Assembly: GCA_026026165.1 (NCBI GenBank) | Contig: JAPEUD010000070.1 | Location: 62,001-125,723 of the forward strand | Reading direction: 5' to 3' | DNA length: 63,723 nt | Source of the DNA: Sarea resinae | Taxonomy: Eukaryota | Shown here: positions 1-63,723 of the stretch, in pieces | Numbering within the stretch: position 1 is the first letter of the stretch | Layout of the letters: each line of letters starts with the position of its first letter | Program-made: the position numbers and the translations under genes | Notes under the pieces: model-generated | Databases searched by the model: none | Told to the model about the DNA's origin: nothing | What the model saw: only the letters and a program-made list of their open reading frames with translations

Positions 1-3000
1 GGCAAGTAAGACGGGCCATCAGCCAAAGAATAGAAGAGGAAGCGCAGAATAGGTTCCCGGTGCTCTCCGCCGCACGCAGACCGTGCAGATGCTGGAGGGC
101 TATTTTTGCGATACGTCGCCGTGCCATCTCACTGGCCCGCCCCCGCTGCCCACCCCCCCCGCTCCATGGTAATCGATCCATGCCGGCACCTACATCTGAT
201 GTCTCTGCAGGCCACACGCCGCACGCCCACACCACACCTGGCACTTAGGCTCAGTCCCCGGTCGTTGCAATCCTAAAAAAGGCACCAAATTGACCCTTTC
301 CGAGTGCGATCAGCAAAGGGCTACATCGCACATCGTACATCGTACATGGCACATCCGACATCGTGCCTCTCTGCCTTGCAGCAAGCGGGCCGATATCAAA
401 TGCTCGCGCGATAGTAGTGCTGCCGTGCTAGCCCGCTGCAACCTGATAAAGCAAGCGGTGGCTAGTGATGGTGCATGGACGTCTATGTCGTGTTCATGGC
501 CATGGTCGCAACCCTTTGCCATAGTGGACATCGGCAGCGATCATCCCTTCTCTAGCTTGGTCAATCATTCATTCCGTGCTGGTCAGATGGAAGGTCGACG
601 GTGAGAGAGCAAGCCATTCGGAGATAGAAGACCATTAGATGTCATTAGTACGAAGGGAAACGGTGGGGCATCATGGTACGATCGCTAGGGCATGATTCTT
701 GTTGAGGCACGACCGTCGTCAAGCTTGATAGGTGCGGCCTTGTATTTTCCCCAAATGAGGTCTTCTGGAGCAGATGAGGTGGTATGTGCTAGTAAAGATC
801 CCACTTCATCTGGAGAGACGAGCCAGGTACTGTACCCTACCCGACCCGACCAGCCACTTGCGGTAGGAAGCAATAGATCAATACACAACCCCATCATCGC
901 TTCGGCCGCGACGATACCAAAGACGTACGATTGCCCCGAACCAGGAGCAAATGGGCTGCCCAAGCTACAACGGAGATGCGCCAGCAGCTCGAGTGTGGGA
1001 GAAGCACAGGAAGTGAACAAGGGCTGCTGGTGAGGAAAGGAAAGGAAAGGCAGGACGAGGCGGTGGCAGAGGCCAGGGCCAGAGAGAGGGCAGGGCCTGA
1101 TGTGGCAGCGGTGAGCACTGAGTGGAGGGACAAGAGGACGATCGCCATGGGTGCTGATGAGGAGGGAGGGGTCGAGGACGAGTCTTGTTGATGGATGTCG
1201 TCGAATCGTGCATGTCGGCCATGTCCACTAACAGCGACCAACAGCAACTAGCCCGAGTAGCCTCTCGCTGACATTAGCGCAAAGCGGTGCGAGGCGGCAC
1301 GAAGCGACAACGACGGTTCACCGCGCACGGTTGGACAAGCAGCCTTGCGGCTACCGACTAGTCGTCTCAGGGGTCTCGGCCGTCCAGGAGCCACGACAGC
1401 CAATGCTTCGAGAAACGGACCTGTAAGGGACAGGGCCCCTGAGGGCCGTGGGCGAGAGGACCGGCATGATCTGGGGATCCTGCACATGGACTGGACGAGA
1501 ATCCCGGTCCATGATGAGATGAAGAGCATTCGTTACTCTACCCGTAGAGTGCTCTACAGTATTCGTGATGGCTCCCATCCAACCTTGCCCGACGAGGAAA
1601 TGGAACTGCATCGAGCCCCTGTTCCTCCATCCTGGTTGCTCGCAGCCTGCAGCCTGCAGCTTGCATCCATCGTATCGCATTGCAGATTGACGAACGGTCG
1701 GCCTCTCATCGGCCACTCATCTTGGCTCCCCCGGGCCAACCTATGAACCTCTGCTATGAGTAAACGTCGTAGACTACTCCGGAGGAAGTAGTACTTTACC
1801 CACTGTGGTAAGTCACCGTCCTGGATAGTTCGCTTGCTCGTTCGCTCCCCCGGCGGATGCCTTGCAGCTTCCCTATCGGCACCTTATTGCTCTCTTTCCC
1901 CTCCCCACCTCCACCGCGGAGCTAACCTTCTTGATGCCTGCTCCGTGCCACGGAACATGACCCAACCCCTCTCGACCTAAATAAAGAAGGTTAATTTACA
2001 ACACTTTCTAAGCGCCCAATGTGCCCTTGTGGCATCATTAACGGTCAAAGCTGGGCCAAGAATAGCTTCCTCGAGTCAAGTGCGAACAATAATCTCCATT
2101 CATGGCCTGAAGAGGATATTGCGTCAGAGCCTAATTAAGCAGGCAATGGGATCGATTAGGTCACCACGCGCGACCATCATGACCACCTTGGTGTTTGGCC
2201 GTACCCTAACCTTAGTTGCGGTACAACTCGGTCAAGTCGTCGCCGTATCGTTCAAGGTGTCCGACCTGCCAGCGATGACTGGTGGGCCCCATCCGACCCG
2301 TCCATTTCTCGCGACAGAGTAAATATTCCGGATTTATGGATATAACAGAAGGATCACGCGGCCTTGGAGCACGGAAAGGGGAAAGCGTGCGCTCGCACCT
2401 GACCGCAGGTCCTCGCTGCGCTGTCGAATTGGGTCAAAATTCGCGAATTTCTCTTTTATCTCCCCCGCCCGGTAGAAGTAGTGGTGGTGGTGATGGTGGT
2501 GGCAGTAGTACCCTCGGTAGGGCTGCGGTGTGGCCGAGCTTTTCCGCTAGATCAAGGCGGATACTGCGGAATTGTGGGTGATTTGATGGCTCGCAAATGA
2601 TCAATTCAATTTCTTGCTTTTCTCTGACACGGTCCTCCACCATGATGCCATGGCCTCAGATCGCAAAGACCCACCCCAGGCGATAGCGGAGGCAATGGAT
2701 CTCGGCGTTCGCAGATGGATGGAGGCGGCCGTGAGTACTCGTACCTTACCCCGTAGCTGCTCTCTTACGTACGGACACGGTTGTCCAGAGGACGGTGGAG
2801 TGGACTACGTACAGTCTCCCTGGAAGATCTCCCGGATATGCAATGTTGATTCTCAATCTGGCCTCCCTGCGAATCTAAGCAATCTAAGGTACTTCGTACG
2901 TGGTAGGGTCGGTAAGCGACATATCACTCTCAGGGCTTCTCCTTCCATATCAGTACACTCCATGCTCGGTGGCCCCCGGAGATGATTTGCCATCGAGCAT

Positions 3001-4292
3001 CGGCCATCACAGAATAAAGGCTTTTGTTGTAGGTTAGATCAGCCCAGAGAAGATCCATCGAGATTACGAGTACATTCCAGTTAGTAGTATTAGGCCGATT
3101 CGTGCCGTCACGTCACGAGGCTGCTATGCGACAAGATTGCCTCGGCTTGAGGGGCCAGATGGGTGAGCTTGGTTGAGCGTTGTTGACCGGGTGATGTTGT
3201 TCGCTCCGCCTGTTGAAAGATGTCAACCGTTGAGCTCCAATCCTTCGCTCCGCGCCATCGCAAGCAGATGCAGCGGACCGTACAGCATGAACACCTCTGA
3301 GCTAGGACCTCATTGCCATCGTCCATACAGCTGTGTAGCATTGAGTCGTGTATGAGAACCAGGATTGAGCTCGCATGAGCTCCAAGTCAGGTGAGCTCTG
3401 GAGGGTTGGTCTGAGACGTGTGGTTGGCTCAAGCCCGGAACATCGAGCATCACCAAACGGTATTGAAATGTTGATGCCCGACTATCGAAGCTCGGATCGT
3501 GCATGTCTCAAAGATCCAATACCTTGCATCGTTCCTTAGCCACCAAGCGACTGCACTGGATTACGGGAAAATTCCAGCCAGTTTTCAACCCAGCGAGACT
3601 TCTTCACCGACCACCAGCCGCATCAAAGACAATCTATGAGGTGCCCGACAATTCCAGGCCGTCTCGATAGAATGACTTCTCTTACCCAAGGCTTCTCCAT
3701 CGTGATACGTCGCACTGTGAGAACCGGTGGTACGAACGAGCGAAGATGCCGGTGTTTTTAGAACCTGGCCATGTGGATGTCGTGCTGCCAATGCGCAGAT
3801 GGTGGAGACTTAGATTGTCACTCCAGGAAAGGCACATCTACGTCCATGCGGAATAGATCCATGGCCGGGAGTCACGTTGCTGAGGACAGCTTCCCGGGTC
3901 TGTCTGTGTAAAGGCCAAGGATCATGCGATGGCAGACAGGGTCAATGCAAATTACAAGTCGAGGATTTATATCGAAAATCAAAACGAGCCGCCTTGTCGG
4001 TTTTCGTGGCTTCCGAGGCGGTAATAAATGGAGTTTTCGGAATTCATTTCTTTGTGCGAGGCTGCTACTGCAACTAATTACGAAACAAAGTGATGGGGAT
4101 AGAGAAGCGGTCTGCCTCATAGTCCCGACGAGGAAATGTGAGGTGTGGTGAACATGTTGGCGGGAACTGTGAGAGGGCTTTTGGAAAAAGGTAGGGCACT
4201 TGGCGATCAGCTTCGTAACAGTCGTCGCAAGGAAGAGAGGCGAAAGCTTCCATGTGTGCGACGGGACGAGAGTGCGACACATTAGAGCGAAG

Positions 4293-4337
4293 CGATAGAC
4301 ACGATAGACAGGATAGACAGGATAGACAGTGATAGAC
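4293..4337. repeat. (GATAGACAG)-like 9-mer tandem repeat, 5 units
   Basis: gatagacac gatagacag gatagacag gatagacagt gatagac. Confidence 0.85.
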
Positions 4338-5717
4338 GGGAGGGACCAGGCATCGTTGGCAACGTCCTTTCAACGTTCGTGCCCTCATGGCTGAGGAGGT
4401 GTAGCGACTCTAGCGACTTAGCGCGACTCGGGCGCCGAAGAGAAGCCTCCACTTGGAAGATCAACGCCAGTGCTACGACGTAGTAGATTGCTACTAACTG
4501 TCGACTACGGCTCAGGCAGGAAAGGCCAACGGGGGGGAAAGGGCGGCAGCGGACCGGAAGGGAAGGACACGGCAAGATATCGACATGGCAGGGAAGCTAA
4601 ATTAGATTGGATTCTTCGCCCAAGTGCGCAGTGCTCAGAGTACGGAGTATTAGGTTCGTATCTGTACTTGGTTTGTACCACTGTTAAAGCGATGAATTAG
4701 TGAAAATAGTGGGATTTACTACGGAGCACTCAAGTAGGTCAGTGGCATCACTTGGCTGATTCGCGAGGAGCAGGATCACGAACCCTGCCGGCCGCGACGG
4801 CCAGTGCGAACAGAGACGTGCGTGACCGTGGCTGACATGACGAGCGGGGCAGACGAAAGAGACGAAGAATCACCCTTCTCGGATGCGACAAGGCGGCTTA
4901 ATGACGACTAAATGACTCGATGCGTGCCGTGTTGCTATTAACAGAAGGTCGGAATAGCCGCATAAGATGGTGGAATTGCCCTTTGCAGCCGGCGCACCCA
5001 TCAATGATGGCACGAGGATCCATGATCCCTCGATGGCCCCATGGACATGGGTGTTAATTGCTGAATTCCCGCGAATTAGGGCTTCAACCACTCATCGTCA
5101 GGGCCGCACCCGAACCCTCTCTTCCACGCCGGCCCTGGCCCCTCCGCCAGCATGCCGCTACGACGGTTCGAGACATCTCAGCGCTTGCATCAAGGCCGGT
5201 CTGGCTGTTGGCCCCCAGGATTGGCCGACGCCGGCCAACATCGCACATCTCCTGCACATCTCGAACTGCATTCGACGACTCAGGTGAAGGCTTCGATCCA
5301 ACCAACTGCCATGCACGGACGATGCTATCCCCGTATCCTCGCTCTATCACACTGCCTCCTGCAAGAGACGGCCGCTGGAGAGGAGACCTCGACGCTCGCA
5401 TCACTTTTGCACGGCGCCATGTATGCGCGCGCGCACGATTGGGCCATGTCCGCCATGTCTGGCCCCCCGCCACCCACCCACAATCGCTCTCACACCCCCC
5501 ATGTACGTAGTCTCCCATCGTGAGCGGCTTTCTACATATAATCGTCGAGGGAGCCCGAGGCCCAAAGGGCTCCTGTTATTGTTGTGACTGTTCTCATCTA
5601 TTTTGCGACGCAGGCTGTCCATCACTAATTCCTGACCCTCGAGTCAGGTGGACGAGAATCAACACTCCTCTCACTTATTAGTGTTCTGCTTTCTCAAAGG
5701 CAGACATCATTGGGATT

Positions 5718-8112
5718 ATGGTAAGCCACCTCTCGTCTCGCTGGACTGTTGTGGCAGCTTGTCTTTCTGAGCTTACCGGCTGCAGGATATCTCACAGCTA
5801 TCTCCGCTTGAGGCGGAATTAGAGATGTATCAGAAGGGTAGTAGCCGGTCCTTCCTCAGTGTGCATGCGCAGGCGCCTCGCCCACTATCAGAAGCCACCG
5901 AGTTCTACGACACCGACTTCGAAGATGACTTCAGTGATACGGAGAATACGCATTCCTCTGGCAATTCAAGAAGGAGCGATAGATCTGTGAGTATTCCTAG
6001 AACATCAAGACGTGCATCAGACTCTAATTAAGCTGGACCTAGTCGGACCGAAAAAGTGATACAACAATCTCGACCTATGATGAGGTTCCAACGCCAGGAT
6101 CGAATCATCTCAGCGTCCATTTCGATGACGCCAAATCGGTCGAAGGCCCAAAAGGACCTCACCTGTTTCGGATGTCCGATGAGCAGTCCGAGGTCATCTT
6201 CCTCGACATGTCCATGGCCTTGACGCCGTTGGCAGCTGCCCAGGAGTCGAAACTGCCATCACCATCGGAGGCTGCCAGATGGTCAGGACGGCCTTCACCA
6301 CAAGCACCTTCTCCTCGGACTCCACTGTCTGCAAGGAGGATATCTGCCCCGTCCTGTCCGAGCCCACGCATGTTCACCGAGGGACGTCGTTTCACTCTGC
6401 CTCCAAACCCCGCCGCACCGCTAGGCAATCTGGGCGTACAGGACTGGTCGCCCCAGCAGGTTGCCTCATGGATGTACTCATTGGGCTTCGAAGGAGATGT
6501 TGTCGAGAAATTTGAGATCAACGACATCTCTGGTGCTGTGCTGGTCGATCTCCATTTCGAGGATCTCAAGGAGCTTGACATCCAGTCTTTTGGCAAACGG
6601 CACCGGGTTATGAATGAGATCAACAACCTCCGCGACAACGCGAGGCTGAATTCAATAGGTGCGGCGCCTGTTTCTCACGAACCTATTGAGCCCCCAGGCT
6701 CTAGCATGCGTCGAGGCACTCCGGCCGGTCACTCCCATCAGGGAAGTTGCGAATCCCCTATCGAGGAGCCGGCTGGCCCCATTCAGAACTCTCCACCACG
6801 ACGGAGGCGAGTACAAAACCCAAGCATGAATGATATTATCTCACCAGCCGAGTCCGTTTCTATTGTCGCCATCGAACAACTTCTACCTAAAATCCACAAG
6901 TGCTCGAAAGGAGAGAATTGCTCCAAATGGAGAAGGCAACAGAGACAATTCGCCAAGATCAGCGAAGAGATTGGTCAAGATAATTTCAATCATATCATCG
7001 TCAAGAATCGACAGAGCAGTCCAATCGCGGAAGAAGTCAGCGCTGATCGGAGCACGTTCCGGCCTACATCCGAGGCTCAGCCATCGATCGTTGCTTCCTC
7101 TGATGTGTTCGGGCCTGGACAATATCCAGAGTTCCGACTGGAAGAGGAGCAGCTTCGGGTCATCGAATCTCGAGATCCCCAGGAGAATGTGCAACAGTTC
7201 CTCAACTTCCAGCTCATGCACCGCGATATCGAGGAACCTCCAACTCCGCCATTGGAAATGTTTCCACCACTACATCCTCCCAAGACATCTGCTCCTGAAA
7301 GTCTGAAGAGTCTTCCAAAGTTGGCCATTCCTCGGTCGTCCAGTGCCAACGAGATCTCATCGCGGCGTGTCGCTCCTGACGTGCCTCCACGACCGACTTC
7401 GAGGATAGCGAGCCCTCCGGCTGTCTACCGACATGGGACTCCATGCTCTGAGATGGACGTGCCAGTCACGGCTGTACAGCTTGGACCTATTGCTCGCGAC
7501 GCGTCTCAATCCGTGCCTCCAAACATGCAGTACCGCATTCGTGACCCGGTAGCGAGAGGAGGGTCACGAAACGAGGTTCGCCGGCCTAGCTTTGCCATGG
7601 AGAGAGTGGATGAGCATACAGTCCTCGGTGCAGTCGACGATCTGCCCGATTCGCCGCCAAGTACGCAAGATTCCGGCTACGCGGGATGGATGAAGAAGCG
7701 AAAGACCAAATTTCTCCGTCACGAGTGGCATGACAATTACTTTACCCTCAAGGACACCAAACTTTCAATGCACAAGGATAACAGGGCTATCGACGAGCTC
7801 GACCACATTGACGTTGACAACTATGCTATCGCCTGCTCGTCACTCGAATCGAACAAGCTCAATGCCGCCTTCAAGTCTCTGAAGATTGCTGCCGGCAAGA
7901 AGAAGGCGGGTGATCCTGGTGCCTTTGCGTTCCAGCTGATCCCGTCCATCGAGAAGAAGGGCTTCAAGGCTGCCGCCACCGGCAAGACGCATCACTTTGC
8001 GGTCAAGACGCGCGATGAGCGCATTGACTGGATGCGCGAACTCATGCTGGCCAAAGCTTTGAAGCAGAAGGATGACGGCTACGAGATAAATGTCAACGGG
8101 AATGCGATATGA
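5718..8112 (+). CDS. SAM- and PH-domain scaffold protein (Boi1/Boi2-related, no SH3 seen); join(5718..5720,5786..5986,6043..8112)
   Basis: SAM motif WSPQQVASWM..FEINDISGAVLVDLHFEDLKELDIQSFGKR; C-terminal PH domain GWMKKRK..HHFAVKTRDERIDWMRELMLA. Two GT..AG introns join the upstream exons in frame. Confidence 0.88.
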
Positions 8113-9233
8113 TCTGGGACGGTGGGGCTGGTTCCTTTTGTAGGCGTCGCTCTTTTGATGTTTCTGCTTCTTGCTTCCTGCATATACGCCAGTCTAGTTT
8201 TCGGTTTCTTTGCGGCAGATTTTTGTATACCCCTCTTGGCTTCATTATTCCTATACCCAGGGTTGACCATGGTTCTGGATATTTGGCATTTCTTCTTTCA
8301 TTCATCTTTCTCTTCGTCCAGTGTTGTGGAGACCAGCGAGCAAGCAAGCCGCACGCCGCGAGAGCCATCATATTCATGCATCTTCTATCGGGGGTCATCT
8401 GATGAAATACCGAAGAAACCTCCACTGCGAAAAGCTCGTAAGATTTCCCCAACCTCGCGGTTGACCATTGTTTGTTTCTTCGTCTCTACTCTTCTCTTCA
8501 CTTCTCTTCGTTCTACGAAACTCCTGCCGAAGACCCCAAAAGACCATGCAAGATTTCTTCTTCCTCTTTCGGTCGTTGTTCCGTCTGCCTCTCTCACTAA
8601 GGAGGATCGGGCTAGCTGGCGCTGAGGGCAAGTAGCTACTTAATGACGTCCACGACCCATCTGTGTGCTTTCTCGCGATGATGCTCTATCTATGAGGATG
8701 ATGGACTGGATTGACTGAATTGACTGGACTGACTGAACTAACTGAAATTGACGGAAGATGGTAAAAAGAGTAATAAGCGGAGTGGAGGCGTACTCCGAGT
8801 ACAGTACCACGTAGAGTATGCATAAATAGATTTCGGGTCGCCTTAGGCAAGGTACAAGTACGACGTGACAGGCACTTCCATTCCAATTATAGCCGGCCAC
8901 TGACAACGTGCATCGGCCAGTACTCCGTAGTATTATTATGGGACTGTTGATGGGACCCCGGCGCTTACAGCAGAGGGCACCCCGAGAGGGCGCCGCCTAC
9001 CACGCCCACCACGCCCACCACGCTGCCCTGCCCACGCTGCTTTGTCCGACTATCCAACATCGCGGGGCATCTTCTCATCTCCTATCTCTCCACCTACCCA
9101 CCAACCCACCTACCCGCCTACCCGCCTACCTACCTGCCCACCTGCCTACGATACCGACAGATTCAGCTTCACCCTTGTCGTCCTGGATCTACTGCATGAA
9201 CTTTGAATCGTTCCTCCTCGCTGCGCCCCCATC

Positions 9234-10569
9234 ATGACGCAAGATCCAGCCCTGGTGTTCGACGCAAACAACGGCGCCCCTGAGGCCACCGCCGGCGAAA
9301 GTGGCAGCCCGCAGCCTCTTTCTCCCGTCGACCCCGCCACCGCTCTGGCCCGGTTCGAATTCGAGCCCGGACGAGGCAACGAGGGCACCAAGATCCTGAT
9401 GGTCGAATGGCAGGAGGACCAAGCCGGCGTCGAGGCCCGCGGCGACTGGCACGTCTCGTGGGAAGAGAAGAATACGGTCCTGCCGGCCAAGGACCAGACC
9501 AAGGAAGACACGCACCGGCTGTACTTCCTCCTGCCGCCGGGCGTGTCGGTGCCGCCGAATATCCTGCTGACTCGCTCTTCGGCGCACGGCTCGGACGGGC
9601 CGGAGGCGAAACAGCCTGCCCTCAAGGTGAATCCGCTACCAGCCATCTTCCCGCCAGAGCTGGGTGCGTCGGCCCGTGCCGCCGGGAAGAAGGGCGTGCT
9701 GCATACGAGATGGGCGAAGCAGCGCCTGGCCGTCTTGCAGAGCGAGATTGATGAGGAGTTGCAGAATAATATCGAGGGCATCGGTTTGGAGATGGCATTA
9801 CAGGAGAAGGACTGGATCGAGGAGAATTTCGGTGTCACGGCCCGGCCCAGTCTTGTCACCCTCCCGTCTAGTCCGATAGGAACAATGACATATCCGAACA
9901 GCCCCTCGGAGCCGCTGAGCCCGAGGACACCAGGCGGAGGCAGGCTGATGGAGAAACTAAAGGGGCTGAGAATCGGCACGAGCGAGAAGGAGCTGGTTGG
10001 AAAGTCCGGTGAGTAATGCTGAGTGTCATCATACAAGCTATCTACTAACACATGGTCGACCAGACGCGCAGATTTCCACCCTCGCAGTGGGGTCGCCGGA
10101 CCCCGCACTCCCCTCGGTAGACCCCCTCGAATCCAATCCTCTCTCCCCCGAACAATCCGACGTGGCCATTTCCTCTTTTGCGTCCTTTCACGGCAACGAG
10201 CCACGGCGCTCCATGGCGCCAGCATCTCTGGTCGAGCCACCTGCTGTCCAGGCACAACCTACCCAGGCCCAACCCACTCCTCAACAGCCCCGCCGGTTCC
10301 AAGCCGCGGCCCCAGATTCAATCCCAAGTCCTCACCACCACCCAGACCGGCACCAGACAAACTCGCTCGCGTCTATCCTGGCGGGCGATCCCACCGAGCC
10401 CTCGGTCCCTGCCTTCAAACCTACGCATGAGACCCATCCGTCGGAGGCAAGGGACCACGAGGACGAGCTCTTTGCCAAGGCGATCAGCCCGCGCAGTCCC
10501 GAGATGACGAAGAGTCCCTTTTCATTTGATACGAGAGAGACGGTGCCGTGGTTACGGGGTGAGCAGTAG
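9234..10569 (+). CDS. Fungal hypothetical protein, Pro/Ser-rich C-terminus; join(9234..10008,10064..10569)
   Basis: GC3-biased ORF; intron gtgagt..ctaac..cag joins ORFs 9234 and 9997 in frame (phase 1). Motifs ARFEFEPGRGNEGTKILMVEW and LFAKAISPRSPEM. Confidence 0.8.
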
Positions 10570-11269
10570 TGCTGTCCGCATGGATCCCTAGAAGGCAAAT
10601 GCAAAAGGCGAGGGTCAGTCACAAGGGCGGGACCAGATGGGCATCGCGGGCCAAGACTCCCAGAGATACGGTGTGTAAAGGGAAGGATGTGAAAGGGGAG
10701 ACATCCGGAGACTCTGTTCATCTAGGTGGTCCAATTAAGGTCCCCTCTCCCCTGGGGAATTTCTATTGAAGGGCTAAGAAGTTTTCTTGGGATCCTCGCC
10801 AGAGAAACTCTCTGGAAGCCCTTTTTGAACGAGGCTGGATGAAGAAGGCCCCCCCGTAGCCTTCTTCTTTGGCTTCGACGTTCGTTTTTTCCATTACCAC
10901 TGTTCCCCCAACAACAACCCATCCCAAGTCATCAAGCCTAGGCTAAGTCCAGCCGCCATCTTGGCTCGCCATCACTCTCGAACTCTCTCTTTTCTCTTCC
11001 TAAACTTCAATCCCGCCACACGCCTCGGGCTCCCTCCCTGGAGTTCGGCCTCGCGCGCTCCAACGCAATTGCGTGCCCCACAAAAACAAACGAAAAAAGA
11101 CAAAGAGATCGTCCCGATGTCTCCCCCCGGCTCCCCCCTTCCCCATCCCCATCTCCTGTCCCTACTACACCCGAACACCAGGCCGCCGAATCATCTGGTC
11201 CAGCAACCCACTCGTCTCGAGCAGATCTCATCGTCTCGTCCCACCAAGCCACCCACTTCGGTCGACCTC

Positions 11270-12073
11270 TCCTCCATCGTAAAGAAAATATGCCCTTACT
11301 GCCTCTTTCTGGCCGAGGATTACCCCTGCTTTCGGAATATCGACATTTGGCGGGCTTGCCGCCCCCTTCTTCCATCTCTTTTCTAAAGCCCTTAGAGGCT
11401 TCTTCAACTTGGGCGCCTTGCGGGCTTTCGCCCAGCTGTAGGCCAGTCCGGCCCCTGCCTTGAACGCCTTACGTCAGCCCCACGCGAGACTGTAAGCAGC
11501 AAGCTGCAGAGCATCCCGGCCGTGTTCTCTGACGCCGAAAGGTGCAAAGACAAGGATGCCGATGCGGCGGCGTAGAGCATGCACGGCACCAGATATAGAG
11601 CGTTAAACACAAAAGGAAATACGAACTTACTATTTTCCTCGGATAGTCGCCTCTTTCAATTCCGTAGTCGTTGGTTTGAAGTGCCCTGTCTCCCAGATAT
11701 CTTCTAGTGCGCAGAGGAGCCAGCGAACACCGAAGAAAGGCGCCCAAAGGAGCCCCCCAAGCGCGGGCGAGGCGTTGGCTTCTCTCCAGCCGTAGGCCAG
11801 GACGGCCAGCACTACGTCGAGCTATAAATCCGCACATGTAAGTTTGTATCATATCACGCCCATATTTCTATCCTGCCAAAGAAGAAGGCTTACAGGAAAT
11901 AGGAGGACGTGGAGGAGGACGTGGAGGAGGAGTGATATAGGCCTCCGCCCAATCATGACATAGCAGAACCCTTCTAGGGCCAGTAGTGCCGCGAGGCACG
12001 CACCGAACGTGGTCAGCCAGCTGGTGATTGTTGCTGGCCCCGCTACTTTGATAACAAAAGTAACATTACCCAT
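11270..12073 (-). pseudogene. Orphan small membrane-protein gene or relic, copy A, with an internally repeated ~55-aa unit
   Basis: Exon 1 12073..11894 encodes exactly 60 hydrophobic aa. Intron 11893..11822 (gtaagc..cttac..tatag). Exon 2 LDVVLAVLAYGWREA..LCALEDIWETG; second unit LAYSWAKA..LRALEKRWKKG..KAGVILGQ near 11470-11290. Homologous to the copy at 14982-15430. Confidence 0.5.
11739..11893 (-). repeat. Left arm of a 155-bp inverted repeat (partner 15144..15298)
   Basis: Manual alignment: about 14 mismatches in 155 nt (~91%), mostly transitions; 7 mismatches in the outer 117 nt. Confidence 0.92.
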
Positions 12074-14981
12074 TTTCAGGGTATTCAGAGATTGGTCGGA
12101 GAGAGGTTTTGTGATTGGAATTGAGAGAGATGAGAGATCACGGAAGAAGGGAGATGAGAAGTTCGGAGTGGAAGAGAAAATGGCTTCGAGGTAAACACGC
12201 ATGGCTCTAGTTCGAATTTCCACGATCAGAAGGAACGAAGAGGACGCAAGCCAGACATAAAAACACGCGAGCCAACTACTTGCCCAGCTCTATCGCTCCT
12301 TTCTCTGCAACACTTTGTTGTGTTAGCAAGGCTGCACCTCGAAACTGCTCTTGATTATTGGATTAGATGCACGAGGCCGATCGATGGCCGAATGACTTCG
12401 TTGAGGTAATGTAGCGGGTGATCTAGAAATGGAAGTTCTAGTATATCCTTGTGAGACCTCTCTCACGACACTACCTCCCACCTGGAGTCGGCCCTCTTCA
12501 ATGAGGTGTCGTTAGAATCTAATATGTATCCGAACAGGAGACTGCTTGTCAAGGGAGTGCTTCCTTTCGGTTCAGATAGTTAGACAGGTATTCAGTTGCG
12601 CGCCAGCTGTTGCCCTTGTATCTTATACAATTATAGGAAGCATAAATAATGCAGCGTCGGGAGAGGATAGGAGATCGGGAAATGGAAAGACGAGAAAGCA
12701 AAGGCTACACAATTCCTCGTGGTCCAATTCACACTGATGGTGAATATGAGATCCGCATTCACAGCCAATACCGCCGACCTCTTGACAAATGACAGCCGTA
12801 TACCAGCGCGAGTAGAAGCCATTCACCTTGAAAGTCACCTTGAAACATACGACCTAGCTATGTGGAGAAGCGAAAGAGGAAAGCACGACACTAGAAATTC
12901 TATCCAGTGACTGTGGACGTGTCTACAGGGTCGAAATACCTCAGTCCTGATAGGACTTATAAGTAGAACGGCAACGGTAACGGCGGCGGCTCCATGGTTT
13001 GAGCCATCTTTACCTTACTCGGCCAAGACTGACCCGCGCAGTGGTATTACAATTACCTGAGAGAGGTAGGGTTCCTGGATTCCCATCATTGATGCCTCTT
13101 GAGCATACTTACGGGAGGAGCTACCTACCTAGCTACCCCACTGGGGGACAGCAGTGTCATCATCCATGATACCAGCTGGAGGGTAAGTGCGATAAATACT
13201 ACTGCCGGTAACGTCCTACCTACCTACCTAGGTAGTCTAAGAGGTAGGTACCTGATCTTTCATGAGTCTCTGGCATCCCTTGTTCTTCCTACCAACCACT
13301 AGCTTTTACGCGTCCCACCGGCTACGGCCATATCATCACAACAACATCTTTCCCCTCTATAACCCCCCATCCACAGAGATGCTTCAATCCACTTTCGAGA
13401 CCAAATTATCACTTCTTCTTTCAATCAAATCAGAGTATTGTACGACCAGATCGCCCGCTCTGGGCCGCTGATTCGAGATTTCAACCTCATGTTTTGCAGC
13501 AGCAGCAGGGCTGCCGATGGTCTAAAGTATTCCTTGGGCTGGACCATTCTCATCCCAACCTTTCTAAACTTCGTTGGTCTGGAGGTCACTTCAACGGTCA
13601 AGAACCTCGGACCTTTGGGGCTATCGCCTGCCCCGTCATGCAGCTTACGCGTTTCCCCTTCCGCACAACAATTTCTACGCTGCATGGCTGATACCGCCCA
13701 GTGTATCAAGACGGAATACTTTTGCGAGTGCCCCGATGCATCTCGCAGCATCGGGAACATGCTACCGTATTAGTGGCTTTGCTCCATCATGACTGGCAGA
13801 AGGCAAGAACAGGAGGAAACGAAAGGTCTCTCCCTTTGTGCGTCTCTTTTGGCCTGTCGGTGTGCTTAGGATGTGGTTCGCTCCAACAACCACGCATGGG
13901 CGCTTGTCTAGAAGTCTGCCTATTTGCAATTTGACTCAATGTCTATTGCTTTATATCATGAGTGGGTTGGGGCTTGCAAGATGCGCTTTTGGGCTGGTTA
14001 GGCCTGAGATGGCTTTCTCATCGGTGATTGTCGTGTATGCACTCTGGAGACCGATGGCCAATGTTCGACTAAGAAAGGCGAGAGAGGAGTAAAGATGCTA
14101 TCGTCAACAATTTCGTCAACAAAACATTCAAATACAAGTTTCAACCTGGATAGTGGAAGCGGCTCTGATGAGTACTCCTGAAGGCCGCAAAGGACTGCTT
14201 CGTTCCTTCAACGGCACGTGCCTTGCCTGGAGCTCACGCAGATCAGCCAATTCGATATCAGCGGGTGTCGGGAGTCTAGCGAATAAAGCAGCTTAGGAAG
14301 CTTGCCAAATCAAGACATGTCTGCTCTCGTGTTGTCCTGTGCAAGCTCTAGAAGAACAGCACGCAAACATCGAAGGAGCTTTGACTCCCAAGGGCAAGGG
14401 CAGGCTGCGATTTAGCCGGTCAGACCGTGATCACCAAGAGAGCTTGGCGAAGGGGACGTTCAACAGAGGCTTATACTGGAGACAGAATGTCGATTTCGAG
14501 GTGAATGAGAGCAGAATCCGACTAGAACCGCCGTCAATCGCAGAAGATAGGTACATCCTCGAATATACAGAGAGGATAGGGCTTCCCTATATTAGCATCA
14601 CAGTTGACGTTACAGCATTTGTAGAGGGTAACTAGTATTGTGAGCACTGCCTCTCATATCACAAGCCAAAGAACAGATGGAAAAGAGATTACAACAGTTA
14701 CATCCAGTCTATTCTTTAGAGTAGGGCTGTTAATAGGTCAGAGGACTTCCTAGGACTAGACTATTTCAACACCCTGCTCTAGGATGTGGGACCGTTTAGA
14801 CTATCTAACAGCCCTGCTTGCAATTCAGTCATCTAAGACTAGACGCAATCACAGCTGTCAACAGTAGTCACTAAGCAATGCGCACCGCGTGGGAAACACA
14901 GAGACAAAGCATCTTAGAGCTATCACATCTCCTGGCTTGGCACAAGCACGGGGATTGTGCCATTACAAACAACGCTCCTCC

Positions 14982-15430
14982 ATGACTACAAATCTCATTA
15001 TGTCGGCTATCGAGGATATAAAATCATTGGGACCGGCCGGCATCGTCGCCTAGCTCAGGGCCCTTACCGCGGTAGATGCATTCGTGTATTTGTGCGTTGG
15101 GCGAAAGCCTATCGCCTTTACGCTACGCGTGGCGGCATTCCTCGTAAGCCTTTTTCTTTAGCAGGATAGAAAGGTGGGTAGGATATGATACAAGCTTCCA
15201 TGTGTGAATTTATGGCTCGACGTAGTGCTGGCCGTCCTGGCCTACGGCTGGAGAGAAGCCAACGCCTCGTCCGCGCTCGGGGGGCTCCTTTGGGCGCCAA
15301 ATGCTCTTGCCACAGTTTTTGGGAGAAGGGACGGGCAAGGCCGCCAAAGGTTGACTTGACCAAAGCGGGGGTCGTCCTCGGACAGCCGAAAGAAGAAGTA
15401 AGTGCATATTTTCTTTACTGTATTCATATC
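14982..15430 (+). pseudogene. Orphan membrane-protein paralog, copy B, pseudogenised
   Basis: MTTNLIMSAIEDIKSLGPAGIVA*LRALTAVDAFVYLCVGRKPIAFTLRVAAFL aligns with copy A exon 1. TAG at 15051 sits where copy A has Trp; acceptor changed tatag>tatgg; frameshift after LLWAP. Confidence 0.6.
15144..15298 (+). repeat. Right arm of the 155-bp inverted repeat (partner 11739..11893)
   Basis: Reverse complement of the left arm; also visible in the ORF track as two near-identical MIQ..ARRSAGRPGLRLERSQRL peptides on opposite strands. Confidence 0.92.
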
Positions 15431-16181
15431 CTACCCTTGTTGTTGTTTCTTAAGTCTTAAATCCCGTGCTTTGTTTCCCCTATGCTGTTTAAGAAAGGTT
15501 GCTCTACTGTGCTCTCTTTTAAGGGCTGTTTTACGTTGTCTAGATAAACACTAAACGTATCGCTTCTATTAAAAGACACTACTAATCATCTCTAGTAATT
15601 TGTGGGTGACCAGAGGATGTTTGGGTTGGATGGGTGGTTTGGGCGGGGGCGTTCCGGCTAGAGTGTTGTTTTGTTTTTTGTTTTGTTTTTGTTTTTTCTG
15701 TCTTTCCTTATTTCATTATCCACAGTCTTTACCTATAAAGACAGTCTTTATGTGAGGTGCGCTGCGCTATATGGTCGGCAAATAGGCATCGCCCGGACGA
15801 GCCGGGTTCTAGTAGTCTTTTTAGATGGCGCACGTAGGAACAGGTTTGCCTAGCTATTTACTGGTCCTTACACTCTACCGTTCCACTTCTATAGGTAGTC
15901 TCTCTCCTAGAGGAAACTACTCCCTCTAGGGTTCTCTCTATATTTTTTTAGGAGGGGTGGGGGGGGGGGGGACGTGATCTTATCTTATCTTTCTATCTTC
16001 CAAGAAAGTATTCCTCTCACCGCCGCCCCGACACCTCTTGACAAACGACAGCAAGTATGACGTATACCCGCGCGCGAGCAAAACCCATTTCAACCGTCTA
16101 GGTAAGTCAAAGCTATAGTATTATACATCCGCCCTGGCTATGCGGACAAGCGAGAGAAAACAACACGATGAGAGCCATCGC

Positions 16182-16182
<1 letters not shown>

Positions 16183-16218
<36 letters not shown>
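16183..16218. repeat. (GCGGAGA)5 tandem repeat
   Basis: Five direct units read in the sequence. Confidence 0.9.
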
Positions 16219-16373
16219 AGTAAAGGGCGGCACCACGACACGCTAGCGGATCCACATTGCGTTTTGCCCCCGGTATCGGCGTTCATCAGAACCCCGTAAG
16301 GAGCGTCTGTCTCTGTGATGTCGATAGAAGTCGAAACGGCTGGGTGGAATTGCGGCTTGGTTAAAGTCGAGAG

Positions 16374-16745
16374 CAGTGCTGCCAACAGTCCATCGGTCCA
16401 TCGATCCAAACAGTCCAAACGGTCCATCGATCCAAACTGTCCATCGGTCCAGTCCATGCAGTCCATCGGTCTAGTGCAGAGGTTGTGGGTGGACCGTTTG
16501 GACTGCATGGACCGATGAGATTTTAGCAAAAAAGGGGTAGAAAGGGTGGGGGAGAGGGGGGGAGCAACCTAATACCCCTGATTCTAGAATACATTCTGCC
16601 GCAAGAGATGCCTAATTAGGCGGTACCTTCCCAGTACATACCTACACCGCCCTGCTTACCTAAGCGGGTCGGTCCAAATCGGTCCAACACCGCTCGGTCC
16701 AGTCCAGACCCTTGGACCGGACCATTTGGACCGTTGGCAGCACTG
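16374..16745. mobile_element. Non-autonomous hAT-type MITE, 372 bp
   Basis: TIRs CAGTGCTGCCAACAGTCCA / TGGACCGTTGGCAGCACTG (18/19 match). Perfect 8-bp TSD GTCGAGAG at 16366-16373 and 16746-16753. Many subterminal CGGTCCA/TGGACCG repeats; no transposase. Confidence 0.93.
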
Positions 16746-17074
16746 GTCGAGAGTTGATGGTCATGCTGCCGATGCTACAAGAATCAAGTTCGCCTGGCGT
16801 TGTTGCTAAGTACGATCAGGCAAGGCAGGTACTCATGGCTGGCGATCTAACAATTGGCATTTCGCAACGCTAATCGCAAGGAGAGGCTACTAACAACATC
16901 CTTAAGGTACTCCGCCGCCAGCGCACATCAGACAAAGCAGACATTGAAAACTCAGGCCGTGCTGTTGGAGGTATCCATCCTTGACGTTTTGATCATCTCG
17001 CAAAGCTGTCCAGACTCCTCCGAGTAGGTACGCCAATTGAAATAGCCGAGCGGAATGCATCCCCAAAATTCCGA

Positions 17075-19050
17075 TCAACACTTCTTCCGAAGAGTCCAGG
17101 CTTGATTTGCCATGGCCTGCTTCTTCAGCGTCCCCATCTGGAAGAGCGGCCATCCCCCTTCTCCATTGACCTCGGCCAGTATCTTCGCGATATTGGCGCG
17201 ATACTGTTGTGCAATGGCCATCAATCTACCTCGAATCCATCGTCTCTGGTCTCCCGGCGTCGTCATCGCAGACCTGGCAACAACGAGTGGAGAGATGAGA
17301 AAGGTCCCCCCCAATGCTTTTGCACCGAGTATACCATCTGGGATTGAGGGACGGAACTTTTGCGATTCGTACAACTCGCGAGAAGCTTTGGTGTCGGTGG
17401 TGTATCCAATATGGTATGGTATGCTGGCGCAAACTTCGTCCACCATTTCTTGTAACCTCTCCTTCGCTTGGCCATAAGCTGGTATCAAGAGCACTTCTGG
17501 GTGCTTGTTTTCGAAATCGGGGTCGAGCACAGAGCCTCCGAGTGATAGACTGATGACACGAATGATGATGGACAACGTGAACATCCGTGCGACTCGGTAG
17601 GAGTTCCAGACAGAGGCAGTCCAGATATCGGTGTATGTGTCAACATTTTTGGGGTACTCTTCGAGAATTTCGTTGTCGGAATCTCCTGGCGTGGGCTTCA
17701 CTCTTGTATGTCGAGTGCGCTTCCATGTGGTAGGAAGGGTACTCGGCCAAAGTGCAAGGGCTGCATCAAGCTCCAACGCGCGGTCTATTAGCCCTTTGAT
17801 AGAATTGACGAAAGACTCATTCCTGGGCTGCTGAAGTAATTGCATAGCTAGGACTTGGAGATCGGGTATCTGGAGATATAGGTCCGTAAGCCGGCGAGCC
17901 GGACTAGACCTCTCGGGCAGCGGAAGATCAGCCGAAGACGGTAATGCAGATTCTTTGCCGTGGAAGAGTTCCGATATATTTCTGGAACCATGTATCCCGT
18001 GAAAAATCTGTTCCAATAAGTAAGATTGATCCAAACATGTGGAACGAGACGTACGAACCATCTGCTTCTGTACTGTATATAACATCCGCAAGCACATCTC
18101 GTCTCGTAATACCCCTTTACCACGAGACTTCAGCAATAGTATTGCTGCATCAGTGTGATTCTCCCACTGCGGCAGCGAATCAGGAGTCGCCGTGACACTC
18201 TAGCAAGCCGCATCCGTCAATTCTCGATTCTTAAAGATGTTCGTACGAATTCGGAACTGGGACTGGAACGTTGTGCTTAGCATTGGGGTTCGTTACCTCA
18301 ATCAGCCCAAACATAAGAATGGTCATCAGAGTGTCATTATTCTTGGAAACGACAGGATCTTGTAAAGCCTCTCGAGTACGCTTCAGTGCCTGGCCATACT
18401 TGAGGCGTGAACGTGTGATGAGATCCGGCCTAGATGAGTTGTTACCAAATACGGCCAAAGATACAGCCAGTGTGGCTGCGGTTAGGGGCGACTCCGGCCC
18501 GGCGCGCGTATAAAGCGACGGGAGGAATTGAAGATGGCCCCTGGGCGCATCTGCGTGTCCCGAGAGCAGTATGTACTGTCGAAAGAAAAAGTTGACAGCT
18601 AGATCTTCGGGAACTTGTGTCATGGCGAACTGTACGTCGTACTGTATATCCCCCACAGCTGGTACGCTATCCACTACAGCCAATGTACCAGGGATTGGTG
18701 CTAGATCATGAGGGGAATTGCTCGTCGAATTTGTAGAGCTCGTATCAGCGGCAGACGTTGATGAAGGCGGACTGCGTCGTGCACGCATCACCGTTGCTCG
18801 CGTCTCATTCCGGAAGAGCATATCCGTTTCGTTCCTGTAACCCAAGCACTCTCGTCTCGATTTGATACATCGCGCGCAGACAGGTCGAGATTCGTCGCAC
18901 TGCACTCAATGGAGAAATATCAGCGAGTCCCAAGACTCTGACCCATTTGAGGTGGTCATTAGATGCGAGAGGTGCCGCGCCAAGGGGTACCTTGATTCGT
19001 CTCTTCCGACACGTCTCGCAGCCTTTACTGAATCCGCCATGGAACCCCAT
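17075..19050 (-). CDS. Zn(II)2Cys6 transcription factor; join(19050..18991,18901..18297,18199..17075)
   Basis: GCETCRKRRIK|CDESRPVCARCIKSRRECLGY zinc cluster split by an intron; in-frame splice junctions; fungal TF middle region. Confidence 0.9.
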
Positions 19051-19539
19051 CGTTGACTGACACCAACATACGAAGCTCGCTTTTCGCACTTTCGATGCTG
19101 GATGGTATCATGTATGAAGCAATGCGAGGTAAAGTGGCGAGTGGGCGTTCTTCTCCAGTCGGCGGGGGCACGCTTGATCTCTAGGAGGACTCATTTCTCC
19201 ATAGATGACGCTTTGCGTGGGGCTACAACGGCGTCCTCATGGCAAGGCATATCTGCGGATCCTCCACATCCAAGTCCGTTCACGTCTTGATCTGACGTGG
19301 AGATGAGATGGTGAGGCTGAGCTCTCCGTCAGCTCGCTCGCTACTACTGTGCAGTAGGTACCGTCATCATCGGGCCGTATTGGGAAAGGCCGATGTCGAG
19401 ATGGGTGTCAGCACGAACTGAGGAGGCCATGCCGCACTGGCCAAAGGAAACGCTCCGGCGCCAAACAAAGCGATCCATTGTGATCAGGGGGAAGCTTCAA
19501 GGTTTGCGGCTTTCCAACAGCGCTGATATAGTAGTTGGG

Positions 19540-19770
19540 GCCATGTTCGAGGGATTAGGGGAAGTGTTTGCAGTGCCGGCCGTCTACGAGTACGCATTCA
19601 ATAAAGCGCCGACGAATATGAGGAGCATGGTCCAGGCCGTCTACGTGCTCTGCGCGGCGGTCGGGGATTTGATCGCGCTGGCACTGAATCCGACGTACAA
19701 GGATCCGGATCTGCTGTATATGTATGACCATCGCAGTGGCTATGATGGCAGCGATGTATCGGCTTCCGCC
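19540..19770 (+). pseudogene. C-terminal fragment of a POT/PTR2 peptide transporter
   Basis: GLGEVFAVPAVYEYAFNKAPTNMRSMVQAVY..ALNPTYKDPDLLYMY matches the PTR2 TM10-11 pattern (EYAY.KAP..MKS). It continues in a shifted frame as TIAVAMMAA; no N-terminal part seen. Confidence 0.75.
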
Positions 19771-20679
19771 AGCAGAACCAGAGGGATGAGGACGAGAAGA
19801 CGAAGATGAAGATGCAGATGCAGACGTCAAGTTCGTCTGGTGACCAGGCTATTAGAGTTGGTGAACACCTTCGACCTCCCATTCCAGGCTGATGAGGTCG
19901 TGCCAAGATATCAGGTCTCTCAGTGATGCCGTCGGGTGAGATACTCTACAGCTGCAGGCTTCGGGCAAGGTGGGCAGTACACAGTACTCGGTACAGAGCA
20001 GAGGTCTTCCGCGAGTACTGGTACTCGATACCTACCCACTCGTAGTACACTCGATCCAGCTAGTCCTTGGTGCAATTTACCTACTCCGGAGTATGCCACC
20101 CTCGCACCTTCGGTTAGCGGGAGCACGTCTGGTCGATCGAGTCATGGACCGAGTCATACGAGTACGAGTACATACCTTACCACATACCTACGGTACCTTA
20201 CCTTAGATCTCAGTGCCGGTGCCTGATGCCACAACCGAAATCAACCTTCATACTATGTATGTACAGTAAGGTAGTCCTCCGTACGGAGTACTCCGTAAAT
20301 GACGGATCAACTACTCCGGAGTACTTCGTAGTGGCCGTCATTACAGATCAGGGCCCAGAACGTTCCGCCACCCCTCCAGCTCCCACTGCCGCCCACCGCG
20401 GTCCATCGCTGTCCACCGCGGTCAGTCCTCGTCGATGGGCATTGTCCCGGCTAGCGGTGCCGACACCGCTGGAAGTTGCATGACTTTGAGAGGGGTCGGA
20501 CTCTTATCGATAAATCGATTCGATGACGAACGAAGAACATGACTGAAGCATGTCGAACCCCCCGCCAGACTTTGCTGACCAAACCTCGCGCGGCTGCGCC
20601 AGATTACTGAACAGTGGCTCCTCGGGAACCACCCTCGAGTGAGGTATATAGAAGCTTTGAATCTGCCAGACACTGGTGA

Positions 20680-21960
<1,281 letters not shown>

Positions 21961-22706
21961 ACAAAAGTTGGGATATTAGCGGGCATCGATCGTTTCTAGA
22001 TTGCAATCTTGCGCCATTTGAAATTCTTTGACGGCGATAAATCATCTTAGATATATAGAAGGAATAGAGCAAATGGAACCATTCAGCATCTGTACCTCAT
22101 TCTATCATAATAACCTCGAAGTAGAGGAGGCTAGTCTTGTCTTAATTGCTCCCGGTATTAAAGAGGTCATGGAGGTCAACGAGGTTGACGTGGTGGCCAC
22201 GCTTCCAGGCTGTCTCGACTCTTGCTCATCGATCTTGTTCGGGCCGATGAGTCGGCGATCTTCAAGATTAGATAAGGCTTGGAAACTCGTTTCGGCCTGC
22301 TCCGTCGTCCACACAACTCCACGACAGCCGATCTCCCATGTTACTGCCCTGCGCTGTACTCCACAAGAAGAAGCTACTCCGGGGTACTCCGTTACTAAGC
22401 TTCGGGGTCCAACATTACAATGCATAAGCAGTGAATGACGATAGGGCATCATCATTCTTCCACCACCAACCTTGCAGCGTCAGGATTCAGTTGCCCGCCA
22501 GTCAAGACCAGTAGCCAAAACGTTGGGCTGTTGCCTGCCAAGGACGCATCTCGTCATGACGACGACTCAATTCGCTTCTGTCGACTACGCTAAAAAGCTG
22601 CTGGCAGCCCGCGGCATTCATCTTCTCGCTCTTGCTTATCTTTGGGTATGACTACGGAGTATGGCGTACGGTTTTGAATAGTCCCATATGCTCTTGCTTC
22701 GTGAGC

Positions 22707-24545
22707 ATGTCTTCTGCTGCAGTTACCTCCGACTCCTCTATTGCAACAGCTCCAGATCAAAATGCCGAATCCACGCCTCTGCTGCGTAAATCGAGCGTTG
22801 CTTTGACAAGAGAACCTCAAAAGGCGCCTGGCCGGATCCGCGTCTTCATTGTGACCTGCCTTCTTATCTCTGCGATCGATTTTGGCGGCTACCTTGCGTA
22901 TGCGCCTCAGACCGAGATCTTTCAAGACATAATATGTCGGCGATATTATAGCCGCACGAATAGGGTTCCTTTTGGCAATGTTATCATCGACGAGAGCGAA
23001 TGCAAGCTTGACGCCATCCAGGGTGAACTAGCCCTCGTCAATGGATGGCTGGATACGTTCATTACGCTTCCAAGTCAGTCAAAACTGCTCCCAGAGTACC
23101 CCAGAGTTCGGCCGATAGATGATCGTGGACGCTCCACAGGCATCCTACTAGCCATCCCTTACGGAGTCCTTGCGGATCGTATCGGTCGCAAGCCGGTCCT
23201 GATCTTGGCCATCGTGGGCTATATAGTGACTGGTGTGCTCATTCGGGTGATTTGTAAGCTCATCTTGAGGCTGATATGATGACCGGTCTCTGAAGATAGA
23301 CAGGCTGGTGGCCAAATGTGTTCCCGCTTCGTCTGGTCTGGCTTACTCCTGTCACTCAGATCATGGGAGGCGGAGTTCCGGTAGCTTCATCAATGGTCTA
23401 TGTGATCTTGGCCGACGTAATATCGCAACATGAACGGTAGAATCTTCTCCGTATAGGGCGCGAAGCTATTCGTCCGACGCTGATTTTGGGACCAGAACCA
23501 ACAGGTTTCTTCAGATTCAAGCTGCTTCCTTGCTAACCGCAATTACAGCCACACCCATCAGCGCTGCTTTGATGACGAAGAACACGTGGATCCCTTACCT
23601 GTTAGCTTCGGTCATAACGATCCTAGGGACTCTGTTGGCTTTTGGCTTGCCGGAGACGCTCGAGCTCGCGGTCAAAAGCTCCCGAGCATCCCTCCTCGAA
23701 CTTGCTGACGATGAAAATGAAGCCGAAGATAACGTTCCTGTCAAGGGTGACATCAAGAGCCGAGTAAGGGAAGGTCTCCGAGAATTTGCCGCTTCAACAC
23801 ATTTCATCTGGACGAATCCAAGTGTCATGTTGGTGCTGTTCACGTTCCTTGTAGCTGTTTTCGAAAAACAGTCTATACTATTACTACTGCAATATGTTTC
23901 CAAAAGATTTGGCTGGTCAATCGCTCGAGTAAGCTTGGTGGGACCACGAAACCAAGAGAGCTCCATTAATCCTTTTGATAGGCAAGTATCCTTATCTCTG
24001 TCCAGGGGGTCGTCAAACTGGCTCTCCTTCTGATCATCTTGCCACTGCTGAGCATTTTACTCGTTGATCGATTGGGAATGAGGTCCGCAAAGAAGGACCT
24101 CCGATTGTCGCAAGGCAGCGCGTTTCTTCTGATGGTTGGCTCCTTGATCATCGGAATTGCAGCTGCCATACCGTCTCTCGTCTCTGGACTCGTGTTTCTC
24201 GCGCTTGGCTCTGCTTTGACACCCATAGCACGGAGTTTAGCCACTTCGCTCGTGCTACCTGTCCACGTCGGTACGCTCTATGCCGCTACCGGGCTGGCTC
24301 GGTCGGTCGGGACGCTCATAGCGGGACCCATCCTTGCCAACACTTTCCGGTGGGGGATGTCACTGGGGCATGCATGGCTTGGGCTTCCGTATATCGCAGC
24401 AGCGATACTCTATCTGTTTGCCTTTGTTGCAGTGTCGTGTGTACGATTGTCCCGCGACTCGAGTTCAGAAAGGCAAGCAGAGGAGCACAACGACAGTGGT
24501 GAGGATGTTCGTGTGTCTGAGTGCCCTGAACCAACAGGTCCTTAG
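22707..24545 (+). CDS. MFS transporter (multi-exon)
   Basis: MFS motif A YGVLADRIGRKPVL, multiple TM helices, GT..AG introns linking ORFs 22632, 23530 and 24039. Confidence 0.85.
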
Positions 24546-25478
24546 AGTTCGTTTCGATGTTATGTTCTACTGATTCTCCGCCGTGTCACGGCCTAAGAGG
24601 CAGATATGCTAGCATAGCTATTTTCTCTTTGGGTATCTCAATTATCATCATGGAATACCAGATAGGTGAAGAAGAGCTTCCACTGAGGGCATGGCCATAA
24701 TTTGCATTTCTAATCAGAATTTTGTAGCTACAAGATACGTTACAAATGGTGATACCCAATGCACATCTTCGGGATTTTGAAGGATCGATGATCTGAACCC
24801 AAAGACGAGCGTTCCTCAAAGTAAATCTGGCGGTCGGCTTCACAACAGGAAAAGTATTCGACCAGATACGAATATAATTGCGTGACTTCGACATTTACAG
24901 CCCATGCCTACTGCCTCCGGTATAGACTTTATCTGATCGTTGCCTTCTGATTCAAGCCGGCATGGCTGCTTGGTGAGAGGAATTAAAAAGGCAACTTTCG
25001 CTTGGAGCTCTAATCTTATCTGCTATTTCCGTCAGCATGCCTAAGCTTGGAGTCGTTTAGTGTCGATTTTCTGTTTGTTACACTCACCAAGCAGCTATCG
25101 TGCCGGCTTCAATGTTAGGAGATACTGAAAAAGAGCGGAATTATCTGTAATTTTTAAAGCATATAGTAAGAACCATTTATTTTCTAATGTTTCTCAACAC
25201 TGCTTCTTAGCAAGCGCTAGAATAAAATACCGCTAAAGGGACATTACCTCTCCAAATTGGTAGTTGTCAACTAAAATCTTACAGCGTCAGATAAGTTATT
25301 TAGGCTGTTTACCGCAACAACAACACTACGCGTAACATCTTATGTCTGACCAGGCAGTCCATAAAGTTCTTATGCGATCCTGATGCATTGGCTTTCGGCC
25401 CCCTCCCTTGATAGACTGTTGAATCTTGGACGGTTCAAGCTCTCGTCCACATCGTCAAACCCGTCGAGTTGATCGACC

Positions 25479-27096
25479 ATGACGACTCAATCTACGACCG
25501 AGTCCATACCCAATCCCCCGACCAAACCATCATGGCTACAGTTCTTCGTCGTCGTCTACCCGCTAATGCTCTTCTCCAATCAGCTCGTTGCCTTGGTGCA
25601 ATGGCCGCCTTCACCGCCCTTCAGCCGTAACGTAACGAACGGGTGGCGCGTCCTCTCCGCGATCATGATCAGCGGCCAATGGATGCTCGCGGTCTGGCAA
25701 CTGAAGTACCTCACGGATGACTCCTCTCGCATCATGGGAATCAGTACCCTCTGGTCCCAGGCCCTGGCGACGGTGGAGAAGGTTTTGTTTGCGAGTCCGC
25801 GCGGTCCCCACTGGGATTACTGGCAGGTTGTCGATGTGCGCGAGCCTAGGACCCGGCCCCGTTCCCTGGTGCTCGCTGGACCCTCTTCTCTGTCTCTGTC
25901 CCAGCGGCTCAAATGGGCCCTGGGCTTGATCTTCAATCCGCGGGGCATCGGCTGGAATTTCCAGCTGAAGCACGTATCCGCAGTCAACCCTTCCAGGCTC
26001 GCCCTCATCGTCGGCCGTACCAAAGCCTTGTTCTGGACTGTGCTACTAGTGGATCTTTCTACTCAGGTCACGCTCCGGACATCTTTCGCGTCGTCCCATG
26101 GCTCGGTGGGAAAGATTGACAGCAGACACATTACGCTCCGCGATCCGAATTTCGTCCGGGGCTTCACGAGGACGTTGGCGTTTGGCTCCAGCGCTTACTT
26201 GTACATGAGCATGACGCACCTCTTGACGTCGATCGTTGCCGTCGGAACGGGACTCAGCGCGCCCCAGGTAAGCTCCTACCAAAACTTGTCTATTGGCTTT
26301 CCCTTGTATTGAAGGATAAAACTAGGACTGGCCGCCTCTGTTTGGCAAACTATCCGACGTCAAAAGCGTGCGTCGATTCTGGTGTCGATTCTGGCATCAA
26401 TTACTGCGCAAGGTAGGTCGGCCACCCAGACTCGAGAAAGAAGAAGAAGAAAAAGAAGACCCCAGCACGCATGCATGCGTGCCTATACGCATCTCTATCG
26501 CGACACGACAGAGCTGATCTAGACCCCCATCGTGACTAAAACAGGCACTCGAAGGCTTCACGGGCGCTTTCACAGACATGCTAGGCTGTCAACGCGGGAC
26601 CCGCCTCGCGGCCTCCATCCAGCTCTGGACCGCCTTCACCATCTCGGGCTTCCTGCACGCCGTGCAGATGCTCGCCCTCCCTGTCCCGCCTTCTGCCTCG
26701 GGCCTGACTCTCTCGGACCGCTCCATGGGCTTTTTCTACTTCTTCGTTCTCCAGGCCGCCGCTATTACTGTCGAGGATGTGTTCATGGGGCTGTATGGGC
26801 GCTATTTCGGGCGTGGTGGTAGTGGTGGGAAGACCATTGGAAGGAAGGAAAAGACTCGCGGCTCGGATACTTCCACTGCTGCTTCTACTAACACTTCTCC
26901 TTCCCCTGCTACAACCGCTTCCACCTCCAGCCCTTCTCGGCCATGGACCACATACTTGGGCTACTTCTGGGTCACAGCCTGGTTTTGGTTTTCGATCCCC
27001 TTTGCCGGCGACCTGCTACTGCGCCTGCGCCTCGGCGACAAGGATATCTTCCCCGTCTCTCCGGCCAAACTGGCTCTAGACCAGCTCGGCCTATAA
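25479..27096 (+). CDS. Membrane-bound O-acyltransferase (MBOAT_2 / wax synthase, TRI7-like); exons ~25479..26267, 26326..26412, ~26545..27096
   Basis: NPRGIGWNFQ, DWPPLFG..VRRFW.RFWHQLLR, FTISGFLH, FFVLQAAAITVED, LGYFWV.AWF motifs. Confidence 0.88.
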
Positions 27097-27198
27097 GACT
27101 AGCTCGAGAGACATTCGGTGAGGTGAAGAGAATGCATTGATAGATAGAATGGCAGCTAGGAACGGGGACAGGGACAGAGACAGGGGTAGGATAGAAGA

Positions 27199-27201
<3 letters not shown>

Positions 27202-27235
<34 letters not shown>
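27202..27235. repeat. (GA)n microsatellite
   Basis: About 17 GA units. Confidence 0.95.
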
Positions 27236-27238
<3 letters not shown>

Positions 27239-28696
27239 TATCAACACCACAGCCAGCCATCGAACGCCAGTCGCCACAGATAGATAAACCCCCTATCATC
27301 TGTCCACGCTTCCAAACTGCCAAGACGCCTGGCACCACCACCATCACCACCACCGAGCCCCCTCTGATTCAACTCTCTGACACGCCAAGCACGCCAAAGT
27401 CAGGAAATATCTTCGGGGGTGATTGAAAGCGTTTATAGGGGCTAGGACTAAAGGGCCTAAAGGAGCTAAAGGGGGTCTGCGTCATGCATCGTCTAGCACT
27501 CTTTTGCTCGTTAACGGCATGTATATATATATATATATGTATGGCCCGGTAGTGTGCGTAGTAGCATTATCAATCAATCAATCCATCAGCCGGCTTACCA
27601 CTCCTGCTCGTGCTCTTCCCTCCCGTTATCCTACTTCTAGTCAACTATGTAAATCCGATATTTCCTTGCTTTTGTTTCCTTTCCTTTCCTTCGCTCACCA
27701 CTTTTTATGATTATCCCTCTCCTATCCATTTCCTCCTTTTCCCCTTTCCCATTTGCCTTTTTCTCCGTCTTCTATATTCCGCCCCCCTCCCCTGTTCATC
27801 CTATCTCGAACCCCCTAACCTCATCCCTCCCCGCCTGTCCCCCTTTCCCCTTTTCTTCCCATTTGGATCCCAGTGGCGGAATAGCATGTCTACCCCTTTT
27901 CCTCAGCGTATATATCTACTGGCGGATATCTATTCGGGCCTTCTGACCATACTGGGCGGAATTGCTTGTTCCTTTGTGGACGGATTGGGTCCATTTGTTC
28001 GTGGAGTTCCTTTGTTGGCTGTGTTGCTGGGGGCCTGGAGGGAGCCGCCAATCAATTGCAACGGACCTGGAAGATACCCCTGAGCTACAGCGGCACGGAT
28101 GAGGCTGTGATATGCACGTGCCATACAGTTCCTGGTCAATTTCGGAGATCCTCACCAACACCTTCATCTGCCGTAACCATTGACATAGAAGTGTTCTGAC
28201 CGGGCCATAGATGAGCTGCCACCGGATGAAGAGATTGTCAAGATGTTGACATCGTCAAGATCGTCAAGATCGTCAAGATCGTGGGCATCGTGGTGTATCG
28301 ATCGTAAACGTAAAGACATGACCGTAAGGCGTGCACCTAACCGTGAGAACGATTCAGTTCTAAAGTCTTCTTTTGGTACATGTGCAGTATCGATGCATTG
28401 AACGACAATTGAAAAGTAACCTGACGAGTACCGAGCAATGACCAGCTCAGTGAGAGTAGCACATCCGGGGCTCCAACACCACGGGAACGGCGTCGGCCCG
28501 CACTTGGAAGCGGAAGCCCTTCAATTCGGGGACGCTACCGTAGGTGGTCTTCATTAGGGCCATCTATCCCAATTAGAGCTCGTCGCCGGCACAACATCAT
28601 CTCCTACCACAGGGCATCATCATCACCAATCTCTCTTTCTCACGCAACACCACAACCACCACCCAGTATCCAGGGCATTGCTTCACCACTCTCGTC

Positions 28697-29665
28697 ATGC
28701 CTCCTCCACCAACCCCCCAGCGTCGCTCTCCAGAGGTCCTGCCCCGAATCATCTACTACCACCAAACGCACTACTTGAACTCCAACTTCGTCTCCGTCCT
28801 GCCCCTCCTCCAGCAGAACAGTCCCGTCACGCACATCATCATCGCCGCCATCCACCTCAACGCCCCAAACCCAGACCTCATCACCCTGAACAACGACCCC
28901 TACGACGCGCCCCCACACGCTCCGCTCTGGAACGAAGTCCGCACCCTGCAGTCGCGTGGCATCAAATGCCTGGGCATGCTCGGCGGCGCGTGTCCCGGCT
29001 CCTTCAAGATCCTCGATGCCGACGAACAGACGTTCCGCACATACTACGAGCCGCTGCGGAAGATGATCGCGTGGTGCCAATTCGACGGCCTGGACCTCGA
29101 TGTCGAAGAGCCCACGTCCCTGCCCGGCATCATCCGTCTCATCGACTACTTGAAATCGGACTTTGGCCCGTCGTTTCTCATCACGCTGGCACCCGTCGCC
29201 TCGGCGCTCAAGGGCGGGCCTCATCTCTCGGGCTTCTCGTACTTTGATCTGGAAAAGGCCATGGGGCGGCATATCAGCTGGTACAACACGCAATTCTACT
29301 GCGGGTGGGGCAGCATGGACAGCGTGGAGGATTACGAGGAGGTTCTCTTCCGCGGCTGGTTGCCGCACAAAGTTGTCGTGGGTCTGGTGACGAACCCCGC
29401 GAATGGCGCCGGCTGGGTGCACGATGAGCTTTTGAGGGGCAGTCTGGGTGTCTTGAGGGACTTGGGCGGCTTTGGAGGTGTGTTTGGGTGGGAGTGGTTC
29501 AATTCTGTTACGGCTGCAGGGGGCCAGGCGGAGGGGCCGTGGGGATGGGCGAGATTGATGGGCGAGATCCTGGGGGTGGACCAGAGGCGGCCGAACCGGA
29601 TCTCCAGGGAGGAGAGTGCATTGAAGGCCGATGCGATGAAGAGGGTTGGAGGGAGTGCTCCTTGA
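28697..29665 (+). CDS. GH18 glycoside hydrolase, Endo T/Eng18B-like endo-beta-N-acetylglucosaminidase, no signal peptide
   Basis: Catalytic DGLDLDVEE motif, GMLGGA, ITLAPVA, WYNTQFYCGWG; N-terminus is not hydrophobic. Confidence 0.82.
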   Translation: MPPPPTPQRRSPEVLPRIIYYHQTHYLNSNFVSVLPLLQQNSPVTHIIIAAIHLNAPNPDLITLNNDPYDAPPHAPLWNEVRTLQSRGIKCLGMLGGACPGSFKILDADEQTFRTYYEPLRKMIAWCQFDGLDLDVEEPTSLPGIIRLIDYLKSDFGPSFLITLAPVASALKGGPHLSGFSYFDLEKAMGRHISWYNTQFYCGWGSMDSVEDYEEVLFRGWLPHKVVVGLVTNPANGAGWVHDELLRGSLGVLRDLGGFGGVFGWEWFNSVTAAGGQAEGPWGWARLMGEILGVDQRRPNRISREESALKADAMKRVGGSAP

Positions 29666-30456
29666 GGCGCGATCGAGCGAAGGAAAGAGTGACTACGGCC
29701 GTCCACAACGGCCACCCTCAACCTCTACAGAGATTCTCTGGTTCACACCGACGGAACCATTCGCCCTGCCCAAACCGTTCTTCTCCAGCAGCACAATAGC
29801 CAACCAGCCGGCCAGCAACCAAATGGACAGAAAACTACACGACGCCCTCATGCAAAAGACCTACAACCACACCCGCCACACCACAGACCGCACTATCAAG
29901 CATCCCTCTCCCCCAAAGGCTCAAACATCACCATCTCTTTCAAGCAATCCGATCGCAACCCGAAACACATCATACGCGCTACGTCCGTCCAGCCCCGCGG
30001 CCAGTCGTGGAATCTCCACACGCTTTCAATTGTCTGTTGGCTTCATCTTCAGAGCATCTATTACGCGTCCGGACAGACTTTCTGATCGTGCACGCTTATG
30101 CCCAAGCTTCAGTGGTCGGTGCTGGGATCTATCATCTGGAGAGGAGAAGTCTGGAAATCTTGGGCTGCGCCGGGGACGAGAGGGTGGTTGGGTATGGTGA
30201 ATCCAGAGAACGATAAAACCTTCGTTTGGCCTGGTCGTGGGATTTGGTCTTCACGTTGGGCGAATAGATAACCGGCTCTGATCGCAGCGAGTGCATCGAG
30301 CTAGTCATAGTAGGAGGGCTCTTTGGACACGAGTGGGGGACGATCGATAAAGGCACTCTACGCTATGCATCACTCAACGCTGTCTCGATTGAAGCTTTTA
30401 CTCGCAGTCATATAGAAACCCTGCCCGCAACCTACCAAGCAAATCAATGAAATCGC

Positions 30457-31414
30457 TCAAGACAAGAACTTATTAAACCACTCGATGCCCTGCTGTTCGG
30501 CCTCATCCATCGCCTTGCGATCCTTCTCACTGCTCCAATCGCCCCGGAGCGCGAACCCATGGACCTGATCCTCATAGATGCGCAACTCATGCGGCAGGTC
30601 CGTCTTCTTGGCCATGAGATCCTGGATCTGGCCCACGGTGCCCATGTCGAGCAGACTGTCCTTGTCGCCGACCGCCAGGCTCAGCGGCTTCGTGACGCCC
30701 TCGAAATCAGCCGGCACGGCCACCAGGGACGGATGACAGGCGTAGGCGGCGTCGACGCCCTGCTTGCCCGGCTCGGGCGTATGCGCGGCCAGGATGGCGT
30801 AGCGGCCGCCCCAGCAGAAGCCGATGGCGCCGACCTTGTTGGTGCCGGGCACGTAGCGCACCGCGTTGATGAAGCCGTCGATCAGCGGTTTCGACACGGC
30901 CTCGCGGTGGCCGATGAGCCAGGGCCCGAGCGTCGCCGCCACCGATGCCGTCTTCGTGCCCTTTTCCACCAGCGTGAGCTGCTCGCGCGTCTTTAGTGGC
31001 GGCTCTACATCTTGCAGGAATTCGATCCGCAGCGAGTCGTTCTCGTGCACGTCCGGCACGTATACGTAGAAGCCGGCTTTGGCGTATTCGTCGGCGAGCA
31101 GTCGCGTGTTTTTGAATTCCCAGCCGAAGACTGTGCGCGTGGGAGCGGTATTGTCAGTCATGCGCCACCAGCGAGAGGAGTAGGGGGGGCGGGGGAGCGG
31201 GGGGTGGTGAGTTGGTTTATGTGGTTGGTAGGTAGGTTGGCTGGTTGGCTGACTTACTGTCGACGAGGAATACGATGGATTTCTCTTTGGACTTGCTCTC
31301 CGGCTCGCTCACGTAAGTGCGCAGCCCACCGATGGTGTCAACGTGCCCTTTCGGCGTGCCGTCGTGGAGTTTGCCGGAGAGGCAGCAGCTGCTCATTCCG
31401 ACGCCGGTGGACAT
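30457..31414 (-). CDS. Dienelactone hydrolase family protein; join(31414..31258,31130..30457)
   Basis: CCLSG..H.GTP.G N-terminus, GFCWGG nucleophile motif, HGFALRGD. Confidence 0.92.
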
Positions 31415-31824
31415 GATGATGGTAGTGGCAGATGAATCGAAGCTGAATTGAAGAGTGAAAGAAGAATGGCTTCGGTGGGATTTTTGATGTCAGTGATTGA
31501 GTGAGTGGGTGATTGACTAGTAGTCGATCATGTGGAGATGAGAACGTGGTGCCTTATTTACTACCTGACTTCCAATTCCAGGTGAAGGTGTCCCTCACTT
31601 CCAATCGTGGGTATGACGTCGTTGGACATTTGATGATGCGCTCGCTTATCTGCCCTGCCCTGCCCGAGATCCATGGCATCTCGGAGTAGCATGATCGATG
31701 TTGATTCTCCTATCTTATCAGATGCATCTGTCCCCAAACATCGACCCTCATCCCACCACACTTAAGCCTCCCAAAGTGATATACACCCCGGAAACAACAA
31801 TACAACAAACACAATGCTTGCCAA

Positions 31825-32973
31825 ATGGCAACCCCGATCCCCTCGGCGCTGATCACAGGCGGCTGCGGCTTCGTCGGCCGCGCCATAGTCCAGCGCCTCA
31901 CCACCACGCACCCCGAAACAAGCATCACCGTGCTGGACCTGCGCGCCCCATCCACCGACGCCGCTATCCCTGGCGTCGACCACATCTCCGCCGACATCAC
32001 CTCGGCCTCCCGCATGACCGACATCCTGCAAGCCGTCCACCCCACCCTCGTCATCCATACCGCCGGCATCGTACCAGCAGGGTCGTCCCGCTACGCGCCC
32101 ACGTCCGCCGAGAGAGAGGCCGTAAAGCGCGTCAACATCGAGGGAACCCGGACCACGCTTCGCGCTGCCCAAGCCGCGGGCGCCACGGCATTCGTCTACA
32201 CGTCCTCATGCACGGTGGTCACAGACGACGTCCGCACCGCGCTCCCGCACATGACCGAGGCGCTCCCGACGGGCTTCGCGACGCTGGTCTACGGGGCCTC
32301 CAAGGCCGCCGCCGAGGCGCTCGTGCTGGCCGCCTCGTCGAGACCCGCCCCCGGCAGCGGCGGCGGCTTCTCCACCTGCGCCTTGAGGCCCAGCATGGTG
32401 TTCGGCCCCGGCGACACGCAGGTCCTGCCGCCCATCCACGCCTGCATCGCCGCGGCCCAGACCCCGTTTGTGCTGGGCGATGGCGAGAATCTGTATGATT
32501 TCACGCACGTGGAGAACGTGGCGCACGCGCATGTTTTGGCGGCCGAGAACCTGCTACGCCATGCCAACGACCGCGCTTCGGGTCGAGGGAAAGCCGTTTC
32601 TGCGGCGGCGGGAGAGGCCTTCTTCATCTCCAACGCTGAGCCCGTGCCCTTTCGTGATTTCTGCCTCGCCGTCTGGGCCGAGTTCGGTCATGTACCGCCA
32701 TATACTGTGTATATCCCCGCGTCGGTGGCATGGTGGGCCGGGTACGCGGCCGAGTGGCTCATGCGGGGTGCTACGTGGCTGACGGGGACGAAGAAGACTG
32801 CAGCGTTGAGTCGCGGAGCAGTGGAAGATGCGTGTGGGGTGCGGTATGCCTGTATCGAGAAAGCGAGGGCGACATTGGGGTATGTGCCTATCATTGGCCT
32901 TGTGGAGGGGCTGCGAGAGAGTTGTCGGGAGTATAAGGAACGCTTGAAAACTGCAGAGGGAAAGAGGGGCTAA
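31825..32973 (+). CDS. 3-beta-hydroxysteroid dehydrogenase/decarboxylase family (ERG26-like extended SDR)
   Basis: TGGCGFVG Rossmann motif, YTSS, YGASK catalytic motif, GDGENLYDFTHVENVAHAH. Confidence 0.85.
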   Translation: MATPIPSALITGGCGFVGRAIVQRLTTTHPETSITVLDLRAPSTDAAIPGVDHISADITSASRMTDILQAVHPTLVIHTAGIVPAGSSRYAPTSAEREAVKRVNIEGTRTTLRAAQAAGATAFVYTSSCTVVTDDVRTALPHMTEALPTGFATLVYGASKAAAEALVLAASSRPAPGSGGGFSTCALRPSMVFGPGDTQVLPPIHACIAAAQTPFVLGDGENLYDFTHVENVAHAHVLAAENLLRHANDRASGRGKAVSAAAGEAFFISNAEPVPFRDFCLAVWAEFGHVPPYTVYIPASVAWWAGYAAEWLMRGATWLTGTKKTAALSRGAVEDACGVRYACIEKARATLGYVPIIGLVEGLRESCREYKERLKTAEGKRG

Positions 32974-33269
32974 GGGTTTGCAAGGTGGGCATATATCGGC
33001 GTATTTGTAGTATACCCGATCTATCATTCGAGTGGCAGATCATCTTGTTCGGAGTTCCGTTCGGCAGGCGTTCTGTGTTAGCATATGATATAGTTGATAA
33101 CATCAAAAGCTTGATGGTTTGAACAGTGATTTGGTTTGGTACTATATAGTTGATCTCCAGGTGACGCCTCCAGAGCCCGAATGGAATATCCACCAAGATG
33201 CAAAGCCCCGTTTTCCAGCCCAACGCCTCGCTACTCGATGCCTTCAACGCCGAAAGTCCCGTCTAATCA

Positions 33270-34038
33270 TCAATGCTCCTTCTCAAAGGTCTTCTGGATA
33301 GGTTTCGCGGCCTGTCTCGCGTTAGTATCTATCACGCATGCTCACAGGATCGGTCAGACATACGTCGATGAACTTCTCGAGATCGTTATCGAGATTCGCC
33401 AGGTCGTCCTTGCGTTTCTTGTTGTCGGCGATCAGACCTTGTTTTTTCTTCAGCAGGCCCTGGCGTTGTTGCTCGAGGGCTTCGCGCTCGGCGTGTTCGT
33501 GGTTGATACGCGCGATCATCAGCGTATTCTCGTCCGCATCGGAGAGATCTGGACGGATGGCGAGGAAGTCGGCCACGGGCAGAAGTGGCAGGGCTTGGTA
33601 TTTGTGACTGCGATCACGGAAAGCAAAGGAGTCAGCAGTGGGTTTGGGGCATGGTCATAGATGGAATTGGTCTTTGGTCTCGTACTCGTAGGATTCACAC
33701 GCCGCGATCTCGCCTCGCAGATGTCGCTGCTCGTAGTAGAGGTTCTGCAGCTGCAGATGCAGGCGGTCGATCTCCTGGCGGGCTTCGGCGGTTGATTGCT
33801 TGGTGGCGCGCACGGCGAGGATGGCGTCGCGATTGAGCCCTCGCAGCTGGGCTAGGTGCGAGTAGAGTTGTTTCTGTTGGCGGGAGAATTCGAGTGGGCT
33901 CGTGCCGGTGGTGGAGCTGGAGCTGGCGTCTGTGGTTTCGGCCAGGTCGAGGAGCGAGAGACAGGCTTGGCGGGTCTGCGAGGAGCTGGCCAGGACGGAG
34001 AGGAGGAAGGGGTCGGATATGGTCTCGGAGACGGCCAT
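33270..34038 (-). CDS. THOC5: THO complex subunit 5 (Fms-interacting protein domain), 3 exons
   Basis: LRGLNRDA..TAEARQEIDRLHLQLQNLYYEQRHLRGEIAACESY; later ARINHEHAER; last exon AAKPIQKTFEKEH*. Confidence 0.8.
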
Positions 34039-35064
34039 GATGAATGCTGGTTGCGTGCCTTTGATGTTGGGGGCCGATGGGTTGGATTGAGGTCGAATGA
34101 TCGGATAGTGTCCTCGCTCTCGTTCTCGAGGCACGCCTAGTCCATGTGTTGAGGGCATTGGAGGTACCGTCCAGTACGTAGTACTTTCCCTTGTTCAACG
34201 TTGATCGGAGATTGCCGATTCATACCTCGGACACCCATCGTCCCGCCGTATCTGATCAGATTGCCAGATTGCCCGTCGCTGGACCAGTCAGTGCACCGAT
34301 GGGCAACACGGGAATCGTTGACGGTCTAATTGGTAGCGTTAGGGTCACGGCGTGGACGTGCAATTGGATGGGAACGAGGAGAACGAGGAGAGCGAGGAGA
34401 ACGAGGACAATGGCTGATCCCCACTGCTCTGCAATGATGCCCCTCGATCTACTGTGAGTACACCATCTGCACAACTTGCCCCTCTATGATTCTCGTCATT
34501 CTTATTACCTGATTAATACCATCCATGCCCATCCCCGTCTTCGTCCCTCCGAGTACTTCGTCTTCGCAGCAGCCCATCGTGTGTGATCATGTACCTCGTC
34601 CCTCCTGTGGGGTTGGCAGCATCCGACCGATGGATCTCTTCCAGCTCTCAACCCCAATGATCTCGTTACCGAGCTCGTCCCTACTACGTAGCCATCCCGC
34701 CTATCTCTCTCTCTCGCTCTCTCTGCTGTCGGGTCCCCTCTCGCTGCTGCTTTTCGTCTCTTCTCGCCTCGACTCGTCTGCTTTGTATTCTTTTCTCCTC
34801 CACCACCGCCGTCATCTTCCTCTCGTTCCCGTCTTTCAACTTTCGACCTTGTCCTTCTCCACTCTCTCTCTCTCTCTCTCTCTGCTCAGCCATCACTCTC
34901 CACTCTTGACATTCCTTCAAAAGTGATACATGTCCACACACGATAACTATTCCACTTCTCCCTCTTCCCGTGATATTCTCACGTCCACTCTCTACCAGCA
35001 TAAACATTCCAGTCTCTTCTGAAGTCGCTGTTCGCCTCGTCTGGATCACGCCAAATCCCTACCC

Positions 35065-36633
35065 ATGGCTTGCTCATCTGGCTCGCTGACCGTCGAATCC
35101 TACGAGGAGCCCATCATTGCCCACGATGTCGCACCGTCGACCGCATCAACCACGGGCAGCCAAGCCAGCGGAGAGGTCATCCACCGGAGAAGACATTCGT
35201 CGTACAATCCTCGTCGACGACTGTCCGAATCCCATGACCATGATTCCATCCACTTAAAAGTGCGCACGGCAATGGTTGTCAGTTCCGAATATTACTGACA
35301 GTCTTACCTGCAGGTCGACAAGTTCCTGGCCGAACTTGAACGTCGCCTCGACTTTCTCGAGCGATACGGCAATCTCAAGGTCGAAGAGGGTATCAACCGA
35401 GCATACTCGACTTTACATGCCGTTCGAGATTCGTGTTCGTATGCTTCGGGTGAAGTCATTGGTGTGGGTAAGCGGAGGACGCAAATTCTCGTGGACACTC
35501 TCGAAGAACGCTACAAGGGTGCAATAGCGACAAAGGACTCGATGGAGGGAAAGGTGCAGGTGGGCATTCGGCTCATGGAAGGACTTCTGGCGGATTTCGA
35601 AGGACGAGCGTATGCCATGCGCGATGCGGGCATGGGGTCGGCTGGCGATTTGCTCGATAGCAGCCGACGGCGTGTCGACGAGGGACTCGAGAGAGCCAAG
35701 GAGGTTGTGGATGAGGGGTTCGAAAAGGCAAAGCGAGCCAAGGATAGCATGAAGGAGAGTGTCGAGAGCGCCATCAAGCGAGCCCGAGAGCATGGCCTGC
35801 TCAAATACGAGGACCTCCCCGATCCATGGCGCGTCAACCCACATATCCTTGGCGGCTACCGCTTCAAGGAGACCAAGATCGACTGCATCCGTTCGGTCCT
35901 GAGCATCTCCAACGAGATGGTCAACATCTGGTCACATCTCCTCGGTCTCATCGTCGTATTGACCATCGCTTTTTACTTCTATCCCACCAGCGTCAACTTT
36001 TCCGCTTCCACCAAATCCGACATCTGCATCGCCGCCGTCTTCTTCTTTGCCGCCTGCAAGTGCCTGGTCTGCAGCACCATGTGGCACACCATGAACAGCA
36101 TCGCCGAGCAATCATTGATGGAACGATTTGCCTGTGTCGATTACACAGGTATCTCTCTGCTGATAGCTGCCTCGATCATGACGACGGAATATACGGCCTT
36201 TTACTGCGAGCCCTGGAGTCGCTGGACATATATGCTCACGACGGCCACCCTCGGCGTCGGCGGTGTCATCCTACCGTGGCACCCAACCTTCAACCGCTCT
36301 GACATGTCCTGGGCACGCGTCGCCTTCTACGTGTCTCTCGGCGCCACCGGGTTCATTCCATTCTTCCAATTGGCATGCACACGCGGTCTCGAATGGTCCT
36401 TTTACTTTTACTCTCCCGTTTTCAAGTCTCTGTTCGTCTATGTCCTCGGTGCGTGCATCTACGCGGGCAAAATCCCAGAGCGATGGTGGCCCGGCGGCTT
36501 CGATTACGTTGGTGGCAGTCATAATCTCTGGCATCTAGCCGTGCTCTGTGGGATCCTGTTCCATTACATGGCGATGCAAGATTTCTTCGCCAACGCGTTT
36601 CAGAGGGCTGCGAACGAGTGTTCGTTTGTCTGA
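35065..36633 (+). CDS. IZH3: PAQR/hemolysin III family receptor, IZH3-like; join(35065..35259,35314..36633)
   Basis: LP.PW..NPHI..GYR, NEMVNIWSH, STMWHT, DYTGI, PERWWPGGFDYVGGSHNLWH. Confidence 0.88.
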
Positions 36634-37606
36634 CCTCTTCCGTCGAGGACTTTTGCTTCTTGCTATCCTTCCTTTTGGCTGTTTCTTTTGGCAATGGCAT
36701 GGCCACGTCCTTGGGAGGCTTTTCTCATGAGCGACACGAGCGGATGAGCAGATGGGACATTTGAGTGCATTCAGATCGGTGTTGGTGGGTGGTGTTGTGC
36801 ATTTTCCTTTCTCTTCTTTGCTGCTGCTACGTACGTAGACGGGCGAGCTCACCTTTGTTGTCTTTGAACGGAGGTGGGTCGGACCACATTGCGTTGCTGG
36901 CTTGCCTGCACACTTAGAATAGTGCTCTATTGACCTAGACTATACCATGCCACCGCTGGTGCCTAGACTGCAATTCTATCGATAGATTATATCCATCGTA
37001 CCTGTCTCTTTGCTACCCTACCATGATCTTTCGTTCACCACATTAGTGTGTCTGATATTGACCATTTGATCTCTGGATGATTGAATTGCGGGACACGCAC
37101 CGCAACATCGACGAGCATGCGCTTCGCAGTCTCATGGTCAGGGTCTATCTTTGCATGACTGACCATTGCGAAATGATCGATTCGGGCTCTTGCCTGCTGA
37201 TGGATCATATTGACCTTTCAACCGCAAACAAAACGATAGTTTCCTTCTAGGCGATAGAACGAGAGCAAGCTGGCTTGACTTTGGTCCTTTTCTCTCCTCG
37301 AGCTCGTAGCTTCGTACCGGACAGATTGGCGAGCCCGCACGGATCGACGACGGAGATCCCTGCTTCCATCCGAATGTGAACGTCACCAAACAGTCAACGC
37401 ATCAACGGCCACCTCCACGGTTTTCCTTTGCGTGCCCCAGAGGAAGACCATCATGGCCTTACTTTAAATAATCCGCATCGGACATCAATTCGTCTGTCTC
37501 TTACACATCTGTCCCAAGATCTCCCACCCTTCTTTATCAGCCCTCAACCGCAACCATCTAACCGTGAACCTCCTCACCCGAAAATCATTCATCACGGCCG
37601 AACAAA

Positions 37607-38572
37607 ATGAAGGTCCCACGCCATTTCAACCACTTTCTCACAGCCACCACCACCACCCCTGTCCGCCAATCCATCCGCTCGTCTTCTATCCTGCCCAAAA
37701 ACGCCCTCTCAGTACTCTCGACCCAGCAGCAGCAGCGCCGACACTTCCTCCCTCCCCCCTGGGCGGCCGCGGAACCGCAAACGCTAACGGCCACACGCAC
37801 GCTGCCGCACGCGGCATCATCGCTATACAAGATCATCTCGGACGTGGCGTCGTACAGCGCCTTCGTGCCGTACTGCCAATCGTCGACGGTGACGCGCTGG
37901 TCGGCGCCGGACGCGCAGGGCCGCCGCTGGGCCTCGGAGGCCGACCTCAGCGTCGGATGGGGCGGCGTGCAGGAGAAATTCACGTCGAGGGTTTTCTGCG
38001 CGCCCGAGAGGGTCGTCGAGGCCGTCAGCGGCGAGGCCAAGCCGTCCCTGAAGGAGCACGAGATCCCACATCATTATGCCGACGCCGCCGTCGCCGAGGA
38101 GGCAGGGACTGAGCGCGTCAAGGACCGCGCCTCGTCACCGGCAGCGGGTGCGGCTGGAGCACGTAGTAGTGGTGGTCTAGGCGCTCTCTTCGGCTCCTCT
38201 TCCTCGTCGTCGTCTTCCAATACCCAGATCTTCACCTACCTTCTCACGCGCTGGGAAGTGCGGCCGTTCCCCTACAAGCCGCCCGCCACGTCGCCGAACG
38301 TGGTCGAGGGCTCGGCGTCGGCGCCCGCGAGGGAACAGACCGAGGTCAACCTCGTCGTCGAGTTCCAGTTCGCCAACCCGCTCTATGCGGCCATGAGCCG
38401 CGCCGTCGCGCCCAAGGTCGCCGGCCTGATGATCGATGCCTTTGAGAAGCGCGCCGAGGCGCTGCTTGGGAGGCCGGCGAGTGGTGCAGGGAGGGGATTG
38501 GGCGGCTCCGCGAAGACGCCTGGGACCATGGAGCGCATCGTCGGTGGCAGGGGACACACGGACGAGCCGTGA
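37607..38572 (+). CDS. COQ10: Coenzyme Q-binding START-domain protein, mitochondrial
   Basis: Arg/Ser-rich presequence; LYKIISDVASYSAFVPYC, ADLSVGWGGVQEKFTSRV, EFQFANPLY, MIDAFEKRA. Confidence 0.88.
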   Translation: MKVPRHFNHFLTATTTTPVRQSIRSSSILPKNALSVLSTQQQQRRHFLPPPWAAAEPQTLTATRTLPHAASSLYKIISDVASYSAFVPYCQSSTVTRWSAPDAQGRRWASEADLSVGWGGVQEKFTSRVFCAPERVVEAVSGEAKPSLKEHEIPHHYADAAVAEEAGTERVKDRASSPAAGAAGARSSGGLGALFGSSSSSSSSNTQIFTYLLTRWEVRPFPYKPPATSPNVVEGSASAPAREQTEVNLVVEFQFANPLYAAMSRAVAPKVAGLMIDAFEKRAEALLGRPASGAGRGLGGSAKTPGTMERIVGGRGHTDEP

Positions 38573-38837
38573 GAGGAGAAGGAGATATGCGGGGTGGAAG
38601 GGCGGCAAGGCTCGTTACGGGTGTGGTTTGTTTGCGTGCTTTGACTATAGACCTCGTTTGATTCTCAGGAGTCCCGTTAGACACGGTCACATTTACTGCC
38701 AATATCACACACACACCCACCCACATGGACAGAGAAAGAGAGAGAGCCCGTCAACTATGTATCATAATACACTATCTATAATACAGAGGTCCCATCAACA
38801 CTACACCAATGCAAACAACACAAGGCCCCTTCCTCCT

Positions 38838-40023
38838 CTAGGTCATAAACTTTTTCACATCCGAGTTGTTGTACACGACGTCCCAGTCGATCATATTCCA
38901 CCAGGCCTCAAGGAAGTCTCTCTTCCCGCCAACGCCCCAATCTCGTAGGTAGACGTGCTCCCACGTATTCAGACACAGCACGGGCACCAAGTTGACGCCG
39001 CCGGGTGCCGGCCGATCGGGCTGTCCGCTCCGGGGGCCAAACTTGCCGACCGTGTTCTGCACCGTGGTCATGCGCGCGTAGTCGGCGCCGCTGAGCCCGC
39101 CCACCGTCTCGGCCGACTGCGTGTTCATGTCCAGCGGCTGCCGGCGGTTGTGGGCTTCCGGGTAGGGCGAGCCGGCCAGGTAGGTGGTCAGGATCCGGAA
39201 TTTGTCGCCCTCGGCCTTGACGAGCCAGACGAAGCCCGGGCCGAACATGGCGCTGGCCGTCGCGACGAATTCGCGGCGGAGCGTGTCGACCGAGGAGAAG
39301 TCCTCGGCGAGTTTGTCGCCGAGCCGTTTGGGCATCGCGGTCGGTTTGGAGGATGGGGTCTATTGTTTTGGAGAGGCCGCACTGGTTAGACGGGCTGGCT
39401 TTGCTGGGATAGACGGACGGATGGGCAAGGAGAAGCGGGGCTTGGGAGAACATACGATGCAGTTGAAGAAGAAGTGGTTGTTATGTGCCATGGAGGCATG
39501 ATTGAAGAGTGAGGCCATGTCTGCTTGTCGAGCGTATTTGAGGAGAAGGTGCTTGGTTGTGGCATTCTCATCCGGGGTTCCTGATAAGAAGATGCGGCGG
39601 CAGTGGTCAGCAACGCGGTCTTGCTGCAAGCAAACGCCTCCCCGACGCATTCTTGGGACGATGGTTGCCGATTGACTAACCTCCGGTCAAGAGATTCAAC
39701 TTCTCCACCATCAAACCCTGGTACTGCGTCCAGGCGATGTCGAAACCCTCGGCGGAGAGTAGGCCCGGCACGCCATCTTTCTTGAATGCCTCGTCGTGTG
39801 TCAATGGCGGCACATGATGGATGCGCCGACTCTGCTGGATCGAAGGGCCGACGGATCGTCTCTGGGAGGAGCAGAGCAGGAAGAAGAATTAGCTACGGCA
39901 ATTGATTCGCTGGAGCGTGGAGGGTAGACAGAGCAGAAAGGGCATGAGCGGACTCACCAGACAGGAGCTCCCCGCTCGCAGGACACCGTGTGCTGGCCGG
40001 AGCAAATGCCGTTGGAGTGGCAT
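38838..40023 (-). CDS. RSM26: Mitochondrial small-subunit ribosomal protein with Fe/Mn-SOD fold (Rsm26/mS42-like), multi-exon
   Basis: HHVPPLTH..DGVPGLLS..GFDIAWTQYQ, FNHASMAHNNHFFF, FGPGFVWL, TYLAGSP, LCLNTWEHVYLRDWG. SOD metal ligands incomplete (NTWEH instead of DxWEH). Confidence 0.8.
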
Positions 40024-40126
40024 GGCGGATGGTATGGGGATGATTGATCTGTCCGGGAGCGAAAGGGAAAAGAGAGCGCGGCGCCTATCACCGTCTACCA
40101 ACTGAGCCGAATTGCAACAAATTCAC

Positions 40127-40167
40127 GATGTACGATGTACGATGTACAATGTACGACGTACGATGTA
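40127..40167. repeat. Heptamer tandem repeat (GATGTAC-like, ~6 units) upstream of the RSM26-like gene
   Basis: gatgtacgatgtacgatgtacaatgtacgacgtacgatgtac. Confidence 0.85.
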
Positions 40168-40813
40168 CCCTTGGCTTGACCATTGTATGGCTCTGCCGCC
40201 TGACTAAGCGCTGGGAGGTACCCCCCGGTACGAGCGACGGTCTGCAACACCAACCATGTGTCGTGTGTGTGCCGTGGACGGACAACTTGACACAACGCGC
40301 AGCAATGGCAAGCGCCCGGATGTCGCCAGACGTCGATGGCGGTACAGCCTCACTCGTTTCACGTTTCATGCTGCTGTCGAGATGCGCATCTCCCGTCCTC
40401 TCGATGTTTCTTGCCGATCAAATGCCAGCCCAACCATGGCGGGCATGACTTGCCTTGTTTCGATTTGGCGTTTCTTCGGCGCCTCTGGCTCTCCGTCGAG
40501 CCATCTTCAGACCGCTAATCTAGTCTGCTTGCTTCGCGCCACGGAGTGGTGCTACTAACGCTGTCTGGGAATAGAATGATGGAGGATCATCATGGATGCA
40601 GCGCATTCGAAGTTCCTTTTCTCTTGCTATATAGCTGTTCTCCTCCCTTGATGCCTCTTTTCCCCCTCTTTCGTTCGTTCAAACCGCAAACAGCCTCATG
40701 CATCTTCCTCGTGCGACCGATTCTGACTCGCTCTCTGCCTTTTCTTCTTCTTCTTCGTCTTGAAGAACTTCTCTCCCTCGTTCTTTTTAATCCTTCTCGT
40801 GCTGGCCATTTCC

Positions 40814-42652
40814 ATGGAATGGGCGGTCTGGCGCATCTTGGCCGTGGTCTGTCTGATCTCTTCCATTCCCCAATGCGTATCCGGCTTCCATTTCGCCGAC
40901 TCTTCAGCCGACGTCTTCGGTCTTGCCACAAGGGCTACGAGCACCTGCAGTGACTCGTCCTATACACAATGCGGAGACAGCAATCTTCCGTCCAACTTTT
41001 GCTGTGGGCCGAAGACATCCTGCATCGTCCTCAACAATGCAACCTCGATCATGTGCTGCCCCGAGGGGTCGGACTGTCAGAGTATCTCTCCCATCACCTG
41101 CGATATCAGCCAGCAGAATGCCACCCTGCATCCGACGTCTTCTTTCTTGAGCACGAATCTAACCGCCACCCTTGAGTCCTGCGGTGATGCCTGCTGCCCC
41201 CAGGGATATACGTGCCAGAAAGGCTCGAATGCTTGTCTCATGGATACTGAGTCCTCACCTTCCAGCGCCGGTGCAAGCACTGTCAGCTCTACTGCCACTG
41301 CATCGTCTACCAATGCCGCGTCTTCATCTACTAATACCGCCTCTCCTACCTCCGGGGCGGCTTCAACCACATCTATATCGAGGCAAAGCAGCACTATAGC
41401 AGCTTCTTCATCCTCACCTACAAATACTTCATCCTCCTCCAACAACAACACCACTGTCGTTCCTCTCAAAACCCAGCATTGTCCTGCCCTACCAGGCACA
41501 GCCATTGTCGCCGGCTTCTTCCCTGGTTTCATAGCCGGCATTCTCCTCGCTCTCTTGACACCTAGATGTCTAGGCTGGTGCCGACGACGACGGATCGAGC
41601 ATGAGAACGCCCGCGATCCAGACCTCACATCCATGACGACCATAAGCGGCAAAGTGTCGAATCCCATCTATCAGCCGCAGTACGGGTGTCGCACTGACTT
41701 CCTCCGACAAAACTCGATCTCTCGCTCGGCAGCCGTGTCGAATAGAGTCAAGTCCTTGTTCTCGCGCTCGCCGTCTACCGTGACAAGAGGAGTGTATGGT
41801 AGAGATAGAGGGCTAGAGAGGGGAGGGGACACACCGACTACTATCAGCACAGCCGCCAGCACGTGCAATAGCTCGACTGCGAGTCTCGAACCACCGGCGC
41901 AATCTCAGATGCAACACGCGCAGCATCCTCTCACGCCGACGCTCCCTCCCAATCAATACAGCAAAGCGGGCGTTGTGCTCACGCCAGCAAGAACGACATC
42001 AACCAAATCAGCCAGTAAGATGACGCCAACTTCCATCAAGCAGAACAAAGACAGAAACACGGCCTTAACACGGTCTTCGTCGACGGAATCCATCAGCGTG
42101 GTCTTCTCACCCCCTCGACCTCTGCGACCGACTCCGAATCGGAGCGACACATCGACGCCGCCGTCGCAACCAGAAAACCCCTTCCTCCAACCCTCGGCTG
42201 TGATTCACAGCCCGCCACGACCGTCCAAGGGGCCACCGAGAGCAACAAACACCCCTCCACCAAGAACAACAGCAACAATAACGCGGGTGCCGCCCCCAAT
42301 TCCGCCGCCCATCCCCCCACGCCGTCTCGCCGTTCCCGTGGCCGTACCCACATATCAGACGCTCCAGCAACAGCACCACAGCCAGCATCTGCAACCGCAA
42401 ACCTACCGCGAGAGTCCGACTCAGCAGAGTCAACGGGACCGCGACTCCCACATGACGTCCGGCACCACTTTCACCGCCATGATGCAGGATGCTGGACTCA
42501 GGGGCGACGATATCTTCTTCACGCCGTCGCCTCCTCTGCCGAATTCCGCGGTCACGGCCAAGGGGGAGGGTCCTAGACCCTTGAGCTTGGGAGCGGGCTA
42601 TTCGAATCGTGCGAAAATAGAGGGCGGCGGCTTGAGGATCAAAGACGTCTAG
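40814..42652 (+). CDS. Type I membrane protein: signal peptide, Cys-rich ectodomain, Ser/Thr stalk, one TM, Pro-rich tail (cell-surface sensor-like)
   Basis: Hydrophobic N-terminus; FCC..CC PEGSDC..ITCD..CCPQGYTC; S/T run; TM AIVAGFFPGFIAGILLALL followed by RRRR. Confidence 0.85.
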   Translation: MEWAVWRILAVVCLISSIPQCVSGFHFADSSADVFGLATRATSTCSDSSYTQCGDSNLPSNFCCGPKTSCIVLNNATSIMCCPEGSDCQSISPITCDISQQNATLHPTSSFLSTNLTATLESCGDACCPQGYTCQKGSNACLMDTESSPSSAGASTVSSTATASSTNAASSSTNTASPTSGAASTTSISRQSSTIAASSSSPTNTSSSSNNNTTVVPLKTQHCPALPGTAIVAGFFPGFIAGILLALLTPRCLGWCRRRRIEHENARDPDLTSMTTISGKVSNPIYQPQYGCRTDFLRQNSISRSAAVSNRVKSLFSRSPSTVTRGVYGRDRGLERGGDTPTTISTAASTCNSSTASLEPPAQSQMQHAQHPLTPTLPPNQYSKAGVVLTPARTTSTKSASKMTPTSIKQNKDRNTALTRSSSTESISVVFSPPRPLRPTPNRSDTSTPPSQPENPFLQPSAVIHSPPRPSKGPPRATNTPPPRTTATITRVPPPIPPPIPPRRLAVPVAVPTYQTLQQQHHSQHLQPQTYRESPTQQSQRDRDSHMTSGTTFTAMMQDAGLRGDDIFFTPSPPLPNSAVTAKGEGPRPLSLGAGYSNRAKIEGGGLRIKDV

Positions 42653-43795
42653 TCTGGTTGGGTCTGGTTTGGTCTACCACGTCATGCCCATTCCGTTCAT
42701 TTCGTTCTTTCTTTTTCTTTGTATTGTTAATATACGGCAATGCATCATGGCTAGGTGTTCATTTGGTTGTTTGTAATCATCTCATCAGCGATAGGAGTTA
42801 GATCATATATCGCTTGCCTCTTCAAATTCATAGCTCTATTCTAACCGTGTTATTGTCGTTCATTTATACCATCTTCCTTTTTGAGGTCGAGACACGGACC
42901 TCTACTTCCGCTTTAACCCTGAATTTCATCATCCTTATGCCCCATAAGCAGAATCGACGACAGGAGAAGAAAAAGAAGAGAAGACGAAATGAGGCGTCTC
43001 CTATGGCCTGATTTCAGTGAGTACTTGGAAAGACAATAAGATACTCATACGAGCCAACCATCTATAATCAAATCCCCTCCCAAAACCACCCCATCTTTTC
43101 CAAGTCTTTATAGAACGTGTAGGCACGGACTCGATACCCCATCGAGGCAAAGAAACCGGCCAGATGGGACGTGGCTCGAAAGGAAAGGGCTCAAAGGGGG
43201 GTGATACCACCGATAATGTGCTTTTCTGGTGAGTGCCGATGGTAAATATAGTTTGATTGTCATGATGGAGACAACGAACGGCTTGAATGGTCCATTGGAA
43301 TGCGGATGGCGAGGGTGCGAAGTGCTATTTGGGGAGGAGGATACAAAGTGGGATTCGTGATGGGACAACCGCATCGTTCCTTCCGTTTTTGGGCACAATG
43401 TGTAGGTAGCCTGCTTTGCTATAGTCTAACGTCAGGCGTGCACTTTCCAATATGACCACATACAGCGAGAGGCCATTCCCTCGTCGCCGCAGACCCTTCG
43501 TCCCTTCGACCATCTGATCAATTCAGTCGCATCTATCCTCGCTCCCAGCACACCATTCTCACGGATAGCGGAAACGTTTTCACATCTCTTGTCAACGGAA
43601 GCTCTGGTGCGGTAAGCATGCCATATCCTCAAGGCACGAGAGACAAGCTTGGGACTGATTGTCTCGCGCGTAGAGTCGCGGCGGTAGATATCAACACAGG
43701 ACGAGTCAAGAGGCCCGCCGGAATCAGGCTCGCAAGGATATTGGATATTCATCGCAGAAAGACGCGATGGTGGGAACTAAAAGTGGCTTCGGTAA

Positions 43796-44599
43796 ATGTC
43801 TTCTTCTTGCTTGCTTTGTAAAGATCTCAGAACTGATGGAAGCACTACAGACGTCGCGGGAGCTCCTCCCAGTATGCCGACGCCCAGCACTGACGAAAAC
43901 ATTGCTGAGGCCAAAGAAGCTCCTCCTCTTACGCCGGAGGGCGAGTGGCAGTGCATGAACAACTTCTCTCAGTTCACGCGCCGCCATGCCGCATCCGGAG
44001 CGTCAACGGATATTCGAGAGCAGGCTACAAGCCAATTCGACACCAGCATTACCAGGGATGCAATCCTAGTTGACAATGTCGAGGCAAGGGAAGAGCTAGC
44101 TCGGGCCTGGGCAGAATTCTGGATCTTGCGCGAGCAAGGCGATTTGAATACAGCACACGGGTACGCTCTCGGATGCCCGTCATCAGAGATGGAATCAGAG
44201 ATCGAGGCTGAAATCGGAGACTGCTTCGATCGCCCGATGGATGAGGATCACGTTTACAGCGACCGAGGATCGCCAATGCTTGCACCAGATTCCGGCCGGA
44301 CTCACAACGTCCCCGATCTCTCCGCCAGTCCCGAGAACTTCAACTTTTCCAACAAGCGCAAGGCTTCAAACGACCTGACCCGCACAAACATCAAGACAAG
44401 ACCGAAGGCGAACCGACGCCAGTCGCAAAGACGGGACTCATCAGCCGCTCTAGCAGACATGAACGGCAGAAGCATGATGGGGAACATCCAAGGGGATGGA
44501 GAAAGCCCAATCATGTATAGAACATCTTTCCATCTGGAAATGGGTCCACCGCCCCCATTCCGCAAACGCAAGAGAGAATACGACCCAGTCGATGAATAA
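43796..44599 (+). CDS. Hypothetical protein, probable last exon of a spliced gene (candidate upstream exons ~43300-43790 unresolved)
   Basis: 267-codon ORF with acidic and basic/NLS-like segments (RKRKR); candidate introns gtaggt..ctaac..cag and gtaagc..ctgat..tag upstream. Confidence 0.45.
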   Translation: MSSSCLLCKDLRTDGSTTDVAGAPPSMPTPSTDENIAEAKEAPPLTPEGEWQCMNNFSQFTRRHAASGASTDIREQATSQFDTSITRDAILVDNVEAREELARAWAEFWILREQGDLNTAHGYALGCPSSEMESEIEAEIGDCFDRPMDEDHVYSDRGSPMLAPDSGRTHNVPDLSASPENFNFSNKRKASNDLTRTNIKTRPKANRRQSQRRDSSAALADMNGRSMMGNIQGDGESPIMYRTSFHLEMGPPPPFRKRKREYDPVDE

Positions 44600-44848
44600 T
44601 GGTTTTTCACTTCTGGATGATATTAGAAAGGGGATAAACCGAGCCTTTCTCTGGGGAGCGCGAACTGGATCAACAGGGAATGGATTGGGAAGTTATTGTA
44701 TTTGGCCTCGCAACAGGCATCTTGTTTTTTTGATGATTCTATCACATTCTTTAGAATAGAAGGGGAAGGTTGAAGGTTAATGATATGCCAGTCACCAAGT
44801 TATCTTCTGCTATCAAAAATGATTGATTACGTGATGAGAATGTGGCGG

Positions 44849-44861
44849 TCGGGGATCGCCG
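44849..44861 (+). promoter_or_regulatory. Candidate UaY/Ppr1-type site TCGG-N6-CCG upstream of hxB
   Basis: TCGG GGATCG CCG about 400 bp upstream of the hxB ATG, with GATA cores nearby. A short motif that could occur by chance. Confidence 0.4.
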
Positions 44862-45257
44862 CCAGGATCGCAACTCGATAACAATGATGATGGAACACAT
44901 CCCGAACCCGTAGAGCCGTGATCAATCACTTCACCTTCCGACCGCCAGAACCGTCAGCGGACAAAAGCTCCTGGATCGGTATTCTGGTTTCATCCGCGAT
45001 CGAGGATTACCCCATCGGATGTCCTTCGCCATCAAATCTTTCTTTGCCAAGGCATCATGTGTGGTGGGAGGCCGATAACAAGGCTTCGGACCTCTCCGCC
45101 ACCCACTTGCGGGCTGGACCCCCCAATACAGGATATTACTTGACGGGTCCTCTTCAAAGAACTTCAGCTGCAACATAAAATCGCAATCATGGTGAAAGAC
45201 AGAAGGAGGATCCGATGCGAATCTGCTGGGCTCTCGAGCAATTGTGCAGTAGGCGCA

Positions 45258-47867
45258 ATGGCAGAGGATGAGAGGGCCCAATGCTACACCGCTGCCGTGG
45301 AAGAGATCCGGGAGAGAGAGTATCCGATGCTCAAGGGTAATGGAATCCCACCTAACCAATGATTCATGCTAAAGCTGTATTCAGACACCGTCTATCTGGA
45401 TCATGCGGGGACAACGCCTTATGCCAAATCTCTGATGGAACGCTTCTCCTTCGAGATGACCACAAACCTATTCGGAAATCCACATTCAGCGTCGCCATCT
45501 TCCCAATTATCTACCCAGTCCATTGAAAACATTCGGCTGCGGGTTCTTCGTTTCTTCAATGCCGATCCCGACGACTTTGACGTGGTCTTCGTGGCCAATG
45601 CCACCGCTGGCATCAAACTGGTCACGGAAGGATTTCGGAATCAGAAGAATGGTTTTCGGTATTCTTATCACAGAGATGCTCACACGAGTCTGATCGGAGT
45701 TCGGGAGGAGGCCACTTCACATGTTTGTTTCGAATCGGATCAAGACGTCGAAAGATGGCTGTCTGATGAGGGACCGGAGGATACCGGTCAAACGGACGAT
45801 GTCGGGCTTTTCGCATTTCCGGCGCAATCAAACATGAACGGTCGCCGCCTTCCCCTCGAATGGTGTGGACGCCTGCGATCTTTTCAGGGTGTCAACAAAT
45901 CTATCTATTCACTACTCGACGCTGCTGCTCTGGTCTCCACATCGCCACTGGATCTCGGAAAGTCGGAGACAGCGCCCGACTTCACTGTTCTTAGTTTTTA
46001 CAAGATCTTCGGCTTCCCTGACCTTGGTGCTCTGATAGTACGAAAAGATTCCGGTCACATATTGCAGAAGAGGAAGTACTTTGGTGGCGGGACGGTGGAT
46101 ATGGTTCTGTGCTTGGAAGAGCAATGGCACGTGAAAAAGGAGGAGACATTACATGAGCAGCTCGAAGATGGAACTCTACCTATACACAGTATCATTGCCC
46201 TTGGTTGCGCAATGGATGTGCATCAACAACTATACACGTCAATGGATCGCATTTCTCGACATACGGGCCATCTTGCCGAGAAGCTATATCACGGGCTTAG
46301 CTCCCTTCGCCATGGCAAAGAGCAAGCCGTCTGTGTGATATACAAGGACCCGTTGTCAGACTATCTAGACCCGAAAACCCAGGGTCCCATTATTGCTTTC
46401 AACATAAGAAGTAGCCAGGGCGCCTGGGCTAGTAACACGGAGTTCGAAAAACTTGCAGCCGTCAAGAATATCCAGCTGCGGAGCGGTGGTCTTTGCAATC
46501 CGGGTGGGGTTTCCTCTGCTCTCGACCTGGCTCCCTGGGAGATGAAGCGCAATTTATCCGCCGGCCAACGATGTGGCAATGAGAATGATGTCATGTCCGG
46601 AAAGCCCACCGGCGTCATTCGCGTCGCCCTTGGTGCCATGAGCAGCATGCGCGATGTCGAAGCGTTCGTCGGTTTCGTTCGAGAATTTTTTGTTGAGAGG
46701 AAAATCGCAATAGCCCGTACTCCACGAATCAGCGCATCAAAGGCTGACGGCTTCCGAGTCGAAAGCTTGATGGTATATCCTATCAAGAGTTGCGCTGGAT
46801 TCAGGATACCCATGGATTGCCAATGGGAAGTACGGAATGAAGGTCTGGCCTGGGACAGAGAATGGTGTCTCGTCCACCAAGGTACTGGCGTTGCTCTCAG
46901 TCAAAAGAAATATCCGAAAATGGCTCTCATCCGTCCCAGCATCGATCTAGAATCTGGCGTTCTGCGAGTACAGCTCCACCCACGAATACAAAAAAGGTCG
47001 CTGTCGTTTCAGCAGACGGAGATGACGGTTCCATTATCCGCAGACCCTACATACTTCGAAAAGACTGGTGGCCTTCCAGCAAAAGTATGCGGAGATCTCA
47101 TTTCTGCACACAAGTACACAATGCCCCATATATCCGAATTCTTCACAGCCGCTCTCGGTGTACCTTGTACGCTTGTCCGATTCCCTGCGGCATCCTCCTC
47201 TGGAGCGTCGACTCGGCACGCAAAGGCCCATCTACGCAATCATCAGCTCGATGCCGTCCAGCGCCAGTCCGCAGGTGTTTCTTCCTCGATAAGCGAAGAC
47301 GGCAACACTGTGGGACCTTTACTTCTCTCGAATGAGAGCCCGATCCTAACAATCTCGACATCCAGCCTCAATCGCCTAAACGAGCAGATCAAAAGCCGTG
47401 GCGGCAAAGCAGCAAGTGCGGAAGTGTTCCGAGCCAACATCGTCGTTGCTGAGGCCCACGACCCGGGCCTCGATCTCCACCGCTACCTGGGAACCCTGAC
47501 GTCCCCACTCTCCGTCCGTCCACGTTGCGAACGGCCCTATATCGAAGACCGATGGCGCTACCTCCACATCGGTACGCAGTCCTATCAATGTCTAGGCCCG
47601 TGCCGTCGGTGTCAGATGGTCTGCGTCGATCAAGAGACGGCGGAGAAGAACGAGGAACCTTTTGTCACGCTGGCAAAGACGCGCCGGTTCAACGGCAGGG
47701 TCTTTTTCGGACAGCATACCCGTCTTCTGATGAGGCCTGCCGCCGTCGCTTGTTCTTCGGTCGACGCAGATCCGTTCTTGCCCAAGACGCCGACCATCGC
47801 TATTGGTGACCCCGTCAGGCCTATCATCGGAGAGACGGATGAATTGTTCGCTGATTTGAAAAGCTGA
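45258..47867 (+). CDS. hxB: Molybdenum cofactor sulfurase; join(45258..45336,45385..47867)
   Basis: EIREREYPML|DTVYLDHAG, GNPHS, SFYKIFGFPDLG (PLP Lys), LRSGGLCNPG, MOSC domain YPIKSC..WDREW, FRANIV, GPCRRCQM. Confidence 0.95.
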
Positions 47868-48183
47868 AGTCAAGGCGTAGCGTTGTTTTGCCCTTCATTA
47901 CTTAAGCCTACCTACCTCACGTTACCTTACCTGTGCGACGTATATATCACAATGGATGCTATCAACACTTTCGCTTCTTATAAACAACTAGAATCGCCGA
48001 TTGATATCCTTTCTAGTTAAGGAAGTAGAGAGGTAGGGAAACATGTAAGTATAAATGTCATGTTACAGTCATATACCAACCATCGTCTTCATTTCGGTCA
48101 AGGATTTTTGTTCAGCCTATATCGGCTGCCGGCCGTCAAGGTGATCATGGAAGGGGGTTAGTGAAGTCAACAAAGACGGCTGA

Positions 48184-48311
48184 GATAAGCCTAACCCTCA
48201 CCAAAATTGGCAGTCGCTCTTGGTGGTCTAAGATTAGTCATCTAGTATCCCCCCCCTGCTCTGTTTACCCCACCACCCCGACATGCGCGCGCTCGACGAT
48301 AAGGAGATAAG
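48184..48311 (+). promoter_or_regulatory. Cluster of GATAAG sites (AreA/NIT2-type) upstream of the deaminase
   Basis: GATAAG at 48184, 48298 and 48306, followed by TATA-like CATAAATA. Confidence 0.5.
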
Positions 48312-48388
48312 GACATAAATATACTCAGTCATTCATGTTCACTAGACAGACGTAACCAAAGTGGCGGCAATCCCGCAGCTCTTGCACG

Positions 48389-49585
48389 ATGGGCAAAGTC
48401 AAGAACAACATCGATCCCGAAGAACTCGCTCGAGCCAGTCGGCTGATGAAAACACCCAACGAGTTCATCCAGAACCTGCCGAAAGTCGAACTGCACTTGC
48501 ACATTGAGGGCACCTTGTCGCCCGCGCTGCGCTGGCGATTAGCCCAGCGGAACCACCTCCAGCTGAAGCACAAGTCGCGCGTTTACGAGACCGAGGAGCA
48601 GCTGGCGAGCAGCTACAACGTCATCTACAACCACCGCGGCAAACTGCGCGGCGACGACGAGCGGCCGACTTTTCTGGACGCTTACTATGGCGGCATGGAC
48701 GTCTTGAGGGAGCCCGAGGACTTTTACGATCTCGGCATGGCCTATCTCGAGCGGTGCCGAGACATGAGTGTGCGCTACACTGAGCCGTTCTTCGACCCGC
48801 AGGCTCATACCCGCAGAGGCGTGTCGCTGGAGGCCGTGATGGACGGACTGAAGCGCGCGCAGACGGACGGCAAAGGCAAACTAGGCGTAAGTATACCGTC
48901 GTCGAATGGTTTTCCGTCGCGGAATAGCTAACATCATTATGTCCAGGTCAGCTCACAATGGACCATGTGTTTCCTCCGCGACATGTCCCCCGAATCGGCC
49001 ATGGAACACTACACAGCCGCCCTAGCCTACCGGCCCTTTGTCCACGCCATCGGCCTCGACTCGGACGAATACGACCGCCCACCCTCGCTCTTCGAGGACG
49101 TCTACCAGCGTGCCCGAGCCGATGGCTTCCGCCTGACATGCCACTGCGACGTGGCGCAAAAAGACACGCACGACCACATCCGGCAAGTGGCGTCCACAGT
49201 GGCAGGCACGGGCGCGGATCGTATCGATCACGGCCTCAACGCGGCCGACGATCCGGATCTCGTGGCGCTGGTCCAGGAAAGGGACTTGGGCATGACGATA
49301 TGCCCGTGGGCTTATTACCGCCACGAGCCTGCGGATGAGGTCTTCCCTAAGGTCCGGATGCTCTTCGACGCCGGCGTCAAGGTCACGATCAACAGCGATG
49401 ATCCGGCGTACATGGGCGATAATTGGGTGGTGGAGAATCTGGCGCTGGTGGAAAAGATGTGCGGTTTTTCGCGTGCCGAACTGTGTCAACTGGAGAGAAA
49501 TGCCATTGAGATATCATGGGCCCCAGAGCTACTTAAAGCGAGACTTTTGGACGAGCTAGAGAATTTTCAGAGAGTGTTTAAGTAA
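48389..49585 (+). CDS. Adenine/adenosine deaminase family amidohydrolase with atypical HCD motif; join(48389..48886,48947..49585)
   Basis: LPKVELHLHIEGTL, FFDPQAHTRRG, MCFLRD, LTCHCDV (in place of HAGE), RIDHG, TINSDDPAY. Confidence 0.9.
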
Positions 49586-49677
49586 TGTGATTCTTTGCAG
49601 GGCACATTGCGTTCACGTATACAGCAAGAGAGTGGCAGATGTATTTCCGGTCTACTGAAGGGCACTAATCCCGCTAG

Positions 49678-51438
49678 CTATTGTAAAAAGGAAGGCCGAG
49701 AACTGTCCTTGGCTAGAACCTCGACATCTCCGCCTGCGAAAACTTTGCCCTCCTTTTTTGCTTCGATTCTCAGCCTCCTCACCCTGCGTATATCTCTCTC
49801 GGACCTCCAGGTCAGCCACCAGGTCCACAAGTTCGCCAGAAGTCCCGCGCCAATGGCCCCTGTGCAGATGCCAAATGAGACTTTATACCCATTATGAGCA
49901 TAGCGCTGCCGGAAGAGCTGCGGGCCTACTACGCCACCGACCTGCCCAACGCAAGACTGGAACGCCAGCGTAAAGGCCGTGCCCGTGGTGCCCACCAGCG
50001 TCGCGGAGCGCCACGCCCAGAACGGGATGAAATAGACCGAGTAGAACATGGTGCCAAGGATACAGGCGGCGTAGATGGCGCCGGGGCTGGTGACGGAGAG
50101 GAAGAGCGCAAAGGAGACGACCATGCCGACCATGATGATCATTATGAGGACCGGCCGCGTTACATATGCGCGGTTGAGGATCCAGCCCGAGAGAATAATC
50201 GCGAGCACGGACGCCACCGCAGGCGGTAAGTTAAGGAGCTGGTTGCGCGGAAGGCCGGCGAAGCCGAGGTCCGTCGTTATGGTTGGCAGATACCAGCTGA
50301 GGCCGTAGCCACCGAGATTGACGAGCGTCTGCGAGAGCATGAATGCATATGTTCTCGGATCCAATAGGGAGGCGATGATCTCATCTTTGGAGAAGGCGGC
50401 GTCTTTGGTGAGTGGCGCATTGGAGGTGAGTCGTTGCTCGATAAACTCTTGTTCTCTAGGCGTAAGCCATTTGTTGGAGCGGGCGGATTTGGGATAGTCG
50501 GGGAGGACGAAAAAGACGAGGATGGAGAACAGGATCGTCATCAATCCCTCAAGCAGATATACCCTGTATAGATCGATAAGCGTTTGCAGACGTTTTCAGG
50601 ACGAGGAGGGCACTAACCATCGCCATGCACTCAAGCCCTGAAGGCCATTCATGTATGAGATGCCGTATGCAAGCAGGGAACCGATGACACCCGAGAAGTT
50701 TTGGAACCCAAACATCCACATGATCGGCTTTTCCATTTCGTCGCTTCGATACCAGCTGCAGAGCTGAGCTGTGATACCTGGAAACATTCCGGCTTCCATC
50801 AAGCCGAGCAGGAAACGGACCGCGTAGAGTGAGTGCCGATTCTGGACGGCCGCATGACAGGCCAGTACGACACCCCATGAGAACACAATCCGCGACTGCC
50901 AGATTCGTGGAGTCATGCGCTTTAGGAGCAGATTGCTTGGGACCTCGAAGACAATGTAACTAATCTGTCGTCATTGAAGAAAGTAAGCCATTGCTGCCCA
51001 GCTCGGTCCGATGCATCTATGCCTTTCGCTGGCACAGATCACGAAGAAAGGCCTTGATAGTAGAACTTACAAAATATATAGACTGCACCCAATTGTACTG
51101 ATTGGCGGTCATTTTGAGCTCAACCAGGATATTTCGCGGCTGCTTGACCTGCAAGACTTTGATGTTGGCGGCATTAGTATAGTCGATCTACGGAGAAGAC
51201 AGATTAGCTAAAACGCGCCTGCAGAAGCAGCATTCGTACTCACTGTTTTGATCAGGTACATAAGCCCGATCAGCACGAGAAATCGATAGTCGACTTTTCG
51301 CATGATATGTTTCTCCTCTTCGGGCGAGAAGCTCGACAGAAATGCCGCTCGGTCTTCATTGCTGCTGTCGTCGTATTTGCGAACAGATACGCCGTCAGAT
51401 ATTTCCGTCGCCTCTAGATCAGGCTCTGATTTCGCCAT
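49678..51438 (-). CDS. MFS transporter, Dal5/allantoate permease (anion:cation symporter) family, multi-exon
   Basis: EEKHIMRKVDYRF, FEVPSNLLLK, RFLLGLMEAGMFPG, SWYRSDE, GLSAWRW, LPDYP..WLTPRE. Confidence 0.92.
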
Positions 51439-52161
51439 TTTGTAGTTGTTGCTGAAATATGACAGAGGCACAGCTCGACTTTTAAAGGGCCCGACATGCA
51501 GGACCTAAGCCGCAATATTGCTTTTTCTAAAAGATGGTAAAAAGCCTCCGGCATGTGTCATTGAATGAAAGTGGCTGCAAGTGATAGGCATTGCGATAAA
51601 CGTAGCTCATAGTCGGAGTCATCATTAGACTCAAGACGGTCTGCTCAGTCCCCACATTTGCCACGAGCCTGCCACGGGCCTGCCACGAGCTTGACTGCAT
51701 AAACCCTTGAGAATAAGAGAGTGAAATTGCTCACCATCGAAGCTAAGTGTGATGCCATCCCGCTATCAATAGTTGGCCGAAGCAGGAGCTTACTAACGCA
51801 GGTTCTCCTTGCCGTCCGAACCCCACGACAATCGTGTTGCAATCCCCGCTTGGTTGAAGTCGCAATATGTATGATAAGAACTCCAGGGTTATCATCCCGG
51901 CATAGAGCTTGATCGCCGGATAGATTTACGGCTTTGAGAAGCCAAGCGACACCAATTGGTGGTGGTGGTGATGCTGGTGATACCAAGCAGATATGACGTG
52001 CTCTCGCGCCATCAATTGCGGAGAAGAAGACCGCATATCAGCGAACCTGTAAACAGCACGCAGGAAGGAAAATCTTGCGAACGAGCATGTAAATAGATGA
52101 GAAAAGCCCAGTAGCAAGCTGCACTCTCGATTGATATCAAAGTCCAATTGAATAGCCCAAT

Positions 52162-54011
52162 ATGAGTGAGAACGCCAACCAAACAGGAGCGACCGAAAAC
52201 GGATCGGCGCCACCGAAGCAAATCCTCCTCAATGCCTTTGACATGTCAACGATTGGGCACCTTAGTGTTGGGTTGGTTTTCATAGAATATCATAAGAAAG
52301 AGAAACTGTCTCACTAATAACTTTCTACCTGAACAGGCAATGGAAGGTAGGATCCATTGTGCATGATGTTGCGATCCGATGGAGAGACAAAGCTCATGGT
52401 GTTGTGTTTCGGTTGCGACTTTAGGATCCCAACGACAAGTCCACGACCAAGCGACGACTTGACTACTGGATCAACCTCGCGAAGCTGCTGGAACGGGGCA
52501 ACATCAACGCCTTGTTCCTCGCCGATACCTATGGCGGATATGACACGTATGAAGGCAGTCTAGATAATTGCATTCGACGAGCTGCACAATGGCCGGTGAC
52601 GGATCCTACCATTGTGAGCCATCCATGATCTGTCTGTCAGAAAGCGCCACGATTGACATGAACAGCCGATTTCCGCCATGGCCGCTGTGACCAAGAATCT
52701 CGCATTTGGTATCACGGCGTCGACCTCTTTCGAACCGCCATTTCTGCTAGCCAAGCGCTTCTCCACTCTGGACCATCTGACGAACGGTCGCTTGGGATGG
52801 AACATTGTGACGTCGTGGAAGAAAGCTGCGTTCAAGGCGATCGGGATCGATACTCCGATTGAGCACGACCAGAGATATGAACAGGCCGACGAATATCTCA
52901 AAGTGCTTTACAAGTATGTTTACCATCTCGAGATCGTTGTTTGTGCATAGTCTCTGATAGAAGGACAGACTCTGGGAGGGATCGTGGGCAGATGACACAA
53001 TCGAGGCGAACGCAGCCGAAGACATCTACTTCAACCCAGACAAGATCCGTCAGATCAACCACCACGGAAAGTATTTCGACCTCGAGACTCGACACATTGT
53101 CGATCCGTCTCCCCAGCGGACTCCATTTCTGTTTCAAGCCGGCACATCTCCGTGAGTTGCTCAGCCCGATACCCTACGCACATCATTTTTGGACACATTT
53201 CTCTCGAAAAAGCCGCCTGTTCCATCAAGAATGCAGCTAACAGGCCCTCTTCTTAACAAGAGCCGGATCCTCATTCGGCGCTAAGCATGCAGAGGCTATC
53301 TTTGTAACCTCACACAGCCCTTCAGTCCTACGTCCCAAGATCCAAAAGATTCGCTCCCTCGCCCAGTCCCTTGGGCGCGACCCGTCTTCCCTGAAGTTCT
53401 TTGCGACATTTACCCCAATTCTAGCACCCACGGATGCTGAGGCGCACGAGAAACACGAGGCTCTCAAGAAGACCGCCTCCATCACCGGCGGACTCGTGCT
53501 CTTTAGCGGCTGGACCGGGATCGACATCTCGAAGATCCCACTTGACGAGGAGCTGACGGCCAATCACTCGCAGGAGGCGAACAAAATACGGTCGTCACTC
53601 GAAAGCTTCACGACGACCAGCGACGAGGTGCCCGTGTGGACGCCACGCACCGTGGCGGAGCGAGCGGCAATTGGCGGCCTAGGGCCTGTGGGGGTCGGGT
53701 CGCCGGCGACGATCGCTGACGAGCTACAGCGGTGGATCCGCGAGGCAGACGTCGATGGCTTTAATTTGGGATACGTCACGACTCCGGGCACCTTTGAGGA
53801 TGTCGTGGACTTGTTGGTGCCGGAGCTGAGACGCAGGGGTGTGTATCCGGCTGCGCCCGATGAGGGGGCAGAACCAGTCACTGCGAGAGAGAAGGTATAC
53901 GGGAAGGGTCAGAATAGACTGAGAGATGACCATTGGGGAAGCACATTCAAGTACGACGTCTATCAGGAGGAGCCGCCGTATAAGAAACAGGATAGTGAGG
54001 TTCACAGCTAG
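52162..54011 (+). CDS. Luciferase-like FMNH2-dependent monooxygenase, NtaA/DszA/SoxA family, multi-exon
   Basis: ILLNAFDM..GHLS.GQWK, LAKLLERG..ALFLAD, RFSTLDHLTNGRLGWNIVTS, PSPQRTPFLFQAG, DVDGFN, LVPELRRRG. Confidence 0.92.
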
Positions 54012-54542
54012 CTTATGCAATCTATCAACAGTCTTTTTTGTCTAGTCTGGCTCTCTTGCGTCAGGAAATAATACCAAGTTGAATATATCCCTACAGATAC
54101 AAGCAACAACCAATTTAATTTCGCAAGATACTGGCACTATTTACCTGCTTCAACCAATTATTATGCTACAAATAAGATATTTAAATACATCCCACTTATC
54201 AATTTGAACTACACGCACCTTCTGATGTCGTGAATAGAAGAGTCTGTAGGCAAGCGCTGAGAGACGGCGAGGTACGGTGTCGCATAAAAATACCTAACCG
54301 ATGACAAGATAGCGCTTGACGGTAGTGCTTATGCTCGTTGCCGTGCCCACCTAATCACAGACTGAGATTCAGGTCAATAAAGTGGAGCTATTTATTTTGT
54401 TTCAACGACGAAGTGAGCTCTGCCGCAGGTAGAGAGAGTAACGTGGCTGTCAATTATCGATCATGATTTATACTTCCCACTATCATCGCGTACGCTCTTA
54501 TAAGGGTATTTCGTTTCTGGAACAGTGTTCAAATGAGCAGAG

Positions 54543-55448
54543 ATGTCCCCTACCTTTGCAATCGTGATTTGCCACGGATCGTACCATACACCTCAGCCAT
54601 ACCAGCCTTTCCTCGATGCTCTAAAAGACGCTGGAATCGAGGCGTACTGCCCACAGCTCCCTTCATCTGATCCGTCAAAAATGAACCTAGGAGATGACGC
54701 CTCCAAGCCCGACTACGACAGGGATGCGCCACCGAGTGGATATCCCCAACCCGCGGACGATGCGAAAGTCATTACGGAAATCCTGGGAAGGCTCATCATC
54801 ACAGAGGGCAAGAGCGTCATTTTGATAGGACATTCATCAGGGGGCTTCACGGCGACAGCATCTGCTATACCTGAGCTCCAAGCGAAGAACCGAATGACGG
54901 CAGGCGCTTCTGGAGGTATAATAGGTGTCTTCTACGTCTGTGGGTTCGTGGTTCCGGTCGGCGAGTCTGTTAATTCCTTCTTTCAGCCGAAAGACGGTAG
55001 TCCGCCTGTGGTTCCGCCTGTGGTTCCGCCTTACTGCGAATTCCATGTCAGTATTACCGAAGTCACGAACGAGCAGAGCTGACATGGTTGTGCCCAGAAA
55101 CACGGTATGGCCGGTCTGGCTTCGACTAAGGAGGGTGCGAAGTACTTCTTCAATGGCTTGGACCAAAGTCAAGCTGAACATTACGAATCTATGTTGACTG
55201 CTTCACCGGTGTTCCACACGATCTTGGAAAATGATGTTTATGCTGCTCTACCTTGTCTTTACTTGGTGACAGAAAACGACCTGGCGTTGCCGGCGACGTA
55301 TCAAGAGGGAATGGTGGCGCTCCAGAGCCAGAGGCCTGAAGTAGACATTGGTGTTGTGAGATGCGCAAGTGGACATTCGCCTCATTTAGCTTGGACCGAA
55401 GGCCTTGTTGCTGAGGTCCAGAAATTCGGGGAAACGCTACTTGGATGA
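54543..55448 (+). CDS. Alpha/beta hydrolase (AB_hydrolase_6-like); join(54543..55046,55098..55448)
   Basis: VICHGSYH, GHSSGG nucleophile elbow, YLVTEND, SGHSP. Confidence 0.9.
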
Positions 55449-55485
55449 CCTCATAGTATCAGCCCATACAGATCACCCTGCTGTC

Positions 55486-56578
55486 TTATTTATGTCGGTC
55501 GGCGAATTTGGCGAGCTCATCGGCTAGCTCTGGGAAGTCCTCTTGGTGATATACGCAACGTCGAGGTCTGCTTGTTGGAATCTTTCGTTCATAATTGTTA
55601 CGATCGATATGGAGAGACATGGCGACGTACGGATCGATGCGGCGAGCATACTTTTCAGCATGAAATCGCTGTCGTTCAGGATTCTCGTTACTATGTGAAG
55701 CTAGCTCTGATAATGCAAAGTTGGCAAAGTCCTGGATCTGAGCATCTGAAAGCTCGTATATTTGGTAAAATCCAACTGGATGGACAAAGACATTTTCGCA
55801 CTAGAGAAAGCCGTCAATAAAGAGCTAATTTGAGGGTTTGGAGATCAAGAATAATACCTCTATTCCAGACTCGCCACGATCAAATAGCATAACTCCTCCA
55901 AACAAACGGTATTCTGCCCAATATCCCACTATGTCCGCGATACCGTTTGGATATTGATCCCAATCCATATACTCAGGGTGATAAAGCTCTACTGGTTTGG
56001 GAGGAATAGGCATGAGCGGGGGAAGGTCCGGATGCGTTGGGGGCTGAGCTGACGGACTCGTCGGATCAAGTTTATGTAAACCGCCATCGGCATTGATGAA
56101 AAGCGATGTAGCCATATTGTGGCACGCAATAGACACCAATTCCATCAAGCGTAGAATAAATTGTCTCGACCCAATAGTGGTGTTTTGGTATGCTTCAGCC
56201 AGCTAATGTATCAAGGTCTTAGTATAGCTTTCTCGAAAGCAGGACATTGTACTGGCAGACCTTGGCATCAAACTCGATCATCCCAAGCCTCAAGTTTGCT
56301 CGAAAGGCTTCTACAACTTGTCGTGCGTCTCGGCTCGACTCCACATTCTGTTCGAAATCCGGGCGAGTATGTGTGTAGTAATCGCGATACACATCGCGGG
56401 TTGGTACACCGTCAACGACCTGGGCAAAGGTCTGAAAAGCTAGATCTGTCGACAAGATATTGGAGAGAGCTTTCTCTAGGGCGACCAGATGCTCAGGCGC
56501 CAAGTCGTTGATACAGATTTGAACAGTTCCGCTTGGCGATGCATGACCCTGGAGCTCGAAGTGGGCGCTCGCTATCAT
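55486..56578 (-). CDS. Fungal hypothetical protein, about 3 exons
   Basis: ORFs 56219..56578 and 55825..56148 (YPNGIADIVGYWAEYRLFGGVMLFDRGESG) plus a third open frame CENVFVHP..RRIDP..ERKIP..ADRHK* ending at 55486. Confidence 0.7.
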
Positions 56579-56784
56579 GGTAAGACTAGAAGACTAGGAT
56601 ACCGAGGACAATCGCAGAAGACTCGTGCAGGAAGGAGGTTGCGCGTTGGGGTTAAATGAGCACTATTTGTATAGTGTAAAATTCGCTCGCTTGCTTACTA
56701 TCTTACTATCTAAGGTGTCTATCAATCTATCTAGAACTAAGAGGCATAGATTGTGCTTCGACCTTGCTTGCTATGGGGTCAGAC

Positions 56785-57510
56785 TCCGGCGATGAAGTAC
56801 ATTTTGTGGGACGTTAATCAATGGTAGTGCTCGTATCCGCATGTGCATACACATTTCCTTTCAATATGTTGCTAATGGATAACGCAGGGTATCTTACGAT
56901 GACGCCGACACGTACAGGCAGAAGAATGAGTTCGCCAATCAACTTTGCCTCGGCGGCACCTTGGCGTGGGTTCTTGATCTCGATGATCCTACCACATACA
57001 TGACCTCGATGAACGCCCAAAGCGGCCGTATGATGACTGCAAGTGACACAGAATGCGTCTCCAACATATTACCGCAAGCAAATATCAGGCCACTTTCTAT
57101 AAAATGGACCTCAAGGCAAATCAATTCTATGGGACACAGTGTTCCCCGCATCCCTCTTGTCAATTTGGGTGGTATGCTATCACATATGGTCGCGGCAAGT
57201 TAGCTAGATAAACAAACCTAGAAGTCCAAATAATGAACAACTGACACACTTAGATTCTCAATAGGGGTCATATTTCAGGGGAATGTCATGGCGGCCCTCG
57301 AAGTCCATACGGAAGCTTTGCCTCCCGGACATTGTATCATTTGCTACGTGTCGATGGTACGTAGGTCAGACGAGCATCCGCAATGGCGGCTCCCTGAACC
57401 TGAGGTGTCCCAAGGGCGACTCGCTCGTTTCCTTGAATTCTCGTCCTGAGCGAGACCGCAATGAGTATGATGGCGATCGTTCTTCACTCTTCTGCTGTGA
57501 TGGTATGACA
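56785..57510 (+). pseudogene. Relic of a GH18 subgroup C (killer-toxin-alpha-like) chitinase
   Basis: AMKYILWDVNQW|intron|VSYDDADTYRQKNEFANQLCLGGTLAWVLDLDD is the end of a GH18 barrel; downstream CPKG..LFCCD fragment; no DxDxE core seen upstream. Confidence 0.7.
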
Positions 57511-58248
57511 ATAGCGCTGGGCGAGACTTGCGCTAAGTAAAGCTGAGAAGAGGCTCAGCGCCGGCGGTGTTCGTTTCCTTTGATCATCTATCATCTCCGG
57601 AGATAACTCGAATCCGCGAGATTAGGGGGAGTGCAGCTTTTGGGCCGATCCACCAAATACGAGCAGCTTCGGAATTTATGATAGACTCCCCAGCAACGAT
57701 CAGAAATCACCCCCGGATTGCCGAGATGCGCACTTCGATCCTCAGCCCACATAGTAAGATATAGAGGAGAACGAGAACAAGGAGAACCCGGGCCTGAACC
57801 GAGCTCGACCTCAATCTGGACGTCATACTCGACCAGCAAACACCTTCCTTACCTACTACAAATACCACACCACCCTAACAGCACCTACCAAGCCTCCTCT
57901 CGACCTTCAAGCCATAGCATTGCGTGACGTCCATCCACCCCTATCCTTCAGACCATCAAGAAGAGCCGACATCAGCACCAGACCTAGAGCAGCAGGATCC
58001 GCACGCCTCCATTGCGCCGCCCGACAGATCCGGCACTATGCCCACACCCACAGCGACAGTACCAATCTAGCCCCATACATACGTCCTGTCCCGAACACCG
58101 ACAACAACGCCGGAACGGACACCGAGACCGCTCACGAAACATCTTCCCTTTCGCATCTAGTCCTGTCAATCAGCTAAGATATAAATCCAGCGAGATAGTA
58201 CAAGAGACTAGATTGATAATAGTTTCTATACTATAGGTTTCTAAAATA

Positions 58249-59706
58249 CTAGTTCTTAATTGGACGCCCTTTAACATAGACTTTAGCTATGTTTCTGTCA
58301 TCTCCGCTCATAATGAATTTCTCAAACACATTAGCAATAGAGTCGAAATCTTCAACGAAGGTTATAACACCCTCGTACTCCCCACTAGTCTTGATTTCCA
58401 GCGCATCGAAGTCCTTGCCAACGGCGAAGGTTCCTATCTTGCTATCTAATCCACAGAGTTTTGCTCCACCTAGTGTCGCAAGGTAAAACGTCTCACATAT
58501 TGACAAAGGCTCATCCGCGCCATCTGTGGACAGCTGTCTCGCTTTAGACACGATAAACGCCTGTCTCATCGCATCAAGAATCGAGGAAGAATAACCACCG
58601 CCACTGTCAGTTCCTAGACCGACATTCATATCCCTCCGAAGATACTCGCGGATGGGCGCGACTCCGAAGTCGCCGCCTGTAGTATTAGAGATCGGACAAT
58701 GTGATACGCCGCAACCGAGATCTTGAAGCCGCCCCATGTCGTAATCATCCATAAATATGCAATGAGCCAGAATTGAGCGGTCATTGAGCAATCCGAAGTG
58801 TTCATAAAGATCAGATTCATTTCCAAACTCTGGAAATAGAGACTTGGTGACTTCCATTTCTTGAATGGTTTCATTGAAATGTGTCTGAATCGGCAGATCT
58901 GGATTCTTCGCGGCAATTCTTCCGAGCCCAGACAGTACCTCCCGGTCGCAAGCAATAGCGAAACGTGGCGTCAAAATCGGTGTGATGAGCTTGAATTCCG
59001 GATCGATTTTTCGAGCATAGGCAATGAAGTCCTCCGTGACACGGAGAGATTCCTCCGCGCTGCTGTCTTTGTAAAATCCGGGCGAGCTTTGGTTCATGTT
59101 GCATTTGCCAACTAATGCTCGCTGACCCTTCTCCAAGCACGTGTCGGCCAGTATCTTCGTAGCTTCGCCGTGTAGAGAGCCGTAGTAGGCTGCTGTAGTG
59201 ATGCCTTGTTTGATCAAACCGTCCACGCATGACGCATACGTCTTCCGTGCATACTCGGGATCAGCGAATCTTGCTTCGTGAGGGAACGTGATCTTGTTGA
59301 GCCACTCCATGATATTTTTGCCCCTTCCCATCCCCCGCTGCGTCCATTGAGGAGCGTGGTTGTGTGTATCGACAAATCCCGGTATCAAAAACTCTCCATT
59401 GTTGAGCATCCGGAAATGCTGTACTTTGTGTCGCGAGAGAAGCTCATCAACTATTTCCTCGACCACATCCTTTTGGAGCAAGACAATCGTGCCATCTGTG
59501 CCGACAATCAGAAGGCTGTTTTCAATGATCGCGATCTCAGAAGACGAGACAGAATGTATGATAGTGCCATAGACGGCGAGAGGTAGGTTTGGACGAGTGC
59601 TGTCCTTTCGGACAATGCCAGATGGTTGAAGCGACGTCATAACGGGACGAGACTTGCTTAGTAGATATTTGAGGGGAGAGAAAGAATCCGATATATATCG
59701 CAACAT
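58249..59706 (-). CDS. Guanine deaminase family amidohydrolase, intronless (start may be the Met at 59640)
   Basis: PGFVDTHNHAPQ, TTAAYY, GQRALVGKCNM, TPRFA, IQTHFNE, HCPISN, GLGTDSGGG, GDDRNIAKVYV. Confidence 0.92.
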   Translation of the reverse strand: MLRYISDSFSPLKYLLSKSRPVMTSLQPSGIVRKDSTRPNLPLAVYGTIIHSVSSSEIAIIENSLLIVGTDGTIVLLQKDVVEEIVDELLSRHKVQHFRMLNNGEFLIPGFVDTHNHAPQWTQRGMGRGKNIMEWLNKITFPHEARFADPEYARKTYASCVDGLIKQGITTAAYYGSLHGEATKILADTCLEKGQRALVGKCNMNQSSPGFYKDSSAEESLRVTEDFIAYARKIDPEFKLITPILTPRFAIACDREVLSGLGRIAAKNPDLPIQTHFNETIQEMEVTKSLFPEFGNESDLYEHFGLLNDRSILAHCIFMDDYDMGRLQDLGCGVSHCPISNTTGGDFGVAPIREYLRRDMNVGLGTDSGGGYSSSILDAMRQAFIVSKARQLSTDGADEPLSICETFYLATLGGAKLCGLDSKIGTFAVGKDFDALEIKTSGEYEGVITFVEDFDSIANVFEKFIMSGDDRNIAKVYVKGRPIKN

Positions 59707-59939
59707 CTAGCGAGGATGTTATCGTGTTATGTCACATGTACAGCGGTCTCAGGCATAAGTTTCGTGAGCTCGTTACTTTATAAGCTGACTAGGGTACGCA
59801 GGATCTGTCGCTCGAGCCTGATAGATCGCCTTATACCTTTCTATCTCTATAGACAACTAGAGTTGAACTTGAACTCTAAAAGTATGTACTCTTTTTAACA
59901 ATTATAATTGGTAGAAATAATTAAGTGAGAGTAGAACTC

Positions 59940-62900
59940 TAGTAGTAGAACTTTAGTCAGTTAATACTGTTAAAATACTCTCTTTCTTTAGGTGTATTAT
60001 ATCTTCTAATCTTTTCTATTATAATTCTATAAAGCACAATTAATTATCTTGTGTTATAGCTATAATATCACTAAATAAAGTGCTTAAAATTTATTAGAGT
60101 AACTTAGAGCTACTTTAGATAAGTACTAAAGCTAAGATTTAAAGGTAGAATAGGTAAGAGTAAAGAGTTATTAGACTGCCTCCTAGGCTTCTAGCTATAG
60201 TAGAGTAGGTAAGAATAGCATAATTAAATAGGCTAGTGCACTGCAGCGTGCTAGTGTCATTCTAGCGATGTGAAACTAATACTATAGATATAGATATTGC
60301 TAGTAGGCACTGACTTTATAATTGCACTAAACACTAGCCCTAATAGCTAGCGCCCCTATTAATCTATATAACTAATAACCCTGCTTAGCTTACCTAAACG
60401 TTGCTGAACTACACTAGGTAGTTACTCTACACTGCGCTAAACTCTATACAGCACCTCTATTAGTAGTAGCCCTTATAATTACCTTCTCTCCTAGGACCTA
60501 GTCCTCTAGGTCCTTTGTTTACAATGTATAACATTATAGTGTTAAGTCTTTGTCTTGCTAGCGCCTTTATAGCGTTGCTATTCGCTGCAACCAGTGAATT
60601 TATATAGATAATAAAGAGAGTTCTTTATCCTATTTGCTTAGTTTGCTAAACGCTGCGCTAGAGTAGCAGCAGTGAATAGATAGAGTAAATGCTTTAAACT
60701 ATCTGTATTAGGCATTCTCTCTATTGCTTAGAGGTCGCTTAGCTATAGGTGTGTAGGTATAAAACGTAGGTGATCTAGTGCGCGCGCGCACAATTAAACT
60801 TTTTGCACCACGTTTTTAGGTACATTCTATATGCTTATCTGCCTATTATAAACGTTCCTAATCGCGCCTCTATTGTTCTACTATATATGCACAAGCCCTA
60901 TCTGAATCTAAAGGAGCCTCTTAAGCTCTATTAGGAGCTCTGTCTGCGCTATGCTAAGTGCCTTAGTGCTATCCTAGATATTGTATACAGCTGTCCTAGC
61001 TCCTTAGCAAAGTGTACACGCTGCGCCTAGCTCTATAAGAAGTGCAATAAAGTAAGCAATGCTCTTAATATAGCTCTAGGCAGGCTCTAACTAGGCTCTG
61101 TATAGGTGCTATATAAGTTCTATAAGCAGTTTAATTAGCTAGCTAAAGCAGCAGATATAGTAGCGGCTTTTGCAGATAATAACCTAGCTAAAGAGCCTGT
61201 ATTAAGTGCTCTTTAAGCTAAACAGCGGCGTTTTACAAGGAGCGTTAAAGCCTATATTAATACCACTAACTGCTATCCTTTAGACAACGCTCTATATATT
61301 GCTGTCGCTACTAAGCGCCTAGCTAACAGTGTTAAGAGACTGAATAACATTCTTTGCTATGCTATAAGCTAGCCTAGCTTATTACTAGCTTAGGGCTGCG
61401 CTAACTAAAGCTTATAGTTCGACCTGCCTTTAATTACACGCGCTAGTAAGAGTAAGGATAAGGATAACAACAATATAACTACACCTCTAGAGAGGTCTAG
61501 CAATTAGGCTAGTTAGGGCTAGGCAAGGCAAAGCAGTTAGTAATAGGATAGTAGTTCTTTCTGTTTCCTTTGTTTACTAGATAGCTTTAGGTTCGCGCTA
61601 GGACAGCGCTAGGGGTTTAATTTCACTTTCTTTTTTATAACTTTATCTCCTCTTATAACTGTAGCATTGTAGCTCTATAGCCTAATAGCCTTCTACAAAG
61701 ACTGTACACTATTAGCATACAATTGCATTGCAGGCCTACCTCTACATTAGCTTGCTAAAACCACCTAAAAACCTTTGTAGGTAAAAGAGGTAGAAAGAGT
61801 TCTAATAGCAGCTCTTTACTAGTGCTGCAACAGCGCGTCCTTTCTAGGACAGCTGTAAGGTCTTCTTCTTACAATTACTTGCAGCTTTAGGCTATACTTC
61901 TATAGCCTTCCTTGTAGGCGTTTTGTTACTAGCATCTCTAGGCTAGCTAGAGAGTCTTTATAGAGTAGTAGATTCTTTCTTAGGTAGCCTCTTAGCCTCT
62001 TAGCTGTCGCCTCTACAGCGCTATCACTAAGTAGTTGCTTCTTTAGTTAACTACAAGGCTTAGTTAACAGCACACTAGCATCCTATTCCTTGTTCGCTAG
62101 GCTCTTATGCTAGTTAGAGAGTAAGTGCTGTTTATAATCCTATACTAGGTCTATAGCGTTTGCTAGGTGCTCTACTAGCTCCTAGCTAGTATTATCTACT
62201 AGAGCTCTTTTCTACTTAACTAGATATTGTCGCTCTCTTTTAAGTACTCTGCAGCCTAGGATTTTTTTAACAATCTACTTAACCTAGCTATTAACTAGCT
62301 TAAAGTGCTAGTCTAAGGTATTGCTGTCGCTGTAGTAGCGCTTAAGTAGAGACATATAAAATATAGAATAGATAGATCTATAAGCCTTAGAGAGCTATAA
62401 CTAGTAGGCTTGCTTGCCTACAGAGTTAAGTACTATAAATAGGCCTATATAGCAGTGTTCTAACTTCTTACTTAGGTGTATAGTGCTAAGGTTGCACGCT
62501 GACAGCATAACTCTATTACCTCTTTTGTATTGTATTAGCTTATGTTTCCTATTGTACTACTTAGCTTAGTACTACTATACCTTAGTAAGATCCTCTTCTA
62601 GTCTTTATCTTACCTCTTAGAGGATATTAAGGCGCTTGTTTGCTGCTAGCACCTCTCTCTCTATAGCATTATCTACGATATTAAGTTGCAGATCTAGGTT
62701 GTAGCTATATAGAGCATAGAAGAGTGATATTCCTATAGACAAATATATGCTATTATTATATACATACTTAGCTATAGGTAACAGCAGAGCCTAGTTGTCC
62801 TAGCAGCTGCTTATATAGCACTATAAGTAGTGTTCTAACGTCTAGTTTTGCCTCTTAGTCTAGCTATCTGTCTGTAGGTAGAAGGCAGTGCTAAGCTAGT

Positions 62901-63723
62901 TCTTAATTCGCATTTAATAGCATATAGCTAACTAAAATTTGCTTGCGAATACACTGCCTCTATCTAATATAATGCGCTTTAGATTGCTATACGCTGTTAT
63001 TACAACGTCAATAAATATGTCTGCAAGTATAGCGGCATTTAGATTTGTCTAGTATAGAGTATATTTTGCTATCTTTGTATAGCGGTTAACTACTACTATT
63101 ATTATGTTATAGGCCTTGCAATCTCTTATGTTGCTTAGTAGCAGGCCTATAATAAAATCTATAGTGATTTCTTTAAACAGCTAGTAGGGTATAGGTAACG
63201 ACTATAGCTCGCTGTATAGGCGATGCCTAGGCACCTAGACCCTTTAACATATATTGCACTTATTAATATATTCTTTAATATCCTTAGCTAAATTAGTCTA
63301 CTAGTATTTACGCTAGATCACCTCTGTCGTTCTCTTAGCGCTAAAGTAGCTACTAAACAGGTTATTATAGTTTATTCTTATAATTTCTAACCTAATAGCT
63401 GTATCACACAGTATATATACTTTGCCTTCTAGGCGCAGCAGGCCTATAGAGTCTATTTTCCACTTTTCTTAGCCTGTAACCTCCTTAGTAGGAATGCTTC
63501 TAATCTTTTCCTTAGCGAAATAATCTTCCTACTAAGTCCTAAGGATAATGTTAAGCAGCTAGCTTGTTAGCAGCTTATACGCTCTTTTATTAGCAGCTGC
63601 CTTATGCACTGCTTGTCTTATATAGAGGTGTTTAAACTTATCTCCTAATGCTAGCTTATTAGCATTGTTATTTAGGCTAGGCCTAGGTGTCACTCTAGTG
63701 CCTCTCTATCGCTCTTTGGGGTT
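59940..63723 (-). mobile_element. RIP-inactivated Ty3/Gypsy (chromovirus) LTR retrotransposon, 3' portion, truncated by the window edge
   Basis: Strong TpA excess and CpA/TpG loss; no ORFs in the track. Minus-strand relics: integrase zinc-finger region (..YINKCNIC*RV, ~63240-63370), ITIDFIIGL (~63150), LSTAFYLQTDS*TKRQN*TLEHYL (~62820-62896), chromodomain QYLVK*KR..S*ELVEHL (~62160-62280). Confidence 0.92.
60848..61507 (+). pseudogene. RIP-mutated spliced antisense ORF within the retroelement's 3' region, Cys-rich (Zn-cluster-like)
   Basis: LCLRYAKCLS..VYSCPSSLAKCTRCA*LYKKCNK; intron 61052..61105 (gtaagc..ctaac..tag); helical exon 2; intron-like 61364..61417 (ataagc..ctaac..tag); in-frame stops are TAG/TAA, explainable by RIP. 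Confidence 0.6.

Follow-up and report, generated by a model that had tools for sequence, protein, structure and literature searches.

A conserved permease–monooxygenase gene pair amid purine-related genes in Sarea resinae: one pathway or several modules?

Do six neighbouring genes of Sarea resinae, three of them purine-related, serve a single catabolic pathway, or are they small units that happen to lie together? The question comes from a preliminary description of a 63,723-nucleotide stretch of DNA (the window, meaning that whole stretch), which read six genes within 14.5 kb as a route for the import, oxidative dealkylation, hydrolysis and deamination of a modified purine. Pfam and TIGRFAM matches and gene models recover all six, intact and in the orientations described, and their identities are correct at the family level. 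The features of the interval are:

45366–47867, forward strand: hxB-type molybdenum cofactor sulfurase; a single 834-aa open reading frame with a NifS-like domain, then MOSC_N and MOSC
48389–49585, forward strand: purine deaminase of the ADA/ADE superfamily, 'HCD' subfamily; 378 aa; exons 48389–48892 and 48953–49585
49678–51438, reverse strand: Dal5/ACS-family MFS permease; 514 aa; exons 51438–51244, 51187–51071, 50964–50617 and 50562–49678
51439–52161, no strand: divergent promoter common to permease and monooxygenase
52162–54011, forward strand: NtaA/DmoA-family FMNH2-dependent (luciferase-like) monooxygenase; 496 aa; six exons, 52162–52271, 52337–52346, 52425–52613, 52666–52913, 52969–53151 and 53261–54011
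54543–55448, forward strand: alpha/beta hydrolase; 284 aa; exons 54543–55046 and 55098–55448; GHSSG nucleophile elbow
55489–56593, reverse strand: uncharacterised gene of three open frames, between hydrolase and guanine deaminase
58249–59706, reverse strand: canonical guanine deaminase; intron-less single open reading frame of 485 aa

Two Sarea resinae MAG proteins, P0121 and the annotated P0241, are 100% identical to the encoded deaminase and permease, respectively, and map onto the window. Contigs from a wood-decay metatranscriptome cover five of the six genes: the 3' end of hxB (47427–48068; contig 1, run X1), the deaminase (49255–49549), the permease (49633–50502), the guanine deaminase (58208–58417) and the monooxygenase, whose intron at 53152–53260 (GT..AG) is removed in the RNA. 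Permease and monooxygenase are transcribed divergently from start codons 722 bp apart. Deaminase and permease converge on stop codons separated by 92 bp, and thus have no promoter in common.

The permease has MFS_1 matches, and its nearest NCBIfam model is TIGR00893 (family 2.A.1.14), at 189.7 bits under a cut-off of 395. TIGR03860 matches two monooxygenase exons (5.6e-36 and 6.3e-51). The monooxygenase model is identical at 365 of 496 residues to its Meristemomyces frigidus orthologue P0039, which scores 473 bits against TIGR03860 (cut-off 279.7).

The two genes recur together in other fungi. In Meristemomyces frigidus the orthologues carry consecutive locus tags on one 51051-bp contig, LTR08_002512 (P0336) and LTR08_002513 (P0039). 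Both orthologues are also assigned to contigs of equal size in Phlyctema vagabunda (4085240), Cadophora sp. MPI-SDFR-AT-0126 (2025982), Tricladium varicosporioides (1110327) and Sphaerosporella brunnea (239458). Among the 12 species recognised in both match lists, the pair shares a contig in five, lies on different contigs in five and is unassignable in two; the different-contig calls use the best 120 matches in families that are far larger, and represent each 90% cluster by its longest contig, so that paralogues or other strains can mislead. In Echria and Stylonectria, the annotated model fuses the monooxygenase orthologue to another Dal5-like MFS protein, 27% identical to the window's permease. 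Judged from sequence, the Dal5/ACS-type permease and NtaA/DmoA-type monooxygenase are a conserved two-gene unit in Pezizomycotina. The deaminase does not accompany this unit in any evident way: the pair recurs in fungi without evidence of an adjoining deaminase, and in Phlyctema the deaminase (P0127) maps to a contig of 4058677 bp and not to that of the pair. A deaminase relative (P0182) and a permease relative (P0263) do share one 1372607-bp contig in Capronia coronata.

What might this pair do? The closest solved relative of the monooxygenase is the dimethyl-sulfide monooxygenase DmoA (6ak1, 1.1e-44), with which it shares the luciferase-like TIM-barrel family of TIGR03860. Further solved relatives are NtaA (3sdo, 2e-13), EmoA (5dqp, 1.4e-08), DszA and riboflavin lyase (5w48), and the preliminary description's general statements, that NtaA/DszA enzymes cleave C-N or C-S bonds and that HxB activates xanthine dehydrogenase, fit such relatives. 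The Sarea gene differs from DmoA in being fungal and intron-bearing, in its pairing with an anion-type permease and in having no flavin reductase next to it; the DmoA substrate, DMS, requires no carrier. The favoured reading is uptake of a small organic anion by the permease, after which the monooxygenase would cleave a C-S bond, or less likely a C-N bond, using O2 and FMNH2, the latter supplied by an unlinked NAD(P)H:FMN reductase.

Published sulfur-limitation responses are consistent with this proposal at the level of families. In the available text of the reports, PF00296 monooxygenases and Dal5-family transporters of Candida parapsilosis are induced via Met4 when sulfur is limiting (PMC11502921); in Neurospora CYS-3 governs mox-7 and a gene for a 'DBT desulfurization enzyme' (PMC8550094); and Soa1 and AstA are Dal5-family carriers of sulfonate or sulfate (PMC5303821). 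The same two protein families co-occur, although the accessible portions of these three papers describe no physical pairing of the genes, and the shared Sarea promoter has no clear CYS-3/MetR site. The exact site ATGRYRYCAT is not found in that promoter, and its single 10/11 match to the CYS-3 DAP-seq motif (52003–52013) is of a kind that occurs at chance level (7 in the window against 7.25 expected). The promoter also contains three tandem 11-mers, YTGCCACGRGC, at 51658–51690. Because, according to the available part of the review PMC5857272, this monooxygenase group still lacks a characterised fungal member, the sulfur role is proposed at the family level. By analogy with this literature, the pair would most likely scavenge an organic anion, probably an organosulfur compound.

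Nitrogen or carbon scavenging by the pair, perhaps joined by the hydrolase, would be a different outcome, with C-N cleavage of an aminocarboxylate, as by NtaA and EmoA, or of a Rut-like heterocycle in place of sulfur release. NtaA, EmoA and riboflavin lyase are indeed among the solved relatives, and the RutA family gives a weaker match (8.8e-13) to one monooxygenase exon. Dal5-family carriers import nitrogenous anions such as allantoate. However, DmoA is far closer than NtaA or EmoA, and fungal PF00296 genes are tied to sulfur limitation in the available text of PMC11502921 and PMC8550094. GATA sites (HGATAR) are two to three times denser in the promoters than on average across the window, but the enrichment is of equal extent in each of the five promoters analysed and so does not discriminate. 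We regard this C-N alternative as improbable.

The deaminase had been described as adenine deaminase-like. Its superfamily and its link to purines stand, but it is not of the canonical type. A_deaminase matches both exons (1.7e-19 and 3.6e-33), and the protein shares fold and length with the type-2 adenine deaminases Pa0148 (3ou8; E 1.7e-61) and Arthrobacter 3rys (7.8e-57). It retains the HxH motif together with the beta-5 His, the RIDHG His and the SDDP Asp, but lacks the catalytic Glu of HAGE, H232-C233-D234 standing in that place as part of HCDV-x-Q. This HCD triplet is kept in all 23 fungal relatives and in 78 of 80 bacterial ones. Yeast Aah1 and Aspergillus nidulans NadA likewise count among the type-2 adenine deaminases. 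In the Atlas, the canonical fungal 'Adenine deaminase' (348 aa) falls in a cluster separate from the HCD type. In Paraglaciecola as many as four kinds of PF00962 protein occur per genome, and one genome has both canonical and HCD-type deaminases. The Sarea enzyme belongs, on these sequence features, to a distinct bacterial–fungal subfamily.

The purine link comes from the neighbours of the bacterial relatives: permeases for nucleobases or nucleosides, PNP, guanine deaminase, urate oxidase and allantoinase-like genes. Of the 18 bacterial loci that were scanned, 7 have nucleobase or nucleoside genes immediately adjacent. From family and bacterial neighbours, the HCD-type enzyme would convert a 6-substituted purine, either adenine or an N6-substituted adenine, to hypoxanthine. 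In the available text of PMC13296781, Patl2390, a cog1816 group 3 enzyme, hydrolyses N6-substituted adenines (cytokinin) and not adenine or adenosine, a specificity that would fit a paralogue coexisting with a true adenine deaminase. Patl2390 belongs to the same COG as the HCD type, and one HCD-type locus (L075/L087) comes from its genus; by analogy the HCD subfamily could be a Patl2390-like N6-substituted adenine deaminase.

If so, could the whole interval act on one compound? In the pathway as first described, the permease would import an N- or S-substituted purine, the monooxygenase would remove the substituent, the hydrolase and deaminases would finish the conversion, and the HxB-activated xanthine dehydrogenase would take the products. 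Every part is present and intact, a single RNA library has contigs over five of them, both C-N and C-S cleavage are known among solved relatives in the NtaA/DmoA family, and the HCD subfamily could resemble Patl2390. Such a hydrolytic N6-alkyladenine deaminase, however, would render oxidative dealkylation needless. Against the pathway stand also the conservation of the pair without the deaminase, the convergence of deaminase and permease, and the promoters, in which no shared motif, and no common UaY-type or CYS-3-type site, is found. Within 8 kb of the 80 bacterial deaminase genes, a luciferase-like monooxygenase (LLM) occurs in one locus, hxB or a Dal5-type permease in none. On the four longer fungal metagenome contigs with deaminase relatives (L002, L004, L005 and L006), tblastn finds none of the other five genes in 7–10 kb of flank; in L002 the relative has as neighbours a Zn2Cys6 factor and a permease of the NCS1 purine/cytosine type. 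Across the loci and contigs covered, the cluster as a whole is not co-located elsewhere, an outcome that the preliminary description had listed among its grounds for refutation; the permease–monooxygenase pair is. We consider the single pathway very improbable; the preliminary description is supported in its gene families, its general statements on the enzymes and the deaminase's purine connection.

The hydrolase matches Abhydrolase_6 (5.4e-14), its 51-nt in-frame intron (GT..CTGAC..AG) was read from sequence, and its only solved relative is weak (8hfw, E 0.006). An alpha/beta hydrolase lies directly upstream of the bacterial HCD deaminase within the purine locus L028, as the pathway might lead one to expect, but relatives of the window's own hydrolase occur in none of the 80 bacterial loci (tblastn, E 1e-4). 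The gene at 55489–56593 has a single family match, to Cap4_nuclease, which at 19.9 bits (E 9e-4) falls short of the cut-off of 26.2; the gene is outside every proposed pathway. Neither gene has an assignable link to the pair or to the purine genes.

The nicotinate hxn cluster of Aspergillus nidulans offers a further comparison: like the Sarea interval it has a divergent permease–enzyme couple, and HxB acts in trans on its MOCO hydroxylase, according to the available text of PMC8478523. The Sarea interval, in contrast, contains neither a transcription factor dedicated to a pathway nor a MOCO hydroxylase nor any other enzyme of the hxn type.

Taken in aggregate, the data lead us to favour, with even confidence, a mosaic of independent small modules over one pathway. 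Here hxB, the HCD-type deaminase and the guanine deaminase would be ordinary purine-catabolism genes that flank the pair by accident or are loosely kept close. We infer the substrates, the sulfur regulation and the lack of coupling between modules.

Among the purine genes, hxB matches Aminotran_5 (7.5e-25), MOSC_N (6.5e-19) and MOSC (1.5e-20), and may have an additional first exon upstream of 45366. The guanine deaminase reaches equivalog level against TIGR02967 (376.0 bits; cut-off 375.4), aligns over its full length with human GDA (2uz9, 9.3e-88) and yeast Gud1 (6oh9, 2.6e-78), and shows HxH, HxxE and the metal-binding Asp, so that metal and catalytic residues are present; its sole peculiarity is that it borders a RIP-like AT-rich region.

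Three purine-related genes within about seven genes would arise by chance at roughly 1e-3 genome-wide, a rough, post hoc estimate based on about 15 such genes in a total of about 9000 and not computed from the genome; at that improbability, full independence of the modules is not shown. The three may instead form a loose island that supplies and activates the xanthine dehydrogenase route, with the pair, the hydrolase and the 55489–56593 gene as passengers. Bacterial HCD-type genes lie among purine uptake and catabolism genes, with guanine-deaminase-like matches within 8 kb in 11 of 80 loci, 4 of them strong (E < 1e-39), and so the Sarea trio may be meaningfully close. Urate oxidase and allantoinase-like genes stand beside the HCD-type gene in L028 and L021, and MoeA with a MOSC-domain gene directly upstream in L059. 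Two 7/8 matches to the UaY site precede hxB (44849 and 45086); they are 2 of the window's 14 CGG-N6-CCG sites and fall in 766 bp, but no such site lies upstream of either deaminase. Neither hxB nor guanine deaminase is near the deaminase relatives on the four longer fungal contigs, and four unrelated genes and a pseudogene remnant interrupt the Sarea trio. Core purine-catabolic genes are, as stated in the preliminary description, largely dispersed in Aspergillus nidulans. We hold such an island to be unlikely, though the most likely of the alternatives, and retain the mosaic as the preferred reading.

Another feature of the span from hydrolase to guanine deaminase is a GH18 C-terminal remnant, a weak match at 56883–57203 (E 0.03); this remnant and the 55489–56593 gene are absent from the preliminary description. 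An Old Yellow Enzyme gene is 30 kb distant from the interval. The guanine deaminase borders an AT-rich tract free of open reading frames (59900–63723), also unremarked before, whose composition has a RIP-like signature (TpA/ApT 2.01; (CpA+TpG)/(ApC+GpT) 0.75; GC 0.37).

All six genes named in the preliminary description are present in the window, as judged from stop-to-stop frames and Pfam/NCBIfam scans: hxB, an ADA-family deaminase, an MFS permease of putative Dal5 type, an NtaA/DmoA-type monooxygenase, an alpha/beta hydrolase and a guanine deaminase. The observation made there is confirmed as a whole. Of its interpretation, the gene identities and the purine link of the deaminase stand, but the assignment of all six genes to a single modified-purine pathway does not. 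The reading preferred here, to which about an even chance is given, is that the interval is a mosaic: a conserved permease-monooxygenase couple flanked by ordinary purine genes.

The window is fungal DNA with introns. Gene models were obtained by mapping annotated proteins, reading the splice sites and choosing the frame-keeping GT..AG pairs that best fitted the orthologue; the deaminase (two exons), permease (four), monooxygenase (six) and hydrolase (two) are all intact. The deaminase and the permease are each 100% identical to an NCBI protein of a Sarea resinae metagenome-assembled genome (M1819_006329, handle P0121, and M1819_006330, handle P0241, respectively). These two genes lie tail to tail, 92 bp apart, and the permease and monooxygenase lie head to head with 722 bp between them. 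The hxB product is a single 834-aa frame with the domain order of a molybdenum cofactor sulfurase (HxB/ABA3/MOCOS), namely a NifS-like class-V aminotransferase, MOSC_N and MOSC (Pfam Aminotran_5, residues 10-434; MOSC_N, 464-552; MOSC, 654-795). Its translation contains SFYKIFG and GGLCNPGG, the presumed sites of the PLP-binding lysine and the persulfide cysteine. The guanine deaminase reaches equivalog level against TIGR02967 (376.0 bits, cut-off 375.4), matches human GDA at E 9.3e-88, and shows THNH (HxH), HFNE (HxxE) and GTDSGGG, the last with the metal-binding Asp. The alpha/beta hydrolase has no informative solved relative, the best being 8hfw at E 0.006.

The deaminase departs from the classical enzyme in a catalytic motif. 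It scores 262.8 bits against TIGR01430 (cut-off 216.55), and the solved structures nearest to it, both of bacterial type-2 adenine deaminases, are 3ou8 (1.7e-61) and 3rys (7.8e-57). Its HxH motif, beta-5 His and SDDP/NTDD Asp align to both structures; among the metal ligands, H36 and H38 are nearly invariant and H232, H261 and D317 invariant (alignment A1). In place of the HAGEEG of 3ou8 and 3rys, the window deaminase reads HCDVAQKD, and the HxxE catalytic glutamate is absent. This replacement is widely shared: all 23 of the aligned fungal relatives keep H232-C233-D234, and the HCD motif is kept across 48 full-length fungal matches. A scan of bacterial and archaeal genomes gave 80 loci at 40-47% identity, 78 with HCD and two with HAD. 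Among the 149 best 50%-identity representatives from a library of 1.84 billion proteins, HCD forms rank first (54, with about a dozen near variants and 61 HxGE). The ESM Atlas assigns the deaminase to a cluster of fungal 'Adenosine deaminase' (365 aa); the fungal 'Adenine deaminase' cluster (348 aa) is a separate one. In Paraglaciecola, as many as four kinds of PF00962 protein occur, and one genome carries the HCD type, a HAGE Pa0148-like type and an Add type; the presence of HCD and HAGE types in one genome suggests that the two are probably not redundant.

On this sequence evidence, the HCD type is a distinct bacterial-fungal ADA-like subfamily, probably uncharacterised. This large subfamily, which lacks the catalytic glutamate and occurs in purine loci, is one of two valuable by-products of the analysis, the other being the conserved permease-monooxygenase couple. 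A published enzyme offers a possible point of comparison. In PMC13296781, cog1816 'group 3' includes Patl2390, from Pseudoalteromonas atlantica T6c, which is described as hydrolysing cytokinins, N6-methyladenine and N6,N6-dimethyladenine, and not adenine or adenosine. Equating the HCD subfamily with this Patl2390-type group 3 is a lead and not a result. The substrates of the HCD type may be modified adenines, which would bear on cytokinin turnover and on the recycling of methylated nucleobases.

The bacterial neighbourhoods indicate where the subfamily belongs. Of the 80 loci, 18 were hand-picked for lower G+C and taxonomic spread, and Pfam was run on 90 of the 159 frames within about 4.5 kb, the nearest frames being kept. 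Nucleobase or nucleoside genes stand directly beside the HCD deaminase in seven of these 18 loci, and three further loci show looser links:

Neighbours of HCD-type deaminases in bacterial loci (directly adjacent nucleobase/nucleoside genes, first seven loci, six lines; looser links, last three lines)
L020: two NUP permeases and a second A_deaminase
L021: two Xan_ur_permease genes and an allantoinase-like deacetylase
L028 (Neiella marina), 4602-11168: purine-catabolism locus with Urate_ox_N, a 2OG oxygenase, DUF1330, two Cupin_5 and an allantoinase-like deacetylase
L035: an NCS1 permease and an amidohydrolase-type adenine deaminase
L037, L045: a Xan_ur_permease and a phosphoribosyltransferase
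L049: a purine nucleoside phosphorylase family gene
L047: PRPP synthetase
L059 (Alteromonadaceae bacterium), 4537-7731: MoeA, a MatE transporter and a small MOSC-domain protein directly upstream of the HCD deaminase
L064: MoaE and SAICAR synthetase

In the Neiella locus, an alpha/beta hydrolase lies directly upstream of the HCD deaminase, and a guanine deaminase match is found at 3370-4557. The MOSC-domain neighbour in L059 echoes the MOSC-bearing hxB beside the deaminase of the window. Taken together, these contexts place the HCD subfamily in purine metabolism. When all 80 loci were searched with the window proteins (tblastn, E 1e-4), guanine-deaminase-like frames were found in 11, four of them at E <1e-39, a luciferase-like monooxygenase in one (L050), and the hydrolase, permease and hxB in none. 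Nothing links the HCD subfamily to an NtaA-type monooxygenase.

The proximity of hxB, the HCD deaminase and the guanine deaminase may be meaningful. The probability of three purine genes lying so close by chance is about 1e-3, by a rough, post hoc estimate that was not computed on a genome. Because of this figure, and because the bacterial HCD deaminase co-occurs with guanine deaminase, a loose purine island made up of these three genes is retained as the main rival to the mosaic, albeit as a rather unlikely one.

Whether the six genes form one cluster was approached by three indirect routes: hit tables, metagenome contigs and promoter motifs. The hit tables for the monooxygenase, deaminase and permease each comprised the best 120 matches, with species, some locus tags and the longest contig per 90% cluster. 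Twelve species could be recognised in the lists of both partners, monooxygenase and permease, and in five of the 12 the couple is co-located, among the best 120 matches per list; of the six genes, co-location is conserved for this pair only. In Meristemomyces frigidus, the locus tags of the two orthologues follow one another (LTR08_002512, LTR08_002513; 51-kb contig), and in four species adjacency is read from equal contig sizes: Phlyctema (4085240), Cadophora sp. MPI-SDFR-AT-0126 (2025982), Tricladium (1110327) and Sphaerosporella (239458). The orthologues lie on differing contigs in Thozetella, Apodospora, Mytilinidion, Podospora aff. communis and Hypoxylon fragiforme, cases that weigh little because only the best 120 members of much larger families were listed and paralogues abound. 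In Aspergillus navahoensis and Exophiala dermatitidis, the matching clusters contain several members, so their contigs are not comparable. Two annotated fusions (Echria P0086 and Stylonectria P0119) join an orthologue of the monooxygenase to another Dal5-like MFS protein, 27% identical to the window permease, indicating that the juxtaposition of a monooxygenase with a member of this permease family exists in more than one form. The couple is conserved from Pezizomycetes to Dothideomycetes and Leotiomycetes.

The lists of the deaminase and the permease (best 120 matches each) have five species in common, and the two proteins share an equal-size contig (1372607) in Capronia coronata only; they are on differing contigs in Phlyctema, Lasiodiplodia, a Mollisiaceae species and Clonostachys. 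A metagenome scan with the second exon of the deaminase returned six fungal loci, four of them long enough to judge. On all four of these contigs (L002, with a relative at 60% identity, and L004, L005 and L006, at 50-52%), the other window proteins have no match (tblastn, E 1e-5), which, together with the single luciferase-like monooxygenase in 80 bacterial loci, argues against the six-gene cluster. Pfam was run on 78 of the 84 frames of at least 120 aa on these contigs, the six dropped frames overlapping other frames or the match itself. At L002:5899-11228, the HCD deaminase is flanked by a divergent NCS1 permease (purine/cytosine/uracil/thiamine/allantoin type) and a Zn2Cys6 factor, with a class-V aminotransferase 3.5 kb beyond; judged by its gene content, this is a possible small nucleobase-utilisation module. 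On the other three contigs, the neighbours comprise an SDR, DUF3425 and transcription factors. In a set of 360 related proteins, no gene model joins hxB, the hydrolase or the guanine deaminase to any other gene of the window.

The full modified-purine pathway of the preliminary description is therefore left as an improbable reading. If real, the six-gene cluster would be an uncommon case of clustered modified-purine catabolism in a eukaryote; that the evidence speaks against it spares the effort of knock-outs and LC-MS. A joint reading is likewise held to be quite doubtful. Here, the HCD enzyme would hydrolyse N6-substituted adenines or other 6-substituted purines within an island with guanine deaminase and HxB, and the permease, monooxygenase and hydrolase would import conjugates or dispose of side chains, with substrates such as cytokinins, methylated bases or plant- or resin-associated purine derivatives. 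If true, a eukaryotic locus for breaking down modified purines would be described here for the first time.

Under the preferred mosaic, the couple would have a role of its own. The permease matches MFS_1; its best NCBIfam match, TIGR00893 (2.A.1.14), is 189.7 bits, below the cut-off of 395, and the names on its orthologues are inconsistent (nicotinate, pantothenate, prlL). The exons of the monooxygenase score 124.3 and 173.5 bits against TIGR03860 (profile 77-159 and 218-415). The 496-aa model is 74% identical (365/496) to its Meristemomyces orthologue P0039, which reaches 473.1 bits (cut-off 279.7); the separate exons and this full-length score place the monooxygenase in TIGR03860. Its closest solved relative is dimethyl-sulfide monooxygenase (1.1e-44), followed in order by LadA, riboflavin lyase, DszA, YtnJ, HcbA1, NtaA and EmoA. 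A Rut-like reading of the monooxygenase was set low, the RutA match being far weaker than that to NtaA/DmoA. The earlier remark that no flavin reductase is visible holds, as the window yielded no NAD(P)H:FMN reductase partner. Monooxygenases of this family usually rely on a reductase encoded elsewhere and acting in trans. The only other flavoenzyme found lies 30 kb to the left of the monooxygenase and is not of a known free-flavin reductase type:

20680-21957 (+): Old Yellow Enzyme gene, Oxidored_FMN at 6.7e-51 and 7.6e-36 on two exons

The literature on fungal sulfur regulation provides parallels at the level of families. According to one review (PMC5857272), fungal FMNH2-dependent monooxygenases are conserved, with none characterised, and sulfur-related promoter motifs occur in yeasts. 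In PMC11502921, sulfur limitation is described as inducing four PF00296 monooxygenases and several Dal5-family transporters through Met4; CYS-3 controls mox-7 and NCU05888, a 'dibenzothiophene desulfurization enzyme' gene, in PMC8550094; and the sulfonate carrier Soa1 and AstA are placed in the Dal5 family in PMC5303821. The genes of these three reports resemble the window couple at family level. By analogy, the couple most likely serves organosulfur or another organic anion: the permease would import the anion, and the monooxygenase would then cleave a C-S (or C-N) bond oxygenolytically with FMNH2 from an unlinked reductase. The couple thus offers a concrete, testable way into the question of what fungal FMNH2-dependent luciferase-like monooxygenases do.

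Motif scans found no specific site common to the cluster promoters. The exact CYS-3/MetR site ATGRYRYCAT is absent from them and occurs three times in the window (1.11 expected). The Neurospora CYS-3 DAP-seq motif ATBRCGCCATC (PMC8550094), at one mismatch, has seven matches in the window where 7.25 are expected; one of the seven lies 150 bp upstream of the monooxygenase, at chance level and not as evidence. The exact UaY site TCGG-N6-CCGA occurs once in the window, outside the six-gene region. Among the promoters examined, only the region upstream of hxB has CGG-N6-CCG sites, two of the 14 in the window. A. nidulans hxB is under UaY control, as stated in PMC8478523. HxnR-type GHGGGG and GATA sites do not discriminate among the promoters, GATA being equally dense in all five. 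Two arrangements of sites were noted:

44849 and 45086: TCGG-N6-CCGC, upstream of hxB, each matching seven of eight UaY consensus positions, within 766 bp
51658-51690: three head-to-tail 11-mers YTGCCACGRGC in the divergent permease-monooxygenase promoter

With at most one mismatch, YTGCCACGRGC has six matches in the window against 2.63 expected, three of them at 51658-51690. The triple may be an array of transcription-factor sites.

Part of the window is present in one RNA library, consisting of wood-decay metatranscriptome contigs (0.12 of sampled words). Seven contigs align, mostly at 98-99% identity and at about 96% over the guanine deaminase, and span 3' parts of hxB, the deaminase, permease, monooxygenase and guanine deaminase. 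The hydrolase, an uncharacterised gene beside it and the 5' gene parts have no RNA contig, which is uninformative either way. One contig skips 53152-53260 (GT..AG), confirming this intron of the monooxygenase. As contigs, these sequences do not report transcript abundance and are silent on co-expression.

The surroundings of the six genes are mixed. To the left of hxB lie housekeeping-type genes (Pfam: SAM/PH, Erg26-like 3-beta-HSD, Thoc5, HlyIII, Coq10-like and Sod_Fe_C), from a scan of 91 of the 163 frames of at least 110 aa, without those already scanned for the six genes or many antisense frames that overlapped others. The six-gene interval is not framed by direct or inverted repeats. Further features lie between the hydrolase and the guanine deaminase (first two lines), to their left and to their right:

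55489-56593 (-): uncharacterised three-frame gene; its only family match is sub-threshold (Cap4_nuclease, E 9e-4)
56883-57203 (+): weak GH18 C-terminal remnant, E 0.03
28577-29662 (+): fuller GH18 frame, 3.3e-07, 27 kb left of the remnant
59900-63723: AT-rich stretch (GC 0.37) starting directly after the guanine deaminase, with no open frame of at least 60 aa

The GH18 remnant may be a decayed duplicate of the fuller frame. The AT-rich stretch has RIP-like dinucleotide indices (TpA/ApT 2.01; (CpA+TpG)/(ApC+GpT) 0.75) and is probably a degraded repeat.

Follow-up and report, generated by a model that had tools for sequence, protein, structure and literature searches.

Relic of a spliced antisense gene at the 3' end of a probable RIP-inactivated chromovirus in Sarea resinae

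The window analysed here, 63,723 nucleotides of Sarea resinae contig JAPEUD010000070.1 (assembly GCA_026026165.1), contains on its plus strand, at 60848-61546, a gene of three exons and two introns that has been wrecked by repeat-induced point mutation (RIP) and is antisense to a nearby retrotransposon pol gene. The block in which it stands, 59850-63723, is best explained as the 3' end of a RIP-inactivated Ty3/Gypsy chromovirus with its sense on the minus strand, and as a whole this explanation is probably correct. The evidence supports assigning the antisense gene to the chromoviral element, as opposed to an adjacent locus or an unrelated nested insertion. The copy in the window is dead: it has lost its start codon, a 5' splice site and two cysteine codons, and its exons contain seven stops.

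The damage to the block is apparent from its composition. The TA/AT ratio is 1.9-3.1 in 59850-63723, compared with 0.63 in positions 1-58000 of the window, and the ratio (CA+TG)/(AC+GT) is 0.67-0.91, compared with 1.22. Among the genomic copies, found on contigs of the same genome, 308 of 318 differences are transitions. The block thus displays the excess of TpA, the depletion of CpA and TpG and the almost exclusive transitions that are characteristic of RIP. It is bordered by an intact amidohydrolase gene at a unique depth of ~400 (Table 1). The AT-rich DNA next to this gene has a summed contig depth ~3-9x that of the unique flank. No part of the block is repeated elsewhere within the window, and there is therefore no LTR pair here; neither an LTR pair nor a target-site duplication or primer-binding site was seen in the window, which ends inside pol.

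The pol relic can be read only through its stops, of which there are 37, all TAG or TAA, in 558 codons. Its read-through translation matches the Pfam families SH3_Tf2-1 (7.2e-12) and Integrase_H2C2 (7.7e-8), and it has the combination of H2C2 zinc-binding domain and catalytic core that is found in Ty3/Gypsy integrases. The frame continues, with stops, to ~61820, its other end being the edge of the window. Pfam does not report Chromo in the relic at E up to 1; the relic does, however, align through the stretch identified as Chromo (6.8e-14) in the pol of a metagenome contig, L002, with 36% identity to the pol/integrase over 521 aa.

Table 1. Features of the RIPed block and its border (window coordinates).
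Feature	Position	Strand	Basis or remark
Host gene, amidohydrolase family, intact, single-copy	58249..59706	-	485-aa ORF; Pfam Amidohydro_1 4.5e-52
RIPed DNA, very AT-rich, lower-copy repeat between putative LTR and host gene	59850..60163	.	GC 0.23-0.35
Putative 3' LTR, approximate ends	60164..60807	-	core 60311-60636 homologous to L002 DNA upstream of gag
Exon 1	60848..61051	+	start codon now ATA; six-Cys motif, two Cys now Tyr; 2 stops
Intron 1, 54 nt, phase 0, intact	61052..61105	+	GTAAGC...CTCTAAC...TATAG
Exon 2, helical middle of protein	61106..61363	+	homologue alignment; 2 stops
Intron 2, 54 nt, phase 0	61364..61417	+	5' splice site mutated to ATAAGC; GCTAAC branch site and TATAG 3' site left
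Exon 3, tail of protein, once acidic and now rich in Lys and Asn	61418..61546	+	aligns with P0003 tail to final residues; 3 stops
Purine-rich, polypurine-tract-like, spacer between pol relic and 3' end of antisense gene	61621..61655	-	direct reading
Ty3/Gypsy pol, 3' part, RIP-degraded (integrase zinc-binding domain, integrase core, SH3_Tf2-1, chromodomain relic)	62050..63723	-	read-through translation and Pfam

An earlier note on this DNA had described, downstream of the chromodomain, an antisense Cys-rich relic of three exons, with two intron-like segments carrying CTAAC branch sites. The relic is indeed present, and homologues have introns at both places. The cysteine motifs that the note had read, KCTRCA*LYKKC and, upstream of it, CLR[Y]AK, lie where it had put them. 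Its start for the gene, 60848, stands, but its end does not, as the relic runs ~30-40 nt further, to ~61537-61546; a triple stop at 61538-61546 closes exon 3.

The individual RIP-type changes that had been invoked to restore the gene are borne out by other copies and by homologues. For the reversal of TAT to TGT in codon 60950-60952, G is found at 60951 in five out of five other contigs. At 60987 G is present at a depth of 1758/2183 in four contigs (codon 60986-60988; TAC in the window, TGC in the copies), and other genomic copies thus keep Cys codons where the window has Tyr codons. The ATA at 60848, proposed to have been ATG, aligns with the Met of the homologue, and all seven exonic stops are opposite R or Q. 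There are 100 mismatched residues between the relic and the family member P0003; undoing C>T or G>A changes alone fixes 61 of these, against 4 in the reverse-direction control. When RIP-type changes are undone, identity to P0003 rises from 48% to at most 80%.

Translated with its stops as X, the relic matches a 194-aa fungal protein (E 5.3e-32) and a 172-aa protein (E 3.1e-4), which are the only matches among 1,835,955,588 proteins. A word-indexed search with the RIPed relic gave no match. In the pairwise alignment the subject shows two gaps of 18 residues each, which fall on or next to the two intron-like segments (BLAST shifts the first by a few residues). A profile search yielded five family members; homologues include KAI9829878.1, encoded on a contig of 139,551 nt, and KAI9873706.1, on one of 6,830 nt, and the members of the family are all annotated as 'hypothetical', without a Pfam domain. 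Three further loci, L001, L002 and L003, were confirmed among 232 pattern matches in a metagenome scan. Other scans confirmed none of 610 pattern matches in a first metagenome scan, none of 35 in viral contigs and none of 601 in prokaryote genome contigs. The introns of the three metagenome homologues are canonical. Intron 1 occupies the same phase-0 position in the window and in all three loci, as does intron 2 in the window, L001 and L002.

These data also dispose of the suggestion that a frame with few stops, arising by chance in RIPed and AT-rich DNA, has been mistaken for a gene. The 221 codons of the plus-strand frame between 60848 and 61510 include 11 stops (TAG and TAA only), compared with ~21 expected and with 17-31 in the other five frames, and a shortfall of this size is not rare over six frames. 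Against this, the best match was obtained in a search of 1.84e9 proteins, the intron positions are conserved and the RIP-reversible mismatches far exceed their control. The chance reading is already refuted.

The gene can be assigned to the element because it is multi-copy, because the same tail-to-tail layout recurs in L002 and because the DNA beyond it is LTR-homologous. These three observations uphold the proposal of the earlier note that the gene is element-encoded. Between three and seven other contigs differ from the window at listed sites within the gene, mostly with the less mutated letter. An intact homologue beside a Gypsy pol gene, which the earlier note had advised looking for, was found in L002. 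This metagenome contig carries an intact gag-pol chromovirus, with RVT_1, RT_RNaseH, Integrase_H2C2, rve, SH3_Tf2-1, Chromo and zf-CCHC domains, and the same gene lies tail-to-tail with pol; 360 nt separate it from the pol stop, as against ~275 nt in the window. The L002 copy is fully open and its splice sites are intact. Conservation of the gene is thus seen both in other copies in the genome and in an intact version in a divergent element. As the integrases of the two elements are just 36% identical, the arrangement of pol and antisense gene must be old.

It is difficult to reconcile these findings with an unrelated neighbour, whether a gene of the host or an independent nested element, which happens to abut a truncated Gypsy copy and was RIPed together with it. 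RIP blocks are often mosaics, and 59850-60163 is repeat DNA that is itself unexplained. Nevertheless, the pol-gene layout of L002, the LTR-homologous DNA beyond the gene and the multi-copy nature of the stretch all argue against a neighbour, and we consider this reading highly improbable.

In the window the gene is situated between the end of the pol relic and the LTR-homologous DNA, on the strand opposite pol, as in L002. The LTR assignment rests on the homology of 60311-60636 to positions 7306-7644 of L002, upstream of gag in that contig; DNA that is found upstream of gag in one element and to the left of the gene in the other is most simply a 3' LTR in the latter. In a RIP-tolerant alignment the two segments score 78, whereas shuffled sequences have a mean of 38.7 (sd 5.5, max 55), none of 200 reaching 78, and the reverse-complement control scores 46. 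A conserved block at 60473-60512 is also found upstream of the gene in L003, and the 43-nt block common to L002, L003 and the window has the same orientation and a similar distance from the gene in each. Taken alone against the window in a gapped alignment, the L003 block scores 44, a value reached by 46 of 200 shuffles, and only the L002 comparison is significant. Summed contig depth peaks at 60101-60482, a stretch that overlaps the putative LTR.

The ends of the LTR are approximate. Its start may be at 60807, where a CGTGG..TGCA junction is common to the window and L003, or at 60777, where there is a contig joint. A candidate end at ~60164 corresponds to a loose end in 10 contigs, for which an indel is an equally possible cause. 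A hairpin upstream of gag in L002 was considered as a primer-binding site and rejected, since the same motif occurs beyond the gene in L003. A blastn search with letters collapsed to purines and pyrimidines produced meaningless matches everywhere and was discarded.

An alternative arrangement would place the gene inside an unusually long LTR, within a U3 beginning at the purine tract near pol, such that each element would have two copies of it. Purine-rich tracts do occur on the pol side of the gene, at 61621-61655 in the window and at ~1650-1690 in L002, and no good polypurine tract is evident adjoining the putative LTR start. However, such LTRs would have to exceed 1.4 kb in the window and 2 kb in L002, and the CGTGG..TGCA junction shared with L003, 41-86 nt from the start codon, could itself be a border between polypurine tract and LTR. 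Moreover, summed contig depth is lowest over the gene (~4400-6200) of all the repeated parts, rather than highest, being 15000-31000 over pol and 37000-75000 over the LTR core. A gene-containing LTR is, on this evidence, very unlikely.

The same depths bear on what the gene does for the element. One contig joins 60777 to 61627, omitting the 849-nt cassette, although the shorter side of this joint is 27 nt only. Together with the lower depth of the gene relative to pol, this indicates that many copies may be without the gene and suggests that it is dispensable. The homologue at L001 stands alone, flanked by an acetolactate-synthase small-subunit gene and a second gene, next to ELP1, and nothing at the locus resembles gag, pol or an LTR. 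The presence of a lone homologue among housekeeping genes indicates that genes of this family have moved between host and element.

It could therefore be argued that the gene is a passenger, a host gene transduced into one chromovirus lineage which renders the element no service and is being lost from its copies. The stand-alone copy in its housekeeping context, the shortfall in depth and the cassette-skipping contig are what such a passenger would leave, as is P0003, the lone predicted gene on a contig of 139,551 nt. Yet the cassette has the same place and orientation in two elements whose integrases have diverged as far as those of the window and L002, and in L002 it is open, with undamaged splice sites, beside an intact gag-pol. 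A useless passenger should not survive such divergence, and we regard this explanation as unlikely.

The architecture of the protein may offer an indication of its function. The family has an invariant six-Cys motif, C-x2-C-x11-C-x8-C-x2-C-x6-C; the middle of the protein is helical and its tail acidic. The signature of the fungal Zn2Cys6 factors is C-x2-C-x6-C-x5-12-C-x2-C-x6-8-C. The earlier description of the protein as Zn-cluster-like is right as far as the six cysteines and the second half of the motif are concerned; the first half has the wrong spacing, C-x2-C-x11-C instead of C-x2-C-x6-C. The linker fits, as does the second half, C-x2-C-x6-C and then Pro. None of the five members matches the Pfam family PF00172 (Zn_clus) at E up to 10, and the Zn2Cys6 pattern does not occur in the window. 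Like Gal4-type factors, the family has its six cysteines among basic residues, ahead of a stretch that is helical and a tail that is acidic; unlike them, it is only ~190 aa long and does not contain the fungal_trans middle domain.

For an Atlas model of residues 20-75, Zn(2)-C6-type clusters account for 7 of the 10 nearest rows, with TM 0.58-0.62 by query, values that say little about such short stretches. No significant match emerged from sequence searches of the PDB, where the only entries were a designed helical protein (E 0.004, a probably compositional resemblance) and a LIM protein below significance. Prediction of a homodimer with zinc gave a score of 0.03 and a mark of 0.32. Judging from the sequence, the basic, six-Cys N-terminal domain probably binds zinc. 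The protein resembles Zn2Cys6 factors without matching them, and its role may be a regulatory one.

Accessory genes of this kind, antisense and placed between pol and the 3' LTR, have been described before, in the plant elements Grande, RIRE2 and Retand and in the fungal element Boty. Boty is a chromodomain-bearing Gypsy element whose extra gene, brtn, occupies the antisense strand in the interval from pol to the 3' LTR (2011, Virology 417:248, as cited in PMC8365987, PMC7264820, PMC4227169 and PMC5987419). The presence of brtn varies between sub-families, and one Boty-like consensus is described as being without its beginning (PMC8365987). The window gene is alike in host group, in the chromodomain element, in position and strand and, by depth, in not being present in every copy. 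The likeness described here is one of position; no BRTN-named protein is among the two protein matches or the five profile members.

In plants, antisense ORFs between pol and the 3' LTR have been reported in maize Grande, rice RIRE2, Retand of Silene and others (with a TRP28 domain) and PvRetro13, and their proteins are located in the nucleus or are predicted DNA binders, with a regulatory role that is suspected and a function that is unproven (PMC7264820, PMC11963269). The word 'intron' does not occur in either of these two sources. Position and orientation are the same as in the window. However, the plant genes belong to lineages other than chromoviruses, in which 2.9-6.6 kb lie between pol and the LTR, compared with ~1 kb in the window, and their protein families are unrelated to that described here, which has no match to TRP28 or any other Pfam family.

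HBZ is a spliced gene near the 3' LTR whose product, a nuclear bZIP protein resembling a transcription factor, modulates both viral and host transcription. It is the antisense gene of the deltaretrovirus HTLV-1 (PMC11963269). The window gene is likewise antisense, spliced and near the 3' LTR, and HBZ serves as a functional parallel to the mechanism proposed below: it is a bZIP protein of a vertebrate retrovirus and has no sequence relationship to the Cys6 family.

On the best explanation the element carries, antisense to pol and lying between it and the 3' LTR, an accessory gene of ~195 codons that contains two short spliceosomal introns, and a scheme can be proposed for its expression. A promoter of its own, situated within the 3' LTR or at its border and reading inward, would drive the gene; the start codon is 41-86 nt from the candidate LTR edge in both the window and L003. 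The introns would be recognised solely in the antisense transcript. The genomic RNA would contain their reverse complements and be reverse-transcribed with these unspliced, such that a retrotransposed gene keeps its introns, an argument already advanced in the earlier note and one that fits the conserved intron positions. The product might be a small nuclear DNA-binding regulator, acting on the LTR of the element itself or on host chromatin, and its role would then be similar to that of the antisense proteins of plant Grande and Retand, of Boty brtn or of HBZ. In its most ambitious form this scheme has a chromovirus lineage encoding a miniature Gal4-like factor, in which a zinc-cluster-like DNA-binding domain is joined to a helix for dimerisation and an acidic tail for activation, from an intron-bearing antisense gene driven by the 3' LTR. 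Such a factor, a fungal counterpart of HBZ, would control the LTR or counter host silencing, and its gene, having moved between elements and host chromosomes, would have seeded stand-alone regulators such as that at L001. We offer this extended form as a speculation that is, taken as a whole, rather doubtful.

Accessory genes mark the divide between 'complex' and simple retroviruses and, to our knowledge, are rare in LTR retrotransposons. The only fungal precedent found in the literature is brtn. What this case adds is a defined and hitherto unannotated protein family with what appears, from its primary structure, to be a recognisable DNA-binding-like architecture. Although the copy in the window has no function of its own, it demonstrates that a spliced gene can be recovered by reading heavily RIPed DNA, and the gene provides a clean illustration of how antisense introns survive retrotransposition. 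The stand-alone host version makes its capture or domestication open to study, and L002 is an intact element suited to the study of antisense transcription, of splicing and of their effect on transposition.

From ~59850 to its end, the window is AT-rich (GC 0.23-0.44, against ~0.54 elsewhere) and carries the signature of RIP: TA/AT is 1.9-3.1 compared with 0.63 in positions 1-58000, and (CA+TG)/(AC+GT) is 0.67-0.91 compared with 1.22. A separate short AT-rich dip (GC 0.355, 58200-58400) lies at the 3' end of the flanking amidohydrolase gene. Within the main block, a single minus-strand frame has Pfam matches to Integrase_H2C2 and SH3_Tf2-1, which places pol on the minus strand; the Cys-rich gene, on the plus strand, is thus downstream of pol and antisense to it, as an earlier note had proposed. 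Elsewhere in the window is an inverted repeat (11739-11900 and 15137-15298) whose 162-nt arms are 90% complementary and separated by 3236 nt. It encloses no ORF of at least 150 aa, and could represent a foldback element or a non-autonomous DNA transposon.

Over 60848-61510, the frame of the antisense gene has 11 stops in 221 codons, all TAG or TAA, and the remaining five frames have 17-31 each. Taken alone, this low count would not be convincing. What decided the matter was a full HMMER search of 1,835,955,588 representative proteins with the read-through translation, stops being written as X. Two proteins matched, P0003 (194 aa, E 5.3e-32) and P0004 (172 aa, E 3.1e-4), both 'hypothetical proteins' from metagenome-assembled fungal genomes labelled Sarea resinae and Pleopsidium flavum. 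The pairwise alignment covers the whole length of the homologue and has two 18-residue gaps on the homologue's side, at or beside the two intron-like segments, bearing out the proposed three-exon structure. The earlier observation is correct in nearly every detail, but the end it gave, 61507, marks a stop created by RIP; the tail of the homologue aligns for ~10 further codons past it.

Features of the RIPed block
Feature	Position	Strand	Remarks
Inferred 3' LTR	60164-60807	minus	ends approximate
Exon 1	60848-61051	plus	gene model
Intron 1	61052-61105	plus	GTAAGC...CTCTAAC...TATAG
Exon 2	61106-61363	plus	gene model
Intron 2	61364-61417	plus	ATAAGC...GCTAAC...TATAG
Exon 3	61418 to ~61537	plus	gene model; then triple stop
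Ty3/Gypsy integrase relic	63723 down to 62050	minus	single frame, 37 TAG/TAA stops in 558 codons

The damage to the gene is explained by RIP. Contigs from a DNA run containing the Sarea resinae genome were aligned to the RIPed stretch at 80% likeness, and 308 of the 318 differences were transitions. Three to seven other contigs are listed per position of the gene. At 60951 all five read G, confirming the predicted reversal of TAT to TGT, while at 60987 four contigs (depth 1758 of 2183) read G, turning TAC into TGC; together these readings restore the second and third Cys. Identical codons number 93 of the 193 aligned with P0003, and at 61 of the 100 mismatches reversal of C>T or G>A changes is enough to reach the P0003 residue, whereas the same changes applied forward reach it at only 4. 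All seven exonic stops stand opposite R or Q of P0003 and are reachable by RIP reversal, in agreement with the proposed TAG to CAG type of change. Such reversal lifts identity to P0003 from 48% to at most 80%. The copy in the window is a dead relic.

The antisense gene belongs to the retrotransposon, as had been claimed: its stretch is repeated in the Sarea resinae genome, the same layout is found in an intact element, and LTR-like DNA lies beyond the gene. The intact element, L002, is a 7677-nt metagenome contig encoding a gag with zf-CCHC and a 1355-aa pol (RVT_1, RT_RNaseH, Integrase_H2C2, rve, SH3_Tf2-1 and Chromo). On the strand opposite to this pol is an open antisense gene with intact splice sites, the kind of intact homologue beside Gypsy pol for which the earlier note had suggested looking. 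The stops of gene and pol are 360 nt apart in L002, the corresponding gap in the window being ~275 nt. As the two integrases share only 36% identity, the arrangement must be old.

In a RIP-tolerant local alignment, DNA that precedes gag in L002 (7306-7644) matched window 60311-60636 without inversion, scoring 78 (shuffles: mean 38.7, sd 5.5, maximum 55; 0/200 reach 78); the reverse-complement control scored 46 (18/200). A 43-nt block inside this region is also common to L002 and L003, another metagenome locus (score 37, null maximum 29, 0/200), and lies ~400 nt upstream of the gene start in L003 and ~335 nt upstream in the window. Because this DNA precedes gag in one element and follows pol in another, it is LTR-like. 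Summed contig depth, a rough measure, agrees with this reading: it is ~400 on unique flank, 15000-31000 over pol and highest, at 37000-75000, over 60101-60482. The structural interpretation in the earlier note is well supported. Also upstream of gag, L002 7329-7353 (minus) forms a perfect 10-bp hairpin with a 5-nt loop, whose 3' arm and next bases (AGAACTGAT.GCTGGCCTCC, plus strand) are 95% conserved at L003 265-284, beyond the antisense gene; this sequence may be a conserved LTR element.

Depth over the antisense gene is only 4400-6200, the cassette (60865-61437) lying three to five times under pol (61629-63723). One contig joins 60777 to 61627, omitting 849 nt (60778-61626) that include the gene, the shorter side of the joint being only 27 nt. 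Many copies may thus be without the cassette, which suggests that copies bearing the accessory gene coexist in one genome with copies that lack it. Adjoining this joint, at or just inside the 5' edge of the inferred 3' LTR, 60778-60790 is an unmutated alternating run, GTGCGCGCGCGCA, amid heavily RIPed DNA. In the window and L002 alike, a purine-rich tract separates pol from the gene, and would favour the gene lying inside a very long LTR; this is unlikely, and a position between pol and the 3' LTR is preferred.

A profile built from P0003 and P0004 found five proteins among 3950 candidates, and a scan of metagenome contigs confirmed three loci out of 232 pattern matches. Both introns are canonical in L001 and L002, as is the first in L003; they are phase 0 and match exactly the positions of the two in the window. 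L001 is a stand-alone copy: an acetolactate-synthase small-subunit gene lies 257 nt upstream of it, ELP1 is nearby, and another plus-strand gene starts ~95 nt after it; no gag, pol or LTR similarity was found there. Members of the family thus occur in a host context as well as in elements. At L001 10452-10570, removal of the canonical second intron leads to a stop two codons later, with an acidic D/E-rich run following in a different frame; the database model P0005 instead translates through this intron, and the tail may be frameshifted or alternatively spliced. In L002, exon 3 continues for 342 codons (573-1601) in place of the short acidic tail of the other members; this part is rich in Ser/Pro/Arg/Lys, includes an acidic patch and the run KKKRK, and has no Pfam match. 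The GC-richness of the region leaves it uncertain whether all of it is coding. The family may be far wider than the five proteins from sequence search. By language-model features, the Atlas clusters closest to P0003 are all unannotated and from Ascomycota: one of 132 aa (157 members, score 0.90), one of 198 aa (52 members) and one of 228 aa (63 members).

Antisense accessory genes between pol and the 3' LTR are a known kind of feature. A passage of PMC7264820 lists them in maize Grande, rice RIRE2, Retand, PvRetro13 and Boty of Botrytis and Sclerotinia, and one in PMC11963269 describes the Retand ORFs, mostly with a TRP28 domain and predicted to bind DNA, likening them to HBZ. The fungal case, brtn of Boty (Zhao et al. 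2011, as cited in passages of PMC8365987, PMC4227169 and PMC5987419), is likewise an antisense extra gene, known here through these citing papers. PMC3248453, which surveys LTR elements of fungi, does not contain the word 'antisense', and full-text searches turned up no fungal retrotransposon described as carrying an antisense gene of Cys6 or zinc-cluster-like type. The protein family and its introns appear to be undescribed, brtn being compared through citing descriptions only.

All members share C-x2-C-x11-C-x8-C-x2-C-x6-C among basic residues, followed by a helical stretch; the predicted Cys cluster and helical middle hold throughout, the acidic tail in several members only. Judged from sequence, this is the layout of a minimal Gal4-type activator. 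The proposed likeness to zinc clusters holds for the six Cys among basic residues but fails on the Zn2Cys6 spacing, and the Zn2Cys6 Pfam model matches none of the five members. PDB sequence searches with the protein gave nothing useful. When the Atlas model of residues 20-75 was compared with other structures there, Zn(2)-C6-type clusters occupied 7 of 10 rows (TM 0.58-0.62), which the comparison tool rates as a lead for a stretch of this shortness. Given the activator-like layout and this lead, and despite the failure on spacing and Pfam model, it is possible, though somewhat doubtful, that an antisense transcript starting in or at the 3' LTR would yield a zinc-dependent DNA-binding regulator.
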